64,000 nt of DNA, taken from NCBI GenBank assembly GCA_964437795.1, contig CAYTIC010000001.1, positions 86,864 through 150,863 of the forward strand. The letters run 5' to 3'. The notes under the pieces are model-generated. The model saw only the letters and a list, made by a program, of their open reading frames with translations, ran no database searches and had not been told where the DNA came from. Positions 1 to 64,000 of the stretch are shown in pieces. Source of the stretch: an uncultured Dehalococcoidales bacterium (GTDB lineage: Bacteria > Chloroflexota > Dehalococcoidia > GIF9 > UBA5629). Made by a program: the position numbers and the translations under genes. Position 1 is the first letter of the stretch, and each line of letters opens with the position of its first letter.

Positions 1-318
1 TTCTTGAATATCCCCTTCCAACCCCAGCCAGAAGACACGTGCCCGTTGAGGACCGGGGAAGAAGCCCGTACCCCCGGTAGATAGATGCATGGGGCTGTAT
101 GTTCTTACAACACCGGCGGCAGCTTCTTTGACCGCTTCAAGACGTCCATGATCGACATTGCCTAGAAATTTAAGAGTCAAATGGATGGCGCCGGGATCAA
201 CCCATTTAACGCACCTCAACCGGGCTGCGCCCAACCCGGACTGGTAGTCCTTCAATCTTTCAATCAGTTCAGCGGGCAGCTCTACGGCTATAAACGACCT
301 GACGGGCTCTCCGTTCAT
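1..318 (-). CDS. thpR: RNA 2',3'-cyclic phosphodiesterase (ThpR/LigT, 2H phosphoesterase family), N-terminal part; gene runs off the left window edge
   Basis: Own translation of the minus strand from ATG at 318: MNGEPVRSFIAVELPAELIERLKDYQ...GAIHLTLKFLGNV...; the HLTL (H-x-T-x) motif is typical of 2H enzymes. Absent from the ORF track because no stop lies in the window. Confidence 0.55.
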   Translation of the reverse strand, partial: MNGEPVRSFIAVELPAELIERLKDYQSGLGAARLRCVKWVDPGAIHLTLKFLGNVDHGRLEAVKEAAAGVVRTYSPMHLSTGGTGFFPGPQRARVFWLGLEGDIQE

Positions 319-326
319 TTGTATCT

Positions 327-1175
327 CTATTTATCCTCCAGGTTAAACAGCCGTCCCGCATTACCGCCCAGCATATCATTCACCTCGGCCGGGCCAAGCC
401 CCGACTCCCTGATATGGTTTATCACGCGCTGCTGGCTCAGCAGCGGCCAGTCGCTGCCGAAGAGGATCCTCTCAGTGCCGCCCACAACGGCTATTGACCT
501 GTAAACCTCAGGCCTGTACAGGAAGGGTACGGCCGCGGTGTCATACCAGGTGTTTGAAAGCGCTGCCCTGACCTCGGGCATGAGCCCGTAAAAAGGCAGC
601 CCGCCTCCGAGATGAGCCAGAATGATCTTCAATTTTTTAAAAGCTACAATGAACCTGTAGACGATATCAGGCGTATTGCTGCCCTTTCCCGGATACTCGT
701 GCCCCACGGGTTCGGAGACATGCAGTGACAGCACCATATCCAACTCTGTCAGACGATCCATCAGGGGCCTCATAAGTTTTTCATCGCACAGGTCGAATCC
801 CTGAACATCGGGGCGCAGCTCGCCCACACCCTTCATTCCTCCCCTGCTGCATCGTTCCAACTCTTCAAGAGCCTTCTCACCCTCACAAGGTTGAACGGCA
901 CAGAGACCGATAAGCCTGCCGGGGTACTTACCGAGCGATTCCATTATGTAATCGTTGCTGCGCACACACATATCCTGGCCGGACCAGCCTATGTTCTGAA
1001 CAACCGATATGCCTATACCCTGCTCATCCATGCTGCGGATGAGCTCCCCGGCCGTGCATAACCTGGCCTTTGGATTATCATAGAGAAGGCCGAAACAGCG
1101 GTCGGACGAGCAGTACTGGTCTCGCCCCTCTATTACGGCCGGGCTGAAGATATGCGTGTGAGAATCTAGTATCAC
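327..1175 (-). CDS. TIM-barrel metal-dependent hydrolase (Amidohydro_2-like)
   Basis: 282-aa ORF. N-terminal MILDSHTHIF (HxH metal ligands) and C-terminal FGSDWP. Its stop lies 9 nt before the thpR start. Confidence 0.7.
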   Translation of the reverse strand: MILDSHTHIFSPAVIEGRDQYCSSDRCFGLLYDNPKARLCTAGELIRSMDEQGIGISVVQNIGWSGQDMCVRSNDYIMESLGKYPGRLIGLCAVQPCEGEKALEELERCSRGGMKGVGELRPDVQGFDLCDEKLMRPLMDRLTELDMVLSLHVSEPVGHEYPGKGSNTPDIVYRFIVAFKKLKIILAHLGGGLPFYGLMPEVRAALSNTWYDTAAVPFLYRPEVYRSIAVVGGTERILFGSDWPLLSQQRVINHIRESGLGPAEVNDMLGGNAGRLFNLEDK

Positions 1176-1247
1176 GTCCAGAATTATAGATTAGCCGGCC
1201 CGTATTAACAATGCGTGGCGCCGGTGGGGCCGGTCAGGTCAACAAAA

Positions 1248-1276
1248 TGGACATGCAAATCTCAGTAGCCTATAAT
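1248..1276 (+). promoter_or_regulatory. sigma70-like promoter for the transketolase pair
   Basis: TGGACA (1248-1253), exact 17-nt spacer, TATAAT (1271-1276). About 80 nt upstream of the ATG at 1356. Confidence 0.5.
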
Positions 1277-1355
1277 AAATCAATTTCAAGCTGAATAGCC
1301 GGGGCATCACAGATTCCGATATATTACGTGAGTCCCGGGGCGCCTGCCGCTTCCT

Positions 1356-2174
1356 ATGACCGATTATAGTATTGAAGACCTCGAGGCCATTGCCCGCAAA
1401 CTGCGACGGCATGTTATTACCATGATCTCCACGGCAGGCAGCGGTCATCCCGGCGGATCGCTGTCGGCGGCTGACATAGTCACAGCATTGTATTTCCGTG
1501 TTATGCGGCACGATCCCGCCAACCCACACTGGCCCGACCGCGACCGTTTCATCCTCAGCAAAGGCCATGCCGCCCCCGTTCTATATGCCGCGTTAGCGGA
1601 ATGCGGTTACTTTCCGATAGATTGGTTGACTACTCTCAGGAAAACAGGAACCTGCCTGCAGGGGCATACCGACAGCACACTTACGCCGGGAGTCGACATG
1701 TCAGCTGGCTCGCTGGGCCAGGGCCTTTCCGTGGGCATCGGCATGGCGCTGGCAGCCAGGCTGGACAAAAGGGTCTACCGCACCTACGTTTTACTGGGCG
1801 ACGGCGAATGCCAGGAGGGGCAGGTCTGGGAAGCGGCCATGTTCGCCCCCAATTACAAATTGGACAATCTCACTGCCATCGTCGATTACAACGGCCTCCA
1901 GCTTGACGGCTTTACCCGGCAGATTATGGACCTCGAGCCTTTTGTTGAGAAGTGGCGCTCCTTCAAGTGGGAGGTGCTGCAAATCGACGGTCACGATATG
2001 AAGCAGTTGATTGAAGCCCTGCAAAAGGCGGGGCAGGTTAAGGGCAAGCCCGTGGTCATTGTGGCAAAAACCATCAAGGGCAAGGGTGTGTCATTCATGG
2101 AAAACAATGTCGATTATCATGGCAAGGCCCCGAATAAGACTGAGATTGAAACTGCGCTGAGGGAGCTGGCATGA
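1356..2174 (+). CDS. transketolase, N-terminal (TPP-binding) subunit of a split enzyme
   Basis: 272 aa. GSGHPGGSLS and GDGECQEGQVWEA thiamine-diphosphate motifs. 4-nt ATGA overlap with the next ORF. Confidence 0.85.
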   Translation: MTDYSIEDLEAIARKLRRHVITMISTAGSGHPGGSLSAADIVTALYFRVMRHDPANPHWPDRDRFILSKGHAAPVLYAALAECGYFPIDWLTTLRKTGTCLQGHTDSTLTPGVDMSAGSLGQGLSVGIGMALAARLDKRVYRTYVLLGDGECQEGQVWEAAMFAPNYKLDNLTAIVDYNGLQLDGFTRQIMDLEPFVEKWRSFKWEVLQIDGHDMKQLIEALQKAGQVKGKPVVIVAKTIKGKGVSFMENNVDYHGKAPNKTEIETALRELA

Positions 2175-3118
2175 ACGGCTATTCCGAGCTCACAACACGC
2201 GAAGCATTCGGCAAAGCGATAACCGAACTCGGGGGCCAGGACCAGCGCATTGTAGTGCTGGATGCAGACCTGTCGCGCTCTACCATGACAAAATACTTTG
2301 CCCAGGCCTTTCCCGAACGCTTCATCCAGTGTGGCCTGGCGGAACAGAACATGATAAGCATAGCCTCGGGCCTGGCGACCTGCGGAAAAATTCCTTTTGC
2401 CAGCACGTTCGCTGTTTTTGCCTCCAGCAGGTGTTTCGACCAGGTGCGCATGTGCGTGGCTCAGCCGCGGACAAATGTGAAGGTAGTCTCCACACACGGC
2501 GGCATCACGGTGGGTGAGGACGGCTCCTCCCACCAGGCCATAGAGGATATCTCGCTCTACTGTTCACTGCCCAATTTTAATGTCGTGGTCCCTGCTGACT
2601 CCATAGAGACCGTCGAGGCCATCAGGTTGGCAGCGGCCACTGAAGGACCATTCTATGTCAGGCTGGGCCGCTCGAAAACCCCCGTGGTATACACATCCGG
2701 TTGCAGCTTTGTTTTAGGTAAAGCCGATGTTCTTCGCGAGGGAATGGACGCGACCATCATAGCGATCGGCATCATGGTGTACAAGGCCATGGAGGCGGCT
2801 GACACGTTGGAAAAATCGGGTATCAAATGCCGTGTGCTTAACATGTCCAGCATCAAGCCTGTAGACCGCCAGGCTATTGACGACGCAGCCGCCGAGACTG
2901 GAGCGATCGTAACGGCCGAGGAGCATTTGCTGCACGGGGGCCTTGGCAGCATTGTAGCCCAGGTTTTAGCAGCGGGCATTCCGACGCCGCTTGCGTCACT
3001 GGGCATAAAAGATACATACTGTAAGTCGGGCAAGCCCGAGGATCTGCTCGAGGCCAACGGGCTGACGGCAGGAGATATCGTTAACGCCGTTAAAAGCGTA
3101 TTGGCCCGTAAGAGGTAG
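2171..3118 (+). CDS. transketolase, C-terminal (pyrimidine-binding plus C-terminal domain) subunit
   Basis: 315 aa. Contains FIQCGLAEQNMISIASGLA and THGGITVGEDGSSHQAIEDI. Translationally coupled to the N-terminal subunit. Confidence 0.85.
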   Translation: MNGYSELTTREAFGKAITELGGQDQRIVVLDADLSRSTMTKYFAQAFPERFIQCGLAEQNMISIASGLATCGKIPFASTFAVFASSRCFDQVRMCVAQPRTNVKVVSTHGGITVGEDGSSHQAIEDISLYCSLPNFNVVVPADSIETVEAIRLAAATEGPFYVRLGRSKTPVVYTSGCSFVLGKADVLREGMDATIIAIGIMVYKAMEAADTLEKSGIKCRVLNMSSIKPVDRQAIDDAAAETGAIVTAEEHLLHGGLGSIVAQVLAAGIPTPLASLGIKDTYCKSGKPEDLLEANGLTAGDIVNAVKSVLARKR

Positions 3119-3168
3119 TGGCGATATAATAATCGGACCGGCTGATAGTCGGCACAGCCGTTCAGCCA

Positions 3169-3996
3169 GTGGCAAATAATATGGAAAATGATCTTCGAAC
3201 GGCGTTTTTAAACAAGGAGAGGGCAGAGCTCTTTCTCAGCAACCTGGAGAAGCTGCGCAACGATAAAGCGATAAACGAGCTATCTTACACAGCGCTCAAG
3301 ACCGAGTACTCGGTTAACCTGCAACACGCGCAGATAAAGATCGACCAGGTCAAGCAGGAGTTTAGCAAGAGACTATTATTGCGGTCGCGCCAGCTCGGCG
3401 TATTCAAGCAGGAGATAGCCAATCTTGATGCCCGCTTCAAGGTAGGGCAAATGCCGGCCGATGCCTATTTGAAGCTGATTAAAAATCCGCAGAAGAAGGC
3501 CGGCGATCTGGAGGAACAGATCGCTCACCTTAACTCGTTGATTGATGCCAAGGGTTCCGCCGAGGTATCGGTGCCGGAATCAACGGGCCTGGCATCCCTG
3601 TTATCATCCCGTTTGCGCCGGGGCGGCAGTCAGCCTGATGCCATGCCCGCCCACCTGGCGTGGACACCGCCGTCAGCCCCCGAGCAGCCGGTGGAAGTGC
3701 CTCCGGCGGACGTCCCGGATACCACCAGCATCTCAAGCCTTCACATTTTGCCGGACCGGGCCTATCCGGGCAGTTCCATCGGCATAATTGCCACGGTTAC
3801 CAATTCCGGCCGCGAGAAAGTCCAGCACAGGGCGGAGTTCAAGATCAACGGCAGGATAGAGGCCATTAATGATGTCAGCATCGATCCGGGTAATAGCCAT
3901 GAGGTCACTTTCATGACCGTGGGTGGGATCCCCGGAGATTATGTAATATCAGTCGACAATGCGACGGGCATGCTCAGAATCATGCCCCCGGCTTGA
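3169..3996 (+). CDS. hypothetical protein with a coiled-coil-like N-terminal half, a Pro-rich linker and a C-terminal Ig-like (CARDB-type?) segment
   Basis: 275-aa ORF. Start uncertain (GTG 3169 or ATG 3181). The C-terminal IIATVTNSGREKV...SHEVTF...GDYVISV resembles CARDB-like beta-sandwich domains. Confidence 0.4.
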   Translation: MANNMENDLRTAFLNKERAELFLSNLEKLRNDKAINELSYTALKTEYSVNLQHAQIKIDQVKQEFSKRLLLRSRQLGVFKQEIANLDARFKVGQMPADAYLKLIKNPQKKAGDLEEQIAHLNSLIDAKGSAEVSVPESTGLASLLSSRLRRGGSQPDAMPAHLAWTPPSAPEQPVEVPPADVPDTTSISSLHILPDRAYPGSSIGIIATVTNSGREKVQHRAEFKINGRIEAINDVSIDPGNSHEVTFMTVGGIPGDYVISVDNATGMLRIMPPA

Positions 3997-4012
3997 CCGC
4001 TGCTCACCTGAG

Positions 4013-4744
4013 ATGAAAACACGCATAGTAGCCCTGCTTATTGCCTTCGCCGTGCTCGGCAGCCTGATTGCCGTAGCGCTCTACAGCAACCTGGCCATAT
4101 ATATTTCCATTATAGCCATCGGGCTGGCCCTGGCGCTGCAGAAATACGTGGCCAGCTATTTCGGCTACTTCATCATCGTCTTCTCCAACATGCTGCACGA
4201 AGGGGACCGCATCAGGATCGACAGTTATAAAGGCGACGTCAGGCATATAGGCGTATTCTTCCTGACGCTGGACGAGGTGGGTGAGGACGAGAAATTGGGA
4301 GGGGAACTTACGGGCAAAATACTGAGCATACCCAACCTGATTGTGCTGGACAAGCCGGTGCTCAATTTCTCCAAGAGCTACGAGAAGAAGGGCAGGACAT
4401 TGCAGTGCGACTACATCTTTGATGAGATCAGGATCCCCATATCATCCGACAGCGATATCGCCCGCTCGGCCATCCTGCTGGAGGAGATCATCAACGAGGA
4501 GGACGCCGAGCACCTGGTTCAGTCCAAGGAAGTATTCCGGGAGAATTACCCTGCATTCCTGCATGAGGCTGAGAATAACATGCGGGTACTGATACACGTG
4601 GATGAGCAAAGGATCTGGCTGAAGGGCAAGTTCGTCGTGCCTTACAAGATTAGGAACGAGCTGCGCACCAAAATGTATCTTCTTTTCCTGGAGCGCGCGG
4701 CACAGGAATCCAACATCAAGCTGGCCTCAACTCTACTTTCATAA
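4013..4744 (+). CDS. small-conductance mechanosensitive channel (MscS) family protein
   Basis: Start moved to ATG 4013 (MKTRIVALLIAF...). Two or three N-terminal TM helices, then GDRIRIDSYKGDVRHIGVFFLTL, the MscS beta-domain signature. Confidence 0.6.
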   Translation: MKTRIVALLIAFAVLGSLIAVALYSNLAIYISIIAIGLALALQKYVASYFGYFIIVFSNMLHEGDRIRIDSYKGDVRHIGVFFLTLDEVGEDEKLGGELTGKILSIPNLIVLDKPVLNFSKSYEKKGRTLQCDYIFDEIRIPISSDSDIARSAILLEEIINEEDAEHLVQSKEVFRENYPAFLHEAENNMRVLIHVDEQRIWLKGKFVVPYKIRNELRTKMYLLFLERAAQESNIKLASTLLS

Positions 4745-4808
4745 AAGGGGGAAAGTGCCGAGGGAGGGACTTGAACCCACACTCCCGTGAGGGAAGCGGA
4801 TTTTAAGT
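4745..4808 (-). repeat. displaced 3' fragment of tRNA-Leu(TAA) plus 11-12 nt of flank; distal att-type direct repeat of island 1
   Basis: 53 nt (4756-4808) are identical to 6944-6996, running from the tRNA 3' end to the anticodon loop. The flank aagggg(g)aaag also matches, with one G indel. Confidence 0.85.
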
Positions 4809-4932
4809 AGTTACAGCTAATCTCGTTGTTAACAAGCTTCATCTGTATCTTACTCTTCAATTCTTCAGTAATTTTCCTCTTACCATTACCCAGCATAGTA
4901 ATATAAGCTCTTGAAACTCCAAGTTTTTCCGC
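4809..4932 (-). pseudogene. remnant of an XRE-type helix-turn-helix gene
   Basis: Own translation gives ...AEKLGVSRAYITMLGNGKRKITEELKSKI..., which matches the XRE pattern LAeklGvSrsyIsqlEnGkr.ps.e. It is preceded by an in-frame TGA with stops in all other frames, and it runs into the tRNA fragment. Confidence 0.35.
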
Positions 4933-5236
4933 TCACGATGCAAAGTTTTTATCTTTCAGCTATGAGCGAGTGCAATTTTGTGCAAAAAGGCTACAAGTGA
5001 GAGTGCTGGGAGTATTCCCCGAACTCTTATTTGAGAGTAAAAAGTTAATTCCAACTATACAGCAGTTGATGGTCAGAGGTTAATGCAGCTTCGGCTTCAA
5101 CGATGGATAATGGAGGACTCTAAGTCAGAGTGCTGCTGTTACTGGGGGTAAGATCACCCTAATCTAAGAATAATAGCTCAACAAAATACACATTAAGAAA
5201 ATGGGATAGAGTCAAATTCTAGGTATCTGGTTGCAG

Positions 5237-6337
5237 CTATTTGCTAATCAGTTTTTTACGAACAAAACTAGTCATGGGCTTTTCCACGACTAAATACGCA
5301 ATATAACCTGCGAATATTGAACATATAACGAGGGCAAGAATCAGCAAGTCAATATGTATAAATCTATCGAGACCTGCAAATTTAAAAATATAAGCAAAAC
5401 CTGGTAATGCAAAAAGCTGAAATAAATATATTGAGTAAGAAGCATCTCCAGCCTGCTCCATAGATCTAACTAGCCAATTATCCGGTAAGCTACGAAACAG
5501 GGAAACGATAGCAGCGAATATTAATGCTAAAGGTATACCCCATAACAATAGCCTTTGTGAGTACAGACCAAATCCGAAACTCAGACTTTCCGGGAAGTAT
5601 ATTATTGTCAACATGAGCACTAATCCACCTACAGAAAGAAGGACATAAGAAACAGATTTTGATAACCAATGGCTCCGGCGGAAAAAATAGCCGATCCATA
5701 TGCCAAAGACAAATTCAAGAAGTATCCAGCTGGTGTTCTGAATCAACAATGGAAAGGTGAAGGAATAGAGGCTTCCAATAACAGAGCTAAGTAGGAAGAA
5801 AATAGTAATACTTATAATTGCGATATGAATTCTGAAAGATAATAGAATGGCAAATATAATATAGAAATACATTTCGTAATTTAAAGTCCAGCCTACGAAT
5901 AATAGAGGCAATTGTCTACCCAGCGGATCAATTGCTGGAATAAAAATGTAAGAACAAATAATCCATTTCCAGTCAAGATATGGAGCATTATTAAATAAAC
6001 TGGGTGCAAACACAAGAATAATTAATGCTAGCGATGTATATACCCAATAAGGTGGGACAATTCTGATCAACCGGTGCTTCATGAATTGCAGGGGTGAACC
6101 AGCTATCTTGAACTTGTCAAAAGAGACCCATACCATAATAAAACCCGATATTATGAAAAATAGGTCAACACCACAAAATCCAAGCTGCCTTAAATGCTGG
6201 AAGGAGAAAATCACGCGGTTCTGATAAATGTCGGAGAATGCTATAGCCGCTCTTTGATCTGCGTGAGCTGCAATTACAGCGGAAGCCGCAAAGAAACGCA
6301 TAATTTGAACTACAGGTAATTTTCTACTTCCAATCAT
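5237..6337 (-). CDS. membrane-bound acyltransferase family 3 (O-acyltransferase) protein
   Basis: 366 aa and about 10 predicted TM segments. The N-terminal IMRFFAASAVIAAHA and ...GVDLFFIISGFIM are typical of Acyl_transf_3. Very AT-rich codon usage. Confidence 0.75.
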   Translation of the reverse strand: MIGSRKLPVVQIMRFFAASAVIAAHADQRAAIAFSDIYQNRVIFSFQHLRQLGFCGVDLFFIISGFIMVWVSFDKFKIAGSPLQFMKHRLIRIVPPYWVYTSLALIILVFAPSLFNNAPYLDWKWIICSYIFIPAIDPLGRQLPLLFVGWTLNYEMYFYIIFAILLSFRIHIAIISITIFFLLSSVIGSLYSFTFPLLIQNTSWILLEFVFGIWIGYFFRRSHWLSKSVSYVLLSVGGLVLMLTIIYFPESLSFGFGLYSQRLLLWGIPLALIFAAIVSLFRSLPDNWLVRSMEQAGDASYSIYLFQLFALPGFAYIFKFAGLDRFIHIDLLILALVICSIFAGYIAYLVVEKPMTSFVRKKLISK

Positions 6338-6613
6338 TATTGTTCTAATTTACCTTATATTGGAAAGATTAAAGCACATTCCTGAATTTAAAGTCCAGTA
6401 AAAAGCCACAAATCAGATGGTCTATGCTCATATCTGGCTTTGAGAACATTGACTTGAAAAATATTTTCTGCGAGAGCAGATGATACGTTCAATTTCTATA
6501 GTAGAGCAAAGCTGTGTAGAGTACCCCTACTGGATTCTACTCTACTGTAGACGAGTCTAATTGGAAGAGTATAGTTCCGATCTACTCTACTCAATAGAAA
6601 CTCAGGACAGCTA

Positions 6614-6930
6614 TTAAGCAGATATTAACAACAGAGCAGGATTATCATCGATGTAGTCATATCTTACCAGCCAGTTTACAAAAGCTCTGATAGCTCTGTA
6701 GTAGGCGTGCTTCCCACCTAATCCACAGCTACGAATAGATATGAAGTAGTTGATACTTTCCGGAGTGAGAACGCGGTTGTTAACAAAGGGTATCAGGTAG
6801 GTTTTGTAGAAATCAATGGTATTGGGAGACAGACCTTGTCTTCTGGAATCCAGAAACTTTGTTAACAAGTCGAAGCTAAGTTTGTTAACAACTTTGTTAA
6901 CACAGATATGATTTGTAGCTGTAGATTGTA
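6614..6930 (-). pseudogene. tyrosine integrase, N-terminal SAM-like domain only (catalytic domain missing, no clear start codon)
   Basis: ...SFDLLTKFLDSRRQGLSPNTIDFYKTYLIPFV...GGKHAYYRAIRAFVNWLVRYDYIDDNPA* matches the phage-integrase N-terminal core-binding domain. The ORF stops where the catalytic domain should begin. The upstream part of track ORF 6614..7012 is simply tRNA-Leu read in frame. Confidence 0.6.
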
Positions 6931-6943
6931 GAGAAGGGGAAAG

Positions 6944-7026
6944 TGCCGAGGGAGGGACTTGAACCCACACTCCCGTGAGGGAAGCGGATTTTAAGTCCGC
7001 CGCGTCTGCCATTCCGCCACCTCGGC
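6944..7026 (-). tRNA. tRNA-Leu(TAA), type II with long variable arm, no encoded CCA
   Basis: Hand-folded: acceptor GCCGAGG/CCTCGGC, anticodon stem GCGGA/TCCGC with loop CTTAAAA, variable arm CCC-TCAC-GGG, T-loop TTCAAGT (one T-T mismatch in the T stem). Confidence 0.85.
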
Positions 7027-7033
7027 ATTTTCT

Positions 7034-7109
7034 TGGAGGCGGCGAGCGGAGTCGAACCGCTGTATAGGGGTTTTGCAGACCCCCGCCTTAACCACTTGGC
7101 TACGCCGCC
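7034..7109 (-). tRNA. tRNA-Cys(GCA), CCA encoded
   Basis: Acceptor GGCGGCG/CGCCGCC, anticodon stem GGGGT/ACCCC with loop CTGCAAA, T arm AGCGG-TTCGACT-CCGCT. Confidence 0.9.
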
Positions 7110-7123
7110 ACGTAAATAAAAAA

Positions 7124-7198
7124 TGGAGCGGAAGACGGGGCTCGAACCCGCGACATCCTCCTTGGCAAGGAGGCATTCTACCACTGAATTACTTCCGC
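7124..7198 (-). tRNA. tRNA-Gly(GCC), CCA encoded
   Basis: Acceptor GCGGAAG/CTTCCGC, anticodon stem CCTCC/GGAGG with loop TTGCCAA, T arm GCGGG-TTCGAGC-CCCGT. Confidence 0.9.
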
Positions 7199-7226
7199 TC
7201 GCTCAACTATTAGTATATATTCAATT

Positions 7227-7314
7227 TGGTGCCGAGGAGGAGATTTGAACTCCTACGGGCTTACGCCCACCACCCCCTCAAGATGGCGTGTCTACCAGAT
7301 TCCACCACCTCGGC
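7227..7314 (-). tRNA. tRNA-Leu(GAG), type II, CCA encoded
   Basis: Acceptor GCCGAGG/CCTCGGC, anticodon stem CCATC/GGTGG with loop TTGAGGG, long variable arm, T arm AGGAG-TTCAAAT-CTCCT. Confidence 0.9.
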
Positions 7315-7391
7315 TGGCAGGGGTGGCAGGATTCGAACCCACGACACGCGGTTTTGGAGACCGCTGCTCTACCAGGCTGAGCTACACCCCT
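7315..7391 (-). tRNA. tRNA-Trp(CCA), CCA encoded
   Basis: Acceptor AGGGGTG/CACCCCT, anticodon stem GCGGT/ACCGC with loop CTCCAAA, T-loop TTCGAAT. Confidence 0.85.
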
Positions 7392-7672
7392 AAATTATAC
7401 TAAAAATATAAACTTTTTAAAGTGCAGTAAATCTTACAATAGCAGGTGAATATTGGCAAATGCCCGATGCCCTATCTCTGTAAAATTTTTCATGGCACTA
7501 TTTGAACAGATCAGTCACCTGCACTTTCATATAATTATTTCTCAAACTTCATGTTATATTCATAATTGTTCATTATAATCTCGGCGTTATACATTGGATT
7601 TTACGTATAGCATTTACCTGCGAACAGGATTACGTTATATTCTTCTTCGTTGGGATCATCAGGAGGATCAAA

Positions 7673-8938
7673 TTGAGAAAAACACTTCTATTAAGCCTTG
7701 CTGTAGTCATGTTGTTAGCTGGCGCCTGCACCTCTTCAACTGCACGACCGACACCGGCGGAAACACAGATTCCATCCCAACCCCCGCCGGCCACTGTTCC
7801 AGACCAGACGGTAACTCCCGCTTCCGGACAGGAACGGCTCCCCGAGCCAATAATTACCAATAACTCGGTAGAAATTTGTCTGAACAGCAGATATTCTGAG
7901 CATGGCCTCACCGGCACTGCCAGCGACCGGCAAATGTCTAATATTTTATGGGCCGCGGGTAAGGCACCGGTCACCGGGACATATCGCAATATCTATATAG
8001 CTACACCAAAAGGGGAATACTCATACAACCCCGGCACACACTCGCTGAATCAATATTCCGACCAGAAAGTGACTGACTATAATAATATTTTCACCAGTTT
8101 GAACGACAGGGCTTTTGTGATCAACTGCGATAGTAATCTACCCTTCGATACCGGCGTTGCCTATCAGCTAGCTATTCTGTCGTCTGTGTCATTGGGTAAA
8201 AGCAGCGAACCGGCCGTGGCAAACTGCCCGGTGATGACAAGCCTGCACTTTGGCGTACAGGGGGTGAGGGAGTTGACCCCCGAGCTGGTGGCACATTCCT
8301 CCGTGCCGCAAAGCGATCCCGGATGGCTGCCGGACCCATCAACAAATGGCCTGAATAAACTTGAAGATGTACTGGCTAATTTGAAGTATGTCACCAGGTT
8401 TTCCTCGGAAAACTTAACTCTGCAGCAGACATCTCAACTACTGTGGGCGGGCTACGGCTGCACTCCCCATCTGGCATTTGCAGGTCAGAGAGGTTTAACG
8501 GTACCTTCAGCCTCGGCCAGATATTATCTGACAGGTGAAATCTATCTGGTTAACGAAAAGGGAGTCTACCGCTACCAGAACAGGAATCCTAAAACAGACC
8601 TGACAACCGTAGACCATCGAATCGTGCCCATAAATACCACCGACGTAAGGGAACAACTGCGAGCTGCTGTCAGCAGTCTGCCACAGGCGCCGTGCTACAT
8701 AGTACTCTGCCTCCCCAAAACCGGTTGGCGTATCGCGGCAGAGCAAGAGTTTGCACTCGAAGAGGCGGGGTTTGTTGCCGGTAATGTTCTTCTCCAGGCA
8801 TCCGCTATCGGTTTGGGATGCAACTTCGAGACCACCTTGACCTCTGATGAGCAAACGGGCATTCAGAAATTGACCGGTATACCTTCTTCAGACACGCCAC
8901 AGGTCATCATCAGCATAGGCGGATTAGCCACTAAATAG
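7673..8938 (+). CDS. probable lipoprotein with two nitroreductase-fold (SagB/ThcOx-like) halves
   Basis: TTG start 8 nt after the AGGAGG-like caggagga. Signal MRKTLLLSLAVVMLLAGAC followed by a Pro/Thr-rich linker. The C-terminal half has QLLWAGYGCT...GLTVPSASARYYL..IYLVNEKGVYRY, typical of SagB-type nitroreductase domains. The N-terminal half is a weaker copy (SNILWAAGKAP...YIATPKGEYSY). Confidence 0.55.
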   Translation: MRKTLLLSLAVVMLLAGACTSSTARPTPAETQIPSQPPPATVPDQTVTPASGQERLPEPIITNNSVEICLNSRYSEHGLTGTASDRQMSNILWAAGKAPVTGTYRNIYIATPKGEYSYNPGTHSLNQYSDQKVTDYNNIFTSLNDRAFVINCDSNLPFDTGVAYQLAILSSVSLGKSSEPAVANCPVMTSLHFGVQGVRELTPELVAHSSVPQSDPGWLPDPSTNGLNKLEDVLANLKYVTRFSSENLTLQQTSQLLWAGYGCTPHLAFAGQRGLTVPSASARYYLTGEIYLVNEKGVYRYQNRNPKTDLTTVDHRIVPINTTDVREQLRAAVSSLPQAPCYIVLCLPKTGWRIAAEQEFALEEAGFVAGNVLLQASAIGLGCNFETTLTSDEQTGIQKLTGIPSSDTPQVIISIGGLATK

Positions 8939-9025
8939 AACCATCTATGGAATCGTCGTCTCATGCCCCTCTCAACCTCCCGCCGGCTGAACAGATTCCG
9001 GTTTGCCGCAATTATTAAAAATTTG

Positions 9026-9101
9026 TGGTACCCCTGGTGCGAGTCGAACGCACGACACGCGGTTTAGGAAACCGCTGCTCTATCCACTGAGCTACAGGGG
9101 C
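9026..9101 (-). tRNA. tRNA-Arg(CCT), CCA encoded
   Basis: Anticodon stem GCGGT/ACCGC with loop TTCCTAA, T arm GTGCG-TTCGACT-CGCAC, acceptor GCCCCTG/CAGGGGT (G1-T72 wobble). Confidence 0.85.
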
Positions 9102-9110
9102 ACGTCTCCG

Positions 9111-9761
9111 TTAACGCATACGCCGGACCCGGAAACCTTCAGGCGTTATATAACTGCCTTTGCCGGGCTCTTCAGCTGAAGGCTCCTTGCCCTCTCTGCG
9201 AACCGCGACTTCCTTGCCGCCCGTCGGCAACTCGGCTTTGGCCCTGGGTTTTCCGCTGTCCCGGGCTAACAAAACACCCTGTGGTGTCCTGGCCGGACCC
9301 TCGACTGTCTCCTCTTCTTCGGATGGCTTCTCAAGACGTCTCAAGGGCACCCTGCCGTCATCAGCCCTTAACTCGGACCTGGGCAGTTCCCTGGGCCTGA
9401 GCACCCTGCCGGTGCGGCCATAGCCGCGCAGCATCCTATCCTCGGTCACAGCAGGCTCTTCAATAGCAGCAACGGGGGCAGGGGCAGAAGGAGGCGGAAG
9501 CGCGCCGGTTTGGCGCATATCATTTAAGGTGGACTCCAGATCCTTGATCAGGTCGGTCAGCTCGATGGTATCGGCCTCCTCTTCCTCGGAGGCCCAGCTC
9601 TCGATCTCGGTGGCGTAATGCTGTAGTTTGAAGCTGTGTTGCTCAAGCTGTTTGATCCAGTCAGCCAGTTCCTTGGAAGCGTTCTGGATGTCGGGAATCT
9701 CAGTTTCAAGCAAATTCTTGATTAAATTCTGAACCGCGCTTTTTCTCGGCTTTGCAGCCAT
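9111..9761 (-). CDS. hypothetical protein (helical acidic N-terminus, disordered Arg/Glu/Pro-rich C-terminus)
   Basis: ATG at 9761 lies 6 nt after GAGG. No recognisable motif. Confidence 0.4.
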   Translation of the reverse strand: MAAKPRKSAVQNLIKNLLETEIPDIQNASKELADWIKQLEQHSFKLQHYATEIESWASEEEEADTIELTDLIKDLESTLNDMRQTGALPPPSAPAPVAAIEEPAVTEDRMLRGYGRTGRVLRPRELPRSELRADDGRVPLRRLEKPSEEEETVEGPARTPQGVLLARDSGKPRAKAELPTGGKEVAVRREGKEPSAEEPGKGSYITPEGFRVRRMR

Positions 9762-9860
9762 TTTCAACCTCGCTTTAACGGCCCGTACAATGATTCACAA
9801 TATCGTGACCGTAAGAAATTATAACAACGCACATGTACCAATGCAATGCGGGGAGGCAGA

Positions 9861-10118
9861 TCAGGCCTTGCGGACAAACACGTGATACTTGCCCGCAACC
9901 TCCTCAATGCCCAGGAACTCGTTGCCGGTCATCTTGGACCAGTTCGGCATGTCCTGCTTGATACCCTCATCATCAGCCACCACTTCCAGCACCTGACCCG
10001 GCTGCATGATCTTAATCTGTTTCGAAGTATTGACGATCGGCATGGGACAGTATAGCCCGATACAGTCGATGGTTATATCAGGTTTAAGGTTCTGCTTGAC
10101 ATTCTCTATCTCAGGCAT
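9861..10118 (-). CDS. tusA: TusA/SirA-family sulfurtransferase
   Basis: 85 aa. DCIGLYCPMPIV carries the conserved Cys-Pro-x-Pro active-site motif. Confidence 0.8.
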   Translation of the reverse strand: MPEIENVKQNLKPDITIDCIGLYCPMPIVNTSKQIKIMQPGQVLEVVADDEGIKQDMPNWSKMTGNEFLGIEEVAGKYHVFVRKA

Positions 10119-10132
10119 AAGGTCCCTCCCCT

Positions 10133-10339
10133 TTATTTAAGGGGCTTACCGCAACTGTGGCAGACAACCAGCGTTTCCTCCATAATGAGTGCGCCGCAGT
10201 TATTGCAGCGGCCGAAGCTCACCTTGCAGACCTCGCAGAACGGATTTTCGGCCAAAACGAGCTCCACGTCGCAGTATGGGCAGGTGCAGCGGCAGATCAG
10301 GGGTTTCTTTTCTTTATCATGTTTCGCAGGCATGTTCAT
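10133..10339 (-). CDS. small Cys-rich zinc-ribbon protein
   Basis: 68 aa with four CxxC-type pairs (CRCTCPYC, CEVC, CNNC, CHSC). Overlaps the 3' end of iscU. Confidence 0.5.
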   Translation of the reverse strand: MNMPAKHDKEKKPLICRCTCPYCDVELVLAENPFCEVCKVSFGRCNNCGALIMEETLVVCHSCGKPLK

Positions 10340-10754
10340 CCTCCTCCGGTTCTTCTTTATCCGTAAGTCCGGGAATATCGATCTTGTTCTTTATGGCATA
10401 GTCTTTTATGGCCTTGTGCAGAGCCTGTGCACCCAGGTTGGAACAGTGCATCTTGTTCTTGGGCAAGCCCTCCAGCTCCTTGGCCACCAGCGCAGGGGTC
10501 ACGGTCAGCGCCTCCTGCAGTGTCTTGCCCTTGACCAGGTCGCTGACCATGCTGGAGACGGCGATGGCTGCCCCGCAGCCGAAGGTCTTGTATTTCACAT
10601 CCTCGATCCGATTGTCCTTAACTTTTATGTAAAACGTCATCATGTCACCGCACACCGGGTTCCCAATCTCACCTACACCGTCTGCGTCGGCAATCTCACC
10701 CACATTGTGCGGGCTCATAAAATGCTGCATTACTTTCTCGCTGTATACAGGCAT
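10317..10754 (-). CDS. iscU: IscU/NifU-type Fe-S cluster scaffold
   Basis: The three scaffold Cys motifs are present: NPVCGD, FGCGAAIA, HCS. Start set at the ATG (MPVYSEK) 6 nt after AAGGGGTGA. Confidence 0.85.
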   Translation of the reverse strand: MPVYSEKVMQHFMSPHNVGEIADADGVGEIGNPVCGDMMTFYIKVKDNRIEDVKYKTFGCGAAIAVSSMVSDLVKGKTLQEALTVTPALVAKELEGLPKNKMHCSNLGAQALHKAIKDYAIKNKIDIPGLTDKEEPEEDEHACET

Positions 10755-10759
10755 AGCTA

Positions 10760-11944
10760 TCACCCCTTCTGTTCTTTGAGATATTTGGAATACAGTGGAG
10801 ACATCTGTCTCAGGCGGTCTACCACCTGCGGAAGTTTTTCCAGTACGTAGCTAACATCTTCTTCGTTGTTGTCAGGCCCCATGGTAAACAGCATGGACCC
10901 CTGGGCCAACTCGTGGTTGATCCCCATGGCCAACAGCACGTGCGAGGCTTTGAGCGCACGTGAGGTACAGGCCGAACCGCTGGCGGCCGCAATGCCGTGG
11001 CTGTTTAGCAGCATGAGTATGGCCTCGCCTTCGATAAAACGCAGGCAGAAGCTGGCATATCCCGGCAGCCTGTTAATCGGATGCCCCGTAAGGGTTGAAT
11101 GTTCGATCCTGCTCAGTACCCCCTCGATCAACATGTCGCGCAATCCGGACAATCGCTTCATTCTTCCCTCGAGGTCGCGTTTGGCTATTTCTGCAGCTTT
11201 GCCCAGTCCTGCGATAGCCGGAACGTCCTCGGTCCCCGGCCTTCGCCCGCCTTCCTGTATGCCCCCATCAAGCAGAGGCAACAACCTGACCCCGCGCTTG
11301 ATCCATAGAGCGGCACTGCCGCGAGGTCCGTTGAACTGATTGCCCGCCAGGCTGAGCGCATGCACGCCGAGCTCTTTGACATTAACCGGTATGTTTCCGG
11401 CGCTGGCCACGGCATCGGTATGGAATACTGGGCCGTCCTTTGACAGACCGGCGGCTATCTCTGCGATAGGCTCGATGGTACCGACCTCGCCGCTGGCGTG
11501 CATAACCGACACCAGGATAGTGTCGGGCCGGACAAGCTTCATAACCTCGGCAGGGTTGACCACACCGTTAGAATCAACGGGCGCCAGGCTGACCTCGAAT
11601 CCTTCTTTCTGCAGCGTGCGCGTGGAGTTCAACACTGAGAAGTGCTCGATGGCGGACACGACTATGTGCTTTCCCTTTTCGGCCCTGGCCCGGGCGATGC
11701 CTTTGATCGCCATATTGTTGGCCTCCGTGCCGCTGGATGTGAAAACGACCTCTTCGGGAACGCCCCCGATCAGCGCGGCGACCTGCTCCCGGGCGCCCTC
11801 AACAGCTTCCCTGGCCCCATCTCCCCAGTCGTGTAAAGACTGCGGATTGCCGAAAACTTCGCCCAGGTATGGCAGCATGGCCTCCCTGACCTCGGGCAAT
11901 AAAGGCGAGGCGGCAACATTGTCCATATAAACCTTTCTCATCAT
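10760..11944 (-). CDS. NifS/IscS-family (class V aminotransferase fold) cysteine-desulfurase homolog with the PLP-lysine motif substituted
   Basis: 394 aa with family motifs HTDAV, GGIQE, RPGTED and the active-site loop SGSACTS. Where the family has S-G-H-K-x-x-G-P-K-G, this protein reads A-G-N-Q-F-N-G-P-R-G. Confidence 0.75.
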   Translation of the reverse strand: MMRKVYMDNVAASPLLPEVREAMLPYLGEVFGNPQSLHDWGDGAREAVEGAREQVAALIGGVPEEVVFTSSGTEANNMAIKGIARARAEKGKHIVVSAIEHFSVLNSTRTLQKEGFEVSLAPVDSNGVVNPAEVMKLVRPDTILVSVMHASGEVGTIEPIAEIAAGLSKDGPVFHTDAVASAGNIPVNVKELGVHALSLAGNQFNGPRGSAALWIKRGVRLLPLLDGGIQEGGRRPGTEDVPAIAGLGKAAEIAKRDLEGRMKRLSGLRDMLIEGVLSRIEHSTLTGHPINRLPGYASFCLRFIEGEAILMLLNSHGIAAASGSACTSRALKASHVLLAMGINHELAQGSMLFTMGPDNNEEDVSYVLEKLPQVVDRLRQMSPLYSKYLKEQKG

Positions 11945-11989
11945 TCACCACTACAATAAATAATAATGTAACTTCGGTCTATCTGAAAA

Positions 11990-12901
11990 TCAAAGGGCCA
12001 GCATTTTATCAACGGCCGAGAGCGCACGCTCCCGCACATCGGCCGGCACCTTCACTTCCGGCTTCATATCCTCCAACGCCCAGAGCACCTTCTCCAATGT
12101 TATCTTCTTCATGTTGGGACAGACCGCCTTCAACGTTGCCGGGACGAAAGTCTTGCCCGGGTTCTCTTTTTTAAGCCTGTGCAGTATGCCTGTCTCAGTT
12201 CCGATTATCATGACTTTAGCACCTGAAGTGGGCGCATAACGCAGCATACCACCGGTGCTGAGTACCTCGTCTGCGACTTCGGTCACTTCCGGCCGGCATT
12301 CGGGGTGAACCAGGGCCACAGCACCCGGGTACTTCTTTTTCTGATCGATGATATCCTGCGCCTGTATCTTGACATGGGTAGGGCAGAAGCCCGGCCACAG
12401 GACCATGGGCCTGTTGAGCCTGGTCGCTACGTAATGCCCGAGATACTGGTCGGGTATGAAAAGTATTTCCCCTTCACCCATGCTCCGGACCACGTTGACC
12501 GCGTTGGCCGAGGTGCAGCAAATGTCGGACTCGGCCTTAACCGCCGCCGACGAGTTGACGTAGCATACGACGCGTGCCCCCGGCAGCTCCTTTTTTCGGG
12601 CGACCAGTTGTTCCTCCGTAATCATATCGGCCATGGGACAGCCGGACTGCGCATCGGGCAGCAGCACCAGGCTATTGGGAGACAGGATGGAGGCCGTCTC
12701 AGCCATGAAATGCACGCCGCAGAAGACAATTACCTCAGCCTTCACCTCGGCCGCTTTGCGGCTCAACTCAAGCGAATCACCGACGAAGTCGCCGATGTCC
12801 TGTACCTCCGGGCGCTGGTAGTTGTGCGCAAGGATGACAGCACCGCGTTTTTTCTTCAATTCGAGTATCCTGTCGATCAGTTCCTTGTTTTTGTTATCCA
12901 T
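11990..12901 (-). CDS. nadA: quinolinate synthase
   Basis: 303 aa. ILAHNYQRPEVQDIGDFVGDSL plus three-domain repeat features including the conserved Cys residues. Confidence 0.85.
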   Translation of the reverse strand: MDNKNKELIDRILELKKKRGAVILAHNYQRPEVQDIGDFVGDSLELSRKAAEVKAEVIVFCGVHFMAETASILSPNSLVLLPDAQSGCPMADMITEEQLVARKKELPGARVVCYVNSSAAVKAESDICCTSANAVNVVRSMGEGEILFIPDQYLGHYVATRLNRPMVLWPGFCPTHVKIQAQDIIDQKKKYPGAVALVHPECRPEVTEVADEVLSTGGMLRYAPTSGAKVMIIGTETGILHRLKKENPGKTFVPATLKAVCPNMKKITLEKVLWALEDMKPEVKVPADVRERALSAVDKMLAL

Positions 12902-13487
12902 TTCCTTCTCGTACGTACAGGCGAGCTATCTCGATGGCCGTCCTGACCACGCTCACAGCATCGTTTCCCAATGCCACGAAAAGCGGCTCCTTGCCCCAGC
13001 CATCACCCTCGTAAAAAAGGTCCGGCACCCTGCCGCTGCGGCCGGCAAGCTGCTTTATCTTCCAGGGCATGGACTTGCCATCGGCTTTTGACACTTCGCC
13101 CGGCTCCCTGGTACGGTCGATCCAACCGAATGCCAGCTTCTTCGCGCGGGCGTATTTCTTCACGACCTTTATGATATCGTCGTTGCATTTAAAATTTATA
13201 CCTGCATTGACTTCCGGATTGTACTTCCTGGCCTCCATGATCAATCGCGCCATGTGGTCCGAGGCACCCCACTTTGGCAACCCCGAAGCCCTGGGAAATC
13301 CATTTACCACCGTTATCCTGCCGTCAATAGCGGCTGCTTCTGTAGATTTGCCGGCGCCGGGCAGGGCGTACACTATATTGACGCGCACCTCGGGCATGAG
13401 CATAGAGAACTCCCTGCAGCGCTGAAGCCTTTCCACCGCCAGGCAGAGATTGCCTATAACAATTTCAGCTGCATTTTTCTTCTTCAT
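12894..13487 (-). CDS. ThiN-type thiamine-phosphate synthase domain protein
   Basis: 197 aa. MPEVRVNIVYA...AAIDGRI...WGASDHMARLI resembles the archaeal/Chloroflexi ThiN domain. 8-nt overlap with nadA. Confidence 0.5.
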   Translation of the reverse strand: MKKKNAAEIVIGNLCLAVERLQRCREFSMLMPEVRVNIVYALPGAGKSTEAAAIDGRITVVNGFPRASGLPKWGASDHMARLIMEARKYNPEVNAGINFKCNDDIIKVVKKYARAKKLAFGWIDRTREPGEVSKADGKSMPWKIKQLAGRSGRVPDLFYEGDGWGKEPLFVALGNDAVSVVRTAIEIARLYVREGNG

Positions 13488-13490
13488 AGG

Positions 13491-14513
13491 TCAGCCCTCG
13501 ACCGCGCTGAAATAGGCCGGCCAGAACGGGTCTGCCAGTACCGGCATCAGCTTCTGTTTTTTCCCCGACTTCCTGATGAACAACCTGTCGCGCGCAGTGA
13601 TCTCCCCGATGTCCCAGGCGGCTATATTCTTCTTTTTCAACCTGGCGATGATCTTGCTGCTATTTGCAGGGGAAGCGGTGATTATCAGAGTGCCTTCGCT
13701 GATGGAGATCAGCGGGTCGATCTTAAACGCCCTGCAAACGGCATCCACTTCATCCGGCACCACGATCCTGTCCTCATATAATGTCACGCCCAGCTTCGAG
13801 GCTGCTGCAATCTCGTAGACGCCGTTTAGCAGCCCTCCTTCCGTGGCATCATGCATGGCGTGCGCCAGCGGCGCCGCCGTGAGCGCATCCTCCACCACAG
13901 TCATCTGCATCAAATATTTCTTGGCCTTTGTCACGGTGCTCCTTCCCAGCTTTTTTGTCAGTGATTTGGCTGCCTGCCATACCAGCAGTCCGGTCGCTTC
14001 GATGGCCGGCCCCTTGGTCATGATCACGCGATCACCCACCCTGGCATTACAGGCCGGCGTAATCTGCTCCCTCTTGCCTATGCCCATCACCGTGCAGCCA
14101 CCGTTCAGCGGATAGGCAATGCCCGGGTAGATGCAGGTATGGCCGCCGATAATGGCGATGTCCAGTTTCTTGCATTCCTCATCCACCTGCCCCCATACCA
14201 TATCCATAACGTCTTCGTCCGTGCCCGGCGGGAACATCAGGCAGATGGTCATATACCTGGGTTTGACGCCCAGAACAGCTACATCGCTGGCGCAGATGTG
14301 CACTATTGCCCAGCCGAAATAGGGCATTATCACGGGCATTGCGAATGTCGGGTCCTCGGCAATAACCATGACATCGCCGCCGGGCAGGTCGATGACCGCC
14401 GCGTCCACGCCGTGCTGAGGGCCTATGAATACCGATTTGTCTTTCTTGCCCAGCCTCGACAGGATCATCCGGTCGAAAGTGGCCCGGTCCAGCTTGCCTA
14501 CTTCAGGTAGCAT
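13491..14513 (-). CDS. AIR-synthase-related protein (PurM/ThiL/HypE superfamily)
   Basis: Start set at the ATG (MLPEVGKL) 6 nt after GAGGAG. GVDAAVIDL...VIAEDP and the IIGGHT motif are typical of this ATP-binding fold. Confidence 0.6.
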   Translation of the reverse strand: MLPEVGKLDRATFDRMILSRLGKKDKSVFIGPQHGVDAAVIDLPGGDVMVIAEDPTFAMPVIMPYFGWAIVHICASDVAVLGVKPRYMTICLMFPPGTDEDVMDMVWGQVDEECKKLDIAIIGGHTCIYPGIAYPLNGGCTVMGIGKREQITPACNARVGDRVIMTKGPAIEATGLLVWQAAKSLTKKLGRSTVTKAKKYLMQMTVVEDALTAAPLAHAMHDATEGGLLNGVYEIAAASKLGVTLYEDRIVVPDEVDAVCRAFKIDPLISISEGTLIITASPANSSKIIARLKKKNIAAWDIGEITARDRLFIRKSGKKQKLMPVLADPFWPAYFSAVEG

Positions 14514-14584
14514 TACAATCTCCTCACGCGATTTAATGAGATTATAATACATTCGGCGGATCGTTTAATCAACCTGGTTGGTAT

Positions 14585-15256
14585 TCAATTGTTGAGGATT
14601 TCGCCGTCCCTCAGCCGGACCATCCTGTCAGCCCTGCCCGCCAGATCCATATTATGGGTAACTACGATCAGCGACAAACCTTTGGCATTCAATGTTTTAA
14701 ATAGTCCATATATCTTCTCGGATGTTACCGAATCGAGGTTTCCGGTCGGTTCATCGGCCATGATGATGCGGGGCTCGTTGACCAGCGCCCTGCCGATGCT
14801 CACCCGCTGCATTTCACCGCCGCTGAGCTGATGCGGTAAATGGCGCGCACGGTGCGACAGCTCCAGCATGTCCATGATCCCATTAATCCTGTCCTTATTA
14901 ACGGGTTTCCTGCTAAAAAGCAGAGGCAGCTCTATGTTCTCCTCGACAGTGAGAGTAGGCAACAGAAGGAACTGCTGGAACACGAAGCCGATGCTGCCGC
15001 GCCGCACCCTCACCAGGTCGCGTTCTTTCAACCCGGCTGTATCCCTGCCTTCCAGGGAGATACTGCCGGAACTGGGAGTCTCCAGCAATCCTAGCAGGTG
15101 CAGCAGGGTGGACTTGCCCGACCCCGAGGGGCCGACGATCGACACAAACTCGCCCTTGCCAACCGAGAAATCGACGGCCTTGAGTGCGTGCACCTGCTCG
15201 CTTCCCCTGCTGTAGCTCTTGGCCAAACTTTTTGCAGAAATTATTACGTTATTCAT
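14585..15256 (-). CDS. ABC transporter ATP-binding protein (MacB/LolD type)
   Basis: Walker A GPSGSGKST, signature LSGGEMQR, Walker B IIMADEPTGNLD. ATGA overlap with the permease stop. Confidence 0.85.
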   Translation of the reverse strand: MNNVIISAKSLAKSYSRGSEQVHALKAVDFSVGKGEFVSIVGPSGSGKSTLLHLLGLLETPSSGSISLEGRDTAGLKERDLVRVRRGSIGFVFQQFLLLPTLTVEENIELPLLFSRKPVNKDRINGIMDMLELSHRARHLPHQLSGGEMQRVSIGRALVNEPRIIMADEPTGNLDSVTSEKIYGLFKTLNAKGLSLIVVTHNMDLAGRADRMVRLRDGEILNN

Positions 15257-16422
15257 TCCAGGTCGCTCCTCATGGCTTCCATAGGCGTCAGGCGGGCGCA
15301 CTTAACCGCAGGATAGATGGCGCACAAAAGGCCGATCGCCAGGGCGAAGCCGATGCAAACTAATACCAGCATGGGATCAACGCTGATCAGCTCACCTCCG
15401 GGGGAATAGGGGATCACTCCCCGTACGAAGCTCTCCACCAGCTTCGATCCACCCACCGCTACAACCAGTCCCACAGCACAGCCGGCCAGCGTGATAATTA
15501 GCGTCTCGATAACGATCAGCCGTGACACGTCCCAACCGGAGGCCCCTACAGCTTTCATCATGCCGAACTCCCTGGTCCTCTCGTTAACTGACATTATCAA
15601 CGTGTTGATGATGCCGACGGCGCTGATGAAAAGGGCTATGATAATCACTGAGAAGAGCAGTGCCTGTGCCGAGCCAACCAGGTTCATGATCGTGCCCATT
15701 ACCTGCGTCATCGTGACCACCTGTATATCGGGTATCTCCTCGAGCTTCTTCGATATCTCACTTATTCTGGAGATGTCCTTGACCTTGATGGCTATGGTGG
15801 TAAGCTGGCCTTCCTTGCCGAAGATGCGCTGTGCCTGATTGAGCGGCAGGAAATGGAACTCATCGTCCTGGTTGCCCGTGCGCTCCAGTATGCCGACAAT
15901 GGTGGTAGGCTCCTTGTTGGGCCCGAAGTCGAGCACCTGACCGATCTTGAGGTTTTCCTTTTCGGCCAGGCTGCGGCCCACAATCATGACGCCCGTTTCA
16001 TCGTCTTTAAAATACCGCCCTTCCACCTTCCACCAGGGCTTTAAAGCCTTTTGCTCCTCAATATTGATGCCATAGACTATGTGCGGCTTGTCGTCCTTGA
16101 AGAACTGGTGCAGCAGCATGGGGCTGGCTACTTCGATACCGTCTATTTTGCTTACCTGGTCGAGGTCTGCATACGACAGGTACTTCGGTATTACACCGCC
16201 GTGGATGATAAGAGAGGCCGCCTCGTAAGGACAGCCCTTGGGCACGGCCAGCATGTGTATACCCAAACTGCCGAGTTCCCCACCAAGCTGGCGTTCGTAA
16301 CCGGCATTAAATGAGAGCAGGCTGAAAAGGACGGCGATGGCGATGGCCACGCCGGCCACTGTGAGCCCGGTCCGCACATGCCTGCGCATAAGGTTTTTGG
16401 CTGCCAGACTGAATATATTCAA
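15253..16422 (-). CDS. ABC transporter permease, FtsX/MacB family
   Basis: 389 aa. One N-terminal TM, a large extracytoplasmic domain and three C-terminal TM helices, with the FtsX motif ...ERTREFGMMKAVGAS. Confidence 0.8.
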   Translation of the reverse strand: MNIFSLAAKNLMRRHVRTGLTVAGVAIAIAVLFSLLSFNAGYERQLGGELGSLGIHMLAVPKGCPYEAASLIIHGGVIPKYLSYADLDQVSKIDGIEVASPMLLHQFFKDDKPHIVYGINIEEQKALKPWWKVEGRYFKDDETGVMIVGRSLAEKENLKIGQVLDFGPNKEPTTIVGILERTGNQDDEFHFLPLNQAQRIFGKEGQLTTIAIKVKDISRISEISKKLEEIPDIQVVTMTQVMGTIMNLVGSAQALLFSVIIIALFISAVGIINTLIMSVNERTREFGMMKAVGASGWDVSRLIVIETLIITLAGCAVGLVVAVGGSKLVESFVRGVIPYSPGGELISVDPMLVLVCIGFALAIGLLCAIYPAVKCARLTPMEAMRSDLE

Positions 16423-16434
16423 ATAACCACCTTC

Positions 16435-16926
16435 CTAAAAATCAACTTTTGTACCGATCAGGTACACATCGCTGCCCTCGGTGATTACCCTGGCAGTGAC
16501 CTTGGCGTAAGACCCCTTTCTCTGGGGAATTACCAGGTTGCTGGGATTCAAATCGATATAAATGACGGCGTTGCCGTCCTTAAGAGTAAACCAGCACCCC
16601 GACGGGCATTCGCTGGCTATTTTGCCATCCACCACCACGGTCTTTCCGCCGAATCCTTTGGGATCCTGCAGGATGTCCGCGATACGAACGGCCTGCGTTG
16701 AGACTATTGATGGAGGCGCCCCGGTCGATGAAGTGCCATTATCGGCCGCACCGCCGGTGACTGGATTCCCTGCATTACCGGTCGGTGAGGTAGACGTGGT
16801 CTTCGATGGGACCTGCGTGGCGGGCTGCTGCTGGACGGGAGGGCTGATAGCCGGCTGGGAACACCCAATTAACAACGTTGCAGCCAGCAATACCAGCAAC
16901 ATCCCCGCGAATATTTTCATTTTCAT
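16435..16926 (-). CDS. lipoprotein of unknown function, first gene of the ABC operon
   Basis: Signal plus lipobox LLIGC, a Pro/Thr/Ser-rich linker, and a C-terminal roughly 90-aa beta-rich domain with CPSGCWF. Confidence 0.5.
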   Translation of the reverse strand: MKMKIFAGMLLVLLAATLLIGCSQPAISPPVQQQPATQVPSKTTSTSPTGNAGNPVTGGAADNGTSSTGAPPSIVSTQAVRIADILQDPKGFGGKTVVVDGKIASECPSGCWFTLKDGNAVIYIDLNPSNLVIPQRKGSYAKVTARVITEGSDVYLIGTKVDF

Positions 16927-17127
16927 ACATACATCTCCTTGGTCTACGTTAAAGTGAGAACTGCCTATTTAAACAGGCGGCTTGCATAGATATTAAATGG
17001 CCTTAAGGCCTTCGTCAATTAAGGTAATGATATATGGCGATTATGAATTCCGTATGAAAATCGGCCCAATTATTGGTGAAGCCGGAGACATTAAATAAAA
17101 CCCTGTTTTCCTGTATAATCGGTTCGT

Positions 17128-17994
17128 ATGGACGCCATTAGCATCGCGACAAAGCTTATCGGCCTTTACAGCAAAAAGGCCCTCTCAGGCAGCGGTCAGA
17201 AAATCAAGGTAATCAGCCTGGAGGACAGCCGTACTGTTGCTTTGCGCAGCGGCCTTATACCTCTGCAAACTGAAATAGTCTGCTTCGAAAACAGTGTTAT
17301 CCCTATGCGCTACCTGCGCAACATGGGCACTATCGGCATCGAAGGGCAATTGAAGCTACTGCGCTCTACTGTGGCGGTCTGCGGCGCCGGCGGCCTGGGA
17401 GGCACCGTTATCGAGCTGCTGGCCAGGCTTGGTGTCGGACACTTAGTGATAATCGATAACGGCAGGTTCGTGGAAAACAACCTTAACCGCCAGATCATGT
17501 CGGAGGAGAATGTCCTGCGCAGATCAAAGGTGAAGGTAGCCGCCGAACGCGTCAGGCGCATTAACTCCGCGGTGGTTGTAACGGAGCGCCCGGCCTATAT
17601 CGATGATCCCAGCGTGGACAGGCTGCTGAAGCAGGTGGATGTCGTAGTGGATGCACTCGATAGCCTGGCCACGCGGCTGGTAGTTGAGGCAGCCTGCCGG
17701 AGGCTCGGGGTTCCTTTTGTACACGGCGCCATCGCAGGCTTCAACGGCCAGGTGATGACGGTGCTGCCGGGCGACAAAGGTCTTGCCGCCATTTACGGCC
17801 CCGGACGTGACAGCAGCGGCCTTGAGGCCATCACGGGCAACCCGCCCGCCACCGCTGCCGGCATCGCCGCCTGGGAGGTACAGGAGGTAATCAAACTGGT
17901 CACCGGTACCGGGACCCCCGTGCGCAACCGGCTGCTCTTTTTGGATTTCACCGACGGCAGCATGGACGAGATACCACTGGCGCAGGATATTTGA
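17128..17994 (+). CDS. ThiF/MoeB/HesA-family E1-like adenylyltransferase with a roughly 59-aa N-terminal extension
   Basis: VAVCGAGGLGGTVIELLARLGVGHLVIIDNGRFVENNLNRQ (nucleotide-binding Gly-rich loop plus the NLNRQ motif). No SD precedes the ATG. TATAAT sits at 17114-17119. Confidence 0.75.
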   Translation: MDAISIATKLIGLYSKKALSGSGQKIKVISLEDSRTVALRSGLIPLQTEIVCFENSVIPMRYLRNMGTIGIEGQLKLLRSTVAVCGAGGLGGTVIELLARLGVGHLVIIDNGRFVENNLNRQIMSEENVLRRSKVKVAAERVRRINSAVVVTERPAYIDDPSVDRLLKQVDVVVDALDSLATRLVVEAACRRLGVPFVHGAIAGFNGQVMTVLPGDKGLAAIYGPGRDSSGLEAITGNPPATAAGIAAWEVQEVIKLVTGTGTPVRNRLLFLDFTDGSMDEIPLAQDI

Positions 17995-18281
17995 GCATGG
18001 CAACAGTCAATATGAGGTTTGTCGGCCCATGGCGCCTTTATATGGGCGTGGAGAGGTTCACTCTCCAGGCCGACACAGTCGAGGACGCCCTCGAACAGGT
18101 TGAGGCGGCCTACGGCCACAAGTACCATGAGCGATTGCTGAAGGGAGGCATCACGGACAAGCGCAAGATAGGCGGTGACAGCAATATCCTGGTCAACCGC
18201 GTCCATATCAGGCAGCTGGCCGACCACAGCCTCAAGGACGGGGACAGCATCGACATCATACCGCGCTTCGTCGGAGGCTGA
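17991..18281 (+). CDS. MoaD/ThiS-family ubiquitin-like sulfur-carrier protein
   Basis: 96 aa ending ...DGDSIDIIPRFVGG* (C-terminal Gly-Gly). 4-nt overlap with the E1-like gene. Confidence 0.7.
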   Translation: MSMATVNMRFVGPWRLYMGVERFTLQADTVEDALEQVEAAYGHKYHERLLKGGITDKRKIGGDSNILVNRVHIRQLADHSLKDGDSIDIIPRFVGG

Positions 18282-18369
18282 CGAAGATCAACGTACGCTG
18301 CGGCCATGTAGTAACCCGATTTCTTTAGTGATAGAATAGGCGGAACCAGAGATTTGCAGGGAGTGTACT

Positions 18370-19872
18370 ATGTCTGCCAGAGAATACATCCTCTCCATAG
18401 ACCAGGGCACCACAGGCAGCGCGGCCATCCTTTTCGACCGTGATGGCAAGCCGGTTGCCGATGCAGACGTCGAGACCAGGCAGATATTCCCCAACCCCGG
18501 CTGGGTTGAGCACGACCCCAACGAGATCTATCAAACCTCGCTCAATGTAGCGCGCCAGGCCCTGGCAAAGGCCGGGGTCAAGCCATCCTCCATAGCGGGC
18601 ATCGGCATAACCAATCAGCGCGAGACCACCATAATCTGGGACAAGAAAACGGGCGAGCCTATCAGCAACGCCATAGTGTGGCAATGCCGTCGTACGGCCG
18701 GCCTGGTGGAAGACCTGAAAAACCGGGGGGTCGGGCAGACCATCTGCGATAAGACGGGGCTCATCCCCGATGCCTATTTCTCGGCCACCAAGGTACGCTG
18801 GATCCTCGATCATGCAAAGGACGGTCAGAAACGGGCCGAATCAGGCGACCTGCTCTTCGGTACGGTCGACTGCTGGCTGGCCTGGAAATTAAGCGGGGGC
18901 AAAGCGCATGTGACGGACTATGGCAACGCCTCGCGCACCATGCTTTTCAACATCAATACCCTTCAGTGGGACAAGGACATCCTATCGACGCTCAATATCC
19001 CGGCGGCCATCCTTCCCCGCGTCATCCCATCCAGCTTCAGTTATGGAGAAACGGCGGAGGGTATTTTCGAAGGGGCCCGCGTGCCGCTCTGCGCCATAGC
19101 CGGCGACCAGCAGGCGGCGCTCTTCGGGCAGGCCTGCTACAACCCGGGCATGTCCAAAAACACCTACGGCACGGGTTCATTCATCCTCATGAACAGCGGC
19201 GAGAATCCGATCATCTCCAAACGGGGACTTCTTACCAGCCTGGCCTGGGGGCTGGACAATAAAGTCAATTACGCGCTGGAGGGCAGCATATTCATCACAG
19301 GGGCTGCCATACAGTGGCTGCGCGACGGGCTCAAGATTATTCAAAACGCATCCGAGAGCGAGGCTCTGGCCCGCTCGGTGGACGATAACGGCGGCGTCTA
19401 TTTCGTGCCCGCCTTCGTCGGCCTGGGTGCGCCCTACTGGGACATGTATGCGCGAGGTACCATGATGGGGATCACGCGCGGCACCACCAGGGGGCACCTG
19501 GCCAGAGCTACGCTGGAGGCCATCGCCTTCCAGGTCAGGGATGTTATAGACACCATGAGGTCCGAGACCGGCATCGGCATACCGGTGCTGCGCGTGGACG
19601 GGGGAGGTACTTCCAACTCCTTCCTCATGCAGTTCCAGGCCGACGTCATGAATGTTCCCATCCAGGTGGCCGCCATACCTGAAACAACGGCGCTGGGCGT
19701 GGCCTACCTGGCGGGTCTGGCCGCGGGCCTATGGAAGAACAAGGAGGAGATAGCTGGAAAATGGCGGTCATCGGCCACATTTGAACCGGGCATGTCGGCC
19801 GACCGGCGTGAGAACCTTTATGCCAATTGGAAGCGTGCGGTGGAAAGGGCAAGGGGCTGGGCAATAAATTAG
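18370..19872 (+). CDS. glpK: glycerol kinase
   Basis: 500 aa. [31 protein letters not shown], and FGQACY...KNTYGTG. Confidence 0.9.
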
Positions 19873-19886
19873 ACTGAAGGTGCAAT

Positions 19887-21488
19887 ATGAAAAGGGATTT
19901 TAAAGCGATTGCAGGAAAAACTTTCGATGTCATCGTGATAGGCGGCGGTATAGTCGGCGCAGGCGTAGCGCGGGATACCACCTTGCGCGGCCTGGATACA
20001 CTGCTGTTGGAGAAGGATGATTTCGGCTCGGGTACCACCTCGCGCTCCACCAGGCTGATTCACGGCGGGCTGCGCTACCTCCGTCAACTCGAGTTCGGCC
20101 TGGTAAGGCAGGACCTCAGCGAGAGGGAGGTGCTGCTGCGCATAGCGCCTCACCTGGTCTACCCGCTGTCCTTCTTCATCCCCATACCCAACCTCAGCCT
20201 CAACGTGGCTATGTTTCTGGGCACTACGCTCTACGATGTCATTTCCTTCGATAAGACACTGCCCAATCATAAATATTTAAATAAAGCCAAAACGCTGGCC
20301 CAGGAACCCGGATTGCAGGTCGAGGGACTGCAGGGCTCGTACGTTTACTCTGACTGCGCCATACCGCTGACGGAACGGCTCAACTGGGAGAACGCGCTGT
20401 CCGCTGCCGAATACGGGGCCACCGTGGTAAACCACGCAAAGGTCACGGCCGTCCTGCGTGAGGGCGACCGTATAACCGGCGTGGAAGTAAAGGATGAGAT
20501 CAGCGGGGAAGTGCTGCAGGCCAGGGGTAAGCTGGTAGTCAACGCAGCAGGCCAGTGGGTAGACATCATCAAAGAGATGCTGTTCAAAGACAAACCGCCT
20601 TTCCTGCGGCGCACCAAGGGAGCGCATATTGTAATACCACAGGTGTCGAAGCATGCTCTGGTGCTCTTTTCACCTCGTGACGGCCGTCTCTTTTTCGTAA
20701 TCCCCTGGGAGGGCTTCTCGCTTGTGGGCACCACGGATACGGACTATAAAGACGATCTAGATGCAGTCTATGCCACCAGGCAGGACGTCGAATATATACT
20801 TGAAGGGCTTCACCTTGCCTATCCCGATGTCGGGATCGACGACGTTCACTATGCCTATGCCGGATTGAGATCATTGGCGCTCAAGCCTGGAAAGTCAGCC
20901 TCGGATACTTCGCGCAGCCACGAGATCATCGACCACACCAAACGCGATCATCTTGAAGGCCTGGTGAGCATACTGGGCGGTAAGATCACGGCCTACCGCG
21001 CGGTGGCTAAGGACGCCGCCGACATGGTCTGCCGCAAGCTGGGCAACAAGTCGCGCTGCCTCACCAGCGAGAGGAGCCTGCCGGGAGCGCCGGCGCTGAA
21101 GCCCGCTGAGATAACCGATCTGGCTGGAAGAGAGAGCCTGTCAAACCTGACAGCCACGCACCTGTCCCGCATCTACGGTTGCAGGAGCGGGGAGGTCCTG
21201 GCCATGGCCGGTGACGATAAGTCCGGCCTGCGGCCGCTCAGCCCGGGAGGGCCCGATATCCTGGCGCAGGTCAGGTACGCTGTACAGAACGAGACCTGCA
21301 TGACGGTCGACGATTTCATGGTCAGGCGCAGCGCGGTCGGCTTTCGCAAAGATTTGGGTTATGATGCGGTAACCGCGGTTGCCGATGAGATGCAGAAGCT
21401 GTTGGGCTGGAGCGACGGGGAAAAGAGCCGGCAGGCGCAGGCCCACAACGATAAGGCGGCGCTGACAAGACGCTTCAGGAATCCCTGA
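19887..21488 (+). CDS. glpD: FAD-dependent glycerol-3-phosphate dehydrogenase
   Basis: 533 aa. DVIVIGGGIVGAGVARD, SGTTSRSTRLIHGGLRYL. Lies immediately downstream of glpK. Confidence 0.8.
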   Translation: MKRDFKAIAGKTFDVIVIGGGIVGAGVARDTTLRGLDTLLLEKDDFGSGTTSRSTRLIHGGLRYLRQLEFGLVRQDLSEREVLLRIAPHLVYPLSFFIPIPNLSLNVAMFLGTTLYDVISFDKTLPNHKYLNKAKTLAQEPGLQVEGLQGSYVYSDCAIPLTERLNWENALSAAEYGATVVNHAKVTAVLREGDRITGVEVKDEISGEVLQARGKLVVNAAGQWVDIIKEMLFKDKPPFLRRTKGAHIVIPQVSKHALVLFSPRDGRLFFVIPWEGFSLVGTTDTDYKDDLDAVYATRQDVEYILEGLHLAYPDVGIDDVHYAYAGLRSLALKPGKSASDTSRSHEIIDHTKRDHLEGLVSILGGKITAYRAVAKDAADMVCRKLGNKSRCLTSERSLPGAPALKPAEITDLAGRESLSNLTATHLSRIYGCRSGEVLAMAGDDKSGLRPLSPGGPDILAQVRYAVQNETCMTVDDFMVRRSAVGFRKDLGYDAVTAVADEMQKLLGWSDGEKSRQAQAHNDKAALTRRFRNP

Positions 21489-21534
21489 GTGTGAACGTAT
21501 CTACCCGCATATGTATGACCGCTGAGGCCGGGAT

Positions 21535-23070
21535 GTGAGCAACAATATAGCGCAATTCCTGGACAATAACGTCCTTCAGTTCGGCGAATACAAACAGCTC
21601 ATATACCTGGGAGAAGGCCATGAACAGTCCTTTTCCAACAGGCAAATACTGGAAAACGCGCGCTCCCTGGCCACCGGGCTTCGCAGCAACGGCCTCAAAA
21701 AGGGAGATATCGTAGGTTCAGTCCTGAGCAACATCCCGCAGATACCCGAGATAATCAACGGCGTGCACAGAATGGGCGGCGTGTATATGCCCATCATCTT
21801 CATGCTCACCCCCCAGGAGATAGGTTACATCCTTAAGGATTCCCACTGCAGTGTGATCATCACCGAGGACAAGCTGCTGGATAAGGTGATCGAAGCCAGC
21901 CGGGATATCGACACGTTAAAAACCATTATCCTGATCGGCAAAGGGTCCGGCAGCCGCATTGTGGATTATAACAAGTATCTGCACGCCGGTGATGCCGACG
22001 GTGACTTAACTGATGTGGATAATAACGACCTGGCCATCCTGATGTATACCTCTGGGACCACGGGCTATCCCAAGGGAGTCATGCTTAGCCACCATAACAT
22101 GTACAGCCAGATGAAGGCCGGCATCGCGGTGTGGGGCAGCGACAAAGGAGAGGCATTGCTGACAACGGTGCCCATGAACACCATTTACGGGGTGATAAGC
22201 TGCCTTGAGGGATACCTCAGCGGTTTTGTTAACATCCTCATGCCTCCCTTCGATCCGCGCAGGGTGATCGACGCCGTGGGCAAATACAGCGCCAGCGCAC
22301 TGCCGGTGGTGCCGGCCATGCTCAATTTCATGCTGCTGGTGTGGGACCCCATCACCGATGATTTTTCCTCGCTGGACCTTCTGATATGCTCGGGCTCACA
22401 GCTTCCCCTCGATACTCTCGACAAGGCTCAGCAAACTTTCGGAGTGGAGATCACGCAGGGTTACGGATGCACCGAGGTCGGAGGAGCCATCTCCCGGCAA
22501 CGGCTGGACTGGCCGCGCAAGCCCGGCAGTTGCGGATTCCCCATACCGGGCCTGACTGTGAAAATCATCGACGATGACGGCCGGGAGGTAAGCCGCGGGC
22601 AAAGCGGGGAGATTATCTGTAAAGGCCCGATGGTAACATCGGGATATTTAAACAAGCCGAGGGAGACTTCCGAGGCGATCAGGGGAGGCTGGTTCCACAC
22701 GGGCGACCTGGGACGGCTTGACGATGACGGCGAGATATATGTAACAGGGCGTAAAAAGGACATCATCATCAAGGGTGGACAAAATATAGATCCCGGCGTG
22801 GCAGAGAACTGGCTCTACCAGCATCCCGCGGTGCTGGAGTGCGCCGTGATCGCCATTAAGGACGACAAGTACGGAGAGGAAGTGGCTGCCGCAGTGGTGC
22901 TGAAGCCCGGGTGCCGGGCCAGCGAAGGCGAGATCACGGACTATTTATTAAAGCATATGCATCATTTCTACGCGCCCAAAAAAATATTTTTCATGGAGAC
23001 GCTGCCCAAAACAGGCATCGGCAAGATCAGAAAGAAGGATATCAGGCGAATAGTCGACCGGGCCCATTGA
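21535..23070 (+). CDS. AMP-dependent acyl-CoA synthetase/ligase
   Basis: 511 aa. AMP-binding motif LMYTSGTTGYPKG, GYGCTE, and the C-terminal GKIRKKDIR. Confidence 0.8.
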   Translation: MSNNIAQFLDNNVLQFGEYKQLIYLGEGHEQSFSNRQILENARSLATGLRSNGLKKGDIVGSVLSNIPQIPEIINGVHRMGGVYMPIIFMLTPQEIGYILKDSHCSVIITEDKLLDKVIEASRDIDTLKTIILIGKGSGSRIVDYNKYLHAGDADGDLTDVDNNDLAILMYTSGTTGYPKGVMLSHHNMYSQMKAGIAVWGSDKGEALLTTVPMNTIYGVISCLEGYLSGFVNILMPPFDPRRVIDAVGKYSASALPVVPAMLNFMLLVWDPITDDFSSLDLLICSGSQLPLDTLDKAQQTFGVEITQGYGCTEVGGAISRQRLDWPRKPGSCGFPIPGLTVKIIDDDGREVSRGQSGEIICKGPMVTSGYLNKPRETSEAIRGGWFHTGDLGRLDDDGEIYVTGRKKDIIIKGGQNIDPGVAENWLYQHPAVLECAVIAIKDDKYGEEVAAAVVLKPGCRASEGEITDYLLKHMHHFYAPKKIFFMETLPKTGIGKIRKKDIRRIVDRAH

Positions 23071-23102
23071 GCATATCGACGCGGTATAGCGGCAGGGCAT
23101 AT

Positions 23103-23132
23103 CCCGGCCATCTATCAATTGCCGGGCTTTTT
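23103..23132 (+). terminator. possible rho-independent terminator after the ligase gene
   Basis: CCCGGC (23103-08) pairs with GCCGGG (23121-26) across a 12-nt loop, followed by C-TTTTT. Confidence 0.45.
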
Positions 23133-23161
23133 CGATATTATTTATATAAGGAGGTACGGAT

Positions 23162-24928
23162 ATGAGAAAAAAGGTGCTGGCGATCACCGCCCTTTTAACC
23201 ATTGTCCTCAGCCTTGTGCCCGCCGGCGTGGCTATGGCGGCAAGCATGAGCTCCACCATGGGTACCAGCGGGGTTGAAGTGACCATTATCGGTCTCACCG
23301 ATGGAAATTCATACAAGATCAAGTGGGACGCGGAGACATACAAGCAGGGGGTGGTGGGAAGCGACGATAGCGTATTTTTCGTGGCGCCACAATCGTACGG
23401 AGGCCAGCACACGGTTACCGTGGAAAGCCCCACCGGCAGCCAGGTGTTCACGGGCTACTTCGTCATCATACCCAGCTTAGCCGTCGACCCCAGTTCGGGG
23501 TCCGCCGGCACCAGTATCAATGTAGTCGGCCACGGCTTTGGCGTGAGCGAGAAAAACATCGCGGTAACCTATGACGGAACGATAGTAAAAAGCGGCATCT
23601 CAGCCGATGAGGACGGGAACTGGAGCACCACTATCACAACTCCACCCTCCTCCAGGGGAGCCCGCAGCGTAGACGCATCAGGTGATTTCACCAAGGGTTC
23701 CGACGTAGCCGACAAGAGTTTCAGCATCAGCCCCGTGGTCAAGATGGATCCCTTAGCCGGCGGCGTTGGAACGCAGGTAACCATCACGGCCACCGGGTTT
23801 GCCACGGCCGAGGGCGGAATCAAAGTGCTCTACTCCGGCAAAGAAGTGAGGTCTAATATAACCGCCGAGGTCAACGGGTCCTGGAGCACATCGTTTGCCG
23901 TTCCTCCTTCCACCAGGGGCAGCCATATAGTCAACGTTCTGGGCAATACCACTACAGCCCAGGACATACCCGATATGATCTTCACGGTGTCCCCGGCTGT
24001 AACCATCAGCCCATCCAGCGGCGCTGTAGAGGACAGCATCAAGGTCGTCGGCAGCGGCTTTGCCAACAACGAAACCTCCATCGAGGTCACTTTCGACGGC
24101 ACATCCATCGAGAGGAGCATACTGGCAGACAATGACGGCAACTGGACTGTAAACGCCAAGGTGCCCCCCTGCGGCAGCGGGCCGCACACGATCACAGCCT
24201 ACGGCAGGATCACCCCCGCTTCTGATGTAACTCCAGCCACCTTTACCACGCAGTCGGTGCTCACCATTGTCCCCAAGAGCGGCAATGTCAAAGACGAATT
24301 GAGGGTAACAGGGTCCGGCTTCAACGCCGGCAAGGATTTCTCCATTTCCTACGACGGCAATCCCATTGCCAGCGGATCGGTTAACGAGTCGGGCAGCTTC
24401 CAGGCCATCTTCAAGGCGCCGGGCGGCAAAAGCGGTTCGCTGGTCCTCACAGCTACCGACACAAAGGGATCAACGGCCTCCACCACATTCACCATGGAGA
24501 CTAACGCGCCCGAAATCCCACAGATCGCGTCACCCAAGGACGGCGCTACGGTCGGCTTCATGGGCGACACCAAGATTGGTTTCAAGTGGAGCGATGTGAG
24601 CGATCCCAGCGGAGTTACTTACGACATAGAGGTGAGCGAGGGGTCCAATTTCGCCAAGAACCTTGTCTCCCACACCAAGCTGGTCGATGCCAAGTACACG
24701 CTGACCGAGGCCGAGGCGCTGCCCAACGGGGAATACTACTGGCGCGTGAGAGCCGTGGACGGCGCCGGCAATGCCAGCGACTGGACCGCTGCCACCGCGG
24801 TGAAGGTTGGTTTCGTGACCACCAATACCCTGGTATTCCTGGGAATCGGCATTGTGGTGTTGTTGATACTCATCATAGTTTTGCCCAGGGCACTCAAGAA
24901 GAAGCGCCCCAAGGGCGAATGGGATTAA
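23162..24928 (+). CDS. membrane-anchored surface protein with five Ig-like (IPT/TIG-type) repeats and one Fn3-like module
   Basis: AAGGAGG RBS and a signal peptide. Repeats of about 88 aa follow the pattern SP..G..G..v.V.G.GF......I.VtYDG..v.......dGnWst....P.s.rG.h.v. C-terminal TM LVFLGIGIVVLLILIIVL plus KKKRPK. Confidence 0.7.
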   Translation: MRKKVLAITALLTIVLSLVPAGVAMAASMSSTMGTSGVEVTIIGLTDGNSYKIKWDAETYKQGVVGSDDSVFFVAPQSYGGQHTVTVESPTGSQVFTGYFVIIPSLAVDPSSGSAGTSINVVGHGFGVSEKNIAVTYDGTIVKSGISADEDGNWSTTITTPPSSRGARSVDASGDFTKGSDVADKSFSISPVVKMDPLAGGVGTQVTITATGFATAEGGIKVLYSGKEVRSNITAEVNGSWSTSFAVPPSTRGSHIVNVLGNTTTAQDIPDMIFTVSPAVTISPSSGAVEDSIKVVGSGFANNETSIEVTFDGTSIERSILADNDGNWTVNAKVPPCGSGPHTITAYGRITPASDVTPATFTTQSVLTIVPKSGNVKDELRVTGSGFNAGKDFSISYDGNPIASGSVNESGSFQAIFKAPGGKSGSLVLTATDTKGSTASTTFTMETNAPEIPQIASPKDGATVGFMGDTKIGFKWSDVSDPSGVTYDIEVSEGSNFAKNLVSHTKLVDAKYTLTEAEALPNGEYYWRVRAVDGAGNASDWTAATAVKVGFVTTNTLVFLGIGIVVLLILIIVLPRALKKKRPKGEWD

Positions 24929-24969
24929 AGAATAACAGGTCTTTTCTTTAGAAGCATTAATAGCAATAG

Positions 24970-25005
24970 AAAAGGATGGATTGTCTTGTGACAATCCATC
25001 CTTTT
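24970..25005. terminator. strong hairpin, probably a bidirectional terminator between convergent genes
   Basis: Perfect 16-bp stem AAAAGGATGGATTGTC / GACAATCCATCCTTTT with loop TTGT, flanked by T-rich sequence. Confidence 0.7.
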
Positions 25006-25080
25006 CTTTATATCTACTAGTGGGATAGGTCAACAACGTTCCAGGGATCAGTATTTCCCGTAAAGGTACGCTTCCAATTA

Positions 25081-26184
25081 TTAACCCTTAGTTAGTTCGC
25101 TCAAAGCTGAAAGAAGGCTGGTATTCAACTGCCGCCAATCGCGTGGCGGTACCGGGGCGTTATTCCTTGCTACCAGCCTCAACGATCCCGTCGGGCAGGT
25201 AGAGTTGCATAGCCCGCAGCCGATGCACTTGCTATTATCGAATAATAATTCGTCGTCGACGACCGTCAAAGCTTCCATGGGGCATCGCTCCACGCAATCG
25301 CCGCAGGTGATGCAGCTTTCTGCGTCAAACGAGGTAATAAACCCGGAAACGGCCGCGGAGCCTTTCATGTTATATTTCTTCATGCTCTGCAGTATGCCGC
25401 AGTGGCAGGAGCAGCAGTTACAAACGAACTGAACATATTTACTCATGTTGCTGGAACAGTGAACCAGGCCGGCCTCCTCAGTACGGCGCAGGATTGCCCT
25501 CGCCTCCTCTTTGCTGATCAGCCTGCCGAACTTCCTCTCGGCCATAAACCTGGCATCGGGTCCGAACCCCATGCAAACGTCCTTAGGCTTGGTGCAGGGG
25601 CGCCCCAATAGTTCGCCGTGGTGACGGCAGTAGCAGGTGCCCACGGCGATATACTCCGCTTTGTCTATGTATTCAGAGACCTTGTCATAGGTATGTATTT
25701 CAAAAGTCGCGGGTATCTCTTTTTCTACTGTTATCACGCGCGCAACGGGGAAGGGGATGGGTGTCACATCAGGGTCGGAACTCACTCTATCCAGGGCATG
25801 AAAATAGTCTTCGAAGAGGTACGCCAGCTTAACGGCCCGTTCGCTCACGTCGCCGCTGAGAAACTGCATCTCAAAAACGCCGGGCAACAGCGGCAACAGG
25901 CTGTAATAGCGGACGTCGTTTTTATCAAAGGTGTATACGAGGCCCTTGTCAGCCATCCTCTCAAGATGCGCTTGCACAGGAGCGGGAGCTTTACCCGCCT
26001 TCTCAGCGATTTCGGCAGCGGAAGCGGGAGTAATAGGCATGACCACCGCCAGATCTGCCTCTTCCTGTGAGAATAAATAATCGATAAGCGCAAAAAGTTC
26101 AGGGCTCTTGATAGCAGGCATCGATCCGCCCCGCATCTGAATGGCCACCCTGAGATTCTCATATTTATGATCCGGCATCGTCAT
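25081..26184 (-). CDS. Fe-S protein: N-terminal winged-helix-like region, a Cys-rich middle and a C-terminal 2x[4Fe-4S] ferredoxin domain
   Basis: 367 aa. CITCGDCVERCP and CIGCGLCNSTCP, plus CYCRHH..C..C and CNCCSCHC clusters. The N-terminal ...EIAEKAGKAPAPVQAHLERMADKGLVY looks like a wHTH. Confidence 0.55.
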   Translation of the reverse strand: MTMPDHKYENLRVAIQMRGGSMPAIKSPELFALIDYLFSQEEADLAVVMPITPASAAEIAEKAGKAPAPVQAHLERMADKGLVYTFDKNDVRYYSLLPLLPGVFEMQFLSGDVSERAVKLAYLFEDYFHALDRVSSDPDVTPIPFPVARVITVEKEIPATFEIHTYDKVSEYIDKAEYIAVGTCYCRHHGELLGRPCTKPKDVCMGFGPDARFMAERKFGRLISKEEARAILRRTEEAGLVHCSSNMSKYVQFVCNCCSCHCGILQSMKKYNMKGSAAVSGFITSFDAESCITCGDCVERCPMEALTVVDDELLFDNSKCIGCGLCNSTCPTGSLRLVARNNAPVPPRDWRQLNTSLLSALSELTKG

Positions 26185-26215
26185 ACCTCAACATTATTGA
26201 TTATCGGGAAATGGA

Positions 26216-26292
<77 letters not shown>

Positions 26293-26304
26293 GGACCACA
26301 TGGC

Positions 26305-26333
26305 ATTTTATCAACGGTAATATCGATAGTCAA
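26305..26333 (-). promoter_or_regulatory. sigma70-like promoter of tRNA-Val
   Basis: On the minus strand: TTGACT (26333-26328), 17-nt spacer, TAAAAT (26310-26305). It ends 12 nt upstream of the tRNA 5' end. Confidence 0.65.
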
Positions 26334-26360
26334 GAACAGAGAGTCTGCCACGGCGGGCGT

Positions 26361-26591
26361 CTATGTTTTGGTCGACAGCTTGGCGTTGCCCGTCAGCGAA
26401 ACGTGGACGTTGCTGCCGCACTTGGGGCAGGTCACTTCGATTGTGATGACCGGCTGGCGCATGACCCTTTCTATGAGCGTGGATACCATAGTATCGAGCT
26501 GGTCGATGCGCTTATACATCATCTCGAGGCGTTTTTCCATTTGAGCCAGCTTATCAAGCTGGTGCTCGGCTTCTTCGAATTTCTTATCCAT
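26361..26591 (-). CDS. hypothetical small protein (coiled-coil plus C-terminal half zinc ribbon)
   Basis: 76 aa. Helical heptads followed by CPKCGS. Confidence 0.4.
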   Translation of the reverse strand: MDKKFEEAEHQLDKLAQMEKRLEMMYKRIDQLDTMVSTLIERVMRQPVITIEVTCPKCGSNVHVSLTGNAKLSTKT

Positions 26592-26679
26592 CTCCCGCTA
26601 TCCGCTCTTTTACTCTACTAAAGAAATAGAGAGGAGAAATCGCGGATTCCTCCTCTCGGCAATTCCCTTTATCCCGCGT

Positions 26680-27003
26680 TCACAGGCTCTTTTCCTGGAC
26701 CCCCATGGAATTGAGCTCGTCCCGGTCTTCCTTGATCTGTGTGTCAAGCAGGCCGGTCATCTTGGATTCCAACCACTTCTTGTAGGCTTCCTTGGCCTGC
26801 GGTGAATTTCTAACTGCGATCTTGGCGGTCTCCCATTCCTCCACGAAGAGCTTCCCCAGCGTTTCGTCCTTAAGAGGGAACTCTACGTCCATCAACGCCT
26901 CTGCCCGCTCGATTATCCTGTTCATAACCGCCCTCTTGAGGCGGTCGATCGAAAGCAGCTCCTGATCTTCGTAAGGCCGTGAAACAAATTGCTCAGTTGC
27001 CAT
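26680..27003 (-). CDS. hypothetical protein
   Basis: 107-aa helical, acidic ORF. GGAGG-like sequence upstream (gaacggaggtcgtactg). Confidence 0.4.
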   Translation of the reverse strand: MATEQFVSRPYEDQELLSIDRLKRAVMNRIIERAEALMDVEFPLKDETLGKLFVEEWETAKIAVRNSPQAKEAYKKWLESKMTGLLDTQIKEDRDELNSMGVQEKSL

Positions 27004-27118
27004 CAGTACGACCTCCGTTCATGCTTTTACTCACCTTATAATATTCTGCTGATTATGCAATGTCAAGCCATATAAATATCTCGTCGTTGTGAAGGCATCG
27101 AAGCAATCCCAGAATGCT

Positions 27119-27147
27119 TTGACATCCCTATGGCTGCGGGCTACAAT
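27119..27147 (+). promoter_or_regulatory. sigma70-like promoter of tRNA-Gly(TCC)
   Basis: Consensus TTGACA (27119-24), 17-nt spacer, TACAAT (27142-47). The tRNA starts at 27160. Confidence 0.7.
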
Positions 27148-27159
27148 GAGTCACTGTTC

Positions 27160-27234
27160 GCGGGAGTAACTCAGCGGAAGAGTTCCTGCCTTCCAAGCAG
27201 GGTGTCGCGGGTTCGAATCCCGTCTCCCGCTCCA
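27160..27234 (+). tRNA. tRNA-Gly(TCC), CCA encoded
   Basis: Acceptor GCGGGAG/CTCCCGC, anticodon stem CCTGC/GCAGG with loop CTTCCAA, T arm GCGGG-TTCGAAT-CCCGT. Confidence 0.9.
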
Positions 27235-27683
27235 TAGATTGCGTTATAGAGTTCCGGTAAATGGGACGCCAGGTTATTATATTCCATCAGGCCCTGCAGG
27301 CAATTGTTACGCGCCAGGTCAATCATCTTATACGACAAGGACAATTTCATTCTCGCCGGTTGGTCGTCCTTCATCGTATACCCGAGCCAATAACGACTTC
27401 GGAACTCCGCGCCACCTGCGACGCGGCGGAGTATAAACTCTATGACGGCTTATTTTGCCGCCATGGTTTTATCTCTTAATTCCCGTGACTTGCTGTAAGG
27501 ACAAACTCCCTGTTTTCGTGAGGGTAGTGCCAGTCAACCATCTCACCAGATCCCTCATGTAGAACTTCCCTGGAAAAGCAACTCTTTTTCCGGTAGAACT
27601 TTTTTATTCGGGTAGAGATTGAAATCGATATTAACCGAATACTTTGATGCGGCTACGCATAGGAAATAGCCCAACCCTATTTT

Positions 27684-28472
27684 TCAATAAAAGACCGAAC
27701 CGGCGCATACATTAATTGCCTGTCCCGTTATGCCTTTCGCCTGATCAGACGCCAAATAAACCGCCGTATCGGCAATTTCTTCCGGCTCAATCAGCCGTCT
27801 CTGAATGGACATCGAAAGAACTTTTTCAGTAAGAACAGCTTCTCTCGTCAAGCCGGTGAGTCTTACAACCTCATCCAGGATCATTCCTTCCCCTGTCAAC
27901 ATATCTGTGTTTACAACACCCGGGCATATGGCATTAACAGTTATCCCGGATAAACCCAGAACTCCCAGTTCTGCTGCGAGTGTTCGCGTTAGGCCGATTA
28001 CCCCATGTTTGGATGCACAATAGGCAGAGTTTGTCACACTGGCCTGTTTGCCGGAAATCGAAGCTATATTAATAACTCTACCTTTACCAGCTTTGATTAT
28101 GTGCGGCATCACAGCCTTGGTAACGTTATATGTACCAAACAAATTTACTTCTATGGTATTACGCCAGATAAAGTCTTCTGATTCCCATAGAAAATAGCGC
28201 TTTCCTACAACGCCGGCGTTATTTATCAGGATTTCGATTTTCCCGTATTTGTCGATGATCTGTTGAATGCAGGACTGTATCTGCTCCGGTCGGGTAACGT
28301 CTAAAACGAGACCAAGTGTATTGTGCCCGATCTCAGTAGCGGTCTTTTGAATATCTTTGTTAACGTCGCCGATAACAACGGTTGCCCCTTCCCTTGCAAG
28401 TGCCGAAGCTATCTCCTTTCCAATGCCTCGATAGGCGCCGGTAACGAGCGCTACCTTACTGCTTAACATCAT
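27684..28472 (-). CDS. short-chain dehydrogenase/reductase (SDR)
   Basis: VALVTGAYRGIGKEIA (TGxxxGIG) and YCASK (YxxxK). Confidence 0.8.
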   Translation of the reverse strand: MMLSSKVALVTGAYRGIGKEIASALAREGATVVIGDVNKDIQKTATEIGHNTLGLVLDVTRPEQIQSCIQQIIDKYGKIEILINNAGVVGKRYFLWESEDFIWRNTIEVNLFGTYNVTKAVMPHIIKAGKGRVINIASISGKQASVTNSAYCASKHGVIGLTRTLAAELGVLGLSGITVNAICPGVVNTDMLTGEGMILDEVVRLTGLTREAVLTEKVLSMSIQRRLIEPEEIADTAVYLASDQAKGITGQAINVCAGSVFY

Positions 28473-28495
28473 TCGATATCCACCTCGATTATTGA

Positions 28496-29602
28496 TTATT
28501 TCACTTTGATCCTTCGTTTGGCATCAATCCCCATCAGTTTGGCCAGGTTAAGGCCGAATATCTTCCGGCGGTCTTCCTCAGTAATCGCCGGATAGCCGTA
28601 ATCCTTCTGCATGTCTTCAGGAATTTGAAATTCTCTCAATCCTTTAACCGCCACGCCCATTTGAACTGAAAATCCAGCGTAATCCGTGCCCCAAATAATC
28701 TTGTCGGGGCCAACCCAGCGCAACGCCTCACCGATAATCCTGGCGAATTTCCGCGGCTGTACTATGGCCCATGGTATTAAGAGCGAAAGGCAAGGATACA
28801 CGTTGGGATGCCCCATGGCCACCATGTTTAAGTCATCACAATACGGATAGCCCATATGGAACGCAACGATCTTCAGATTCGTGAAATCACGTGCCACGTC
28901 ATCGAGTTGGATGGGTAGGGCATACTTGCTCTTGCCAGGCGGGACCCAGCAAAAGCCCGTATGGATATCGAGCACAATGCCAAGTTCCTCAGCTTTCTGA
29001 TAGAACGGCCACAAATCTGGATCATTGATATAAGTGTCCTCAGGAGGATAAAACTTGAAAATCTTGGCGCCTTTTTCCTTAACCCAGTATTCGAGGTCCC
29101 AGATGGCGTTTTTAACTCCCCTGTGCTTTATTGGAGAAACATTTGGCTGGTACATGAACCTGTCAGGGTTAGATTCAACCACCTTGGCCATATCGCCGTT
29201 GGTCATCCAGCGGCTGCTGTACCCCGTCGTATCCATCATCGCCTCCGGCAGTAAACAGCCTATGTCCACGCCATACTTGTCCATCGAACGCAGCAGACTG
29301 GCAGGATCGGCGTTCTTTTCAATTTCCCATGGCTCGATCTCCTGAACTATTTCCGCAGGAGCTCCAGACATCAGAGGTCGGCCGATGCTCTCGATGGCTT
29401 TCCACCACATTTTCACGCCGGGATAATGATTGATTGGCCCCATATCGCCAATCAGATGTGATTCCGGATCAATTTTAAAATAATTGTCTTTTTCTACCTG
29501 TTTTGCTGCCACGTGTTCCTCCTTATAATTGCTTGATTTATTTAGCAATTGTTCGGCATAATTTCCCGTTGACACACCGGCATTTCTATACCGGTGTGTC
29601 AA
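28496..29602 (-). CDS. Amidohydro_2-family TIM-barrel hydrolase/decarboxylase-like enzyme
   Basis: 368 aa. ...DIHTGF..., ...AFHMGYPY... and WGTDYA resemble the metal-ligand pattern of the PF04909-type family. Confidence 0.6.
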   Translation of the reverse strand: MTHRYRNAGVSTGNYAEQLLNKSSNYKEEHVAAKQVEKDNYFKIDPESHLIGDMGPINHYPGVKMWWKAIESIGRPLMSGAPAEIVQEIEPWEIEKNADPASLLRSMDKYGVDIGCLLPEAMMDTTGYSSRWMTNGDMAKVVESNPDRFMYQPNVSPIKHRGVKNAIWDLEYWVKEKGAKIFKFYPPEDTYINDPDLWPFYQKAEELGIVLDIHTGFCWVPPGKSKYALPIQLDDVARDFTNLKIVAFHMGYPYCDDLNMVAMGHPNVYPCLSLLIPWAIVQPRKFARIIGEALRWVGPDKIIWGTDYAGFSVQMGVAVKGLREFQIPEDMQKDYGYPAITEEDRRKIFGLNLAKLMGIDAKRRIKVK

Positions 29603-29611
29603 GCGGATAGG

Positions 29612-30886
29612 CTACATATGGAAAGGTGGGGGTGGGGGAGGTAATTTAGCATAAGTATGAGGCACTACAGGTCCGACCCTCCTCTTGGGGAACAATTCCG
29701 GGTCATATTGTTCGTAGCCAAGTTCGGGATTGACCGAGCATCTCGGGGGATTGCCTACAACCGTGATCAGACACATGCAGTCTCTTTTACACTCAGCTAC
29801 TTTCTTGCCCGCTTTAACTTTATTCGGCCAATCTGGATCGGCCAGTGCCTGTCTGCCCAGCGATATCATGTCGCAAGCACCTTCGGACAAGGCTTTTTCG
29901 GCAACGTCCAGATTATTGACACCGGGGACAATGACCGGTATTTTAAGTACTGATTTAATTTCCTTTGCTTCCTTGAGAAGATGTTCTTCTACATGCTTGA
30001 TTGAACCCGGGGCGAAATAGTCGAGCGCCTCGTATGATCCGTCTGACAAATGGAGATAGGCAACGCCCAATTCTTCCACTTTCTTGGCCACGATTTTGAC
30101 TTCGTCTATCGTGATACCATCGGGCATGTGTTCCTGTGCGCTCATCCGTATGCCAACCGGCACGGCATCGCCCACGGCCGTGATCGCAGCTTGAGTGACC
30201 TCCAGCAGGAACCTCATCCGGTTTTCCAGGGAACCGCCGTACATATCGGTCCTCTTGTTGGAGCGGGGAGACAGGAATTGGTGTTCCAGGTAACCGTGGG
30301 GCGCATGGATCTCGATGCCGTCAAAACCAGCATAGACGGCCCTTCTGCAGGCCATGCCATACTCGTACACTTCTCTCTTGATCTCCTCGATCGTCATTTC
30401 CCTGGGGACCGGATTGTGTTGAGATATCTCCGCAACAACGCCAGGCATAGTTAGCAGGAAATCCACCATTTTCTTAGGCATTCTCTCTGGTGTCATTTCC
30501 ATAGGTATACGGGAAGGTGCCGGTGACGGCGATTTATCCAGTGCATGCCCCTGCCTGCCGAACCCGATGCTCAACTGGCAAAATATCTTGGCTCCAAAGT
30601 TGTGAACGGCCTGCGTCATCATGTACAGGCCGGGAACGAAGGACTCGTCATATAATAAAAGATTACGGTGATATACGTAGGGGGCCGCCAGCTTTGTTGC
30701 AATCACTGCGCCCGTAATAATCAGGCCAAAGCCGCCCTTCGCCCTGCGCGCAAGGTGCGCCATATCCTGCTGTGTGGCATACCCATCCTGCGTGGAATAT
30801 GTCATGTTCATAGGGGCCAGTGCAATCCGGTTGGGAATTTCCACATGCCTGATATGGATTGGATCAAAAAGTCCTTTCTCTGCCAT
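29612..30886 (-). CDS. Old-Yellow-Enzyme-family FMN oxidoreductase with a C-terminal Cys cluster (enoate/dienoyl-CoA-reductase-like N-terminal module only)
   Basis: Start moved to MAEKGLFDPI. NRIALAPM, HAPHGYLEHQFLSPRSNKRTDMYGGSLENR and C-x3-C-x-C-x10-C near the C-terminus. No FAD/NAD(P) domain. Confidence 0.7.
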   Translation of the reverse strand: MAEKGLFDPIHIRHVEIPNRIALAPMNMTYSTQDGYATQQDMAHLARRAKGGFGLIITGAVIATKLAAPYVYHRNLLLYDESFVPGLYMMTQAVHNFGAKIFCQLSIGFGRQGHALDKSPSPAPSRIPMEMTPERMPKKMVDFLLTMPGVVAEISQHNPVPREMTIEEIKREVYEYGMACRRAVYAGFDGIEIHAPHGYLEHQFLSPRSNKRTDMYGGSLENRMRFLLEVTQAAITAVGDAVPVGIRMSAQEHMPDGITIDEVKIVAKKVEELGVAYLHLSDGSYEALDYFAPGSIKHVEEHLLKEAKEIKSVLKIPVIVPGVNNLDVAEKALSEGACDMISLGRQALADPDWPNKVKAGKKVAECKRDCMCLITVVGNPPRCSVNPELGYEQYDPELFPKRRVGPVVPHTYAKLPPPPPPFHM

Positions 30887-30950
30887 TTGTAACCTCTCAA
30901 AATTTCTTAATATTATTGATATAGATAAATTTAGCACCGATTGCGATATA

Positions 30951-31367
30951 CTATGCGCTTGTTTGCGGCTTGAAAACGGGCAGGCTGATTAAATCAGTGC
31001 AATCCCTGAAAGTTACCTCCACATCCATGCCTATTTTTACGTCTTCCGGCTTGCACTCAACTATGTTGGTCATCATATGAATGCCTTCTTTCAGTTCAAC
31101 TATAGCCAATACATAGGGAAGATCAGGTGCAAAGACCGGCTCAACGCCACCCATCGTAACCGTCATTGCATGGACCTTGCCCCTTCCGCTGACTTCTTCC
31201 CAATCAAGGTTGCTGGACCAGCAGTAAGGACACACCTTGCGAGGATAAAAGATCAGCTTGCCGCAGTCACTGCATTTCTGCATGACCAGTCTGTGCTGTT
31301 TGGTTGCTTCCCAGAACTTCTTGCTCCATGGAGTAATCTCCGGAAGCGGCTTGGTATATGTATTCAT
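30951..31367 (-). CDS. DUF35-type OB-fold/zinc-ribbon protein
   Basis: 138 aa. CSDCGKLIFYPRKVCPYCWS rubredoxin-like knuckle followed by an OB-fold region. 4-nt overlap with the thiolase-like gene. Confidence 0.75.
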   Translation of the reverse strand: MNTYTKPLPEITPWSKKFWEATKQHRLVMQKCSDCGKLIFYPRKVCPYCWSSNLDWEEVSGRGKVHAMTVTMGGVEPVFAPDLPYVLAIVELKEGIHMMTNIVECKPEDVKIGMDVEVTFRDCTDLISLPVFKPQTSA

Positions 31368-32545
31368 TTAAGGTCCCTCCCAAATATCTCAATAATCATA
31401 TTCATGCCTGATCCGCCAGAACAGTTCATCAGTACGTGTTTGCAGTTCTTAACCTGCCGTTCACCGGCCTTACCCATCAGCTGGCGCGCAGTTTCCACCA
31501 GGTAGGCAAAACCTACGCCAGAACCCGTGTGACCGCGGGACAGGGCGTCACCGATGGTAGAGCACGGCAGCTTCCCTCCCGGCCAGGTATTGCCTTCCGC
31601 AATGAAACGCACGGCTTCCTTGCCATCCTTGCACACGCCAAGAGCCTCCAGTAGAACGGGCATAAGGATCGGATACGCGCAGTAAAGTTCCAGTATGTTC
31701 ATATCCTTGATCGTAAGCCCAGCCTGTTTGAATGCATCCTGGGCAGCCTGCTTAGACTGCATTAACATCGTGTCATCGGTTCGCTGGGTCATTGTTGCCT
31801 GTAAATAGCGGGCGCCTTCTCCAAGTTTATACACAGGTGTCTTGCAGATCCTTTTCGCTATCTCGGGTGAAGTTACAATCAGTGCCCCACCGCCGTCAGC
31901 CAGCATATTGCACTCCATAGAATGCAATGGTGTGCTGATCATCTTGGTTGACAGCACCTTCTCCACGGTCAGTGGTTTGCGGTACATGGCATTGGGGTCG
32001 AGCTCTGCCCACTTCCTGAAGGCCACAGGAATTGAGGCCATCTCTTCGGCTGTTATGCCATAGTGTTGCATAAAACGGGCCGTATTCATGGCCACCATGC
32101 CGTTATATGTGGTGCCAAAGGGATATTCCCATTCCATGGACATCCCGGCTGTGGCAAAGGTATGGATAGTCACGTTGGGGTCAATGCTGGTGTACTTTGA
32201 AGCATGCATGATCAGAACAATCCTGGCGATGCCGTTGGTTATCCAGTGTTCCGCCATTCTGAGCAGGTTGGCGGATGTTGAACCTCCCCCATTCACTGTT
32301 ACCATGTCCCGGCATCCTTTAAACCCCAGCTCCTCCGGCAGCTTGCCAAAGACCAGTTCGGAGTCAAGCTTGGGCTGGCCTACTGCCGGTGAACAGATGA
32401 CTCCTTCTATCTCATTTTTATTAATTCCGGCGTCATTGACAGCTTGCATGCACGAGTCATAGATAATGTCCCATTCATGCCGCTCGGGATACCACCCCGT
32501 AGGAACCTCACCTATGCCTACAATTGCTATTTTGCCTTTACTCAT
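31364..32545 (-). CDS. SCP-x/thiolase-superfamily protein lacking the nucleophilic cysteine (Ltp2-like aldolase candidate)
   Basis: 393 aa with thiolase-like architecture (...SRGHTGSGVG..., NCSGGSG). At the position where the paralog 41386..42633 has NVENACAGAS, this protein reads TVNGGGSTSA. Confidence 0.65.
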   Translation of the reverse strand: MSKGKIAIVGIGEVPTGWYPERHEWDIIYDSCMQAVNDAGINKNEIEGVICSPAVGQPKLDSELVFGKLPEELGFKGCRDMVTVNGGGSTSANLLRMAEHWITNGIARIVLIMHASKYTSIDPNVTIHTFATAGMSMEWEYPFGTTYNGMVAMNTARFMQHYGITAEEMASIPVAFRKWAELDPNAMYRKPLTVEKVLSTKMISTPLHSMECNMLADGGGALIVTSPEIAKRICKTPVYKLGEGARYLQATMTQRTDDTMLMQSKQAAQDAFKQAGLTIKDMNILELYCAYPILMPVLLEALGVCKDGKEAVRFIAEGNTWPGGKLPCSTIGDALSRGHTGSGVGFAYLVETARQLMGKAGERQVKNCKHVLMNCSGGSGMNMIIEIFGRDLK

Positions 32546-32611
32546 AAATCACGATCCTCCATTTAATAATCTATTGCATGATTACTTCGTTAGCCTGCTG
32601 AAATTACCTCA

Positions 32612-33430
32612 CTATTTGGCCTTCCATACCGGCTGTCTTTTCTCCATGAAGGCTATAGGGCCCTCAACAGCGTCCTCGGTCCCCGCGACAAGACTGCCAG
32701 CCGACCTTTCCAGCGCTAATGCAGCATCGATGTCGGCAATTTCAATACAATTGTTAAAAACCATCTTTGCCATCCTGACCGCCACCGGCGATTCGCCGGC
32801 TATCTTTTTGGCTATTTCCATTACGGTCTTTTCCAGTTCACTGAAGGGTACAACCTTGTTTACAATCCCCAGTTCAAGCGCCTCGTGCGCTGTAATGCGC
32901 CCGGCAGTGAGCAGAAGCTCCTTGGCCTTACGCACCGGCATCGACCGGGCAAAACGCACGATTCCACCCGACCCCGGCAGGATACCCAGGCCCACCTCGG
33001 TGATGCCAAACATGGCATTCTCTGAAGCTATGATGAAGTCACATGCCAACGCATATTCGAGGCCGCCGGCATAGCAGTAACCGTTTACAGCCGCGATGAT
33101 CGGTTTTTCCATCCTCTCCATCAGTCGGTGCGATTCATAACACACGTTGCGCAGATAATTGTAAGTGCCTAAAGATGTACCTATTCCCTCAAATGGAATA
33201 GAAAAATCCTGCCCCGAGGAGAACGCTTTGTCACCACTGCCCGTCAAAATGACGACCCTCGTCCCGCTATCGGCCTGGGCGTCAAGCAGGCATTCACGCA
33301 ACTCGATAAGCATCGGCGCATGCATAGCATTACGCCTTTGCGGGTTGTTGAAAACAATGCGGGCGATGAAATCCTTCTTCTCATAGATTATGTACTTGTA
33401 ATTAGCTTCAGCCATTTTGACCTCCATCAA
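32612..33430 (-). CDS. enoyl-CoA hydratase/isomerase (crotonase family)
   Basis: RRNAM, AAVNGYCYAGGLEYALACD, ITEVGLGILPGSGG. The start may be the internal ATG (MAEANYKY). Confidence 0.8.
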   Translation of the reverse strand: MMEVKMAEANYKYIIYEKKDFIARIVFNNPQRRNAMHAPMLIELRECLLDAQADSGTRVVILTGSGDKAFSSGQDFSIPFEGIGTSLGTYNYLRNVCYESHRLMERMEKPIIAAVNGYCYAGGLEYALACDFIIASENAMFGITEVGLGILPGSGGIVRFARSMPVRKAKELLLTAGRITAHEALELGIVNKVVPFSELEKTVMEIAKKIAGESPVAVRMAKMVFNNCIEIADIDAALALERSAGSLVAGTEDAVEGPIAFMEKRQPVWKAK

Positions 33431-33442
33431 TGTAACTAATAC

Positions 33443-34606
33443 TTAAAAGGATCTCGGCAGCCCCATCAGTTCACCGATGAAATTGCGGGCCATCTCGTTG
33501 CTGATCGGTGCGAAGGTGAACTGACGGGCGTCACGGAAGTAGCGTTGTATATCGCTCTCCGCCATCACGCCGGCGCCCGCGAAAATCTCCATGGCATTGG
33601 TCGTAGTCTTAACAGCGGCCTCAGACGCGCACACCTTGGCGGCTGCAGCTTCGAAATAGCATGGCTGATCCTTTGCAAACAACCATGCCGCTTTGTAGGT
33701 CATCAGCCTGGCAAGCTCGATCTCGATCGACATGTCGGCAAGCCAGTGCTGCAACACCTGGAATTGTCCGATAGGCTTGCCGAAGGCAGTCCTGGTCTTG
33801 GCATAATCCAGGGCAAGTTCAAACGCACCCTGGGCAAGGCCCACTGTCGTGGCCGCACAGACGATCCGTTCGGGATTTAGCAGTGTAATCAACTGGAAGA
33901 ACCCGTTGTTGAGTTGCCCCAGCAGGTTCTCTTTAGGCACCCTGACATCTGTGAAAAATACTTCATTGGCGCCTGAACCCCGCATACTGATTTTATGCAG
34001 CGGACGAATCTCGACACCCGGGCTCTTGAGATCTATGATCAGAAGTGACATTGCGCGATGCCGTTTGGCAGCATCTTTATTTGTGATCACCAGGGTCATA
34101 ATATAAGGTGCCACATGTGCTCCTGTGATGTATATCTTTTGACCATTTACTACAAAGTTATCACTGTCTTCTACGGCCGTGGTCCTTAAAGCGCCCAGCA
34201 AATCTGTCCCACCGCCCGGCTCGGTGAGACCGATGCAGAAACCTGTTTCAGCTTTGGCCATCTTTGGCAGGTATTCTTTCTTCTGCTTTTCATTTCCGTG
34301 GGCCTCAATCAGCCGGACGAACATGCCGCCGCCCAGGCCAAATGCTGCGGCCGGAGAACGGCGGCTCACCTCTTCGATGATGATAATCTCATCGACGAAA
34401 TCCCCCCCGGTCCCGCCATACTCGCCTGGGAGCTGGCAAGAGGTAAGGCCTAATTCAGCAGCCTTGAGGTGTATTTGATACGGCATCCAGGACATGCTTT
34501 CATCGGCATCCCACTTGCGGACAAATTCGATTGGCAGCTCACGATCGACGAACTCGCGCACGGTTGCGCGCAACATCTTTTGGGCTTCACTGAATTCAAA
34601 ATCCAT
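33443..34606 (-). CDS. acyl-CoA dehydrogenase
   Basis: 387 aa. GLTEPGGGTD, and the C-terminal catalytic region ...IFAGAGVMAESDIQRYFRDARQF. Confidence 0.8.
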   Translation of the reverse strand: MDFEFSEAQKMLRATVREFVDRELPIEFVRKWDADESMSWMPYQIHLKAAELGLTSCQLPGEYGGTGGDFVDEIIIIEEVSRRSPAAAFGLGGGMFVRLIEAHGNEKQKKEYLPKMAKAETGFCIGLTEPGGGTDLLGALRTTAVEDSDNFVVNGQKIYITGAHVAPYIMTLVITNKDAAKRHRAMSLLIIDLKSPGVEIRPLHKISMRGSGANEVFFTDVRVPKENLLGQLNNGFFQLITLLNPERIVCAATTVGLAQGAFELALDYAKTRTAFGKPIGQFQVLQHWLADMSIEIELARLMTYKAAWLFAKDQPCYFEAAAAKVCASEAAVKTTTNAMEIFAGAGVMAESDIQRYFRDARQFTFAPISNEMARNFIGELMGLPRSF

Positions 34607-34654
34607 TTTTCTCCTTTATACAACTATAAATGTGAGCAACTAAAAAGGGCCGCA

Positions 34655-36253
34655 TTATTGTTTGACTGGCTTGGCCTTGTATTTCTCCCTCACATCTTTG
34701 CGCAGCAATTTGCCCACCGCGGTCTTGGGGAGAGGATCCGGACTGAACTCGATGATTTTGGGACATTTATAGCCGGCCAGGTGCCTCCTGGTAAAATCAA
34801 TAATCTCTTTTTTTAATTCCAGCTCTTTGCCTTTGTATTTATTACTATAGTCTGTCTTCAGATAGATTTCTGCCAATACCTTTTCACCCCACTCCAGGTC
34901 CGGCACCCCGATCACGATTGCTTCTGAAACCGCGGGGTGCTTGTACAAAACATCCTCCACCTCAAACGGGTAAACCTTTTCCCCGCCGCTTTTTATCATA
35001 TCCGAAGCCCGGTCGGCCAGATATATAAACCCGTCCTCGTCAAAACTGCCTATATCTCCTGTATAATACCAGTCTCCTTTTTTTACTTTCCTGGTTTTAG
35101 CTTGATCTTTCCAGTATTCCTTCATGGTTGACTTGCTTTTAACTATGACTTCGCCGATCTCTCCCGTTTTGCATTCATTGCCCTTGTCATCCACGATCTT
35201 TATCTCGCTGACGAGGGAAGGCCTGCCAACCGATTTAAGCCTGCGTAACTCTTTTTCTGTCCCCTCAATCACGTGATCCTTAGCCAGAAAGGTAGTCCAG
35301 GGTCCACCCTCGGTTGCACCATAACCCTGCGCAAGGATTCTTCCAAATTTCCGAATACACTGCTTGAGTACTTCGGAAGGCATGGGGGCACCGGCATAAG
35401 AGAAGGACGTAATACTGCTGAGATCATATTTATCAATGTCGGGGTCGTTGACAAGCCAAAAATACACGGTGAGCACAGCATTCATATGGGTAATCTTTTC
35501 CTTTTGGATCGCTTCAAAAATCTTCTTAAGATCAGGACGGTTGACCATAACGACCTTATCACCGGTGAAGTGGAGAGTCAGTATTGGCCATAACGAAATA
35601 TGGAAAGCAGGTAAAATAAAAAGGGTAGCGTCATCATCGCTTGTAGCTATGCCGGTTTTCAGGTTACTGAGGACGCATCCCAATGTATAGGTCATAAGAC
35701 TACGATGCGTTAAAACTGCCCCCTTGGGTAATCCGGTGGTTCCCCCGGTATACATGAGCATGGCAGTATCGCTTTCTTTTATAGCAACCTTGGGTTCTTC
35801 GGGTGATCCCTTTTCAACCAGGTCCTCATAGGAAATCATGCCCGGGACCTTGTCAACGGCGCTGATGTAATATTTGATATTGTTCAAAGCCGGCTTTAGA
35901 GCCTCTACCGTATCTTTGTACTCAGGGCCGATAATCAGGCCGACGGAATCGGAATGGAGGATGATGTGTTGAAGCTCGCTGGGATGCAATCTGAAATTTA
36001 AAGGTACAGGAATTATGCCTGTCTTTGCCATGGCATAGTAGAGCTCTACAAACCTGTGGCAGTTCTCCATCAATATGGCAACGTGGTCACCCTTATTCAG
36101 TCCCATACCTTTCAAAGAGTTCGCAAGCCGGTTAATCCTCTCGTTAAATTGTTTCCAGGTATACCTTACTTCACCATAACCGGAGCACACCATGCAGATT
36201 TTATTCGGGTCTAGCCTGGACCACCTGGTTGGGATGTCACCAAGTATTTCCAT
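34655..36253 (-). CDS. AMP-dependent acyl-CoA synthetase/ligase
   Basis: MLMYTGGTTGLPKG, GYGATEGG, WYYTGD, GKLLRKDVR. Confidence 0.8.
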   Translation of the reverse strand: MEILGDIPTRWSRLDPNKICMVCSGYGEVRYTWKQFNERINRLANSLKGMGLNKGDHVAILMENCHRFVELYYAMAKTGIIPVPLNFRLHPSELQHIILHSDSVGLIIGPEYKDTVEALKPALNNIKYYISAVDKVPGMISYEDLVEKGSPEEPKVAIKESDTAMLMYTGGTTGLPKGAVLTHRSLMTYTLGCVLSNLKTGIATSDDDATLFILPAFHISLWPILTLHFTGDKVVMVNRPDLKKIFEAIQKEKITHMNAVLTVYFWLVNDPDIDKYDLSSITSFSYAGAPMPSEVLKQCIRKFGRILAQGYGATEGGPWTTFLAKDHVIEGTEKELRRLKSVGRPSLVSEIKIVDDKGNECKTGEIGEVIVKSKSTMKEYWKDQAKTRKVKKGDWYYTGDIGSFDEDGFIYLADRASDMIKSGGEKVYPFEVEDVLYKHPAVSEAIVIGVPDLEWGEKVLAEIYLKTDYSNKYKGKELELKKEIIDFTRRHLAGYKCPKIIEFSPDPLPKTAVGKLLRKDVREKYKAKPVKQ

Positions 36254-36404
36254 TACATTACCTCCACATTATTCATTGCTATTTGATCTGGCCGCCTCAG
36301 TTAAATGTATCTATACCGTTACCCGATTCAATATGACAATTTTCCGCTTCCACATATATAACAACAAGCCACCCAAAGCTTGAGTTAAACCTGATTTTAG
36401 TTTC

Positions 36405-36965
36405 TTATTTTTTCGGCCTGATAGATCTGTGAGGTTCCTTAAAACCTGATATCTGCCGCATAGCCTCTTCCGCCCATTCCAGGAAAAGCTTATCCTGCTT
36501 TATCGCCAGATCACCGATAAGCAGCCAATAGAGTACGTCCAATTCGCTGCCTTTCAAGTTTTTCTCTATCGCAATGGTAGCTTCTGTCTCATAATATTGA
36601 ACTTCATTTTTAATCTGTGCAGCATAGGATCTTATGTTCGCAATCATATATTTTTTGTCGACACGACTTGCATACCACATTTGCATCAAATGGGGTTCAC
36701 GACTTGCCTCCACCTTCATAGGGGTTTTCAACCACTTCTCCAGTACACTACGTCCCGACTTTGTAATATGAAAAACATTTTTATCTGGATATTTCTTTTG
36801 ATTAACCCGCTTGTACTCCACCAACCCGTCCTCTGCCATCCCATTAAGTTGCCTGTATACAATACTTAACGTAGGCCTGACTGTTTTAAAAAACATCTTG
36901 TGAAGCTGATATCCTGATTTTGGCCCATAGCTCAGAAACCCCAGTAATCCATGTTTCAACGACAT
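36405..36965 (-). CDS. PadR-family transcriptional regulator
   Basis: 186 aa. The N-terminal wHTH LLGFLSYGPKSGYQLHK...VYRQLNGMAEDGLVE is typical of PadR. First gene of the island operon. Confidence 0.75.
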   Translation of the reverse strand: MSLKHGLLGFLSYGPKSGYQLHKMFFKTVRPTLSIVYRQLNGMAEDGLVEYKRVNQKKYPDKNVFHITKSGRSVLEKWLKTPMKVEASREPHLMQMWYASRVDKKYMIANIRSYAAQIKNEVQYYETEATIAIEKNLKGSELDVLYWLLIGDLAIKQDKLFLEWAEEAMRQISGFKEPHRSIRPKK

Positions 36966-36993
36966 ATTAATCTCTCACCAGTTAAATTCTTAG

Positions 36994-37053
36994 TTCAGTA
37001 CTGTACTAGTACAGTACTGAACATATACTACTACTGTTAAATTTTGTTGTCAA
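36994..37053 (-). promoter_or_regulatory. padR promoter with an overlapping perfect 28-bp palindromic operator
   Basis: On the minus strand: TTGACA (37053-48), 17 nt, TAGTAT (37030-25). Then TTCAGTACTGTAC-TA-GTACAGTACTGAA (37021-36994), which is its own reverse complement, covers the expected TSS 29 nt before the padR ATG. Confidence 0.55.
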
Positions 37054-37327
37054 GTCCATTCATTATGTTTATTAGGCGGGTACGGGGGTACTTCTTGACG
37101 CTGTTTTTCAGCTTTGATATATTGGCGAGTTTTACGGTTGTTCCACTTCTGGGGGATGCTTCATTTCCATGCAAAATAAAGCCAAATACTTGCCCCACAG
37201 GCAAGTGTGCTAAAATTAGGCAAGTAAAGTGATGGGAGGGCTGAAAACAGCGACAACCTGCCTGCTTGAATTTTCAGGCGTTTTTTTCGGATTATTACGA
37301 TCAAAATCGGTTTAAAATCGGGTTATT

Positions 37328-37373
37328 CCTTCCAAGCAGTGTGTCGCGGGTTCGAATCCCGTCTCCCGCTCCA
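37328..37373 (+). repeat. displaced 3' fragment of tRNA-Gly(TCC); distal att-type repeat of island 2
   Basis: 45/46 nt identical to 27189-27234 (G27201 versus T37340). Confidence 0.85.
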
Positions 37374-37457
37374 ACAGTTTCTAAATCTGCCCTGTGCGAC
37401 AGATAATTTATGTCTGAACACCCTGACCGAAAAGCTTCCTCCAATATTTTCAATATA

Positions 37458-38549
37458 CTAACCATAGAATCCGAAATCACTAATAGCCTTTGTCAGCATG
37501 TAGAAATTGTACGGCGGCGTTGACGGCGGCGTCTCACAGGCCGTCATGAGGATATACCCATTGGGAGCATCTTTGCCGGCCTGGATACATCCTTTAGCGG
37601 CCTGATAGACCTCATCGGCAGTCCCGCCGGCAACAAGTGACGTGCTGAGATTGCCGGCAATAATATGGTTTGAACCGAAGTATTTTATTCCATCCTCAAG
37701 GCTGACCTGCTGCCCCAGGCTGACGATACCGGGATCGCCCATAGGCACCTGGCTCCATAACGGCAGGTTCTTGTTCTGCTCTCCACATATATGGCATAAA
37801 ATATACTTAACGCCCAATCCCAGTATCTCCTTGTGCAGTTTATGCTGGTCGGGCAACACGAATTCTTCGAAATGTCGTGGCGATATAATGGAGTTGGCGG
37901 CAAGGGGTTCCCATATTTGCACCAGCAGTCGCTTTGTGCCGAAAACCTTGACCCATAGCCTGGCCGCGCTCAAGATATGATCGGCCGCCAGTTGCACAAC
38001 CCTGTGAACCGCTTCCGGCTCCTTGATGATCCACTTGCACAGATTTGTTACACCACAGATGTTGCCTGCCGTGGTAAATGCGCCGCCCACTACCAGGCTG
38101 ATAAGACAGCCCTGGCTTTCCTGTATTCTGGAAAACTCCAGCGCCTTTGGAAGACAGCCTGCTGTCTGCGGATCCGGAAGCCTGAGCTTATCTATGTCAT
38201 CAAGCGACTGTACAGGGTAGCGTTTACTTCGGGGCGATTGGACCGAATCGCTGTTCGGGAACTCAACTTCCCCGCCGAACTCGCTCGTCCCATAGACAGC
38301 ACTGCCGAAAAATGGATCCTGGTCGTATCCGTACATTTGCTGCGTCCAAAGCTGGGCATCGAAACTCCGCACAGGTTCGCTGTACACCGTACCTATAGGA
38401 TACCCGACGTTTTTAGCGCTGAAACCCAGTGAAAAGGGGAAAAAAGGCACACGGTCGATTTGTTTCCCGTTCAAAAGAGAGTTTACCCGTTCGATGGATG
38501 TCATTTTATCCCTGTTATTCATTAAATTCAGGCTAGTATCCATCAACAC
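37458..38549 (-). CDS. uroporphyrinogen-decarboxylase-family protein (MtaA/CmuA-like methyltransferase type)
   Basis: 363 aa. IDRVPFFPF... N-terminus and overall URO-D-like pattern. No corrinoid protein is adjacent. Confidence 0.55.
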   Translation of the reverse strand: MLMDTSLNLMNNRDKMTSIERVNSLLNGKQIDRVPFFPFSLGFSAKNVGYPIGTVYSEPVRSFDAQLWTQQMYGYDQDPFFGSAVYGTSEFGGEVEFPNSDSVQSPRSKRYPVQSLDDIDKLRLPDPQTAGCLPKALEFSRIQESQGCLISLVVGGAFTTAGNICGVTNLCKWIIKEPEAVHRVVQLAADHILSAARLWVKVFGTKRLLVQIWEPLAANSIISPRHFEEFVLPDQHKLHKEILGLGVKYILCHICGEQNKNLPLWSQVPMGDPGIVSLGQQVSLEDGIKYFGSNHIIAGNLSTSLVAGGTADEVYQAAKGCIQAGKDAPNGYILMTACETPPSTPPYNFYMLTKAISDFGFYG

Positions 38550-38923
38550 CTCGCACTTGCTAATCTTATCTCAGCTTTATCCAATACATATTCTCTCAAA
38601 TGGGGCATTTTCTATCAATACTTAGGCCTATAAACTGCAGGAATAAACACTCTGCCCAACCAGCGATCAACCTTAATTTTATAGCTAACAAACCCGAGAC
38701 TATAACAGCTTTAAATGAATCCCGCATAAAACCCGGTAATCCTTGCTGCGCAAGGACTCTAATATTAGATACTGTCGGGTACACTGACTCTTTTGTGATT
38801 GCTGTATTCCAAGCGTATAATTCTAAATATCCGTTGATGACCCTGATTGATGCGGTTGGCGAAGTGCAAAACGAAGACAAAATATTCCCCTGAAATACAG
38901 TCTATATAGGAGGTTCAAAAACT

Positions 38924-39424
38924 ATGAACACCCCTGAAGAAAAACAGAAACGCGAAAAGCCAGTACTTGACTTGCCGGACATAAACGAAGTGGCGGACAA
39001 GTTATTAGAACAGGGTAAAATATCGAATATGCAGGCTGCCCAGCTTAAAATGTGGTATTCAGCCATGCCTGATATAAATTCCGGCAGCGCAAAATTTGAA
39101 GCCTGGAAGAAAGCGCGGCCCGATATAGATGTACCGGGACTATTCACCCCCGGAGAAGGATCAAAGCCAATACTTGATTTGCCGAGCTTGAGTGAAATGG
39201 CGGAAAAGATGGCCAAAGATGGTGTAAAGCCTATCCTTGATATGCCGGACATGAACGAAGTGGCGGATAAGCTGTTTGAACAGGGCAAAATATCCAATAT
39301 GCAGGCTGCCCAGATCAAAATGTGGTATTCAGTCAAGCCGGATAAGAATGCGGGCCTGGCGAAATTTGAAGCCTGGAAGAAAGCGCATCCTGCTATAGAT
39401 ATTCCCGGCCTGTTCCCGGAGTAG
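38924..39424 (+). CDS. hypothetical protein built from an internally duplicated 63-aa unit
   Basis: Strong RBS TAGGAGGT. Residues 12-74 and 102-164 are near-identical (KP[VI]LD[LM]PD[IM]NEVADKL.EQGKISNMQAAQ.KMWYS...AKFEAWKKA.P.ID.PGLF), with a partial third copy at residues 81-101. Confidence 0.6.
   Translation: MNTPEEKQKREKPVLDLPDINEVADKLLEQGKISNMQAAQLKMWYSAMPDINSGSAKFEAWKKARPDIDVPGLFTPGEGSKPILDLPSLSEMAEKMAKDGVKPILDMPDMNEVADKLFEQGKISNMQAAQIKMWYSVKPDKNAGLAKFEAWKKAHPAIDIPGLFPE
38957..39415 (+). repeat. tandem intragenic duplication (two 189-nt units 270 nt apart plus a partial unit)
   Basis: The DNA of 38957-39145 and 39227-39415 aligns with high identity by eye (for example gaagtggcgga.aag, atatgcaggctgcccag, aaatttgaagcctggaagaaagcgc). 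Confidence 0.7.
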
Positions 39425-39504
39425 GCAAACTGACCCGGCAACTGTAGCGAAAATTAAGTCCACTGGATAGCCCAGCCATGGTTAATAATGGCCGGTTGCG
39501 AAAT

Positions 39505-39807
39505 TCATTCTCCCAGTGGTTTGCCGCTGATAAGGTAGAAAATCAGCGACGCAATCGTAAATAATACCGGTACACTCAGGACCGCAGCAATCACTATTAA
39601 AGCCACCAACCAAAAGCCCTTCGGTTTAAATCTCAGTATTACCCCTATTATGCCGAGGACGAGGCCTGCGATAAAGATAAGCAGGCCTATGATGTCCGTA
39701 TCTATACCAAAGTAATGATAGAGCGGAATGACCAGCAGGAATGTGACTATCCCTGCCGCCATTATTATCAGGGCCGCGGTTATCAGCTTTCCAAATCGCT
39801 TCACCAT
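39505..39807 (-). CDS. small integral membrane protein (3 TM)
   Basis: 100 aa, almost entirely hydrophobic helices. Confidence 0.5.
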   Translation of the reverse strand: MVKRFGKLITAALIIMAAGIVTFLLVIPLYHYFGIDTDIIGLLIFIAGLVLGIIGVILRFKPKGFWLVALIVIAAVLSVPVLFTIASLIFYLISGKPLGE

Positions 39808-39868
39808 ATCATCCTTCCTGTTATCTTTCTAATTACCTTCTTCCGCCTGTAACACGAAAACGGTATAT

Positions 39869-40489
39869 CTAATCAGGACGCAGCCCTTTCATGATAACGA
39901 TAAAGGCTTTTTCAGTTTCTTTGATCAGATCAAACCGGCCTTTGACCAGGCACCAATCGTAGATCACGCCACGAACACAACGGAGCATAATGCGCGTGAT
40001 ATCGTCCCTGCTCAAATCCGTACGCAGTTCTCCCCTGTCCTGCCCTTCCTCAACCAGCTTCTGAAGTATCTTGAATAAGGCCCTTTTTTCTGAGGCGATG
40101 GAGGCGGTTTTTTTATTCAGGTTTATCTGAGCACGATAGCTCACCTGGATAATGTCGATTCCCATGCCGTTGCTGTAATCGACGGCCTTCCTTCCCAACA
40201 GAAACAGCTTCTCCACTACGCTTTTGTGCGGGCCCAACTCAGCCGTCGCGTATTTGTCATATATTTGGTCAGCGACCAAAAAGAGATCTATTATGACCTG
40301 GTCTTTGGACTTGAAATGATCGTAGAAAGCGCCTTTGGAGACACCGGCCTTCTCGCAGATGTCATCCACGGTAACTTTATCGTATCCCTTCGAATAGAAA
40401 AGCTTCAACGCCGTGTTGTAGATCTTCTGGTGAGTGGCAATTGCCTGCTTCTTGCGGCTGTTTATCTCATTTCTAGTCATTACAAGCAA
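39869..40489 (-). CDS. TetR/AcrR-family transcriptional regulator
   Basis: IYNTALKLFYSKGYDKVTVDDICEKAGVSKGAFYDHFKSKDQV, the canonical TetR HTH. Confidence 0.85.
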   Translation of the reverse strand: MLVMTRNEINSRKKQAIATHQKIYNTALKLFYSKGYDKVTVDDICEKAGVSKGAFYDHFKSKDQVIIDLFLVADQIYDKYATAELGPHKSVVEKLFLLGRKAVDYSNGMGIDIIQVSYRAQINLNKKTASIASEKRALFKILQKLVEEGQDRGELRTDLSRDDITRIMLRCVRGVIYDWCLVKGRFDLIKETEKAFIVIMKGLRPD

Positions 40490-40519
40490 TTCCCCGATAA
40501 CGTGTGTTTCAACGTGATT

Positions 40520-40548
40520 ATTCTATCTATATACCTGCTATAGTTCAA
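40520..40548 (-). promoter_or_regulatory. candidate sigma70-like promoter of tetR
   Basis: On the minus strand: TTGAAC (40548-43), 17 nt, TAGAAT (40525-20), about 30 nt upstream of the tetR ATG. It is followed by CACGTTgaaacaCACGTT repeats that could be the operator. Confidence 0.45.
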
Positions 40549-40589
40549 CTCCTTAAATGAGCCCTTCTATCGATTAAACACGTCAACCG

Positions 40590-41351
40590 TTAATATACGA
40601 ATAAGCTGAAACCTCCGTCTGCGATAATGTTAGCCCCGGTAATGAACCTGGCCCTTTCGGACGCGAGGAAAGCCACGATATCCGCTACATCCTGCGGCTC
40701 ACCGAATCTGCGCTGAGGAGTCCTTTTGATCAAGCGTTCCCTCATATCGGTGCGTATCAGGTCGCTCATATCTGTGTCAATCACGCCCAGAGTCAACGCA
40801 TTTGCGGTTATATTGAAGCGCGCCCCTTCCAATGCCGCGGTTTTGGCCAGCGATACAAGCGCACCCTTGCTGCAGGAATAACTGCACTGGCCGAAGCCGC
40901 CTAACTCACCCGTGAGCGATGAGATATTTATGATCCTGCCCCAATTACGCTCGATCATTGATCCCATGCACTCCCTGATCCAGTAATATGGTCCCGACAG
41001 GTCGACACTGATCACGTTCTCCCAGGGGGTGAACTGCTCCTGGTGCAACAACCCCAGAGTGACGATGGCCGCGTTGTTGACCAGGATGTCCACCGGGCCG
41101 AGCTCTTTGCGTATTCTTGAAGCGGCGGACCTGACCGCTTCAGAATTGCCCTGGTCAACACCCACAGCGATGGCCCTTCTGCCCAGGTCCTTTAACTCCT
41201 TTGCAACCGATTCCGCCAGCGCCAGGTCGATATCGACACAGGCTACATCGGCGCCTTCCTGCGCCAGGGCAAGCGCGATCGCCCTTCCGTTACCGCGTTT
41301 CCTGGCGGTACCCGTCACCAGCGCTATTTTGCCTTTCAACTCAAGGTCCAT
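40590..41351 (-). CDS. short-chain dehydrogenase/reductase (SDR)
   Basis: ALVTGTARKRGNGRAIA and YSCSK. Confidence 0.8.
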   Translation of the reverse strand: MDLELKGKIALVTGTARKRGNGRAIALALAQEGADVACVDIDLALAESVAKELKDLGRRAIAVGVDQGNSEAVRSAASRIRKELGPVDILVNNAAIVTLGLLHQEQFTPWENVISVDLSGPYYWIRECMGSMIERNWGRIINISSLTGELGGFGQCSYSCSKGALVSLAKTAALEGARFNITANALTLGVIDTDMSDLIRTDMRERLIKRTPQRRFGEPQDVADIVAFLASERARFITGANIIADGGFSLFVY

Positions 41352-41385
41352 GTTGTTAACTCCGATAATTTAGACTGAACGACGG

Positions 41386-42633
41386 CTATTTTTTTAGTCT
41401 CTCGAGAATATGGACGCACATGGCGGCCTCCTCGATACCGATATTGCCGCCGCCGTTCTCCGCCAGCCCGATGCGCGCACCCTCTACCTGTCTCTTTCCC
41501 GCATCACCCCGAAGCTGGGTGACCAGTTCGTAGATCTGCGCCAGGCCCGATGCACCGATCGGATGTCCGCGGCATTCGAGTCCTCCGCTGGTATTGATGG
41601 GCTTACCTCCCCCGATCATGGTAGCGCCCGATTCCGCAAACGGCCCGCCTTCTCCCTCAGGACAAAAGCCCATTACCTCGGTCTGATGCAATTCGGCCCA
41701 GGCCGTAGCGTCGTGCAGTTCGGCCAGGTCGATATCTTTTGGCCCTAAACCTGCCGCCTTGTACGCCTGTTTGGACAGCCGCTCGCCGATGTCTTCACCG
41801 TTCAAATCCCGGTCGCTGCCCTGCCCGAGCACCGAAGCGCGGATTTTGACCGGACGCGCATCTTTCAATTTCTTCAGGAATTTCTCCGAACAAACGATGG
41901 CGGCGGCCGCTCCGTCACCGACAGGCGCGCACATGGCACGTGTCAAAGGATAGGTAACCGGCTTATCCGCCAGCACCTCTTCCACAGTCATCTCGCTCTG
42001 ATACTGCGCCAGCGGGTTGAGCGACCCGTGGCGGTGGTTTTTCGAACAGACCACGGCAAGCTGTCGCTGGGTGGAATGGTATTTATCCATATGCCACCTG
42101 GCGCCCATGGCGTAGGCGTCCATAAAAACGCTTCTGCCCTCACCGGGTTTACTGCCGTCCTCGGGGATGGTGATTTTAAAGGTCTTGCCGATCTGCTGGA
42201 GCTCGTCCATGTGCTTCTGGAAGTTCTCTACGTCCATGGCGGCGGCGTACGCGCTCAACGACAGCAACTTATCCGGGCTGGTGATCTTCTCCGATCCGAC
42301 GACCAGGATAAGGTCATGTGCACCCGCCTGGATATCCATATGCGCGAGATAAAGCGCCGTGGATGCTCCGGCACAGGCATTTTCGACGTTTACCACAGGT
42401 ATCTTATCCATGCCGATCCCGCGTACGATTACCTGTCCGCGTATCGAATGCTGGTTGGCGAACATGCCCCAGAAGGAATTTGAGAAGTATACGGCCTCCA
42501 CGTCTCTGGCAGCCAGGTTCGCGTCTTCAAGTACAAGCTTAATAGTCTCTTCCGCCATGTCCCTGACCGTCCTGTCAGGGTACTTGGCAAAACGGATCAT
42601 CCCGACGCCGGCGATATACACGTTTGGCATCAA
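41386..42633 (-). CDS. SCP-x-type thiolase (catalytic Cys present)
   Basis: 415 aa. NVENACAGASTAL, GHPIGASG, ENGGG. Confidence 0.8.
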   Translation of the reverse strand: MMPNVYIAGVGMIRFAKYPDRTVRDMAEETIKLVLEDANLAARDVEAVYFSNSFWGMFANQHSIRGQVIVRGIGMDKIPVVNVENACAGASTALYLAHMDIQAGAHDLILVVGSEKITSPDKLLSLSAYAAAMDVENFQKHMDELQQIGKTFKITIPEDGSKPGEGRSVFMDAYAMGARWHMDKYHSTQRQLAVVCSKNHRHGSLNPLAQYQSEMTVEEVLADKPVTYPLTRAMCAPVGDGAAAAIVCSEKFLKKLKDARPVKIRASVLGQGSDRDLNGEDIGERLSKQAYKAAGLGPKDIDLAELHDATAWAELHQTEVMGFCPEGEGGPFAESGATMIGGGKPINTSGGLECRGHPIGASGLAQIYELVTQLRGDAGKRQVEGARIGLAENGGGNIGIEEAAMCVHILERLKK

Positions 42634-42654
42634 TTCAGCCCCCCCGATATGAAA

Positions 42655-44211
42655 TTAATTAACCCCTCTGTCCGAACCCTTCCAGTATGGCGCTCTCAAG
42701 GTCTTTTTATCAACCTTTCCAATAATTGTCAAAGGCAGGCTGTCTTGAATGACGACCTTTTTAGGCTGCGCGAATTTGGCCAGCTTGCCCCGGCAGTACT
42801 CTTTGATTTCCGCCTCGTCCAACGTCCCGTTTGGCACGACGACGGCGGTGACGGTCTCACCCCACTTGTCGTCAGGTACACCGATAACCGAGACCTGTTT
42901 CACCCCGGGATGCTGGCTGATTACAGCCTCCACCTCGGCGGGATACACATTCATGCCGCCACTGATGATCATGTCCTTTTTTCTGTCCATTATGTAAACA
43001 TAACCATCTTCATCCATGCGGCCCATATCCCCCGTATGCAGCCAGCCGCCTCTCAGGGTCTCGGCTGTCACATCCGGCTGATTGAGATACTCCTTCATCA
43101 AATAGGGGGAACTGACCAGTATCTCTCCCAGTTCACCCCTGGGCAATTCCCGGTCCTTGTCGTCGGCAATTTTTACCGTCACCATGATGTCGGCCTTGCC
43201 GCAACTCTTAAGCAGCTCGGGATTCTTTTTCGCCTCCAGATGATCCGCTACTGAAAGGGCGGTGATCATGTTGGGACATTCGACCAGCCCGTATTTCTGG
43301 ATGAGTATCGGGCCGAATGCCTGCAGAGCCTCTTCCAGCCGGTTGGCCTGTATCGGAGAGGCGCCGTAAAAGAGCGATTTAAGCGAGCTCATATCATATT
43401 TTTGCTGTTTCAGGATGTCCAGCATGACATAGATAATGGTAGGTACCAGGAACAGTTTGGTGACTTTCTCTTTTCCCACCAGCTCCATCAGCTTGAAAGG
43501 ATCGAACTGGCTCTCGATGATGAATTTAGCCCCCATACAGGCGCCGCTGTATAGTTGCCATCCTGCAGAATGCGACAAGGGGGTCATCAACAGGAAAACG
43601 TCATCCGATTCCATGAAACCCAGCGCGCAATGCGCCAGTATATTGAGCGCCAGCGTAAATTGAGTGTGGACAACTCCCTTCGACCTGCCCGTCGTCCCAC
43701 CGGTATATACGATCAGACATTCGCTGTCGGCGACCACATTCTTTTCAGGATCCTTGTCGGATTTTCCCTTGATGAACTCCTCGAATGTAACATTCTCTTT
43801 TTCCCCGGGTGAATTGATGACAACTATCTTTTTAACGCCGGTCATGCTGCTCTTGAGCTTCATAATCCTCTCTTTCAAGGACGCGTCCACAAATATCACT
43901 TTTATGCTGGCATCGCTGATGATATAAGCGATATCCGTATCACCCACCATCATATTAAGCGGGCTGTAGGTAGCCCCCGACTTATAGATACCGAAGGCCA
44001 GGATCAGCAGCTCGAAAGAATTGGGCAGCATGGTGGCCATCCTGTCGCCCGGTCCGAAACCGGCCTCATTAATAGCGTTGGCGACACGGTTGGATGCCAG
44101 ATCGATCTCCTTGTAGGTATACTGCTTGTCTCCGAACTTAGCCAGAACCCGCTTGCTGTGCTTTTTTAATGCTGTTTTCAACAGTGCCTGGAACGTCAGG
44201 TCTTCCCTCAT
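42655..44211 (-). CDS. AMP-dependent acyl-CoA synthetase/ligase
   Basis: LIVYTGGTTGRSKG, KYGLVE, WLHTGD, GKVDKKTLR. Confidence 0.8.
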   Translation of the reverse strand: MREDLTFQALLKTALKKHSKRVLAKFGDKQYTYKEIDLASNRVANAINEAGFGPGDRMATMLPNSFELLILAFGIYKSGATYSPLNMMVGDTDIAYIISDASIKVIFVDASLKERIMKLKSSMTGVKKIVVINSPGEKENVTFEEFIKGKSDKDPEKNVVADSECLIVYTGGTTGRSKGVVHTQFTLALNILAHCALGFMESDDVFLLMTPLSHSAGWQLYSGACMGAKFIIESQFDPFKLMELVGKEKVTKLFLVPTIIYVMLDILKQQKYDMSSLKSLFYGASPIQANRLEEALQAFGPILIQKYGLVECPNMITALSVADHLEAKKNPELLKSCGKADIMVTVKIADDKDRELPRGELGEILVSSPYLMKEYLNQPDVTAETLRGGWLHTGDMGRMDEDGYVYIMDRKKDMIISGGMNVYPAEVEAVISQHPGVKQVSVIGVPDDKWGETVTAVVVPNGTLDEAEIKEYCRGKLAKFAQPKKVVIQDSLPLTIIGKVDKKTLRAPYWKGSDRGVN

Positions 44212-44459
44212 TTACATACCTCCATAAATTATTGCATACTATAGTCGCCGACTACAGTTGCTTTATTTGCGAATATAATAAATGCTTTTAACCGATTTGT
44301 CAATGGGACAATATCGAAGGGGCGCCGCAGGTTCGCATCACGTCTTTTGTTCTATTTGGGTATAATATCAGCCGGCGCCATCGGTTTAGCCTTGCTGCCG
44401 AAGATTTCGCGATATACTGCGTACTATTCAACTGTATTTAAACTGGAGGAGAATCAACT

Positions 44460-45110
44460 ATGGAATCACCTATCGTAAAGGTCAAGATCCTGGGTATCTC
44501 GGGAACGCCGATAAAAGACGGCAACTGCGATAAGCTGGTGCAGACAGCTTTAAAGGCGGCGGCGGGTATACCGGGTGTTGAAACCGAGTTCGTGACGCTG
44601 GCGGACAAGAAGATTGCGGAGTGCAAACACTGCCAGTGGTGCGTAAAAAACAAGGCCAGGTGCAATATCAAGGACGATGTCCATGCCGTGCATGACAAGA
44701 TGTTCGCCGCTGACGGTATCATCATGGGAGGCCCGACCTATTGCCAGGTCTTAAGCACCCAGCTTCAGAATGTCTTTTTCAGGGGCAGGGAGGAGATATT
44801 TTTCGGGCACCGCTGTACCGGTAAGATAGGCGGCGCATTAACGCTCGGCTGGTTCGGCGTCGGCATGGAGTTTGCCCTGAAGGTCATCGAACAGATGATG
44901 ATGAGCTGGCAGATTGTCCCGGTAGCCAGGGGAAGCGCCATAGTTAGCACGTTCTGGCAGGGGGAGAAGGTCAGATACCAGGAGGGCGGCGTGCTGGCCC
45001 ATCCGGCAGGGGTATTCAGCGCCATGGGAGTCGGCACGTCTGTAGCTAAATACGCGCAAATGATGAAGTACGCTAAAGACGCGGGCGTGGGCCTGCCGAC
45101 TAAACCGTAG
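44460..45110 (+). CDS. iron-sulfur flavoprotein (Isf-like, NADPH-dependent FMN reductase fold)
   Basis: ILGISGTPIKDGN flavodoxin-like start and a compact C-x2-C-x2-C-x6-C motif (CKHCQWCVKNKARC), as in Isf-type proteins. Confidence 0.6.
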   Translation: MESPIVKVKILGISGTPIKDGNCDKLVQTALKAAAGIPGVETEFVTLADKKIAECKHCQWCVKNKARCNIKDDVHAVHDKMFAADGIIMGGPTYCQVLSTQLQNVFFRGREEIFFGHRCTGKIGGALTLGWFGVGMEFALKVIEQMMMSWQIVPVARGSAIVSTFWQGEKVRYQEGGVLAHPAGVFSAMGVGTSVAKYAQMMKYAKDAGVGLPTKP

Positions 45111-45138
45111 CCGGCATCCGGGTCCCGCTGAATTTTTG

Positions 45139-46284
45139 TCAGCCGGATGCGTTATCGACGATTTCAACTACATCCAGTATTTGAATTGAATCGCTCGCGC
45201 CCAGGGTGAGCACGGCGTCTTCAAACATCGTCATGCAATAGGGGCATGAAACGGCCAATACCTGTGCCCCGCTTTCCATCGCCTGCCTGACGCGCAGTTC
45301 GGCGAACCGCTCCTCTTTCTTCGATTCCAACCAGAGGCCGCCGGCGCAACCGCCGCAGCATAATGAATCTGCGTGATGGTCGGACATTTCTACCAGGTCC
45401 ACCCCCGGGATGCTGTGCAAAACATTGCGGGGCTCATCATAAATGCCCTGATACCTGCCCAGGCAGCAGGAATCGTGATAGGCAACCTTCTTTTGCGGGC
45501 CCTTGCCCAATTTAACGCTGCCCGCTTTTATCAGCTCATCCAAATACCGGACTATATGGATTACCTCGAAACCGCCGCCGAGCTCAGGGTATTCGTCCTT
45601 TAAAGTGTTGTAACAGTGCGGCGACCCTACCAATATCCTCTTGACGCCCGCAGACTTCAGTGTCTCTATGTTATTCGATGCCAGGCTGGTAAAAAGGCCC
45701 TCCTTGCCCGCCTTCCGTATGCTTTCCCCGCAGCAGGACAGGCCTTTATCGATTATGCCGAAATCCACGTTGGCCCTGCGCAGGACATTTATCATTGACA
45801 CGGCTGTTCTTCGGCACCTGACGTCATAAGCCTGATAGCAGCAAACATACATCAGCATGTCGGTATTTGTTGAATACGCAGCGACATTCAGGCCCCTTAA
45901 CCATTCAGTGCGCGCTTCGTCCGGCTCGCCCAGCGGATTGCCCACACCGGCCAGGTTGGAGGCCACCGTGCGCAGGGAGCGGGGTATCGCGCCCGCGCCT
46001 ACTTCAGAGATGACCCTTCTGAGCGACCTGATCATGCGGGGTATGTCCACGCCGCGCGGACAGGCCTGTGCGCACGATCTGCACCCCACACACTTCCATA
46101 TCTCCTCGTTACCGAAATCGATCAATCCCAGCTGGGCCTGATGCAGCAGGCTGCGAACACCCAGATGCCCGCCTATGTTCCACGGACATACAGCTGTGCA
46201 CAACCCGCACTGAAAACAGTGATCGAGGTCTGCGCCGCCCTGCTCCTTTATGGCATCAGTGATTTCCGGTGATATATCCACCAT
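45139..46284 (-). CDS. soluble HdrD-like (fused HdrC+HdrB) Fe-S/CCG-domain protein occupying the QmoC position
   Basis: 381 aa. CFQCGLCTAVCP and CVGCRSCAQACP, then two CCG-type Cys-rich regions (VCCYQ..SCCGES..PHC; DSCCLG..LCCGGCAGG..SCPYC). No hydrophobic segment. Confidence 0.7.
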   Translation of the reverse strand: MVDISPEITDAIKEQGGADLDHCFQCGLCTAVCPWNIGGHLGVRSLLHQAQLGLIDFGNEEIWKCVGCRSCAQACPRGVDIPRMIRSLRRVISEVGAGAIPRSLRTVASNLAGVGNPLGEPDEARTEWLRGLNVAAYSTNTDMLMYVCCYQAYDVRCRRTAVSMINVLRRANVDFGIIDKGLSCCGESIRKAGKEGLFTSLASNNIETLKSAGVKRILVGSPHCYNTLKDEYPELGGGFEVIHIVRYLDELIKAGSVKLGKGPQKKVAYHDSCCLGRYQGIYDEPRNVLHSIPGVDLVEMSDHHADSLCCGGCAGGLWLESKKEERFAELRVRQAMESGAQVLAVSCPYCMTMFEDAVLTLGASDSIQILDVVEIVDNASG

Positions 46285-46314
46285 CTACGCTGTATTCCTT
46301 GCGATCATCTGCAT

Positions 46315-48444
46315 TTACAGATCCTTATACGGGTTCGGCCCGATCTTCTCAATCCCGGTTAGAAACTCATCCAGAATGCCCGGCAGTGTGCCGTATTCCT
46401 CCACGGAAAGCTGCACTACACGCAGCCGCTCCGGCTCCAGCGCCAGCTTGTTAAGGGTATCCTGCATCTTTTGAATCCTGTCGTCGGCCAGCTCGCTGCC
46501 GGTTATGTTATGGCACTGATAGTCTCCACCGTATTTGCAGCCCACCATGATGATGCCGTCGAAACCGCTGGAGAGCGCATCGACGATCCAGACCATATTT
46601 ATCGATCCCAGGCACCTCACGGGTATGACCCTGATAAAGGGATTGAAGGCCATGCGCCCGGTACAGGCCATGTCCAGGGCGGGGTAAGCATCGTTTTCGC
46701 ACAAAAATGCTAGTATGCGCGGCTTGTCCTCTTCCGCCCCCGGCATCTGAATTGACTTGATCATTGATCCTATAATGTCAACCGAATAGTCGGCAAACGA
46801 AATAATCCTCTCAGGACACGCGCCCATACAGATGCCGCACCTCCTGCACCGCGTGGGATTGGGCAGCGGATTATACTTATCGTCCTCGTCATACATGCCG
46901 AAAGGGCACTCTTCAGTGCATCTCTTGCACTGGGTGCACCTGGCCATATAGAGGTCGGGGTAACTGGTATCGCCGGCCCTGGGATGCACTGACTCTCCCC
47001 TGGCAACCATTTCCACACATTGAATGGCCTTGACCACGGCGCCGTTTGCATCTTCACAGCTTGACAGGCTGTCTAAGGGTTGCCTGGCACAGCCGGCTGA
47101 GTAGACGCCTGTACGGCGTGTCTCATAGGGAAAACAGATAAAATGCGAATCCGGGAACCCGTATTTAAGCTCCGGCAATTCCGCGCCCTGCCTGTAGGCC
47201 AGGCTGAGCGCCGGCGGGGGTGACGGTTCAATGCCCGCAGCCAGGACCACCAGGTCGGCCTGTACAGTCACCTTCTCGCCCAAGAGAAGGTCCTGCATTT
47301 CAACCATAATGCCGTTTTCAGCGGCGGCCACTCCGGTTATCTCCGCCCTGGCCAGGTAAACAGACCCCGACTCCTGCGTATTTCGATAGAACTCCTCGTA
47401 CAGGGAAGGCGCGCGCATGTCCTTGTAGAAAATATAGGCCTTTGAATCGGCATTGCTCTTCGTTACGTAAACCGCCTGCTTGAGGGAGGTCAGGCAGCAG
47501 AAGGACGAGCAATACGGCAGATGGCTGTCGTCACGCTGCCCGGCGCACTGAATAAACGCCACGCTTTTTACAGGCTTGCCGTCCGACGGCCTTTTGATCA
47601 CGCCGTCGAAGGCCAATTGCTCCATTTGTACGTTGGTGATGATATCCGGGTGACTGCCGAAACCCAGGTGCGCCAGGCGTTCGGCATTATACGGCTGAAA
47701 TCCGGTGGCTTGAATAATGGAGCCCACCCTCAAAGATACGGCGCCGCTCGGACTCCTGAGAGAAACATCGAACATACCCGGCGAACCCTCGATCTTCTCG
47801 ACCTCCGCCGACTTGAATACCCTGATCAGCGGGTCGTTTTCCAGGGCGGCGGCCAGCGCTACAATCCCGGTGTCCTCCGGTTCCCGGTACGGGGGATGCT
47901 TTGGATATCCACGATATAGTTTCGTCATCCACCCGCCTAAAGAAGGGCTCTTTTCCACCAGGCACACCTCGTATCCGGCCCCGGCGGCGCCCAGCGCGGC
48001 GGTGATCCCAGTTATACCGCCCCCTATGACCAAAATAGTCTTGCTGATCTCGGGCAAATACGGTACCGCAGGAGATGTTTTGGCGATCCCGGCGAGGCCC
48101 ATCCTCAGGCAATCTTCCGCCATCATCTGCGTATCCGGATCGCCAGGCAGGTGGGACCAGGCCACCTGCTCCCTTAAATTCACCCTTTCCAGGATCACAG
48201 AACTATCGAAGGTGAAACATCCCTGTTTAACACGTGGCGAGCAGGCGCCTATCACCAGCCTGCAAGGACTGCCGGCAATGTCATCATCTATCGATAGCCG
48301 CCCATCTGCGCTGCACAGTGACGGATGGATCCGGCAAATGTCGGCTTTATATTCATTGACCGCCACTTCGCTCAATTTCTCGAGTGAAAGGGCCTCCCCG
48401 ATGCCGCACCCGCTGCACAAATATACGGCCAGTTTATTTGCCAT
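46315..48444 (-). CDS. qmoB: QmoB-like HdrA-family flavoprotein with C-terminal MvhD-like domain
   Basis: Start set at MANKLAVYLCSGCG. FAD fold ILVIGGGITGITAA, ferredoxin motifs CTQCKRCTEECP and CRRCGICMGACP, and the C-terminal ILAFLCENDAYPA...VRCLG...GCKYGGDYQCH (MvhD type). Confidence 0.75.
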   Translation of the reverse strand: MANKLAVYLCSGCGIGEALSLEKLSEVAVNEYKADICRIHPSLCSADGRLSIDDDIAGSPCRLVIGACSPRVKQGCFTFDSSVILERVNLREQVAWSHLPGDPDTQMMAEDCLRMGLAGIAKTSPAVPYLPEISKTILVIGGGITGITAALGAAGAGYEVCLVEKSPSLGGWMTKLYRGYPKHPPYREPEDTGIVALAAALENDPLIRVFKSAEVEKIEGSPGMFDVSLRSPSGAVSLRVGSIIQATGFQPYNAERLAHLGFGSHPDIITNVQMEQLAFDGVIKRPSDGKPVKSVAFIQCAGQRDDSHLPYCSSFCCLTSLKQAVYVTKSNADSKAYIFYKDMRAPSLYEEFYRNTQESGSVYLARAEITGVAAAENGIMVEMQDLLLGEKVTVQADLVVLAAGIEPSPPPALSLAYRQGAELPELKYGFPDSHFICFPYETRRTGVYSAGCARQPLDSLSSCEDANGAVVKAIQCVEMVARGESVHPRAGDTSYPDLYMARCTQCKRCTEECPFGMYDEDDKYNPLPNPTRCRRCGICMGACPERIISFADYSVDIIGSMIKSIQMPGAEEDKPRILAFLCENDAYPALDMACTGRMAFNPFIRVIPVRCLGSINMVWIVDALSSGFDGIIMVGCKYGGDYQCHNITGSELADDRIQKMQDTLNKLALEPERLRVVQLSVEEYGTLPGILDEFLTGIEKIGPNPYKDL

Positions 48445-49705
48445 TTGACCGCCCTTTCCTGACCGACCCAATAGCCTTCAAAACTGCGCCCGTCGCGTCT
48501 CTGACCGACGATCCCACGTCCATCGGCCTTTTCACGCATCCCGCGGCGTAAATACCCGCCAGGTCGGAGACCATAAATCCGCAGGAGTCTTTGCCGGGTC
48601 CGGCGGGCAGCCAGTCCGTCGCTGCAGGGACCATTCCCGTGGCCAGCACCACCATGTCCACCCTTTGCCTGACCATTTTTCCCTGCTCTGTATCCTCAGC
48701 TTCGACGAAAAGGTCGTTTGTTGCGGGGTCCTGCTTTATGCGTGATACCTTCCCGCGAAGGAACGACACCCCTTGCATATCCTGAATCCGACGGTAAAAA
48801 TCCTCCTGCGTACCCTGGGCCCGCAAGTCGATGTAATAGATGGCCACCCGGGCATCCGGATTGTGCTCCTTAATATAAGTTGCCTGCTTAAGCGAAGCCA
48901 TGCAGCAGACGCCCGAACAGTAGGACAGGTGGTTTACGTCCCGGGAGCCCGCACACTGCACGAATGCGATTGAGGATACCTCTTTTCCGTCCGACGGACG
49001 CACCAGGCGCCCGTCACGCAGCCCGGCGCCTGATGCCAGCCTCTCCATCATCATATTGGTGATTACATTGGGATAAACGCCGAAGCCGAGCCGGTTCAGC
49101 CGGGCTGCATCATAAGATTCCCAACCCGTGGTCACTATAATCGATCTGCAATTGACCGTGACCACCTGCTCTTCCATCTGCAGGTCGATAGCCCCGTAAC
49201 GGCAGGCGGAAACGCATTTTGCGCAATCGCTGCCCGTACAGGCATCTTTATCCACGGTATATGTCGGAGGATATGCCTGCACATGCGGCAGGTAAATAGC
49301 TTTAGTGTTGTCCCACCCGTAGTTGAAATCGTTCGGCCTTTGGACCGGGCAAACCGTTTCACATTCGCCGCAGGCCGTGCAATTATCGTTCACCATGCGC
49401 GGCAGCAGCCGGACCGATACCTTGAAGTCTCCCTCACTTCCCTCAACAGCCTCCACCATAGCCATGGTGAAAACCCTGATTCCCCGATTAACCTTGATCC
49501 GCTTGAAATTGAGCTCGAGGCCGCAGGCCGGGGGACATAGTTTGGGGAAATAGCGGCTCATCCTGACGGCCTTCCCTCCCAGGAAAGGCTCCTTCTCAAG
49601 CAGGATGATCTTGTAACCTATCTCGACCGCCTCAACCGCCGCGGCTATCCCGCTTACACCGCCGCCCACTACCAGGATATCGGTTGAAACAGCAGTCTGT
49701 TGCAT
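48434..49705 (-). CDS. qmoA: QmoA-like HdrA-family flavoprotein
   Basis: 423 aa. ILVVGGGVSGIAAA, CTACGECETVCP, FVQCAGSRD..SYCSGVCC. Confidence 0.75.
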   Translation of the reverse strand: MQQTAVSTDILVVGGGVSGIAAAVEAVEIGYKIILLEKEPFLGGKAVRMSRYFPKLCPPACGLELNFKRIKVNRGIRVFTMAMVEAVEGSEGDFKVSVRLLPRMVNDNCTACGECETVCPVQRPNDFNYGWDNTKAIYLPHVQAYPPTYTVDKDACTGSDCAKCVSACRYGAIDLQMEEQVVTVNCRSIIVTTGWESYDAARLNRLGFGVYPNVITNMMMERLASGAGLRDGRLVRPSDGKEVSSIAFVQCAGSRDVNHLSYCSGVCCMASLKQATYIKEHNPDARVAIYYIDLRAQGTQEDFYRRIQDMQGVSFLRGKVSRIKQDPATNDLFVEAEDTEQGKMVRQRVDMVVLATGMVPAATDWLPAGPGKDSCGFMVSDLAGIYAAGCVKRPMDVGSSVRDATGAVLKAIGSVRKGRSNGK

Positions 49706-49720
49706 AGAGCGCCAGCGTTA

Positions 49721-51610
49721 TCAGCCGACCAATGGGATAACGTCCTTCTTAAATACCGACCATTTGCCGGAAGCGGGGTCCCACCTGCAATTGACGAAAC
49801 ACTTCCAGTTGCTGTCGTCCAGCCGGGGTACATCCGCCCGGAAATAGTAGCCGGGCCACCTGGTCTCTTCCCTGAAGAGCACCGAACGGATATGTGATTC
49901 GGCCTGCCACAGCCGGTGCTGGTTTTCCCAGCAGCGCATGAGCTCGTGGAGGTTTTCGGCCGCCAGTTTTTCCGCATCTTCGCGCAGGAAATCCAGCAAT
50001 TCAAGGCCCTTCTCCAACGAGAGCTTATTGGTCGTAAACTGGGTAGTTGCGCCCCCTGCGTACTCATCCATGATCTTCTGCAGCCGTACCATGAACTGCT
50101 TCGGCTTGAGATAATTTTCGCTGACATCCGGATTGTCGGTAAGTTTGCCGTACTGGTCAAACAGTTCAAGCGGTTTGAAAAGGCGTTTCTTAAGCGCTTC
50201 AACCTGCGCAGTATCGATGTTCGGCTGCTCCGGATGATCGACTATATAGGCGATGGATGCTTTAGCAGCGATCCTGCCTTCGCAATGCGAGCCGTCGGAG
50301 AACTTATGGCTGGATGCGCCGGACGCGTCGCCTGCGCAGAATATCCCTTTCACGGTGGCCATACGGTTATAACCCCAAAAATACTCTTTGGGTGACAGGT
50401 CTTCCGGTCCGCTGACCCATGCGCCCGAAGCGCCTGAATGCGAACCTATGAAATATGGTTCGCAGGCCTGTATTTCTGAGGGCTTTTCCTCGGGCTGCGT
50501 ATTGGTCCCCGCCCAGAGAATGGCCTGCGATATTGTCATATCCAGAAAATCTTCCCACGCTTCCGATTCGACCTCTTTCATGCGTTTTCGCCGTTCTTTT
50601 TCATCGCTGATGGCGGAGAGCATCCTGGCAATTGCTTCATCAGTTCGCATGTACATAGGGCCCTTGCCTTCATTTTGGTCCAGCATCATCAGGTAATTTC
50701 GCAGGTTGGCGGGGATGGGCTTGGACGATCCGTACGGCCCCCAGTTCTCCAGGTCTTTCTTGCGCTCCGACATGTAATCCTGGCCGAGCGCATTGGTAGC
50801 TATAGACTTGAAAAGAAGGAACCATGCGCCGACGGGCCCATAGGCGTCTTTGAAACGAACCGGGATAAAACGCACTTCCTGGCACGTCATCTCGCAGCCG
50901 CTCTTCAAAGTAAAATAGGCGCTTGAACCGCTGTTGAAGGGGGGATACCAGCTCCTTCCCTGCCCTTCACCTACCGAGCGGGGCCGGAATATGTGCACTG
51001 CACCGCCCATGGCCACCAGGACCGCTTTAGCCTTGAATATGTAGAACTTGTTCTCGCGTGTGCTGAAGCCGACAGCTCCTGCAACCCTGTCTCCATCGAT
51101 AAGCGGCTCTACTATGAATACCCGCTCATAGATATTATTTTCGCCAATAGTTGCCAGCGCGTTGCGGGCCGCCTCTGCAACAATGTTTTTATACGATTCA
51201 CCGTTGATCATGACCTGCCAGCCGCCCTCGAATACATAGTCGCCTTTATCGTCTTTCCAGATGGGAAGGCCCCACTTCTCGAAGAGGTGCACCGTGCTGT
51301 CCACGTGCCGCGCGATATCGTATACAAGGTCCTCGCGGGAGATGCCCATCAGGTCGTTCCTGACATAGCGCACGTAGTCTTCCGGGGTCTTGTCCCTGCT
51401 CTTCATGCCGACATACATATTGAGAGCGGAAAGCCCCTGTGCGACCGCGCCGCTGCGCTCGATGGCAGCCTTGTCGACCAGCGTCACCTTCAGGTTGTGC
51501 CTCTTCGCCCAGTAAGCGGCTTCGACCGCGGCGCCGCAGGCCGCCATGCCGCCGCCGATGATAAGCAGGTCGGTGTTTACTTCTACCGTCTGTATTTCTG
51601 ACATGAACAA
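49721..51610 (-). CDS. aprA: adenylylsulfate (APS) reductase alpha subunit
   Basis: 629 aa. DLLIIGGGMAACGAAVEA FAD fold, with length and sequence typical of AprA, directly after aprB. The true start may be the ATG at 51604 (MSEIQTV). Confidence 0.85.
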   Translation of the reverse strand: MFMSEIQTVEVNTDLLIIGGGMAACGAAVEAAYWAKRHNLKVTLVDKAAIERSGAVAQGLSALNMYVGMKSRDKTPEDYVRYVRNDLMGISREDLVYDIARHVDSTVHLFEKWGLPIWKDDKGDYVFEGGWQVMINGESYKNIVAEAARNALATIGENNIYERVFIVEPLIDGDRVAGAVGFSTRENKFYIFKAKAVLVAMGGAVHIFRPRSVGEGQGRSWYPPFNSGSSAYFTLKSGCEMTCQEVRFIPVRFKDAYGPVGAWFLLFKSIATNALGQDYMSERKKDLENWGPYGSSKPIPANLRNYLMMLDQNEGKGPMYMRTDEAIARMLSAISDEKERRKRMKEVESEAWEDFLDMTISQAILWAGTNTQPEEKPSEIQACEPYFIGSHSGASGAWVSGPEDLSPKEYFWGYNRMATVKGIFCAGDASGASSHKFSDGSHCEGRIAAKASIAYIVDHPEQPNIDTAQVEALKKRLFKPLELFDQYGKLTDNPDVSENYLKPKQFMVRLQKIMDEYAGGATTQFTTNKLSLEKGLELLDFLREDAEKLAAENLHELMRCWENQHRLWQAESHIRSVLFREETRWPGYYFRADVPRLDDSNWKCFVNCRWDPASGKWSVFKKDVIPLVG

Positions 51611-51623
51611 TATCCCCCGGATT

Positions 51624-52076
51624 TCAGTCCTTTTTTAACGTCGGTAATTTTTCGATGCCCAGTGATTCTGGCTCAGTGAACAACAGCGGGCTTTTCAATT
51701 CGTCAGCCTCAGGCGCTGTATTAAAGCCCCCGTCCGGAACCGCCGAGCCCTCGGGAGTGGTGCGGGTGCGAAACTTAAAGCGCTTGATGGCGCCGTTTCT
51801 GAATTTCACGGTCCAGATGATGCTGTCGCTGCCTCTCAGAGGTGTAACACTCGCTCCAAGGGGCACGAAATCCGCGTATCCCCTGACGGCTATAGCCTGC
51901 TGAGGGCATATCTTTACGCAGCTATAGCATTCCCAGCACATGGAAGGGTCGCGGTTGAATGCCTTCTGCGTCTCTCCATTCAGGGCCATCAGGTCGTTGG
52001 GACAAATGTACTGGCAGGCTGTCTTATCCTTGCCTTTGCAGCCGTCACATTTACTGATGATTACAAAACTCGGCAT
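51624..52076 (-). CDS. aprB: adenylylsulfate (APS) reductase beta subunit
   Basis: 150 aa. Hallmark N-terminus MPSFVIISKCDGCKG, CQYICPNDLM, CWECYSCVKICPQ. Confidence 0.85.
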   Translation of the reverse strand: MPSFVIISKCDGCKGKDKTACQYICPNDLMALNGETQKAFNRDPSMCWECYSCVKICPQQAIAVRGYADFVPLGASVTPLRGSDSIIWTVKFRNGAIKRFKFRTRTTPEGSAVPDGGFNTAPEADELKSPLLFTEPESLGIEKLPTLKKD

Positions 52077-52091
52077 ATCCTTATTCCTTAT

Positions 52092-52916
52092 TTACATATA
52101 GCCCAGGCCGCGCAAGCGTTTCATCATCTTTTCCTTGTCCTGCCGCCGGCCCGCTCTCTCCGTCGTGTGTTCAAGGTCCTGCTCCCAGGCAGGAACGCCC
52201 GGGGCCGCTATGGCGCTGGTGGTCTTTGCTCCCAGCGATCGATAGCCTTTTTCGTACAGTATGCAATAGGGTATTTTAAATACCTGATACGTGTTCCATA
52301 GCTCTCTCTCCGAGAAGTGCAGTATGGGCTTAATGCGCGTATGCTGGGGGATCAGGTAGGCCGCTTCTTTTACCTCGAAATAGTCGTCCTCGGCACGGGC
52401 GTTCTGCTCGTCCCTCCGCAAACCCTGGAAGATCGCCTTGACCCCGTTCTGTTCGATATACACGTTGAACATGACCGTTTTCATCAGGTGATTGCCGGTA
52501 TATGATTCAGCCTCGAAGGGAAATGTATCTTCCTTGTAGTCTATGCGCTTGAGTTCAGCCTGGTTTCTCTCGTTTAAATCCTTGACCTTGACGATGTTAT
52601 TCAGCTTGCCGCCGGCGGCCTTGATAACATCATCGTTGCGCATCCATGTCAGATCCAGCTTCCATTCCGCCGCATAGCGGTCCATGAAATCGTGTATCTC
52701 GTCGAAGGTATCGAACTCGTCTATCGTCATGACTTTGGGGACCTTTATTTTGTCCTCCTGGCAGACCTGGCGAATAATCCACAGCGCAAGCGTGCTGTCC
52801 TTGCCACCCGTCCAGGTGATAGCAAGATCATCCAGCTTAAACTTGCCGAATGACTCCCTGACTATTGCCTTCGACTTGTCGATCAGTCCCGCGCATTCTT
52901 TTTCCATACTGGCCAT
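52092..52916 (-). CDS. CysD-like PP-loop enzyme (PAPS-reductase/sulfate-adenylyltransferase-subunit-2 family)
   Basis: 274 aa. PP-loop ITWTGGKDST, GLRRDE, and a CysD-type C-terminus TTERAGRRQDKEKMMKRLRGLGYM* (compare E. coli CysD ...[26 protein letters not shown], from memory). Confidence 0.65.
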   Translation of the reverse strand: MASMEKECAGLIDKSKAIVRESFGKFKLDDLAITWTGGKDSTLALWIIRQVCQEDKIKVPKVMTIDEFDTFDEIHDFMDRYAAEWKLDLTWMRNDDVIKAAGGKLNNIVKVKDLNERNQAELKRIDYKEDTFPFEAESYTGNHLMKTVMFNVYIEQNGVKAIFQGLRRDEQNARAEDDYFEVKEAAYLIPQHTRIKPILHFSERELWNTYQVFKIPYCILYEKGYRSLGAKTTSAIAAPGVPAWEQDLEHTTERAGRRQDKEKMMKRLRGLGYM

Positions 52917-52932
52917 TATCGGTCCCCCTTTT

Positions 52933-54138
52933 TTACTTTATCCATCTTTTTATCCTTGGTTTGAGCCTGGATTGCAGCCTTACTGTCTCCTTTGAAGACT
53001 GTGCAATATCGTGCAACTCACCCGGGTCGTCCTTGAGGTCATACAGCTCCCAGCGGTCCGGTTCCGCCCTGTAGATCAGCTTCATGTCGCCTTCCCGGCA
53101 GAAATACACATCCTTATTGATGTCGCCGCCTTTGACGCTTTTATTGTCGATGGCCTCACCGAAGGCGCCCTTTTCAACATATGCCCCCACGGGCAGCAGT
53201 GATTGTCCCTGGAAAGACGCCGCCGGATCGATACCGAAAAGGTGGAGAATAGTGGGCGGAATGTCTATGCTGCTGACCAGGCTGGAGCATACACCGCTTG
53301 AATCCGCCCCGTATATCAGCAACGGGACATCGATCAATTCCGCATACAGCTTGTCGTCGTGCGACAGCCCGCCGTGCTCGTTAAACTCATCCCCGTGGTC
53401 GCTGGTCATGATGACGGTGGTGGAATCGAGTATATGCAAATCCTCAAGCGATTTAAATAACGACTGTACGTAAGAATCCACCTCGCGGACGTGCACGTCA
53501 TACAGCCGTTTCAGCAGTGTTACCCTGGCGGGATCCGAGACGTCCCTCTTGAGCAGAGTATCCTCAAACAGCGCATACATCTCGTCCTGGCTGATCTTAA
53601 TTTCGGGGTCTACCATGTCTACATAGCTTCTTTCCGGCATATAAGGCTCATGCACGTCCATGTAATGAAGCCATAAAAAGAACGGAGCATGGTCTTTCTT
53701 CTTTACATAGGACGAAAGCCACTGCACTACCTTGTCATTGATCGTGTAACCCCGCACATATGACAGGCGTTCATCTTCGAGATCGTCGTCCAGGGAGTCA
53801 TAGAACACGTCCCATCCCCGGTCCCAGCCCAGCACGGAGCTGCAATAGGGATTGGAATGGAACCCGGCGGTGTATATGCCGGCTTTTTGCAGTACCTCCG
53901 ATACTATGGAGCGCCGGGGCGCCAAACCTTCGGGCTTACCGTAATCCAGGTAGTACCCCGAGCACAATATGGCGGGAAACGACGCCTGGGTATAAGGACC
54001 GGCGCTCTGGCTCCCGGTAAATACTATGCTGCGGTCTTTGAGGGAGTCGACGAACGGGGTTAATCCCCTGGTATTACCATACAGCCCGAATACATCCTTC
54101 CGGGTTGCATCCAGTGTAATCAAGACAACGTTTTTCAT
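52933..54138 (-). CDS. sulfatase/alkaline-phosphatase-superfamily enzyme without a canonical formylglycine motif
   Basis: 401 aa. NVVLITLDATRKD metal site, MTSDHGDEFNEHG, and a WELYDLKDDPGE tail typical of PF00884. The nucleophile region reads SAGPYTQASFPAILCSG instead of C/S-x-P-x-R-xxxx-TG. Confidence 0.65.
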   Translation of the reverse strand: MKNVVLITLDATRKDVFGLYGNTRGLTPFVDSLKDRSIVFTGSQSAGPYTQASFPAILCSGYYLDYGKPEGLAPRRSIVSEVLQKAGIYTAGFHSNPYCSSVLGWDRGWDVFYDSLDDDLEDERLSYVRGYTINDKVVQWLSSYVKKKDHAPFFLWLHYMDVHEPYMPERSYVDMVDPEIKISQDEMYALFEDTLLKRDVSDPARVTLLKRLYDVHVREVDSYVQSLFKSLEDLHILDSTTVIMTSDHGDEFNEHGGLSHDDKLYAELIDVPLLIYGADSSGVCSSLVSSIDIPPTILHLFGIDPAASFQGQSLLPVGAYVEKGAFGEAIDNKSVKGGDINKDVYFCREGDMKLIYRAEPDRWELYDLKDDPGELHDIAQSSKETVRLQSRLKPRIKRWIK

Positions 54139-54168
54139 AGTGATAATTGATTGAAAAAGGGGCCGGAC

Positions 54169-55497
54169 TTAATATCCCAGCCGTTTCATCCTTGTTTCCA
54201 TCTTCTTCTTTTTATCGGCGCTGCTTGCTGCCGGACGTGCTGCCTGTGTTGCAGGGGCAGACTGGTCGGTGGCTATTTCGCTGGAGGCCTTGCCCTTCAC
54301 CAGCGTCCCGGCCGTGCTGCCGGAAATCGGCCTTGCCTGGGGGTTGAACGCCTCCGGCCCGTACAGCCTGTTCCACATGTCGAGTTTTTCCGAGTCAAGC
54401 TTTCTGCCCTGCAGTCCCGGGTAGTCCGGATCATAGCGGTGGCAGCGGAATGTGCAGTTGCTCAGGCCGTAAGGTGAAAGGGTATCCCTGTGGTTATAGA
54501 AAGGCACTATATATTCCCAGACGATTTCGCCTGTGGTGGTAACTTCGAAGAAACGCCCCATCCCGCCTTCGCACACCAGCGTATTGCCGTTGGGCAGCCG
54601 TTCACAGCCGCCGATATAGGTCGTATTGAAATCTACGGGGTTCTCTTCCCTGAACTCCCACTCGACCTCGTTGGTTTTGGGGTTCACTTCAACGACGCGG
54701 CTGCCGTCCGGCGGGAAGTAATCAACGTTGTACCTGTTGTTATTGAGCACCAGTATGTTGCCGTTATCCAGCAGCGTGGGGTTGTGCGGCATAGAGAGGA
54801 AGCCTTTTCCCCAGCGCCACTTGAAATCGCCGGAACTCCTGTCGATGATAAAAAGGTTGTCGCAGCCGAAAGAACATAACATGATGTCGCCGTTGGGCAA
54901 TTCCTCGAGTGAATTGAGGCCCACCCATGCCAGGCGCATCTGCAGCGGCGCGAAACAATCGAGCTCGAGGTCGAAGTGCTGATAACCCAGCCATTCCCAG
55001 GCTATTTTGCCCTGCGGGGTGATCTCCTGTATTACGTTGCCGTGAAGAGGTATGTCAATGCCGAGGATGCCTTTAGGAGACACGCCGCCCTGCACTTTGG
55101 CGGCTATTTCTTCCGGAATCGGGACGTACTTCATGATAAGCGTATTGCCGTTCTTGCTGCGCTTGCGATCATGGGCGTCCATGTTTTCATCCTCGTATTT
55201 CCAGACCACATTGCCGTCCCAGTCCAGTTCAACGACGCGTTTTGCCACAGTCGGTATCGATGAAGGAGGCGCTCCCACGTCATCCAGGGCACACAGGATA
55301 TTCCCGTTGGGAAGCAGGTCCGCATGCAGGCGCACCCACCCCGGCAGTTTCCAGCGGTGAACGAAACGTCCCTGCATATCGATCAGCCAGGTATTGCCCG
55401 GTACCTGTGTCATTGGGCTGAACAACGTGAAGCCGGGATATGCTTTGTGTGGTTTATACTCGGTAACCGATTGTAATGCTCTTCTTGCGGATGGCAT
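54169..55497 (-). CDS. arylsulfotransferase (ASST)-like beta-propeller protein, cytoplasmic, with a low-complexity linker and a CysD-like C-terminal tail
   Basis: 442 aa with no signal peptide. Repeated blade motifs LPNGNIL, KNGNTLI, LPNGDIML, LDNGNILVLNN and LPNGNTLV recall the Arylsulfotran family. The C-terminal 60 aa are A/S/P/Q-rich and end KKKKMETRMKRLGY*. Confidence 0.55.
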   Translation of the reverse strand: MPSARRALQSVTEYKPHKAYPGFTLFSPMTQVPGNTWLIDMQGRFVHRWKLPGWVRLHADLLPNGNILCALDDVGAPPSSIPTVAKRVVELDWDGNVVWKYEDENMDAHDRKRSKNGNTLIMKYVPIPEEIAAKVQGGVSPKGILGIDIPLHGNVIQEITPQGKIAWEWLGYQHFDLELDCFAPLQMRLAWVGLNSLEELPNGDIMLCSFGCDNLFIIDRSSGDFKWRWGKGFLSMPHNPTLLDNGNILVLNNNRYNVDYFPPDGSRVVEVNPKTNEVEWEFREENPVDFNTTYIGGCERLPNGNTLVCEGGMGRFFEVTTTGEIVWEYIVPFYNHRDTLSPYGLSNCTFRCHRYDPDYPGLQGRKLDSEKLDMWNRLYGPEAFNPQARPISGSTAGTLVKGKASSEIATDQSAPATQAARPAASSADKKKKMETRMKRLGY

Positions 55498-55544
55498 ATG
55501 ACATATCCTCCTCTCAGTATTAAAAATCGTTATTGCTGAACTTA

Positions 55545-55573
55545 AATCTATTACTTTAAATGAGGATTGGCAA
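55545..55573 (-). promoter_or_regulatory. candidate promoter of the eight-gene sulfur operon
   Basis: On the minus strand: TTGCCA (55573-68), 17 nt, TAGATT (55550-45), about 45 nt upstream of the ASST-like ATG (SD GGAGG). Confidence 0.4.
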
Positions 55574-55693
55574 TACTCAGGCCGTGGTATTTTAGAAAAC
55601 GGTTGTGGCGTGGACCGGCATCACTATGTAGCGGGAAACGGGCTGCCGGAACACTGATTCAACTACTATCGGAGTATTATGCGGGGGAACAGG

Positions 55694-56335
55694 TCAATAA
55701 TGAGCTATCAGCCAGGCCGCCGCTTCACCGCGTGTGTGCAGACACACCTTCTTCATCACGTTTCGCATATGCACTTTGACCGTATTCTCCGATATCGAGA
55801 GCGTCGCAGCTATATCCTTATTGACATGGCCTTTGCCGACCAGCGCGAGGACTTCCCTCTCCCTGTTAGTCAATAACGGCACACGGACATGCACCTTTTT
55901 CTGCAGGCTGTCGAACGTATGCAGTACGCTGTTTGCCATTTGCGGGGAAAGCACCAGCTCACCGTCGGCGATCAGGGTAACGGCCTTCACCAGGTTTTCA
56001 AGGGTTATGTCCCGGGTTACATAACCGGACGCTTCGTGATGAATAATCGTGCCCAGGTCCTGTTGCTCTTTGGGCCATCCGAACACGAGTATTTTCACAT
56101 CGGGCATGTCACGGTGGATAAGCGATATCACCTCGTCATAGGTACAGGCCCTTATCTCGGAGTCGATCAGCACCACATCCGGCTTTTCGCGCTGGGCAAT
56201 TTTGACCACCTCGAATCCCGTGCTGCATACTCCCACGACGCGGATGGCCGTGTCGGATTCCAGCAGTTTCGGCAACGCTTTACAAATAATGTCCATAGTA
56301 TCGGCAACTATGAGCTTTACCGCTGTGCTAACCAA
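55694..56335 (-). CDS. NarL/LuxR-type response regulator with an atypical receiver domain
   Basis: Start set at the TTG 8 nt after GGAGG. The C-terminal LTNREREVLALVGKGHVNKDIAATLSISENTVKVHM is a LuxR HTH. The receiver has A-D instead of D-D, keeps VVLIDSE, has VFGWP instead of S/T, and GYVTRD instead of K. Confidence 0.7.
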   Translation of the reverse strand: MVSTAVKLIVADTMDIICKALPKLLESDTAIRVVGVCSTGFEVVKIAQREKPDVVLIDSEIRACTYDEVISLIHRDMPDVKILVFGWPKEQQDLGTIIHHEASGYVTRDITLENLVKAVTLIADGELVLSPQMANSVLHTFDSLQKKVHVRVPLLTNREREVLALVGKGHVNKDIAATLSISENTVKVHMRNVMKKVCLHTRGEAAAWLIAHY

Positions 56336-56531
56336 TCTGCTTTCCTCCTGCCGTTCAACGACAGCATAATACCATGGTATTAGTGGCGTAAACAATATGT
56401 CAAGTAATATGTATGACGTTACAGGTTATATTGACTTACATTCAAATTCTCAATCTAACCCCCTATTGGTATTGCCAATCCCGCCATTAAGGTTTAGATT
56501 TTATTGTAAATCGGGGAGACAGGAGGGACAT

Positions 56532-57821
56532 TTGAGCGAAATAAAGCAGAAGTATAAAGTGGGCGGCAGTGGAGCGGTCTTCGTACTCATCATTCTATTC
56601 CTCCTTTATATCCTGAACTTCGCCGACCGGGCCATAGTGGCAATCGTGCTGCAGCCGATGAAGGAAGCGCTGCAGTTGACCGATGCCCAGGCGGGGGCGA
56701 TGCAATCCATTTTCCTGCTGGGGGCAGGTCTGCTGATGATTCCCGGCGCCATCTTTGTAGAAAGGTGGAGCCGCCGCAAGATGCTGGGCATTATGGCCCT
56801 TATCTGGAGCGTGGCCACGTTTGCCACCGGCCTGGGCACAAAATTCTGGCATATCATGTCGGCCCGGTTCGTGGTCGGCATCGGTGAAGCGGGCTATAAC
56901 CCCGGCGGCACCGCCTGGCTGTCCCTGGCTTTTTCCAAGAAGGTCCGGGGCAGGATACTTGGTTTATTCCAATCGGCGGCCCAGGTCGGTATGGCTGTAG
57001 GACTGATAATAGGAGGCCTGATAGTCACGCAGACCGGCGATTGGCGCATGCCGTTTTACATTTTTGCCATACCTGGAATTATATTGGGCATAATCACCTT
57101 CTTTCTGCCCGACTATGCAACGGTAAGGGAAAAAGGCGAAGCCGTTTTCAACAAGAAGTTTTTCTCCGAGGTGCTCGGCCTCTTCAAGATTAAGACGTAT
57201 TCCCTGAACATCATAGCCCAGTGCCTGTTTGCCTTTATCAGCATGACCATTCTGGGCTGGCTGCCCGCCCTGCTCATGAGGGCCTACAATATAGACGCGT
57301 TTCAGGCAGGCACAATTAACGGCCTGACAAGCCTGATAGTCCTGATCGGCGCGCCCCTGGGCGGCTTCCTGGGTGACAGGTGGCAGGCAAAGAAACACGG
57401 GGGCAGAGCTTACTTTATGGTAGTCGCCATGCTTGCTTATGCGATTGCGGCGACACTCATGATACTGTCTACTAATTATTCCCTGACAATCTACATCGTT
57501 ATGGCTTCGCTCGCTTCGTTTTGCTCTGCGCTGGCATTGCCGGGCCTTTTCGCCATCTGGACGGATGTACTGTCGCCCAAACACCGCACCACCGGTATCG
57601 GCATGGGCACCATGATTTCACTTGTCCTGGGCGCTGTGCCGGGACCGTTGTTTGTCGGTGCGGTATCCGATGCCCTGGGCGGAGGGGTCTTCGGCCTGAG
57701 AAGCGCATTCCTGCTGATGATGCCTGCGGCGTTTATAGCCACGATAATGTACTTCGTTATGTCCAGGTACTATCCCGCAGACAGTGCTAACATAAGCGAC
57801 GACGTCCTGGCAGAAAAGTAA
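56532..57821 (+). CDS. major facilitator superfamily transporter (anion:cation-symporter-like)
   Basis: Start set at the TTG after AGGAGGG. LNFADRAIVAIVLQPMKEALQLTDAQAG, and about 12 TM helices. Confidence 0.7.
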   Translation: MSEIKQKYKVGGSGAVFVLIILFLLYILNFADRAIVAIVLQPMKEALQLTDAQAGAMQSIFLLGAGLLMIPGAIFVERWSRRKMLGIMALIWSVATFATGLGTKFWHIMSARFVVGIGEAGYNPGGTAWLSLAFSKKVRGRILGLFQSAAQVGMAVGLIIGGLIVTQTGDWRMPFYIFAIPGIILGIITFFLPDYATVREKGEAVFNKKFFSEVLGLFKIKTYSLNIIAQCLFAFISMTILGWLPALLMRAYNIDAFQAGTINGLTSLIVLIGAPLGGFLGDRWQAKKHGGRAYFMVVAMLAYAIAATLMILSTNYSLTIYIVMASLASFCSALALPGLFAIWTDVLSPKHRTTGIGMGTMISLVLGAVPGPLFVGAVSDALGGGVFGLRSAFLLMMPAAFIATIMYFVMSRYYPADSANISDDVLAEK

Positions 57822-57858
57822 CGGACAGCGGTACCGATGCGGCCCGGGTGAATAACCC

Positions 57859-59520
57859 TTAGCCGGACTTCAACATCTCCCGCAGTTCACGTTTCAATAT
57901 CTTGCCGATGGCGCTGGTGGGCAGCGCATCCATAAATACGATTATCTTGGGCACCTTGTAAGGGGCTTCGCGCTGCCTGATGTAATCGCGTATCCTCTCC
58001 TTTTCAGACTCGGACTTCTCGATGCCCTCCTTGAGCACGATGGCGGAGGCCACCATCTCGTTGCCCGGCCGGTTGGGATCGGGAACGCCGATGGAGGCAG
58101 CCAGCGAGATATCGGGGTGCTCGATGATTATGTCATCAAGCTCGCGGGTGAATACCTTGTAGCCCGAGACGATTACCATGTCCTTGAGGCGGTCGACGAT
58201 ATAGATATAGCCTTCCTCGTCCATACGGCAGACGTCGCCGGTGTAGAACCACCCGTCTTTGAGGGCATTGGCCGTCTCCTCCGGCTTATTATGGTAACCC
58301 TTCATCACCTGCGGACCGCGCACCACCAGCTCGCCGGGCTCTCCCACGGGTACCGGCTCTTTGGTGGCGGGATCGACGATCTTGACCTCGGTATCGCCGA
58401 CGGGTAAACCGACCGAGCCGAACTTTCGCTTGCCGTAGCGGGGGTTGGCCGCGATGAGGGGACAGGTCTCGGTCATGCCGTAAACCTCGCTGAACTTGTC
58501 CTTGCCCACGATGTCCTCGAATCCCTTGAGATACTCAACGGGGAAGGGCGCCGCCCCGGCGATGCAGCCCCAGATGCCCGAGAAATCCAGCTCGCGGAAC
58601 TCAGGCTTCTTCATAAGTTCGAGATATATGGTAGGCACGGCCGTGAGCACGGTGGGCTTGTATTCCTTGATGCTCTTGATGATAAAGTCGTAATCGCGCG
58701 GGTTGGGCAGGGCAACCTGCGGCGTAGCCCACACCAGGCAGAACAGCCCGAGGAACAGGCCTGCCTGGTGAAAGAGCGGGAAGGGGCACAGTATGCGCTC
58801 CTGTCCCTTGACTGCGTCAACGTAGTTGCCCCACTGGATCATGTGGCGGACCACGTTGTTGTGCGTCAGCACAGCCCCCTTGGAGGGCCCGGTCGTGCCG
58901 CCGGTGTATTGCATCAGGAACGGCTCTTCGCCTTTGACCCTGATATTCACGGGATCGGCCGGGTACTCCTGCATGAGGTCGGTGAACCGGAATACCGGGA
59001 TGGGGGATTCGGGCAATTTGAGCGGCTGCGCATTGGGCAGAAAATCGCTGAAGCCCGTCAGCGCCATGCCCTTCAGTTTGACCTTGTCGATGACCTGGCT
59101 GATATTGCCCCAGAACACATCGAGCGCCAGCAGGAACTTGGCGCCCGAATCGTTGAGCTGGTATTCAAGCTCCCTGGGCGTCAGCAGCGGGCTGATGCCG
59201 GTAAGCACACAGCCTGCCCTGGAGATGGCCGGTATGGCGATATAGTAAGCGGGCAGGTTGAGCGAATACACCCCCACCACATCGCCCGGTTTCAATCCCT
59301 GCCTGATTAGAAAAGCGGCAAAACGGTTGGACAGCTCGTCGACCTGCCTGAAAGTTATCTCTTTCCCCATGTAATTCACCGCGGTGATATCCGGCACCTC
59401 GTTAACAGCTTCCAGGAAAAGGTCTGTGAACATCTTGTTCTCGGGGTAGTCGAAGTGGGCTTTCACGTGCGGGTCGAAGGACTTCTGCCAGAATTTACCG
59501 GCATAAGGATCACTCACCAT
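57859..59520 (-). CDS. AMP-dependent long-chain acyl-CoA synthetase/ligase
   Basis: 553 aa. LMQYTGGTTGPSKG, VYGMTE, WFYTGD, GKILKRELR. Confidence 0.8.
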   Translation of the reverse strand: MVSDPYAGKFWQKSFDPHVKAHFDYPENKMFTDLFLEAVNEVPDITAVNYMGKEITFRQVDELSNRFAAFLIRQGLKPGDVVGVYSLNLPAYYIAIPAISRAGCVLTGISPLLTPRELEYQLNDSGAKFLLALDVFWGNISQVIDKVKLKGMALTGFSDFLPNAQPLKLPESPIPVFRFTDLMQEYPADPVNIRVKGEEPFLMQYTGGTTGPSKGAVLTHNNVVRHMIQWGNYVDAVKGQERILCPFPLFHQAGLFLGLFCLVWATPQVALPNPRDYDFIIKSIKEYKPTVLTAVPTIYLELMKKPEFRELDFSGIWGCIAGAAPFPVEYLKGFEDIVGKDKFSEVYGMTETCPLIAANPRYGKRKFGSVGLPVGDTEVKIVDPATKEPVPVGEPGELVVRGPQVMKGYHNKPEETANALKDGWFYTGDVCRMDEEGYIYIVDRLKDMVIVSGYKVFTRELDDIIIEHPDISLAASIGVPDPNRPGNEMVASAIVLKEGIEKSESEKERIRDYIRQREAPYKVPKIIVFMDALPTSAIGKILKRELREMLKSG

Positions 59521-59668
59521 GCTGCAACCTCCTCAAACTATAAATCTGCCAGGATTTCTCTGTTTGTGCCCATCCAGTTTATCAAGGTTCTCTTATACAG
59601 TAAACATCAGCAGCCTTTGAAAAGGGGGTAAGGGTTTGCTATCATTCAAACCGCACTTGTAAAACCAT

Positions 59669-59899
59669 ATGGACCTGATAAAGACCCTCAGCAATGTCCT
59701 CGGCGTGATCTGCATCATTATCGGCGTTTTTCTGATACCGCTGAGCATCTGGTTTATTAAGCCGGCCATTAAAAACAAGGACAGGGTGTCCCTTGTCGTG
59801 GCGATCATTATCCTGGCCCTGTCAGCGGCCTGCTTCGTCGGGGCGTACATCATGTTTACAACCGGGCTGATTAAAATGGCCCCGACGCGGCTATACTGA
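59669..59899 (+). CDS. small membrane protein (2 TM), hypothetical
   Basis: 76 aa with two clear hydrophobic helices. No obvious RBS, so it is tentative. The antisense ORF 59593..59985 looks less protein-like. Confidence 0.35.
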   Translation: MDLIKTLSNVLGVICIIIGVFLIPLSIWFIKPAIKNKDRVSLVVAIIILALSAACFVGAYIMFTTGLIKMAPTRLY

Positions 59900-59906
59900 A
59901 ACTTCT

Positions 59907-60665
59907 TTAATAGACTGCGCCGCCATCCAGGAATATGGGGTGCCCCGATATGTAGCCGCCTTCGTCGGAGCACAGGAAAACACAAAGGTTCCCCACGTCA
60001 GCCGGCTGACAGATCCGTCCGAACGGCAGATTCCTGGCCAGTTCTTTCACTTCCATCCCCATTACGCCTTTGATCAGTCGTGCGCCCATATCGGTCTCCA
60101 CCAGGCCGCAGGCGATGGTGTTCACCCTGATATTGTGGCTTACCTCTTCCTTGGCCAGGCAGGAGGACAAGGCGTTGAGCCCTGCCTTGGCTACCGCATA
60201 GGGAGAATGCCCCGCCATGCAGCTGAAAGGGCTCACCGAGGATATGTTGATGATATCGCCGCGCTTCTGTTTCCTCAGTGCGGGCAGGGCTTCTTTAATG
60301 AAATAGAAGGCGCCCATCACGTGAATTTTGAAAAGCCGCTCCATCTCCTCCACTTCGGTATCGGCCACAAACCTCCCGCGTGAAGCTATGCCTGCATTGT
60401 TGACCAGTATGTCGATCTTACCGAACGTGTCGATTGTTTTGGCCACAACGGCCTTAACCTGTGCATAGTCGGTTACGTCGGCCTGTATCGACAGCGCCCG
60501 CCGTCCCAGTGCAACGATCTCCCCGTCAGTCGCTTTTGCCGCATCGGCATCGCGCCGGTAGTTGTACGCAATATCAGCGCCTTCCCCGGCTAAAGCGAGC
60601 GCTATACCTTTACCGATACCCCTGCCGCCGCCGGTAACCAGGGCTACCTTTCCTGATAATTTCAA
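59907..60665 (-). CDS. FabG-like short-chain dehydrogenase/reductase
   Basis: VALVTGGGRGIGKGIA, NNAG, YAVAK. Confidence 0.8.
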   Translation of the reverse strand: MKLSGKVALVTGGGRGIGKGIALALAGEGADIAYNYRRDADAAKATDGEIVALGRRALSIQADVTDYAQVKAVVAKTIDTFGKIDILVNNAGIASRGRFVADTEVEEMERLFKIHVMGAFYFIKEALPALRKQKRGDIINISSVSPFSCMAGHSPYAVAKAGLNALSSCLAKEEVSHNIRVNTIACGLVETDMGARLIKGVMGMEVKELARNLPFGRICQPADVGNLCVFLCSDEGGYISGHPIFLDGGAVY

Positions 60666-60678
60666 GACTGACCTCCTG

Positions 60679-63078
60679 TTAAGGCTGTAATATTAGAACC
60701 TGCGATAGTTCGCCTGTAGAAAGGAAATGTGTTGCCACCTGTTGTCCGTTTGCCCACATTTGCGCAAGGTCGCCGTAATACGGGCTTAAGAGCAACCCAG
60801 ATTGGCCGGGCGGACTCATGATAGTCGAGTTTTCCAGATCGGACATGTCCACTATAAGCCTGATGACGCCGCCGGAATCCATGGCATAGGGATTCTTGCT
60901 GTCCCACATGCCCGCATTGATAGTGAACCCATCACCGTTAGTCGGGATGGGGCTGAGGTTATAGAACCCAAGCTTACTGCCGAGGGGATGCTTGAATGTC
61001 ATCTGGTGGACCTTTCCCCATTGCCATTTTGAAGGATCCTGTCCCAGCCTGGCCGACAGCTCCGCTATGGCATCCTTCATGCTTTTCTTTATGATGTCAT
61101 CGCGGGTTTCCCTGATACCGGCCGTCGTGAGGTCATCGTAAAAGGGATTATTGTTATCGTTCACCATAGCGGTGAGCAGCCTGTCCGGAATATATATCTG
61201 GTAATCCTGAGTGATCTCTGCGTTCAATTTCGCACCGACCTTGTTTTCGAACGTATTCTGCACCATATACTTGTAGAACGCGTTGAAAAGCGTGGCCGCC
61301 GGGCTGTTAACGTCGGATGAATAGTTCCAGCCCTTAAACAGGCCCAGTGCCGGCTTCATATCGTCCATGCTGTCGCAGGCGGCCAGTACGAGCGGGACCC
61401 AGTATTGCGCCTCCACCGAGACGTTGTCCAACTGCATTTTCCTGATCTCATCAAAGGTGAACCTGTCCTTGCTCCCGACTATCTGCTGGAAGCGCAGGGC
61501 ACGCTCAATCATCCAGAAGTCAGTGATATGGTAGTCGACTTTTTTCGGGACGTTATTGAAAGACGCCACGTACCCCTGGCTCGGATTTAAATCGTATGGA
61601 AGTTTGTCGAAGGGGACATAGCCGGTCCAATCGTATTTGCCCTCGTCACCCGGCACAGGCAGAGTGCCATCGCCTGTCTTGCGCACGGGCGGGGATGCGA
61701 TATACTGGTAACCTATATTTCCATAAATATCGGCATAGCCGAAATTCAGCGTAGGTGTGCGCACCACGCTTAACGCACTGCGAAACTCATCGAAATTCCT
61801 GGCTTTATCCAACGCGATAAAACCTTCCATGATGCCGAGGTGAGGATGAAGGCCTACCCACATCATGGCGCAGTTGACAGGCGCCCTGGGCATTACATCG
61901 GATATGATAGGGCCATGCCGGGATATCCTGACCCGCAGTTTCTCTTCCCTGATCCCATCCTTACCCTTGACCCTGATGGTCTCATCAACTATCTTGAAAT
62001 TCTTATAACCGTCTTCGGTCAGGTATTGATCAGCGTCGGCGGGGTTTATCTTTTCGATGAAGAAGTCCATCTCGTCTCCCCTGCCGTTGGTGGTGCTCCA
62101 GGCGAAATAACGATTAAGCCCGAGCACGTTGATGGTAGGGGCGCCGGGTATGGAACCTCCCATCACGTCATAGTCGCCGCCCTTAAGGTGCACGAGGTAG
62201 AACAGCGCCGGTATGGTGGGAGCCAGGTCCGGGCTGCCTGTGAAAACGGCCTTCCCCGAAGCAGTACGTTTGCCGGAAAAGATCATCCAGTTGCTGGCGG
62301 CAGTATCCAGGGGGAAGGGACTATTGATATCACCGCTCCCGGTCACCGCGCCGGCAACCCCCGTCGCAGGACGATCAACACCGGATGTGGCAGGCGGAGG
62401 CGCGGCACCCGGACCGGATATCGTGGGCGCATCGGCGGGCACAATGGGGATGATCGTTTTCAGTATTTCGCTTCCGGCTGAGTTGCCGATTTGATTGAGA
62501 ATGAGCTCCGTATCCTTGGAACGGTTGAGGCTGTAGGCCATGAGTATCCCGCAGACCATGGTATCCTGGGGTTTCCATGTTTGAGGCTTAAACCCGAGGA
62601 TGGTGTATTCACTGGGAAGGTACCTGGCATTATCTATATAGGCATTGACCCCGCGGGCATAGGCATCCACTATGGATTTAGCGCCCGGTTCCAGTCCTGA
62701 ATATTCTTCTTCGGCGGCGCGGTAGAACCCGATCGTTCTGAAGTATTTATCCGTGTCAAGCATTATGTCGCCCAGCACCGACGAAAGCTCACCCCTTCCT
62801 GCCAGACGCGTCATATCCATCTGGAACATCCGCTCGCGGGCGGTGATATAACCCTGTGCGAAAAAGAGGTCCTCCTCGTTCTGAGCAAAGATATGTGGTA
62901 TGCCGTGCTCGTCGGTGCGTACTTCAACCCTGGCCGAAAGACCTTTTATGGTCTCGGTGCCGGAATATGCGGGCTGAGGAAGCCTGAATACTACCTGCAC
63001 GGCTATTGCTGCTATTATGACTAAAACAAGTATGACGCTCAGCGATATAATCAGTGCCTTGCCCTTTTTCGATTTCAC
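60679..63078 (-). CDS. penicillin-amidase (S45 Ntn-hydrolase) family protein, N-terminally membrane-anchored
   Basis: 799 aa. N-terminal TM ALIISLSVILVLVIIAAIAV. A Pro/Ala/Gly-rich spacer is followed by ...DTAA|SNWMIFSGKRTASG, the autoprocessing site with Ser nucleophile typical of PGA/AHL acylases. Confidence 0.75.
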   Translation of the reverse strand: MKSKKGKALIISLSVILVLVIIAAIAVQVVFRLPQPAYSGTETIKGLSARVEVRTDEHGIPHIFAQNEEDLFFAQGYITARERMFQMDMTRLAGRGELSSVLGDIMLDTDKYFRTIGFYRAAEEEYSGLEPGAKSIVDAYARGVNAYIDNARYLPSEYTILGFKPQTWKPQDTMVCGILMAYSLNRSKDTELILNQIGNSAGSEILKTIIPIVPADAPTISGPGAAPPPATSGVDRPATGVAGAVTGSGDINSPFPLDTAASNWMIFSGKRTASGKAVFTGSPDLAPTIPALFYLVHLKGGDYDVMGGSIPGAPTINVLGLNRYFAWSTTNGRGDEMDFFIEKINPADADQYLTEDGYKNFKIVDETIRVKGKDGIREEKLRVRISRHGPIISDVMPRAPVNCAMMWVGLHPHLGIMEGFIALDKARNFDEFRSALSVVRTPTLNFGYADIYGNIGYQYIASPPVRKTGDGTLPVPGDEGKYDWTGYVPFDKLPYDLNPSQGYVASFNNVPKKVDYHITDFWMIERALRFQQIVGSKDRFTFDEIRKMQLDNVSVEAQYWVPLVLAACDSMDDMKPALGLFKGWNYSSDVNSPAATLFNAFYKYMVQNTFENKVGAKLNAEITQDYQIYIPDRLLTAMVNDNNNPFYDDLTTAGIRETRDDIIKKSMKDAIAELSARLGQDPSKWQWGKVHQMTFKHPLGSKLGFYNLSPIPTNGDGFTINAGMWDSKNPYAMDSGGVIRLIVDMSDLENSTIMSPPGQSGLLLSPYYGDLAQMWANGQQVATHFLSTGELSQVLILQP

Positions 63079-63131
63079 CTGATCACCTCCAGTCTATAAT
63101 TGCCTGAGCTAAAAACGTCCCTGCATGACAT

Positions 63132-64000
63132 CTATCTTACATCAATGCTTTTGTTCGCTGCCGGGAAAACGTCCAGCATCACGAAGACCTGCGTTTTTGC
63201 CGGCAATGTTGTCGCAGCAGGTATGGACAGCGTGACGGACTTGAGGTTCCCGTCCGCGCCGGCCTGCATAGCAGTATTGGCCAGGTAGTCCATATAGACG
63301 GCCTCGGTCTTCTGGGGGTCCACCAGCAGCAGCGCGGCCCGGTGGCCGGTTATGGGATAGGAGACGCCGGGATCTACGCTAAATTCAGCCGTCACCTGTC
63401 CGGCGGCTTTTCCGTCCGACGGCTTGAAGTCGATCCCGGCCACGTGTACACCCTGCGGCGCGCGGTTGGCCGTTCCATCGTAGGGACGCGTTACGTATGT
63501 GCCGGAGACCAGCAGCTTCTGGTACCAGTTGTTGGCCAGGCCGGCGATTACCATGTACGGCCCGAATGTGGGTATACCGAGCGTATCGGTGTCTGCGAAG
63601 GCGGCAGCGTAAGACGTACTGCCCTCGGCGTCAAGGCGGCCCCTCAACTCGAAAAGGTTGAAAGGTATCTTGATGCCCGTGATGGCCATGGGGAAGTTCT
63701 GGTCCTGTAATATGAGATCGGACCCCAGGTAACATCCGTTCAGAGGTATGGCGAAATCGCCGGCGGGGTCCGCCATCAGGTTGCCTTTGTCGTCATGCCT
63801 GGCGCCGATGGCCCAGAGAATTAATTTGCCGCGGCCGTCCGCATCCGGCGCCGCTATGGCCACCGGCCCGATCAGCCAGTCGATATAGTCGAAACCTATC
63901 TGGTTGAGGCTGGGCAGCATGGTGGGAATGGGCGCCGCCAGGCGCGTCCATTCCAGGCCGGTCACCTTATCTTCCGCAATGCTTAAAGGCAGTGTCCCGG
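63132..64000 (-). CDS. hypothetical protein, 5' end beyond the right window edge
   Basis: The reading frame stays open from 64000 down to the stop at 63132 (checked by hand upstream of the GTG at 63965). No motif recognised. Confidence 0.4.
   Translation of the reverse strand, partial: GTLPLSIAEDKVTGLEWTRLAAPIPTMLPSLNQIGFDYIDWLIGPVAIAAPDADGRGKLILWAIGARHDDKGNLMADPAGDFAIPLNGCYLGSDLILQDQNFPMAITGIKIPFNLFELRGRLDAEGSTSYAAAFADTDTLGIPTFGPYMVIAGLANNWYQKLLVSGTYVTRPYDGTANRAPQGVHVAGIDFKPSDGKAAGQVTAEFSVDPGVSYPITGHRAALLLVDPQKTEAVYMDYLANTAMQAGADGNLKSVTLSIPAATTLPAKTQVFVMLDVFPAANKSIDVR

Follow-up and report, generated by a model that had tools for sequence, protein, structure and literature searches.

Gram-positive and Chloroflexota sulfate reducers possess a canonical sat-aprBA-qmoAB-hdrCB/hdrD operon, as in Desulfofundulus and in a sister Chloroflexota operon used here for comparison (L171). 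Sulfuryl groups are handled without PAPS by aryl sulfotransferases (ASTs) such as EcAST (3ELQ/3ETS) and the Streptomyces enzyme Cpz4 (9KF4), six-bladed propellers known to catalyze ping-pong sulfuryl transfer via a sulfo-histidine. In CysH, a cysteine of the C-terminal tail attacks the sulfur of APS and AMP is released. We analyzed a 64-kb stretch of Dehalococcoidia DNA (the window) in which an aprBA-qmoAB-hdrD operon is preceded by genes for an ASST-like propeller, a sulfatase-fold enzyme and a CysD-like enzyme of the PAPS-reductase fold, hereafter the hub. This three-enzyme module is widespread and undescribed: an earlier note on this DNA knew of no described system with this composition, and we likewise found no published description of the module. 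Its link to APS is strongly indicated, since it is always wired to Sat or AprBA.

Operon organization and the sat position

Eight co-directional genes are present on the minus strand (55497-45139), with intergenic distances of +30, +16, +15, ~+19, +15, -11 and +30 nt. All ORFs were confirmed at the coordinates given by the earlier note, as was the spacing of -11 to +30 nt. The junction between the CysD-like gene and aprB contains no terminator-like site, and the counts of promoter-like and terminator-like sites were not above the shuffled expectation. The operon was observed again in independent assemblies (L001, L005/L006, L007, L090-L092 and L173) and is therefore real, not an assembly chimera.

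The backbone starts with AprB, the beta subunit of APS reductase (51624-52076, minus strand; TIGR02060, 199.6 bits for a cut-off of 135.65; PF12139), and AprA, the alpha subunit (49721-51604, minus strand; TIGR02061, 909.5 bits for a cut-off of 642), for which the most likely start is the ATG at 51604, with an alternative TTG at 51610. Judged by its nearest relatives, from Chloroflexota MAGs (76-81%) and Desulfofundulus (75%), AprA belongs to the sulfate-reducer lineage, an affiliation that the earlier note had left open. The QmoA-like protein (48434-49705, minus strand) is an HdrA-type flavoprotein with an Fe-S cluster (partial match to the HdrA2 model, 375 bits; FAD and Fer4 domains), 62% identical to its L171 homolog. 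The QmoB-like protein (46315-48444, minus strand) is also of HdrA type, with a C-terminal MvhD/FlpD domain (PF02662, 3.5e-37; FAD and Fer4 domains); its most likely start, the ATG at 48444, gives an 11-nt overlap with the qmoA stop. The last gene encodes a soluble HdrD-like HdrC/HdrB fusion of 381 aa (45139-46284, minus strand) with a Fer4 dicluster and two CCG domains (PF02754, 2.6e-29, two stretches). This protein, 55% identical to its L171 homolog and reaching only 49 bits against the QmoC model (cut-off 300), stands in for the membrane-bound QmoC.

AprB, AprA, QmoA, QmoB and the soluble CCG-domain Hdr-like protein follow each other as in the canonical operon, and the AprBA-QmoAB-HdrD proteins of the sisters are 55-80% identical to those of the window. 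Since the order in L171 is sat-aprB-aprA-qmoA-qmoB-hdrD, the module occupies the sat slot; this order, together with a second sister locus in which aprBA-qmoAB lie beside dsrC/dsrAB (L172), supports the proposal of the earlier note that three extra enzymes take the place of sat. Unlike the canonical operon, however, the window has no sat in the operon or in the whole 64 kb, and the slot holds three unrelated enzymes that come with a regulator and a transporter of their own. Neither tblastn nor Pfam scans covering essentially all ORFs of the window detected a gene for sat, cysN, cysC, dsr, TauE or a sulfatase maturase, in agreement with what had been noted for sat, cysN and dsr.

The LuxR-type regulator and the divergent MFS transporter previously noticed upstream were both confirmed by their domains. 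The regulator is a NarL/LuxR-type response regulator with REC and GerE domains (55694-56335, minus strand, longest ORF from 56395; PF00072 and PF00196). It travels with the module: its identity within the window clade is 76-96%, its cluster also adjoins the sat-type modules L098, L115 and L123, and its counterpart in the sister sat-aprBA operon is only 30% identical. The transporter, of the anion:cation symporter/OATP-like type (56532-57821, plus strand, longest ORF from 56397; PF07690, 1.4e-62), has 429 aa according to the recorded gene call of an identical contig, is kept beside the operon in L005/L006, L090 and L092, and is a candidate importer of an organic anion substrate. Overall, the operon is a hybrid in which a portable module with its own regulator (the MFS importer, the response regulator, the AST-type propeller, the sulfatase-fold enzyme with a Thr nucleophile and the hub) and the dissimilatory AprBA-QmoAB-HdrD backbone of Chloroflexota are joined exactly at the sat position.

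The three enzymes and their common C-terminal tag

The domain families anticipated by the earlier note were recovered for the three enzymes, and AprB and AprA exceeded their model cut-offs. The ASST-like protein is an AST-type six-bladed propeller of 442 aa (54169-55497, minus strand; PF14269, 1.2e-12; PF05935, 3.4e-11), composed of the propeller (1 to ~380), a disordered linker (~394-427) and a C-terminal tag ending in RMKRLGY-COOH. Its AF2 model (pLDDT 85, linker and tail predicted disordered) matched best the folds of Cpz4 (9kf4, 6e-20) and EcAST (3ets, 1e-13). In the alignment, the catalytic His436 of EcAST corresponds to the invariant H238 and Asn358 to N195; in the pocket, His356 is replaced by G193 and Arg374 by F211, neither AST residue being conserved. 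The ASST-like label thus held for the fold and the catalytic His, but the pocket is remodelled. We propose that this propeller may capture sulfuryl groups via sulfo-His238. Known ASTs take tyrosine-containing peptides as acceptors (PMC13426309). Unlike EcAST and Cpz4, the window propeller is cytoplasmic, without signal peptide, N-terminal beta-sandwich or DsbL/DsbI partner; it has an additional disordered linker and R-L-x-x-L-G-Y tag, and its gene is linked to those for a PAPS-reductase-fold enzyme and for APS enzymes.

The second protein (401 aa; 52933-54138, minus strand; PF00884, 8.5e-41) shares with type I formylglycine sulfatases (PF00884, SulfAtlas S1) the alkaline-phosphatase-superfamily fold, an SGSH_C-like C-terminal subdomain, the metal ligands (D10, D247 and H248) and the His158/His163 motif, and its metal site is intact. 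In contrast to these sulfatases, it has an invariant threonine (Thr50, in GPYTQASFP) at the nucleophile position, no C/S-x-P-x-R motif and no maturase. The T-Q-A-S-F stretch aligns with the C/S-x-P-x-R of 5g2v, and [CS]xPxR was found in one member only of the family. Among 52 sequences, T50, H163, D247 and H248 were 100% conserved, and D10, R13, H158 and H255 at least 95%. A formylglycine hydrolase was ruled out by T-Q-A-S-F, with Thr in 52/52, so that the sulfatase-superfamily label is retained for the fold but not for a formylglycine sulfatase. Replacement of formylglycine by Ser in arylsulfatase A reportedly traps the sulfo-enzyme; the Thr enzyme is therefore expected to transfer, not to hydrolyse, and we propose that it could be a non-hydrolytic sulfuryl or phosphoryl transferase. 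It also matched EptA structures at ~1e-8. Enzymes of this superfamily with a Thr nucleophile, as well as the NPP-like partner described below, usually attack phosphorus and not sulfur, which we counted against a sulfuryl relay.

The hub (274 aa; 52092-52916, minus strand; PF01507, 6.4e-24) carries a PP-loop (TGGKDS). Its fold lies equally far from those of APS reductase, FAD synthase and CysD, and the adenylyltransferase domain of FAD synthase is its best solved sequence relative. CysD of the GTP-coupled CysD-CysN ATP sulfurylase also has the PP-loop and the C-terminal motif ER.GR..DKE...LR.LGY[MF] (LGYM in the hub), and is the best NCBIfam match of the hub. However, the hub reaches only 75 bits for a CysD cut-off of 195, is only ~26-30% identical to CysD, has no CysD-specific insertions, and neither the CysN GTPase nor CysC was found in the window or across module loci totalling ~1 Mb. 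The CysD-like label is consequently accurate for the PP-loop and the tail, but the hub forms its own branch of the PAPS-reductase fold, without CysN.

CysH-type APS/PAPS reductases have the same fold (Foldseek top matches 4bwv and 2goy) and also a flexible C-terminal tail with a conserved potential nucleophile. This residue is Tyr in the hub (LGYM) versus Cys in CysH (ECGLH); unlike CysH, the hub has no thioredoxin-dependent reduction and keeps the full PP-loop as CysD does, and the reaction proposed is a sulfuryl exchange, not a reduction. Chemistry by a tail nucleophile has precedent in the PAPS-reductase fold (PMC1175818; bioRxiv 10.64898/2026.09.04.749436). The C-terminal arm of the hub ends in RLRGLGYM, its last ~50 residues having a pLDDT of 42-56 in AF2. 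We propose that the hub would interconvert a protein-bound sulfuryl group and AMP with APS. Its family has more than 2,500 members, with ~80% identity between Chloroflexota and Desulfobacteraceae MAGs, and a haloarchaeal homolog located in an agl glycosylation cluster suggests biosynthetic sulfation.

A C-terminal tag, R-L-x-x-L-G-Y, is common to four unrelated module proteins, on arms predicted to be flexible. The hub terminates in LGYM in 80/81 copies, and the LGY terminus is present in 29 ASST-like copies and in all six NPP-like proteins (6/6, from 6 loci); among the 619 remaining complete ORFs, a single one, a MarR-like neighbour, ends in LGY. Of the 26 loci with LGY-tailed ASST-like genes, 25 also have the Thr enzyme. 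A further 22 ASST-like copies, arranged in tandem, are tail-less, and a second tail type (SGKVFVRNIMMN.I) occurs in loci without the Thr enzyme. The arms of the hub and of the propeller are both predicted disordered, and neither tail was docked by AF2. Because a GY[MF] tail is also found in true CysD, the tag might act as a lid or serve in docking instead of being a carrier.

Distribution of the module and its likely link to APS

The trio is conserved across phyla and was found both with and without aprBA. Its synteny with aprBA, which the earlier note had suggested checking, holds for several assemblies and extends to a second lineage (L104), in which the module and the aprBA set lie among hydroxyproline-catabolism-like genes. 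The aprBA link is nevertheless lineage-specific, the majority of modules being without aprBA. Sat is the commonest neighbour overall (46 loci). When we considered the 19 hub-anchored metagenome loci flanked on each side by at least 4 kb, the hub was accompanied by Sat in 16/19, by AprA in 3/19, by either in 19/19 and by both in 0/19. TauE exporters were present in 13/19 loci and Tct, TRAP or ABC importers in 16/19; regulators of the GntR, LuxR or TetR type accompany the importers. APS is all that Sat and AprBA have in common, so that production or use of APS is the most likely role of the module.

These counts bear on the first route of the earlier note, in which sulfate release is followed by adenylylation, the CysD-like enzyme substituting for sat. 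AST-like and sulfatase-like enzymes would then free sulfate, and a CysN-independent, CysD-like hub would replace Sat in this clade. A window without Sat, the strong sulfatase HMM match, and the PP-loop, CysD-type C-terminus and best NCBIfam match of the hub are in line with it. However, canonical Sat, another kind of ATP sulfurylase, adjoins the hub in 16 of the 19 complete loci, which would imply two redundant ATP sulfurylases and disfavours both the substitution and the route. Moreover, the hub is far under the CysD cut-off with CysN absent, the formylglycine motif and the maturase are missing, and ASTs transfer sulfuryl groups without hydrolysis. We therefore consider this explanation decidedly unlikely.

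We judge quite unlikely a chemistry of nucleotides or phosphoesters, in which adenylylation by the hub would target the Tyr tags (giving Tyr-AMP) or a substrate other than sulfate, the Thr and NPP-like enzymes would process phosphodiesters, and Sat or AprBA would be adjacent for reasons of regulation or of the handling of AMP, PPi or adenylates, with only an indirect link to sulfur. The retained sulfo-His nucleophile of the propeller and the recurrence of TauE-family exporters of sulfur oxyanions argue against it, and an exclusive coupling to two APS-sharing enzymes in 19/19 loci is hard to account for in this way. It is favoured by the FAD synthase match of the hub, by superfamily members with a Thr nucleophile that act on phosphorus (EptA, LtaS and NPP, with the EptA match mentioned above) and by the NPP-like protein bearing the same tag; in addition, a terminal Tyr is a classic AMPylation site.

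A proposed sulfuryl relay and its comparison with known systems

The second route of the earlier note, direct sulfuryl transfer onto an adenylate, appears viable and is now the best model, to which we give about even chances: a non-hydrolytic relay from imported sulfate esters to AMP that would yield APS for AprBA. An organic sulfate ester would be imported, and its sulfuryl group captured covalently on sulfo-His238 of the propeller and/or sulfo-Thr50, without hydrolysis, since a Thr/Ser nucleophile cannot eliminate sulfate as formylglycine does. The group would then be handed to the Tyr at the end of a flexible R-L-x-x-L-G-Y arm, and the hub would move it onto AMP to give APS. This last step would be the oxygen analogue, reversed, of the half-reaction with which CysH-type APS reductases begin, in which a C-terminal-tail nucleophile exchanges a sulfuryl group with AMP. 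AprBA would then convert APS to sulfite and AMP, with electrons through QmoAB-HdrD; in Sat-linked modules, the same APS would give ATP and sulfate, the latter leaving via TauE. If this is true, a sulfate ester would serve as respiratory acceptor, and no ATP would be spent on activating sulfate. The free energies of hydrolysis are ~-9 kcal/mol for sulfate esters versus ~-19 kcal/mol for APS, so that making APS from an ordinary sulfate ester and AMP is uphill and needs to be pulled by AprBA or Sat. In weighing the relay, we counted in its favour the retained AST His, the invariant Thr50 with its intact metal site and the AprA lineage, and against it the unconserved His356/Arg374, FAD synthase as closest solved hub relative and the haloarchaeal context.

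The earlier note regarded the reverse direction as equally possible. Here, APS formed by Sat from sulfate, or in the window by AprBA from sulfite, would be consumed through the hub and Tyr arms by the AST-type or Thr enzymes for a PAPS-independent sulfation; the acceptor would be imported or endogenous, and the purpose detoxification, biosynthesis or the conversion of a hydroxyl into a leaving group. Sat mostly works towards APS and the TauE/TSUP family includes uptake systems. Furthermore, cysC occurs in no locus, pointing to APS and not PAPS as donor, Cpz4, the closest solved relative of the propeller, is a biosynthetic sulfotransferase, the haloarchaeal homolog lies in the agl cluster, and tandem ASST-like paralogs could mean a range of acceptors. 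Yet the binding-protein-dependent importers and the GntR, LuxR and TetR regulators look catabolic, AprBA of the window would need to work in the oxidative direction although the sister operons are of the sat/dsr-linked sulfate-reducer type, the ATP yield from Sat would be forgone, and a downstream user of the sulfated product is not evident. Taken together, we regard APS-consuming sulfation as unlikely.

The relay from sulfate esters to APS, as well as the module itself, can be compared with the TauE-containing organosulfonate islands (taurine, isethionate and sulfoacetate). In both, import depends on a binding protein, a regulator of the GntR or another type is present, enzymes remove the sulfonate or sulfate group, and TauE/SafE exports the inorganic sulfur product. 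The organosulfonate islands, however, convert C-S sulfonates to sulfite via Xsc or glycyl-radical enzymes, whereas the enzymes of the module are of the sulfuryl-transfer type and are coupled to the conversion of APS by Sat or AprBA.

Operon architecture and the apr backbone

The eight minus-strand ORFs described in the earlier note (55497-45139) were found at exactly the reported positions, and their domain assignments were confirmed by Pfam and NCBIfam. In order, they encode an ASST-like protein of 442 aa (the propeller; AST-type, PF14269/PF05935), a sulfatase-like protein of 401 aa (the Thr enzyme; PF00884), a CysD-like protein of 274 aa (the hub; PAPS_reduct, PF01507), AprB and AprA, two HdrA-like Qmo proteins (QmoA and QmoB) and an HdrD-like protein that is soluble and carries two CCG domains. 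Upstream lie the gene of a REC+GerE regulator and, divergently, that of an MFS transporter. From the gene calls on an identical metagenome contig and from the sequence, the likely starts of aprA and qmoB are 51604 and 48444, and with these starts the junctions along the operon are +30, +16, +15, about +19, +15, -11 and +30 nt. A scan of essentially every ORF in the 64 kb detected no sat, cysN, cysC, dsr or TauE gene and no sulfatase maturase (anSME or FGE), which upholds the earlier statement that sat, cysN and dsr are missing from the window. A promoter and terminator scan returned nothing beyond shuffled expectation and neither supports nor opposes internal transcript boundaries. The propeller stop codon is overlapped at 54161-54182 (minus strand) by a weak hairpin with a T-run behind it, which was not above chance in the scan; partial termination or attenuation between the propeller and the remaining operon could occur there. 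The operon was found again in independent assemblies (L001, L005/L006, L007, L090-L092 and L173), the closest named genome being a Dehalococcoidia MAG (L007), and an exact-sequence look-up of the propeller gave matches only on short metagenome contigs.

The operon is flanked by many genes for CoA ligases, thiolases, SDRs and acyl-CoA dehydrogenases. Just upstream of the MFS/operon region, a large penicillin-amidase-family (Ntn hydrolase) gene (60679-63078, minus strand; PF01804, 664 bits) adjoins SDR and CoA-ligase genes. Elsewhere in the window, the G+C content is clearly lower at 4001-8000 and 36001-40000 (0.43-0.47 vs about 0.55); the first stretch contains an Acyl_transf_3 gene, the second a URO-D-like gene and a PadR regulator, and both may be acquired islands. 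In the 367-aa protein encoded at 25081-26184 (minus strand), the only confident domain is a C-terminal 2x[4Fe-4S] ferredoxin; considering the Dehalococcoidia host, the protein could be reductive-dehalogenase-like or QueG-like.

AprA and AprB scored 909.5 on TIGR02061 (cut-off 641.75) and 199.6 on TIGR02060 (cut-off 135.65), respectively. Directly downstream of AprBA are the two HdrA-like proteins, the second with an MvhD/FlpD domain, and then the soluble two-CCG protein. Since this third Qmo component reached only 49 bits against a cut-off of 300 on the QmoC model, the Qmo set is the Gram-positive/Chloroflexota variant. The nearest relatives of AprA are in Chloroflexota MAGs (76-81%); Desulfofundulus, a Gram-positive sulfate reducer, comes next (75%). 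Two sister Chloroflexota apr loci, with 55-80% identity to the backbone proteins of the window, were compared. The first, L171, has the order HK/RR, sat, aprB, aprA, qmoA, qmoB, hdrD, and the second, L172, carries aprBA-qmoAB adjoining dsrC and dsrAB. As sat lies immediately upstream of aprB in L171, the proposal that the three additional enzymes occupy the place of sat was sustained; within the window, AprBA has no Sat homolog as companion. The window regulator shares only 30% identity with that of L171 and belongs to a cluster also found with sat-type modules, in which the hub stands beside Sat instead of AprBA; on both grounds, a response regulator belonging to the ancestral apr operon was rejected. 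Given the sat-apr order of the sister locus and the module-type regulator, the window operon is therefore a fusion, in which a module with its own regulator and transporter was joined to aprBA-qmoAB-hdrD and sat was lost at the junction.

Recurrence of the module beside Sat or AprA

A hub-anchored metagenome search yielded 80 loci, whose neighbouring ORFs were clustered and annotated. The recurrent module comprises an importer (Tct, TRAP or ABC), a regulator (GntR, LuxR or TetR) and between one and four ASST-like genes; the sulfatase-like gene precedes the hub, Sat stands on one side or the other of this pair, and a small two-TM protein and then TauE form the end. A variant without the sulfatase-like gene consists of ASST-like, hub, Sat and TauE. 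In sat-type modules (16 loci; for example L112:3310-3561, L115:9309-9584 and L119:17232-17555), TauE is always preceded by the two-TM protein, which has about 90 aa and two predicted TM helices and matched no Pfam family. The window lacks this protein, which could serve the TauE exporter as an accessory subunit.

In 19 loci, the hub had 4 kb or more on either side; Sat was found in 16 of them and AprA in 3, so that one or the other was present in 19/19 and both together in 0/19. At least one ASST-like, sulfatase-like or NPP-like gene was present in all 19, an importer in 16/19 and TauE in 13/19. Since Sat and AprBA share one substrate, APS, and the module is joined to either and never to both, it most likely makes or uses APS, and a functional coupling of the module to APS is very probable. 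The APS link drawn in the earlier note is thus supported by the well-flanked loci. No cysC was found in any module locus, and PAPS involvement was rejected for this reason. Since Sat is usually present, the hub is not a redundant ATP sulfurylase; the hub as a replacement for sat was also rejected, as Sat co-occurs with it in most loci.

The module could also run in the reverse direction, as APS-dependent sulfation, which would suit the usual direction of Sat, the Cpz4-like biosynthetic ASTs and the glycosylation-cluster setting of a haloarchaeal homolog of the hub. The importers and the AprBA of sulfate-reducer type in the sat slot match this reading poorly.

The hub followed by AprBA was observed in the window clade and in a second, more distant locus, L104, where AprBA occurs without qmo among hydroxyproline-catabolism-like genes and a TRAP importer. 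The module and aprBA form one gene string there (L104:3154-16896), in which a proline-racemase/hydroxyproline-epimerase-like gene, TRAP DctPQM, a DapA-like gene and FAD oxidoreductases were recognized by eye. The locus hints at a substrate of the sulfated amino-acid type.

Sequence features of the propeller, the Thr enzyme and the hub

The propeller scored above the cut-offs of both family HMMs (PF14269, 48 bits vs 27; PF05935, 43 bits vs 24), and the AF2 model of its domain had a pLDDT above 90. Its top Foldseek matches were the AST-type sulfotransferases Cpz4 and EcAST, and hhalign gave a probability of 90.9% for the propeller (A1) against EcAST. The sulfo-His residue of EcAST, His436, corresponds to H238 of the propeller, invariant in 46 homologs, and Asn358 corresponds to the invariant N195. 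By contrast, the sulfuryl-coordinating set of EcAST is not retained, with G193 in place of His356 and F211, at a variable position, in place of Arg374; His252 was matched only tentatively to H109, beyond the aligned region. The further invariant residues H47, R300, R351 and R354 may stand in for the missing pocket residues. The propeller family is large (>7,000 matches), and a species-genome scan placed partner genes beside only a minority of its members. Mostly tail-less paralogs without partner genes were recovered in the propeller-anchored genome scan, which was used as a negative control.

The Thr enzyme matched PF00884 with 140.7 bits, and its alkaline-phosphatase-superfamily metal ligands D10, D247 and H248 are conserved at 95% or more. 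At the position of the formylglycine motif C/S-x-P-x-R of 5g2v, it carries T50-Q-A-S-F. Thr50, H163, D247 and H248 are conserved in 100% of 52 family members, and a [CS]xPxR motif was found in only one member. Judged from the sequence, the T-Q-A-S-F motif and the Thr in 52/52 members point to an intact alkaline-phosphatase-superfamily enzyme with a Thr nucleophile and not to a formylglycine hydrolase. A Ser or Thr at the nucleophile position of a sulfatase traps the sulfo-enzyme, and sulfate is not released.

In the hub, the PP-loop T36-G-G-K-D-S41 (SGGKDS-type) is invariant. The protein remains far below the CysD cut-offs (74.8 bits vs 195 on PRK05253; 47.8 vs 396.6 on TIGR02039), with about 26-30% identity to true CysD, and no CysN-like GTPase was matched by tblastn with an Ilyobacter CysN query, either in the window or in 91 module loci (about 1.0 Mb). 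Alignment to Ilyobacter CysD revealed a C-terminal motif, ER.GR..DKE...LR.LGYM, common to the hub and bona fide CysD. The nearest solved sequence relative of the hub is the FAD synthase PAPS domain, and in fold it stands equally far from CysD, FAD synthase and APS/PAPS reductases. Its last ~50 residues are predicted to be flexible. In 1zun chain A, the CysD of the CysD-CysN crystal structure, 204 residues are modelled vs 325 in the deposited sequence, and the tail of genuine CysD may be disordered too.

All hub homologs are annotated merely as 'PAPS reductase family protein'. Those on plasmids of cultured organisms are stand-alone genes of about 40% identity without the full module, and no cultured host of the full module was found. 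On plasmid pNATPE01 of Natrinema pellirubrum, a stand-alone homolog (L088:8911-9882, about 39% identity) keeps the LGYM tail and sits in an agl-type glycosylation cluster with aglF, aglM, glycosyltransferases and a flippase. Similar stand-alone homologs occur in several haloarchaea, and one on Desulfolutivibrio plasmids adjoins tatA.

Taken together, these results modify the earlier interpretation. Its sat slot, APS link and novelty stood; the 'sulfatase' and CysD-like labels had to be corrected, and its first route, hydrolysis to sulfate followed by adenylylation by a CysD-type sulfurylase, is disfavoured by the Thr nucleophile and by the co-occurrence of Sat with the hub. A phosphoester or adenylyl relay was kept alive as an alternative. 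The Thr- and NPP-type enzymes and the similarity of the hub to FAD synthase would agree with such chemistry, which nevertheless leaves both the AST nucleophile and the Sat/Apr exclusivity unexplained.

The C-terminal tag, the proposed sulfuryl transfer and known systems

The partner-gene-associated propeller subfamily ends with a disordered linker and a nearly invariant R-[LM]-x-x-L-G-Y-COOH, and the hub terminates in ...R-L-R-x-L-G-Y-M in 80/81 copies. As a control, 625 other complete ORFs of the module loci were inspected, and an LGY end was found in only 7, namely six NPP-like phosphodiesterases and one MarR-like regulator. The NPP-like proteins (Pfam Phosphodiest) belong to sat-type modules (L009:1474-2955, L114:10914-12452, L116:11057-12535, L119:11056-12534, L142:1489-3189 and L143:3925-5382), and all six of those inside modules end with a linker and ...R-L-x-x-L-G-Y, as in the propeller and the hub; the window has no NPP-like homolog. 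Two MarR-like regulators adjoining modules end with ...DRLELLGY (L100:10210-10683) and ...ITYLGYEE (L104:940-1434, minus strand), and from these two instances the tag may be used in regulation too. LGY-tailed propellers accompany the Thr enzyme in 25/26 loci, and additional tandem propeller copies have no tail. A second conserved propeller tail, SGKVFVRNIMMN.I, marks the propellers of 14 loci without the Thr enzyme. This tail (...SGKVF[VI][RK]NIMMN.I) was seen only in TctABC/GntR-type loci without the Thr-sulfatase-like gene (14/14); the ASST-like genes concerned are in L131, L132, L134, L139, L144, L145, L147, L148, L150-L153, L156, L160, L167 and L169. Neither the propeller tail nor the hub tail was docked in AF2 single-chain models. 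Overall, a short tag on flexible arms is common to four unrelated module protein families, which therefore points to a common receptor or to a common covalent chemistry at the terminal Tyr. That the tagged Tyr arms are sulfuryl carriers is a tentative reading, which we regard as rather doubtful.

From the observed domain identities, residue conservation, synteny statistics and tag distribution, we infer the following steps. The sulfuryl group of an imported sulfate ester would be transferred to His238 of the propeller and instead, or also, to Thr50 of the sulfatase-fold enzyme, then to the terminal Tyr of a tagged arm, and the hub would exchange it with AMP to give APS. This APS would be reduced by AprBA via QmoAB-HdrD or, in sat-type loci, converted by Sat to ATP and sulfate, the latter leaving through TauE. 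The formation of APS from ordinary sulfate esters is uphill and a downstream enzyme must pull, which is a weak point of the sulfuryl-relay model. For an AMP/APS exchange at the hub, CysH-type reductases of the same fold give a precedent: a nucleophile on a flexible C-terminal tail attacks the APS sulfur and AMP is released (PMC1175818; bioRxiv 10.64898/2026.09.04.749436). ASTs act via a sulfo-His and take Tyr peptides as acceptors (PMC13426309). We consider it an evenly balanced question whether the module supplies AprBA with APS derived from sulfate esters. The broader proposal is an energy-conserving, non-hydrolytic desulfation, in which ester sulfuryl groups pass through tagged Tyr arms and the hub to AMP and the APS is used by Sat for ATP or respired by AprBA according to lineage; it is possible, and we lean slightly against it.

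Sulfate activation costs sulfate reducers two ATP equivalents. If the proposed transfer is true, APS would be respired without this cost in loci with AprBA, and substrate-level phosphorylation from a sulfate ester would occur in those with Sat. With APS obtained straight from sulfate esters, sulfur respiration would have a different energy balance in sediments poor in sulfate and rich in organic matter, and the dissimilatory sulfur cycle of anoxic sediments would gain a new point of entry. Such a pathway would also assign roles to a branch of the sulfatase fold that lacks formylglycine and to a family of >2,500 'PAPS reductase family proteins', and the tag would represent a new assembly or carrier principle, or possibly functional protein tyrosine sulfation in bacteria. 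The 'sulfatases' and 'CysD/PAPS reductases' of the module are mis-annotated in sediment metagenomes, which distorts inferences on the sulfur cycle.

In sulfate-poor, organic-rich sediments, much of sulfate reduction has been proposed to run on organic sulfur, with hydrolytic sulfatases assumed so far (PMC6129605). Full-text literature searches in AST, Sat, TauE, organosulfate, aprAB and Dehalococcoidia contexts gave no published description of such a cluster or pathway, in agreement with the earlier claim of novelty. The physiological role of ASTs is described as poorly understood in a review (PMC13426309), and the module would provide the first one for cytoplasmic AST-type enzymes. EcAST is periplasmic, has an N-terminal beta-sandwich and is partnered by DsbL/DsbI, whereas the propeller has no signal peptide, no N-terminal domain and no dsb genes near its gene, and is cytoplasmic. 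CysD shares its C-terminal ER.GR..DKE...GY[MF] tail and its PP-loop with the hub, but its CysN partner does not stand alongside the hub. The AprBA-Qmo part is ordinary, and we regard the module as new in its composition and proposed logic.

Follow-up and report, generated by a model that had tools for sequence, protein, structure and literature searches.

Within the window (the whole 64-kb stretch of DNA that was analysed), the minus strand encodes an ASST-like protein (55497..54169, 442 aa; stop codon at 54169-54171), a sulfatase-like protein, a CysD-like protein (52916..52092) and, downstream in the same operon, AprBA and QmoABC:

54358..55497, minus strand: six-bladed beta-propeller of the ASST-like protein, residues 1-380 (Pfam, fold match, pLDDT)
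54214..54357, minus strand: flexible Ala/Ser/Pro/Gln-rich linker of the ASST-like protein, residues about 381-428 (pLDDT, homolog comparison)
54172..54213, minus strand: C-terminal tail of the ASST-like protein, K429-Y442, KKKKMETRMKRLGY (sequence, predicted helix, conservation)
52933..54138, minus strand: sulfatase-like protein of the alkaline-phosphatase superfamily, 401 aa (PF00884, 8.5e-41)
52092..52916, minus strand: CysD-like PP-loop protein of PAPS_reduct fold, 274 aa (PF01507, 6.4e-24)
52095..52160, minus strand: putatively mobile C-terminal arm of the CysD-like protein, E253-M274 (sequence, conservation, predicted structure)
52076..51624, minus strand: AprB, downstream, same operon
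51610..49721, minus strand: AprA, downstream, same operon
49705..48434, minus strand: QmoA, downstream, same operon
48471..46315, minus strand: QmoB, downstream, same operon
46284..45139, minus strand: QmoC, downstream, same operon

The Apr/Qmo block (45139..52076, minus strand; APS-reductase_C and FAD_binding_2 matches) is present in single copies in the window; no Sat was found in the 64 kb. The gene order CysD-like, AprBA, QmoABC recurs in loci L001 and L081-L084.

The ASST-like protein matched PF14269 (1.2e-12) and PF05935 (3.4e-11), both above the gathering score (48.3 bits versus 27 and 43.2 versus 24.2), and showed the six-bladed fold of the family, the best PDB matches being Cpz4 (9KF4/9KF6; for 9KF4 E = 2e-19, TM 0.60) and E. 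coli ASST (3ETS, 4P04; E about 1e-12). In the AF2 model pLDDT exceeded 90 across most of the propeller, and no hydrophobic signal peptide was apparent on inspection by eye. Among 106 sequences His-109 was invariant and His-47 and His-238 were nearly so; in EcASST, the transiently sulfated catalytic histidine is His-436.

The sulfatase-like protein is tail-less (C-terminus ...RLKPRIKRWIK) and contains the metal-ligand motifs DxxR and DHG...H together with the conserved segments GPYTQASFP and DHGDEFNEHGGLSHD. The threonine of GPYTQASFP occupies the formylglycine-motif position and is kept in the window protein and 55 orthologs, all of which lack the C/S-x-P-x-R motif; a formylglycine-dependent sulfatase was rejected on this ground. 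The gene lies directly upstream of the CysD-like gene in 70 loci, overlaps it by 4 nt in L103, and in at least 15 natural fusions, all retaining the tail, the CysD-like domain is joined to either a sulfatase-like or an NPP-like one; because of this adjacency, overlap and fusion, the sulfatase-like/CysD-like pair can be regarded, at the level of gene organisation, as a functional unit (the core).

In the CysD-like protein the PP-loop (TGGKDS, residues 36-41) is invariant among homologs, of which the best 120 share 77-96% identity. Its fold matches comprised FAD synthase/FMNAT, APS/PAPS reductases, CysD (1ZUN) and TtuA (with TtuB, 5GHA). The arm consists of an anchor, ERAGRRQDKEK, and the tail, MMKRLRGLGYM; ERAGRRQ aligned with the moss APR-B segment ERSGRFQ (4BWV), shortly before the position of the reductase catalytic arm, so that, by alignment, the tail appears to sit where APS/PAPS reductases carry their catalytic C-terminal arm. 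A helix was predicted for residues 252-270, with a block-mean pLDDT of only 51-59 over residues 221-274 (AF2); this low positional confidence of the whole arm suggests that it is mobile.

The initial annotation had described both C-termini and a common MKRL string within them. ORF translation and DNA agree with the C-termini as described (CysD-like ...TTERAGRRQDKEKMMKRLRGLGYM, ASST-like ...NPQARPISGSTAGTLVKGKASSEIATDQSAPATQAARPAASSADKKKKMETRMKRLGY), and the shared tail is real, but the literal MKRL alignment did not stand: counted from the tyrosine, the string spans -8..-5 in the CysD-like protein and -5..-2 in the ASST-like protein, a shift of three residues. With the terminal tyrosine as 0, the register shared at family level is hydrophobic(-9) x x R(-6) [LM](-5) x x L(-2) G(-1) Y(0), represented by M264, R267, L268, L271, G272 and Y273 (followed by M274) in the CysD-like protein and by M433, R436, M437, L440, G441 and Y442 in the ASST-like protein; the consensus is [VM]-x-x-R-[LM]-x-x-L-G-Y, then 0-4 residues (e.g. 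LGYM, LGYLG, LGYVD). The tail was invariant in 120/120 CysD-like homologs. Of the 120 closest ASST-like homologs 84 ended in GY, and these kept R(-6) and L(-2) in 81 cases each, and Gly and Tyr in all 84. Judged from this conservation, the two window tails are copies of one C-terminal module, a short predicted amphipathic helix with an invariant Leu-Gly-Tyr end. No description of such a tail on ASST proteins was found in the literature searched; its earlier characterisation as unfamiliar in this family thus holds for that literature, but not in the sense of rarity, as the homolog count shows.

The tail of the ASST-like protein was predicted as a helix (residues 427-439, pLDDT 70-77, AF2) behind a linker whose block-mean pLDDT fell to 57 and 49 over residues 391-410. 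In tail-bearing homologs the post-propeller extension measured 26-91 residues and included a semi-conserved second motif at constant spacing to the terminal tyrosine (R-P-A-A-S at -21..-17; [KR]-P-S-[VL]-[AG] in other clades). The tail also occurs on 105/120 homologs of NPP-type alkaline-phosphatase enzymes and on sulfatase paralogs, and hence on at least four unrelated folds, counting the PP-loop CysD-like protein and the ASST-like propeller; the logos of ASST-like and NPP-like tails are nearly identical ([ED]-K-V-R-S-R-L-x-x-L-G-Y) despite the unrelated folds. In tandem arrays tail-bearing and tail-less paralogs alternate. The portable character that had been ascribed to the peptide is borne out by this distribution over folds, by the variable length of the linkers and by the clustering of the carriers in the same gene neighbourhoods.

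A scan of 31,888 stop-to-stop frames, taken from the window and 80 loci, gave 21 matches to the strict motif (13 ASST-like, 5 CysD-like, 3 NPP-like) and none outside these three families; within the window only the CysD-like and ASST-like proteins carried it. A 12-column matrix trained on NPP-like tails only set the tail families apart from 4,621 unrelated ORF C-termini (mean -27.2 bits, sd 7.7, maximum 6.3): the window tails scored 15.0 (ASST-like) and 20.7 bits (CysD-like), and 80/120 ASST-like and 113/120 CysD-like homologs exceeded the background maximum. On these sequence scores, the match between the window tails lies far above chance level. Two of the checks proposed with the initial annotation came out in its favour: a motif and profile search at C-termini showed K/R-rich ...GY ends to be uncommon in this genome, and ortholog alignment showed the tail to be kept, with a linker of very variable length.

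AprBA or Qmo, put forward earlier as a possible common partner, was not supported by the neighbourhood analysis. Apr genes lie near only 6/80 CysD-like-centred loci and near none of the four tail-bearing ASST-like genes looked up, all of which kept the tail; AprBA/Qmo thus does not qualify as a general receptor, the sulfatase-like and CysD-like genes being the constant neighbours. The sulfatase-like/CysD-like pair usually adjoins Sat and only occasionally AprBA/Qmo, the lineages with the pair beside either ranging, by annotation, from Chloroflexota and Thermodesulfobacteriota to Atribacterota and Heimdallarchaeota; recurrent cassette neighbours were Sat, TauE, a TRAP transporter, TctABC, a LuxR regulator and a small two-TM protein. 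A Sulfatase+PAPS_reduct pair adjoined 4/4 looked-up tail-bearing ASST-like genes versus 0/2 tail-less ones, another tail-bearing protein was encoded in 18/20 CysD-like loci whose upstream sequence extended to 8 kb or more, and in the ASST-centred genome sample the tail was associated with the cassette ([[5,6],[4,65]], odds ratio 13.5, p = 0.0018). Tail-bearing ASST-like genes need not adjoin a CysD-like gene, since those of L011 (about 3 kb of upstream and 10 kb of downstream sequence) and L012 (10 kb on either side) had no cassette nearby. Likewise, no PAPS_reduct gene was found within 8 kb of the ...LGYLG-subclade NPP-like proteins of L170-L172. In L016, L022 and L167 the ASST-like gene adjoins the CysD-like gene, and both the sulfatase-like gene and the ASST-like tail are absent; this pattern points to the sulfatase-like rather than the CysD-like protein as a possible receptor.

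As the main reading, to which a probability of roughly one half is assigned, it is proposed that the tail is a portable plug acting in trans. In the CysD/PAPS-reductase superfamily it would natively terminate the mobile C-terminal arm, at the position where APS/PAPS reductases have the ECGLH arm that visits the active site; accessory enzymes of cytoplasmic sulfate-ester metabolism (ASST-like propellers, NPP-like enzymes, sulfatase-like alkaline-phosphatase enzymes) would have acquired only this end-piece, carried on a disordered leash of about 10-70 residues. We infer that the terminal tyrosine of the accessory enzyme would enter a shared site of the core, the one normally taking the CysD-like protein's own arm. 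The ASST-like enzyme would thereby be tethered to the core beside the APS-handling enzymes, i.e. AprBA-Qmo in the window and Sat elsewhere. The occurrence of TtuA-TtuB (5GHA) among the PP-loop fold relatives of the CysD-like protein is consistent, by analogy, with such a plug; the loci L170-L172, L011, L012 and L016/L022/L167 and the partial CysD chain of 1ZUN were counted against it.

Tentatively, the tail might in addition be a covalent carrier, a swinging arm whose tyrosine phenol would take up a sulfuryl or adenylyl group and pass it from one active site to another (for example from an aryl sulfate via the ASST histidine to tail Tyr-O-SO3, and on to the core and to or from APS); a ping-pong sulfotransferase would gain a built-in, regenerable acceptor, and docking would be extended rather than excluded. 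The CysD-like tail replaces, by alignment, an arm whose ECGLH cysteine accepts a sulfuryl group. Consistent with a carrier, Gly-Tyr is invariant in every family, the bearers have aryl-sulfate-handling folds (arylsulfotransferase-like, arylsulfatase-like, NPP), the predicted leash is long and flexible, the cassette is linked to Sat or AprBA, the two APS enzymes, and PAPS-independent aryl sulfotransferases, which follow a ping-pong mechanism, sulfate peptides and proteins that contain tyrosine (PMC13426309). However, the chemical basis is hypothetical; up to four residues can follow the tyrosine, so that free C-terminus chemistry is not required, the canonical TGGKDS PP-loop suggests ATP-dependent adenylyl transfer over CysH-type sulfuryl capture, and formation of APS from a tyrosine sulfate ester is thermodynamically uphill. 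Moreover, we know of no sulfo- or AMP-tyrosine on E. coli CysD, which ends in ...GYF. A complete sulfuryl relay, from an aryl or alkyl sulfate ester to the propeller sulfo-His, the leash sulfo-Tyr and the Thr-type sulfatase-like/CysD-like core, where sulfuryl and AMP would give APS, or the reverse, is considered doubtful.

Membrane or transporter targeting, by which a basic amphipathic helix on a leash, of the MinD/FtsA membrane-targeting type, would keep soluble enzymes near TRAP or MFS importers, TauE or membrane-bound Qmo, is improbable. The leash does precede such a helix at the extreme C-terminus, V/M(-9), L(-5) and L(-2) share the same side of the helix, and TRAP, TctABC and TauE transporters and the small two-TM protein are recurrent neighbours; the hydrophobic face, however, comprises only 3-4 residues, and the CysD-like segment runs straight on from the catalytic ERxGR motif. 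Lipid-binding helices conserve amphipathicity and not sequence, and the invariance of R(-6), L(-2), Gly and Tyr across bacteria and at least one archaeal MAG is untypical of them.

It is hardly probable, too, that the tail acts in cis only, folding onto the catalytic domain of the same protein to serve as lid, pseudo-substrate or oligomerisation element, with the family likeness arising from similar active-site chemistry and no common partner. The homologous CysH/APR arm does act in cis, the ASST-like tail helix has a moderate pLDDT, and the ...LGYLG NPP-like proteins have no CysD-like neighbour; yet a site for one common 10-residue consensus would be required in every one of three or four unrelated folds, it would be left unexplained why tail-bearing ASST-like proteins are so closely associated with the cassette in genomes, and tail-bearing and tail-less paralogs alternate in tandem. 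No propeller position was found that distinguishes tail-bearing from tail-less ASST-like proteins, and there is thus nothing to indicate that a docking site in cis has co-evolved.

Chance or compositional likeness of two basic C-termini, which the out-of-register MKRL might invite, is already refuted by the conservation data, the motif being kept across 42-90% identity in the ASST-like family, confined in its strict form to three families within the 31,888 frames, and scored well beyond the background maximum.

The tail connects three previously unlinked enzyme families to a highly conserved sulfatase-like/CysD-like pair, and it bears on the poorly understood cytoplasmic sulfate-ester handling by anaerobes of sulfate-poor sediments. 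With about ten residues and one tyrosine, it offers a mutable handle on the enzyme complex and on protein-to-protein sulfuryl passage to or from APS, and it suggests a possible function for the conserved ...GY[FM] end of CysD-type proteins. If the relay were true, organosulfate-derived APS would, in the window, where AprBA-QmoABC lies directly downstream and Sat is lacking in the 64 kb, enter dissimilatory reduction with no ATP spent on sulfate activation; in Sat-linked cassettes, it could give ATP from sulfate esters.

Among known systems, CysD shares with the CysD-like protein the PAPS_reduct fold, an SGGKDS-type PP-loop and the basic ...GY[FM] end, the latter stated in the initial annotation and confirmed by the E. 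coli CysD sequence (...QGYF; CysD-like ...LGYM). In E. coli CysD, L(-2) and the R-L register are missing, and the CysD-like protein has the sulfatase-like protein as its partner in place of CysN, which tblastn with the E. coli query found neither in the window nor adjoining the cassette in about 170 loci (sole match: a weak GTPase match in L077). The identity of the CysD-like protein as CysD was rejected (NCBIfam TIGR02039 / PRK05253, 47.8 versus a cut-off of 396.6 and 74.8 versus 195). In 1ZUN only 204/325 residues of the CysD chain are modelled, and the binding location of a CysD-type tail is therefore absent from solved structures.

CysH/APR (2GOY, 2OQ2, 4BWV) have in common with the CysD-like protein the fold, the ERxGR anchor directly before the arm and a flexible C-terminal arm; their PP-loop is degenerate, in contrast to the canonical TGGKDS. 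The CysD-like arm has a longer helix ending in L-G-Y-M (RLRxLGYM), and of the two arm motifs only the ERxGR anchor is shared, the ECGLH catalytic cysteine being missing; CysH/APR identity was rejected, with scores far below the NCBIfam cut-offs and no arm cysteine. In these reductases the arm closes over the nucleotide-sulfate they bind, and its ECGLH cysteine accepts the (P)APS sulfuryl group; to our knowledge, this arm is not found on other proteins.

Bacterial PAPS-independent aryl sulfotransferases act by ping-pong via sulfo-His and sulfate tyrosine and tyrosine-containing peptides and proteins, their natural acceptors and physiological roles being mostly unknown (PMC13426309). These enzymes (Eubacterium A-44, Clostridium innocuum and others) have the same ASST fold; they are periplasmic or secreted and use free substrates, in contrast to the ASST-like protein, which lacks an apparent signal peptide and shares only 20% identity with Cpz4. 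We know of none described with its own tethered tyrosine.

Encapsulin cargo-loading and microcompartment encapsulation peptides likewise place a conserved terminal peptide or helix after a poorly conserved flexible linker, on several unrelated enzymes of one cluster; the present tail differs in being also the native end of one catalytic partner, and a targeting peptide of this kind was rejected, as no shell family was among the recurrent neighbour genes. In TtuA, the active site is entered by a flexible C-terminal tail that belongs to another protein, TtuB. TtuA belongs to the structural superfamily of the CysD-like protein (5GHA), and insertion in trans is what we infer for the tail carriers; TtuB is ubiquitin-like with a Gly-Gly thiocarboxylate end, whereas the window tails present Gly-Tyr on full-size enzymes.

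According to ORF translation and Pfam/NCBIfam profiles, the minus-strand genes of the window from the ASST-like gene (six-bladed propeller of the arylsulfotransferase type) through the gene of QmoC form a single operon:

Genes of the operon, with coordinates in the window
55497..54169, minus strand: ASST-like beta-propeller protein, 442 aa (PF14269/PF05935)
54138..52933, minus strand: sulfatase-like protein of the alkaline-phosphatase superfamily, 401 aa (PF00884)
52916..52092, minus strand: CysD-like PP-loop protein of the PAPS_reduct fold, 274 aa (PF01507)
same operon as the CysD-like gene, minus strand: AprB, AprA, QmoA, QmoB and QmoC

Neither Sat nor CysN was found in the 64 kb of the window, and the absence of CysN rules out a canonical CysDN. 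The gene order ASST-like/sulfatase-like/CysD-like/AprBA/QmoABC is a minority arrangement, also present in a Dehalococcoidia MAG (L001; L-numbers denote gene loci from other genomes or metagenomes, P-numbers homologous proteins) and in metagenome contigs L081-L084, with 92% DNA identity between L081 and the window across 12.5 kb. Widespread and conserved is the cassette Sat/sulfatase-like/CysD-like (L092-L158): Sat is located upstream of the pair in 42 loci, a position taken by the ASST-like gene in the window-type operon, and the sulfatase-like gene precedes the CysD-like gene almost always (70 loci; overlap of 4 nt in one example, L103). Recurrent neighbours of the pair are TRAP transporters and TauE-family exporters, together with LuxR regulators and a small two-TM protein. 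The cassette surroundings (L162-L167; window 56397-60665) are also rich in TRAP, TctABC or MFS importers and in beta-oxidation/acyl-CoA genes (AMP-binding ligase, acyl-CoA dehydrogenase, thiolase, SDR), which suggests catabolism of sulfated organic acids. Elsewhere in the window, positions 4001-8000 and 36001-40000 have a clearly lower G+C content (0.43-0.47 versus about 0.55).

The CysD-like and ASST-like proteins both end in a short helix-Leu-Gly-Tyr peptide, the tail (positions counted back from the terminal Tyr, 0). Translation of the DNA reproduced both C-termini exactly as given in the initial annotation, and the end of E. coli CysD quoted there agreed with the E. coli sequence; the string MKRL described as common to both tails does occur in both, but it is offset by three residues relative to the terminal Gly-Tyr (-8 to -5 in the CysD-like, -5 to -2 in the ASST-like protein). 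The register derived from the family logos is hydrophobic (-9), R (-6), L/M (-5), L (-2), G (-1) and Y (0). Comparison of orthologs, by which the annotation had proposed to check the tail, found it kept in all 120 best homologs of the CysD-like protein (77-96% identical), which end ...ERAGRRQDKEqMMxRLRxLGYM; the 50%-identity representatives carry ERxGRxxxKExxMxxLRxLGY[MFW] throughout this PAPS_reduct branch. A GY end is present in 84 of the 120 best homologs of the ASST-like protein (42-90% identical). Of these 84, 81 have R(-6) and 81 have L(-2), whereas G and Y are found in all; a post-propeller extension of 26-91 residues precedes the tail. Long-linker ASST-like proteins (P0017-P0063) have a second element, [KR]-P-S-[VL]-[AG], often inside YEESKPSVAxP and at constant spacing (-21 to -17); in the window protein, R-P-A-A-S stands in this position (54229-54243, minus strand). 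In a neighbour-joining analysis of the propeller alone, the tail was distributed across the entire ASST-like tree with scattered losses, and it is ancient there.

A chance or compositional likeness is refuted by the specificity of the strict motif, whose 21 occurrences in 31,888 stop-to-stop frames (window plus 80 loci) all fell within three families, and by position-matrix scores: a matrix trained on tails of NPP-like proteins only gave 15.0 and 20.7 bits for the window tails, compared with -27.2 +/- 7.7 bits (maximum 6.3) for 4,621 unrelated ORF ends. A recent DNA duplication from the CysD-like 3' end into the ASST-like gene was likewise rejected, as the tail-coding stretches, compared by eye only, differ in codon usage and showed no likeness beyond that imposed by the peptide.

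The suggestion that the tail is portable was borne out by further carriers. The NPP-like proteins represent a third fold (about 490 aa; PF01663, type I phosphodiesterase/NPP, alkaline-phosphatase superfamily): LGY plus 0-4 residues ends 105 of the 120 best homologs, and their logo [ED]-K-V-R-S-R-L-x-x-L-G-Y hardly differs from that of the ASST-like proteins. Sulfatase paralogs whose genes immediately follow the CysD-like gene form a fourth set of carriers, with the ends ...RLRALGYVD or ...RLRDLGYIQ. With a relaxed pattern, the carriers counted in the window and 160 loci were 84 of the CysD-like, 41 of the ASST-like and 7 of the NPP-like type, and 4 sulfatase paralogs. Tandem arrays of ASST-like paralogs alternate tail-less and tail-bearing copies (L103:2774-7591; L094:5152-7558; L127:989-3395), which may reflect hetero-oligomers or a division of labour, and among double-propeller ASST-like proteins (760-789 aa) one copy (L009:10001-12370) retains ...RKRLDSLGY, while the group P0008-P0015 is without tail. 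MarR-family regulators of two cassette loci end in ...MEDRLELLGY (L099:10210-10683, plus strand; at 6.3 bits the sole background ORF with a clearly positive score) and ...KITYLGYEE (L105:940-1434, minus strand); this could be chance or a regulator bearing the same tail. The two-TM protein (about 95 aa, helices assigned by eye; L127:8940-9290, L146:10852-11130 and 17 other loci) is encoded directly 3' of the CysD-like gene, usually with a TauE-family exporter next. It is without a Pfam match, and inside it a segment ...ITDL[IL]GYE... resembles the tail. Both the MarR-like ends and the internal DL[IL]GYE were too few or too weak to be accepted as further carriers.

The occurrence of the tail was associated with the sulfatase-like/CysD-like pair. 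Another tail-bearing protein is encoded in 18 of 20 CysD-like loci with 8 kb or more of sequence upstream; in an independent, ASST-centred genome sample, tail and cassette were linked with an odds ratio of 13.5 (2 x 2 table with rows 5, 6 and 4, 65; p = 0.0018); contigs of 3.8-7.1 kb make up four of the six exceptions. The pair adjoined all four looked-up tail-bearing ASST-like genes, with three different gene orders and neither Sat nor Apr, and none of the two tail-less ones. Natural fusion proteins (640-850 aa; at least 15, namely P0248, P0259, P0284, P0286, P0288, P0291, P0295, P0299, P0304, P0310, P0313, P0316, P0352, P0355 and P0378; representatives of the CysD-like family) place a sulfatase-like or NPP-like domain N-terminal to the CysD-like domain and still end in LGY[MF], a Rosetta-stone argument for joint action of the alkaline-phosphatase-type and PP-loop enzymes. 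The tail-less sulfatase-like protein (window 52933-54138, minus strand) lacks the formylglycine motif C/S-x-P-x-R and has a conserved Thr instead (GPYTQASFP, and DHGDEFNEHGGLSHD in 56 sequences), its metal-ligand motifs being intact. This rules out a canonical sulfatase; the protein is probably a Thr-nucleophile transferase or an enzyme of the phosphodiesterase type.

In the single-chain AF2 model of the ASST-like protein (mean pLDDT 90, above 90 for most of residues 1-380; top fold matches the PAPS-independent sulfotransferases Cpz4 and E. coli ASST), the linker residues 391-410 have block means of 57 and 49, followed by a C-terminal helix (427-439, pLDDT 70-77). The single-chain CysD-like model has a confident core (fold neighbours: FAD synthase/FMNAT, APS/PAPS reductases, CysD and TtuA) and residues 221-274 at pLDDT 51-59, including a long helix (252-270) ending in LGYM, which suggests a mobile C-terminal arm. 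A profile search of PDB sequences aligned ...EHTTERAGRRQ to ...EYAGERSGRFQ of moss APR-B; the tail therefore occupies the place of the flexible ECGLH arm in APS/PAPS reductases. The cysteine of this arm reportedly attacks bound (P)APS at its sulfate; the CysH arm is a sulfuryl acceptor. As only 204 of the 325 CysD-chain residues are modelled in 1ZUN, the binding place of a CysD-type tail is seen in no solved structure.

The data show the motif, its conservation and its portability among unrelated folds, the link to the gene neighbourhood, the fusions and the flexibility. We infer, with a probability of roughly one half for the reading as a whole, that the LGY-ended helix forms the working tip of a CysD-type mobile arm, and that accessory enzymes have gained copies of this tip on flexible leashes. 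The copied end would bind in trans, plugging into the site for the CysD-like protein's own arm within the sulfatase-like/CysD-like core; this would tether the accessory enzyme and put its tyrosine at that site. AprBA or Qmo, initially considered as shared partners, occur too rarely: Apr genes lie near only 6 of 80 CysD-like loci, so that AprBA/Qmo is not the general receptor, and the four looked-up tail-bearing ASST-like loci are also without Apr. Sat is unlikely, since the window-type operon retains the tail without it. Within the core, ASST-like proteins whose genes directly flank a CysD-like gene without a sulfatase-like gene are tail-less (L016:7674-11125; L022:9307-12769; L167:1275-3531). 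Genes of the NPP-like subclade ending in ...RLxxLGYLG (L170-L172) share their clusters with Sat, canonical CxPxR sulfatases and a different NHL/ASST-like propeller, while a PAPS_reduct gene is absent within 8 kb; a neighbouring CysD-like gene is therefore no strict requirement for the tail. Both observations caution against the CysD-like protein as receptor, and the first hints that the sulfatase-like protein may serve as such.

An additional, unlikely role of the terminal tyrosine would be that of a covalent carrier. The families of the tail-bearing enzymes act on aryl sulfates, the homologous CysH arm takes up a sulfuryl group and the cassette is connected with either Sat or AprBA, the two APS enzymes. 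Sulfation of peptides and proteins that contain tyrosine is documented for ASST-type enzymes, which use a ping-pong mechanism and whose natural acceptors are largely unknown (PMC13426309). However, the CysD-like PP-loop is of the canonical ATP type, the Tyr may be trailed by further residues, and formation of APS from tyrosine sulfate would be thermodynamically uphill; a full relay of the sulfuryl group, ending in APS, is more doubtful still. If true, the tethered phenol would be a regenerable acceptor for a cytoplasmic ping-pong sulfotransferase and could transfer the sulfuryl group towards APS or away from it. A lid acting only in cis would demand an identical binding site on four unrelated folds; no propeller column separates tail-bearing from tail-less ASST-like proteins, which argues weakly against a dedicated cis docking site specific to tail-bearing propellers. 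The tail is invariant at the level of single residues, which disfavours membrane targeting, and compartment targeting was dismissed as no shell gene is among the recurrent neighbours.

The literature searched contained no description of the tail on ASST-like or alkaline-phosphatase-type enzymes, nor of the sulfatase-like/CysD-like cassette. In kind, the tail is comparable to mobile arms and portable terminal peptides already known, namely the CysH arm, cargo-loading peptides and the TtuB tail; a tyrosine that proved to be a sulfuryl carrier would make it categorically new.

Follow-up and report, generated by a model that had tools for sequence, protein, structure and literature searches.

A sulfatase-fold protein with threonine at the nucleophile position and its CysD-like partner: predicted core of an undescribed gene module in anaerobes

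What is a sulfatase-like protein for, in an operon that also encodes APS reductase, if it lacks the Cys or Ser from which formylglycine is formed? The question comes from a gene in a 64,000-nucleotide stretch of contig CAYTIC010000001.1 (assembly GCA_964437795.1, an uncultured Dehalococcoidales bacterium), which we call the window, and from a sequence-only reading of it, which held that the protein, SULF below, has no formylglycine motif at the canonical position and may not be a simple sulfatase. We think it probable that SULF moves sulfate groups back and forth between sulfate esters and adenylyl sulfate (APS) instead of simply hydrolysing the esters. The argument is built on what can be observed directly, namely a threonine substitution, a fold, a conserved gene pairing that extends to fusion, an alternation of ATP sulfurylase (Sat) and APS reductase (Apr) beside the pair, and a set of common C-terminal tails. 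The decisive context, from the CysD-like partner onwards through fusions, alternation and tails, had been missed by that earlier reading.

Table 1. Features of the SULF operon and its surroundings, in window coordinates
Feature	Position	Strand	Basis
MFS transporter, divergent; anion:cation symporter / aromatic-acid / OATP-like type	56397..57821	(+)	NCBIfam
NarL/LuxR-type response regulator, upstream of operon	55694..56395	(-)	NCBIfam; recurs in 9 loci and L058
ASST-like cytoplasmic arylsulfotransferase, beta-propeller, 442 aa	54169..55497	(-)	PF14269 E 1.2e-12, PF05935 E 3.4e-11
ASST C-terminal tail DKKKKMETRMKRLGY after Ala/Pro/Ser-rich linker	54172..54216	(-)	
SULF, Thr-type sulfatase-fold protein of the GPYTQ subfamily, 401 aa	52933..54138	(-)	ORF, PF00884, SGSH_C
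D10, predicted metal ligand of SULF	54109-54111	(-)	
Nucleophile loop G47-P-Y-T50-Q-A-S-F-P55, in place of C/S-x-P-x-R	53974..54000	(-)	DNA read, alignments, invariance
D247-H248, predicted metal ligands completing the site with D10 and T50	53395..53400	(-)	Invariant; aligned to sulfatase D-(N/H/Q) pair
PAPSr-like protein, CysD/FAD-synthase-like PP-loop adenylyltransferase homologue, 274 aa	52092..52916	(-)	PF01507 E 6.4e-24
Intact PP-loop T34-W-T-G-G-K-D-S41 of PAPSr-like protein	52794..52817	(-)	Invariance
PAPSr-like C-terminal tail ...ERAGRRQDKEKMMKRLRGLGYM	52095..52160	(-)	Invariant; collinear with CysD C-terminus
AprB, APS reductase beta subunit	51624..52076	(-)	PF12139 E 6.3e-35
AprA, APS reductase alpha subunit	49721..51610	(-)	TIGR02061 909.5 bits, cut-off 641.75
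HdrA-like flavoprotein, QmoA position	48434..49705	(-)	NCBIfam HdrA2-type matches; syntenic in L007, L009, L010, L058
HdrA/MvhD-like protein, QmoB position	46315..48471	(-)	NCBIfam; synteny
HdrC/HdrB-like Fe-S/CCG protein, replaces QmoC, last operon gene	45139..46284	(-)	PF02754 CCG and 4Fe-4S

Fold and active site of SULF

Reading the DNA directly places the start ATG of SULF at 54138, and PF00884 covers the protein from end to end (residues 2–303 on profile positions 1–301 of 301, E 8.5e-41 in Pfam), with SGSH_C as a second Pfam domain. The S1 sulfatases, including BT4656 (5g2v), choline sulfatase (6g5z/7pth) and SpAS2 (4upl), have this two-domain fold and SGSH_C in common with SULF and are its top matches by sequence as well as by Foldseek, where the leading hits of an AF2 model (pLDDT 84, pTM 0.89) are all S1 sulfatases or PMH, at query-normalised TM scores of 0.60–0.77. 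Both the alpha/beta fold and the C-terminal subdomain of the S1 family are thus present. Strand 3–9 of the catalytic domain starts the protein directly, the N-terminus is not hydrophobic, and there is no signal peptide, TM segment or multi-span membrane domain, all of which predicts a cytoplasmic protein. The strings quoted in the sequence-only reading lie where it put them (NVVLITLDATRKD at aa 3–15, MTSDHGDEFNEHG at aa 244–256 and YDLKDDPGE at aa 366–374), and SDPAR (aa 201–205), which it considered too far downstream to be the sulfatase motif, is indeed off the active site, at the start of a long helix (203–233) in the AF2 model.

To name the residue at the nucleophile position we relied on single-sequence and profile alignments to the solved sulfatases 5g2v, 4upl and 7oz8, all of which agree. 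They put Thr50 (codon ACC, 53989–53991) on the column of the formylglycine Cys or Ser, Phe54 on that of the motif Arg and T59/S60 on that of ‘TG’, and the DNA itself reads GGT CCT TAT ACC CAG GCG TCG TTT CCC across G47 to P55. The absence of the motif noticed earlier is therefore real: T50-Q-A-S-F54 stands in place of C/S-x-P/A-x-R, and the position at which a Cys or Ser in P-x-R context would have made SULF an ordinary sulfatase is held by Thr50 instead. On these alignments SULF is not a formylglycine sulfatase, and its nucleophile-position residue is Thr50. This residue is invariant in more than 240 homologues. The 120 closest homologues (60–92% identical) show little or no variation at G47-P48-Y49-T50-Q51, F54 and P55, which a second homologue set keeps as well, and this argues that the substitution has been selected and does not reflect decay. 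No FGE or radical-SAM maturase was found, either in the window (Pfam on the larger ORFs, mostly of at least 150 aa), just as the sequence-only reading had said, or in the related loci (motif scan), and this is irrelevant because the formylglycine motif is itself absent. An FGE-like regex match in the window ORF 3169–3996 is not FGE by Pfam, and CxxxCxxC matches in the loci belong to NPP-like proteins, not radical-SAM maturases.

The same three alignments give the rest of the site. In common with the S1 sulfatases, SULF has the first metal Asp (D10), the D-(N/H/Q) pair (D247-H248), the ‘PH’ His (H163) and the conserved active-site Lys (K263); unlike them, it has Thr for the formylglycine-forming Cys or Ser, Phe for the motif Arg and A11 in the column of the second metal Asp or Gln. 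The S1 Ca2+ site (Asp-Asp-FGly-Asp-Asn/His/Gln) is accordingly kept at D10, D247 and H248 and differs at Ala11 and Thr50, and for the sulfate-binding Lys/His/Arg set alignment matches K263 and H163, puts Phe54 where the motif Arg would be and does not place the K-x-H pair reliably. The invariant residues D10, T50, D247 and H248 amount to a Thr nucleophile on a metal site of Asp/Glu, Asp and His, which we take to be the metal-ligand set of LtaS and EptA. The first AF2 model was unusable for naming the residue over the metal, since its active-site loops (48–53, 58–67 and 253–265) fall below pLDDT 50; in a model of the SULF/CysD-like fusion, with a deeper alignment, loop pLDDT exceeds 90, at a whole-model pTM of 0.62.

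LtaS (2w8d, 4uoo) and enzymes of the EptA/MCR-1 type (4kav, 5fgn) share the Thr nucleophile and Asp/Glu-Thr-Asp-His site with SULF and are transferases and not hydrolases, as we propose for SULF, but their sequence matches to it are weak. They are extracytoplasmic, carry multi-span membrane anchors and move phosphoglycerol or phosphoethanolamine from lipids, whereas SULF is soluble, has no TM segment and carries the C-terminal subdomain of the sulfatases, to which it is much closer. To our knowledge, all characterised Thr-type members of the superfamily act on phosphate, and SULF might likewise be a phosphodiesterase, nucleotide pyrophosphatase or phosphotransferase, for instance one that draws neighbouring reactions forward by hydrolysing PPi, APS, PAP or some other adenylate. 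The shared metal ligands speak for this idea, as do the phmmer alignment of residues 4–260 to the EptA-type domains 4kav and 5fgn, a faint match to PF01663 (NPP) confined to residues 217–249 (E 1.2e-05) and two close loci (L006 and L008) in which a 700-aa NPP-like gene (PF01663) replaces the CysD-like gene beside SULF. We nevertheless regard it as improbable: the neighbours of SULF in sequence and in fold are sulfatases and not LtaS, EptA or NPP, alignment identified no second metal site of NPP type, and sulfotransferases are its constant neighbours, which speaks for sulfuryl chemistry. In addition, no APS kinase or PAPS chemistry is seen in any locus, and a motif scan of the window and 57 related loci (L001–L057) returned no APS-kinase motif, which leaves no PAPS route and no support for the PAP/PAPS-phosphatase role that had been among the earlier suggestions.

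Members of PF00884 often lack the formylglycine motif, and its absence is not unusual in itself, with Thr at the nucleophile column in 139 of the 150 nearest cluster representatives of SULF and at the formylglycine position in 30 of 59 Pfam seed sequences (SulfAtlas; PMC5066984). The earlier view that SULF is not a simple sulfatase holds in so far as SULF is not of the formylglycine kind and its operon is tied to APS chemistry. SULF belongs to a branch of a large Thr-type ‘sulfatase-like hydrolase/transferase’ clade of uncharacterised function (motif GP.T..SFP.ILTS / T-x-P-S-H). Set against this clade, the GPYTQ subfamily forms a compact cluster of its own (scores of 640–478 bits, the next at 254 bits), is without the RLxxLGY tail that 46 of 136 relatives have in cis, and is alone, among the loci examined, in its linkage to CysD-like, ASST, Sat and Apr genes. 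What is new is this genomic context and not the Thr substitution itself. Among cultured bacteria a gene of the GPYTQ type occurs only in Pseudoflavonifractor phocaeensis (L038), where it is uninformative, being truncated, next to serine recombinases and without a partner.

The CysD-like partner, the module and its tails

The PAPSr-like gene begins 16 nt past the SULF stop codon, and its product has homologues at 77–96% identity. Its top NCBIfam match is CysD (NF003587), at 74.8 bits far below the cut-off of 195, and its PDB matches are FAD synthase (8rom/8ron) and CysD (1zun). The SGGKDS-type PP-loop is present as an invariant TGGKDS (48 sequences all have W35, G37, K39, D40 and S41), and the protein is collinear with 1zun up to and including the C-terminus. 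In place of the C-terminal ECGLH Cys of CysH, and of the Fe-S cluster found in APS reductases, it ends in ...RLRGLGYM and has no Cys cluster. No GTPase gene that might serve as a CysN partner occurs in the related loci.

Of 33 non-duplicate loci, which come from at least seven phyla, 30 have a gene of the PAPS_reduct family next after SULF; the hosts include Dehalococcoidia, Desulfobacterota, Acidobacteriota, Aminicenantes, Thermotogae and Actinomycetota. The two genes form a single ORF in L032, L041 and L060, such fusions making up about 19 protein clusters (P0121–P0140, 51–92% identity). Unlike S1 sulfatases, then, SULF has a CysD-like partner, would be cytoplasmic and would need no maturase. 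Sat adjoins the pair in 17 loci and AprBA-Qmo does so in the window, L007, L009, L010 and L058/59, and the two are found together in no locus when up to 10 kb is examined on each side; because they alternate beside the pair and share only APS, we take APS to be the linking metabolite. Of 41 loci, 29 encode between one and four cytoplasmic ASSTs, and the module also has importers (TRAP DctPQM in 13 loci, OATP-like MFS and NitT/TauT-type ABC), TauE/TSUP permeases and two-component regulators. The module loci hold no biosynthetic genes and none of the usual sulfate importers. A search of the searchable full-text literature returned no description of the module, although PMC6129605 makes general statements on sulfatases in Desulfatiglans and Dehalococcoidia. 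Gene order thus points to SULF and the CysD-like adenylyltransferase as the core of an undescribed anaerobe gene module that sits beside APS-using enzymes.

In the window operon itself, residues H109, H174, R267, R300 and R354 of the ASST-like protein are invariant in 39 homologues, and the solved sulfotransferase 9kf4 is a weak match to it. The last gene has faint qmoC, DsrK and HdrC matches, and homologues of the MFS transporter in L058 have OATP Pfam matches. No sat was found in the operon. A terminator-like hairpin between ASST and SULF (54161–54182) was set aside, such sites being not enriched over shuffles. The window is also rich in genes of aromatic and acyl-CoA catabolism (amidohydrolase_2 decarboxylases, OYE, URO-D, CoA ligases and thiolases).

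Could SULF be a sulfatase after all, one that works without formylglycine, and its partner a GTPase-less ATP sulfurylase that converts the released sulfate into APS for AprBA? Formylglycine independence would be useful to strict anaerobes without a maturase, SULF has the sulfatase fold and, as far as the alignments go, part of the sulfate pocket, the partner is collinear with CysD including PP-loop and C-terminus, and the window operon has no sat. Moreover, slow hydrolysis persists in unmodified Cys and Ser variants of true sulfatases, choline sulfatase with an unmodified Cys turning over at 0.27 per second and Ser variants losing only 5- to 2500-fold (PMC6189696), so that Thr does not exclude hydrolysis. 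We still hold this to be quite unlikely. Canonical Sat directly adjoins the pair in 17 loci, where it would duplicate the supposed role of the partner; many Sat-type hosts have no Apr within up to 10 kb on each side, so that APS would lack a consumer; fusion and tight coupling are unneeded for a freely diffusing sulfate ion; the sulfatase motif Arg and second metal Asp are replaced (F54, A11); and the ASSTs would be left without a role.

A last feature concerns the C-termini of the neighbours of SULF, which end in a common RLxxLGY-type tail (for example DKKKKMETRMKRLGY and KEKMMKRLRGLGYM). The tail is found on all 25 PAPSr-like and all seven NPP-like proteins, on both 700-aa NPP-like proteins and on 23 of 43 ASSTs, on none of 120 SULF proteins, and in cis on the Thr-type relatives counted above; Sat, transporters and regulators are without it. 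This distribution fits a tail that binds the sulfatase-like domain. The idea that the tail Tyr carries the sulfuryl group as a ‘swinging arm’, by analogy with the C-terminal Cys of CysH, was down-weighted, because many Thr-type relatives end in KIKKLKxxGKI without a Tyr and CysD itself ends in ...RQGY, and docking is the simpler reading.

Proposed sulfuryl transfer and its direction

Our best reading, and it is a tentative one, is that SULF would be a non-hydrolytic Thr-type sulfuryl-transfer hub leading from sulfate esters to APS; of the options raised in the sequence-only reading, a sulfuryl transferase is the one that the evidence most favours. Thr50 would be the nucleophile on a single LtaS/EptA-type metal site (D10, T50, D247 and H248), and SULF would form a physical complex with the adjoining CysD-like PP-loop protein and probably also bind ASST and NPP-like enzymes, which would dock via the common RLxxLGY tail. 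Sulfate esters would enter the cell through the module's MFS, TRAP, ABC or TSUP transporters, and ASST and SULF would pass the sulfuryl group, via sulfo-Thr50 or directly, to AMP on the CysD-like subunit to give APS. In the window this APS would be reduced by AprBA with electrons from QmoAB-HdrBC, so that sulfate esters would be respired with no ATP spent on activating sulfate, while in most other loci ATP sulfurylase would instead turn it into ATP and sulfate. What we infer from the observations above is that sulfuryl and not phosphoryl groups are moved, in which direction this happens, that a covalent intermediate forms and that the tail serves for docking.

Residues H163 and K263 of SULF, which align with those of the sulfate pocket, speak for such a hub. 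In human sulfatases, as Recksiek reportedly found in 1998, changing FGly to Ser traps the sulfated enzyme, and a stable sulfo-enzyme suits transfer rather than hydrolysis. Other points tell against it. The intact PP-loop of the partner implies ATP/PPi adenylyl-transfer chemistry and not mere AMP binding, and should the partner prove to be an ATP sulfurylase in its own right, the scheme would have to be revised. The place of the CysD-like gene is taken by the 700-aa NPP-like gene in L006 and L008. Sulfo-threonine is an alkyl sulfate, with a group-transfer potential that textbook values put, as an estimate, below that of APS, and because of this the last step to APS is uphill unless pulled by Apr or Sat.

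Might the module then run the other way, as a PAPS-independent sulfation system in which APS, made from sulfate by Sat or from sulfite by AprBA, passes through the CysD-like protein and SULF to a phenolic carrier and from there through the ASSTs to phenols, for detoxification or to activate phenols before anaerobic degradation? From APS to an ester is thermodynamically downhill on textbook values, and ASSTs are phenol sulfotransferases with no physiological donors that we know of. The wealth of aromatic and acyl-CoA catabolism genes in the window would suit this direction, the matches of the window MFS transporter to aromatic-acid and hydroxyphenylacetate permeases would fit phenol import, and the intact PP-loop would be in keeping with a CysD-like subunit that makes APS and channels it to SULF. 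However, AprBA with Qmo/HdrBC is normally reductive in strict anaerobes, sulfite oxidation for the sake of phenol sulfation is hard to rationalise, Sat would be redundant with a CysD-like sulfurylase, the loci are without the usual sulfate importers, and transporters of the TauE/TSUP, TRAP and TauT types are better suited to bringing in organo-sulfur anions and to exporting sulfite or sulfate. We consider the reversed direction unlikely.

Returning to the transfer hub, it is possible, if somewhat doubtful, that the module as a whole serves energy conservation by taking sulfate esters to APS directly and without ATP, the cytoplasmic ASSTs stripping imported aryl sulfates, tail-docked SULF relaying the sulfuryl group, the CysD-like subunit delivering it to AMP, and the APS then going to Sat or AprBA/Qmo. 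If so, APS passing through ATP sulfurylase would amount to substrate-level phosphorylation from a sulfate ester, APS passing through AprBA/Qmo to organosulfate respiration that skips the two-ATP activation cost, and such a route would be common among subsurface Dehalococcoidia, Desulfobacterota, Aminicenantes and others.

Known parallels and what the module may mean

We liken the module to the CysD-CysN ATP sulfurylase and to the bifunctional PAPS synthase (an ATP sulfurylase-APS kinase fusion), in which an adenylyltransferase is coupled, and sometimes fused, to an APS-handling enzyme, a coupling that overcomes or exploits the unfavourable APS equilibrium. The partner here, unlike in those systems, is a sulfatase-fold protein, and the loci contain neither a GTPase nor an APS kinase. 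A second likeness is to the caprazamycin Cpz4 system, a two-step sulfation in which an ASST-family enzyme moves the sulfuryl group from an aryl-sulfate carrier and not from PAPS. It is this carrier-mediated ASST step that resembles the module; the Cpz4 system differs in being biosynthetic, PAPS-dependent upstream and without a sulfatase-like or CysD-like component.

All sulfatases that we know of discard the large group-transfer energy of sulfate esters, and all dissimilatory sulfate reducers known to us spend ATP to make APS. Sediments and soils hold a major pool of sulfur as organic sulfate esters, and the conserved module suggests that energy-starved anaerobes may capture these esters as ready-activated sulfate. 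Running in the opposite direction, the module would still be without precedent as a sulfation system that depends on APS and not on PAPS. If our reading is true, it would mean a new entry point to the sulfur cycle, a PAPS-free sulfuryl-transfer catalyst, and a function for thousands of genes now annotated ‘arylsulfatase A-like’ or ‘PAPS reductase’.

Fold and nucleophile of the sulfatase-like protein

The sulfatase-fold protein SULF is matched end to end by PF00884 (Sulfatase; E 8.5e-41, profile 1-301 of 301), with an SGSH_C subdomain at its C-terminus after that match, and it falls far under the cut-off of every curated NCBIfam sulfatase model (for example, 96 bits vs 481 for arylsulfatase). 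We set its register against the solved sulfatases 5g2v, 4upl and 7oz8 with phmmer and the family profile, and all three agree that Thr50 aligns with the formylglycine-forming Cys/Ser, confirming the sequence-only reading that the formylglycine motif is missing at its canonical position. The codons GGT CCT TAT ACC CAG GCG TCG TTT CCC, read in the DNA, encode G47-P-Y-T50-Q-A-S-F-P55; Phe54 occupies the motif-Arg column and T59-S60 align with the sulfatase 'T-G'. In the same alignments the first metal Asp is D10, the second Asp/Gln is Ala11, the D-(N/H/Q) pair is D247-H248, the 'PH' His is H163 and the active-site Lys is K263. The SDPAR string pointed out earlier is real, at aa 201-205, and sits at the beginning of a long helix (203-233) in the AlphaFold2 model; nor did Pfam, NCBIfam and motif scans find any FGE (formylglycine-generating) or radical-SAM maturase in the window, just as that reading had it.

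The model itself (pLDDT 84, pTM 0.89) has a sulfatase body: all 50 PDB matches listed for it are formylglycine sulfatases and phosphonate monoester hydrolases (query-normalised TM 0.60-0.77), with LtaS, EptA and NPP absent among them. The active-site loops are below pLDDT 50 in this model; with a deeper alignment the loop rises above 90, and there a helix begins at about the nucleophile; in the alkaline-phosphatase superfamily the nucleophile lies at a helix start. The ligand set D10/T50/D247/H248 we take to be of LtaS/EptA type (Glu/Asp-Thr-Asp-His) and not a sulfatase Ca2+ site. SULF has neither the defining motif nor the Ca2+ site of the S1 sulfatases and is not one of them. The earlier general inference that it is no simple sulfatase was right. 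It also stands outside the LtaS/EptA group: a membrane anchor is missing, and the body is of the sulfatase type. With no signal peptide or membrane segment in the ORF, SULF is predicted to be cytoplasmic; it combines the body of a sulfatase with a nucleophile of the transferase type.

How unusual is this? G47, Y49, T50, Q51, F54 and P55, and likewise D10, D247 and H248, are invariant in the 120 closest database proteins (60-92% identical), and position 48 is Pro in all but one of the 121 sequences. When 1.84 billion cluster representatives were searched exhaustively, the GPYTQ subfamily proved compact: its three full-length 50% clusters score 640-478 bits, and the next score is 254 bits. Since the nucleophile column holds Thr in 139 and Ser in five of the 150 nearest representatives, and C-x-P-x-R in none, SULF is a member of a very large clade of Thr-type proteins within PF00884. 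In the PF00884 seed, too, Thr holds the catalytic position in 30/59 sequences, which are not regardable as sulfatases (SulfAtlas, PMC5066984). The loss of the motif is therefore real but commonplace, and by itself ordinary within PF00884; the GPYTQ proteins are a distinct subfamily of this large, uncharacterised 'sulfatase-like' clade. In the loci compared, Thr-type relatives at 25-35% identity have none of the module's neighbour genes beside them. Only one cultured bacterium has a gene of the GPYTQ type: in Pseudoflavonifractor phocaeensis (L038 9947-11032) the copy is truncated at its C-terminus, and genes for a TAXI-like binding protein and three serine recombinases come after it; it is probably a disrupted remnant.

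A CysD-like partner and a shared tail

The gene after SULF encodes a 274-residue PAPS_reduct-family protein. We rejected a PAPS/APS reductase, since both the C-terminal ECGLH cysteine and the Fe-S motif are absent. In the structural database it is matched best by human FAD synthase (its PAPS-reductase-like domain, 8rom/8ron) and by CysD (1zun), the catalytic subunit of ATP sulfurylase, with which it is collinear up to its last residues (...TERAGRRQDKEKMMKRLRGLGYM). The PP-loop TGGKDS is invariant in the sequences compared. The homologues of the partner are 77-96% identical, a conservation exceeding that of SULF.

A one-genome-per-species scan gave 52 loci, to which metagenome contigs were added, and these were compared by tblastn, ORF clustering and Pfam. 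With SULF homologues restricted to 46% identity or more, a CysD-like gene follows in 30 of the 33 non-duplicate loci with enough sequence, usually less than 50 nt away. The hosts include Dehalococcoidia, Desulfobacterota (with two complete chromosomes), Acidobacteriota, Aminicenantes, Thermotogae, Actinomycetota and others. Not following this pattern are a truncated gene beside recombinases and two Dehalococcoidia loci very closely akin to the window's, L006 (5576-7663) and L008 (3097-5205), where the next gene encodes a 695-702-residue PF01663 phosphodiesterase-family protein with an RLxxLGY tail and where the contig parts covered hold neither Apr nor Sat. Another Dehalococcoidia locus, L004, carries two CysD-like copies (4225-5091 and 7715-8581) with two ASST (arylsulfotransferase-like) genes between, a DUF6955 gene and an ATP sulfurylase of a divergent type that shares 36% identity with the common one.

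In three loci and about 19 protein clusters (51-92% identity), SULF and the CysD-like protein form one polypeptide of about 700 aa whose disordered linker is about 20 residues long, from Desulfobacterota-type MAGs (AF2 model: pLDDT 84, pTM 0.62), and this is a classical Rosetta-stone fusion.

Three unrelated enzyme families, ASST, CysD-like and NPP-like (PF01663), have one common tail, a basic stretch and then RLxxLGY, preceded in the ASSTs and NPP-like proteins by a low-complexity linker. It is found on 25/25 CysD-like proteins, 7/7 NPP-like proteins plus both 700-aa ones, and 23/43 ASSTs; it never occurs on Sat (ATP sulfurylase), transporters or regulators, and is on four of 240 other ORFs. 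SULF proteins have none (0/120), while 46 of 136 full-length Thr-type relatives carry the tail in cis and others end in KIKKLKxxGKI. The simplest reading of these sequences is that the tail probably serves as a peptide that docks onto the sulfatase-like domain. Within the module it may have been relocated onto the partners, and SULF would be the hub of a multi-enzyme complex.

The operon and its neighbourhoods

Eight genes make up the window operon. They run head to tail, separated by 13-30 nt except for one overlap, and upstream of them lie a response regulator of the NarL type and a divergently oriented MFS anion transporter.

Operon genes, shared tails and natural fusions (window positions unless a locus is named)
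Feature	Positions	Strand	Remarks
ASST-like arylsulfotransferase	54169-55497	(-)	first gene of operon
SULF	52933..54138	(-)	401 aa, ATG at 54138 (DNA read directly)
PAPS_reduct-family partner	52092-52916	(-)	Pfam/NCBIfam
AprB	51624-52076	(-)	Pfam/NCBIfam
AprA	49721-51610	(-)	TIGR02061, 909 bits
HdrA-like protein, QmoA position	48434-49705	(-)	
HdrA-like protein, QmoB position	46315-48471	(-)	
HdrCB-like protein	45139-46284	(-)	
Tail, ASST	54172-54216		...DKKKKMETRMKRLGY
Tail, partner	52095-52160		...DKEKMMKRLRGLGYM
Tail, NPP-like	L006 7600-7660		...EKKKKLNERLKKLGYDLPY
Tail	L003 13755-13797		
SULF-CysD-like natural fusions	L032 4279-6402; L041 9989-12112; L060 10001-11725		proteins P0121-P0140

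In L058/L059, from another metagenome, the block recurs with two OATP-like MFS genes, adjoining rpoBC, and therefore travels as a unit. Profile and motif scans of the 64 kb window found neither sat nor dsr nor an APS kinase. In the Qmo module (45139-49705), two HdrA-like proteins are joined by a soluble HdrCB-like CCG protein replacing membrane QmoC; the listed QmoA and QmoB ORFs share 38 nt, so the true QmoB start is probably further downstream. A GC-rich hairpin and T-run (54161-54182, minus strand) over the ASST stop codon, just ahead of the SULF start, could be an internal attenuator; sites of this kind show no enrichment vs shuffled sequence. Many acyl-CoA/aromatic-acid catabolism genes surround the operon (27684-44211 and 57859-60665), among them four AMP-binding CoA ligases, thiolase-like proteins, an enoyl-CoA hydratase, an acyl-CoA dehydrogenase, an OYE flavoenzyme, amidohydrolase_2 decarboxylase-like proteins and SDRs, which fits a host living on phenolic/aromatic acids. 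Two stretches of lower G+C (0.43-0.52 vs about 0.55 elsewhere) may be acquired islands: 4001-8000, with an acyltransferase_3 and a nitroreductase-domain gene, and 26001-40000, with a beta-oxidation-like cluster, a PadR regulator and a URO-D-family gene.

The enzyme directly adjoining the pair is ATP sulfurylase in 17 loci and AprBA-Qmo instead in others (the window, L007, L009, L010 and L058/59); within at most 10 kb on each side, no locus has both. The sole metabolite these two enzymes share is APS. Of 41 loci, 29 contain ASST genes, with tandem arrays of up to four, and no ASST inspected has a signal peptide. Recurrent neighbours are TRAP DctPQM importers (13 loci), TauE/TSUP permeases of two clades, NitT/TauT-type ABC systems, PF01663 NPP-like enzymes and two-component regulators. 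No locus scanned has biosynthetic genes or an APS-kinase motif, which leaves the earlier idea of PAP/PAPS processing unsupported. Beside SULF in L034, L035 (1107-2564) and L037 (11216-12691), an MttB-family (quaternary-amine) methyltransferase and NitT/TauT-type ABC genes hint at choline-O-sulfate or a similar ester as the substrate in these three loci.

A possible sulfuryl relay

SULF keeps part of a sulfatase-like pocket, which constrains its function. Phosphoester chemistry is a reading we consider very unlikely. SULF is also linked physically to an enzyme that handles adenylates, the pair is connected with enzymes that use APS, and the module contains phenol sulfotransferases and organic-anion transporters and is regulated in the manner of a catabolic operon. 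On these grounds we propose a sulfuryl relay from sulfate esters to APS, which seems to us quite possible, if short of an even chance. A sulfate ester would pass its sulfuryl group to ASST/SULF, as sulfo-Thr50 or by direct transfer, and then, on the CysD-like subunit, to AMP; the APS so formed would go to AprBA/Qmo in this window or to Sat, yielding ATP. By textbook group-transfer potentials, aryl sulfates lie only a few kcal/mol under APS, so that pull by Apr or Sat should, we estimate, make the overall reaction exergonic. A Thr nucleophile cannot collapse by the formylglycine hemiacetal route, and Recksiek reportedly found in 1998 that Ser replacing FGly traps the sulfo-enzyme; by analogy, this would fit a transferase role for SULF.

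Several points speak against the relay. The intact PP-loop of the partner suggests ATP/PPi chemistry, which would be superfluous in this scheme; sulfo-threonine would be a thermodynamic sink; and unmodified sulfatases still hydrolyse, slowly (PMC6189696). A Thr-hydrolase working with a CysD-type sulfurylase strikes us as distinctly unlikely. Nothing in the data fixes the direction of flux, and the reverse, APS-dependent sulfation, is an unlikely rival. That the module is a new pathway we consider rather doubtful. Its likeness to CysDN and PAPS synthase is only that a CysD-type enzyme is coupled to a second APS-handling activity, and the full-text literature searched, which covers published work incompletely, holds no description of it. 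The real interest lies in a conserved, APS-wired module, supported by fusions and with putative shared docking tails, that occurs widely among uncultured anaerobes and lends itself to direct testing.
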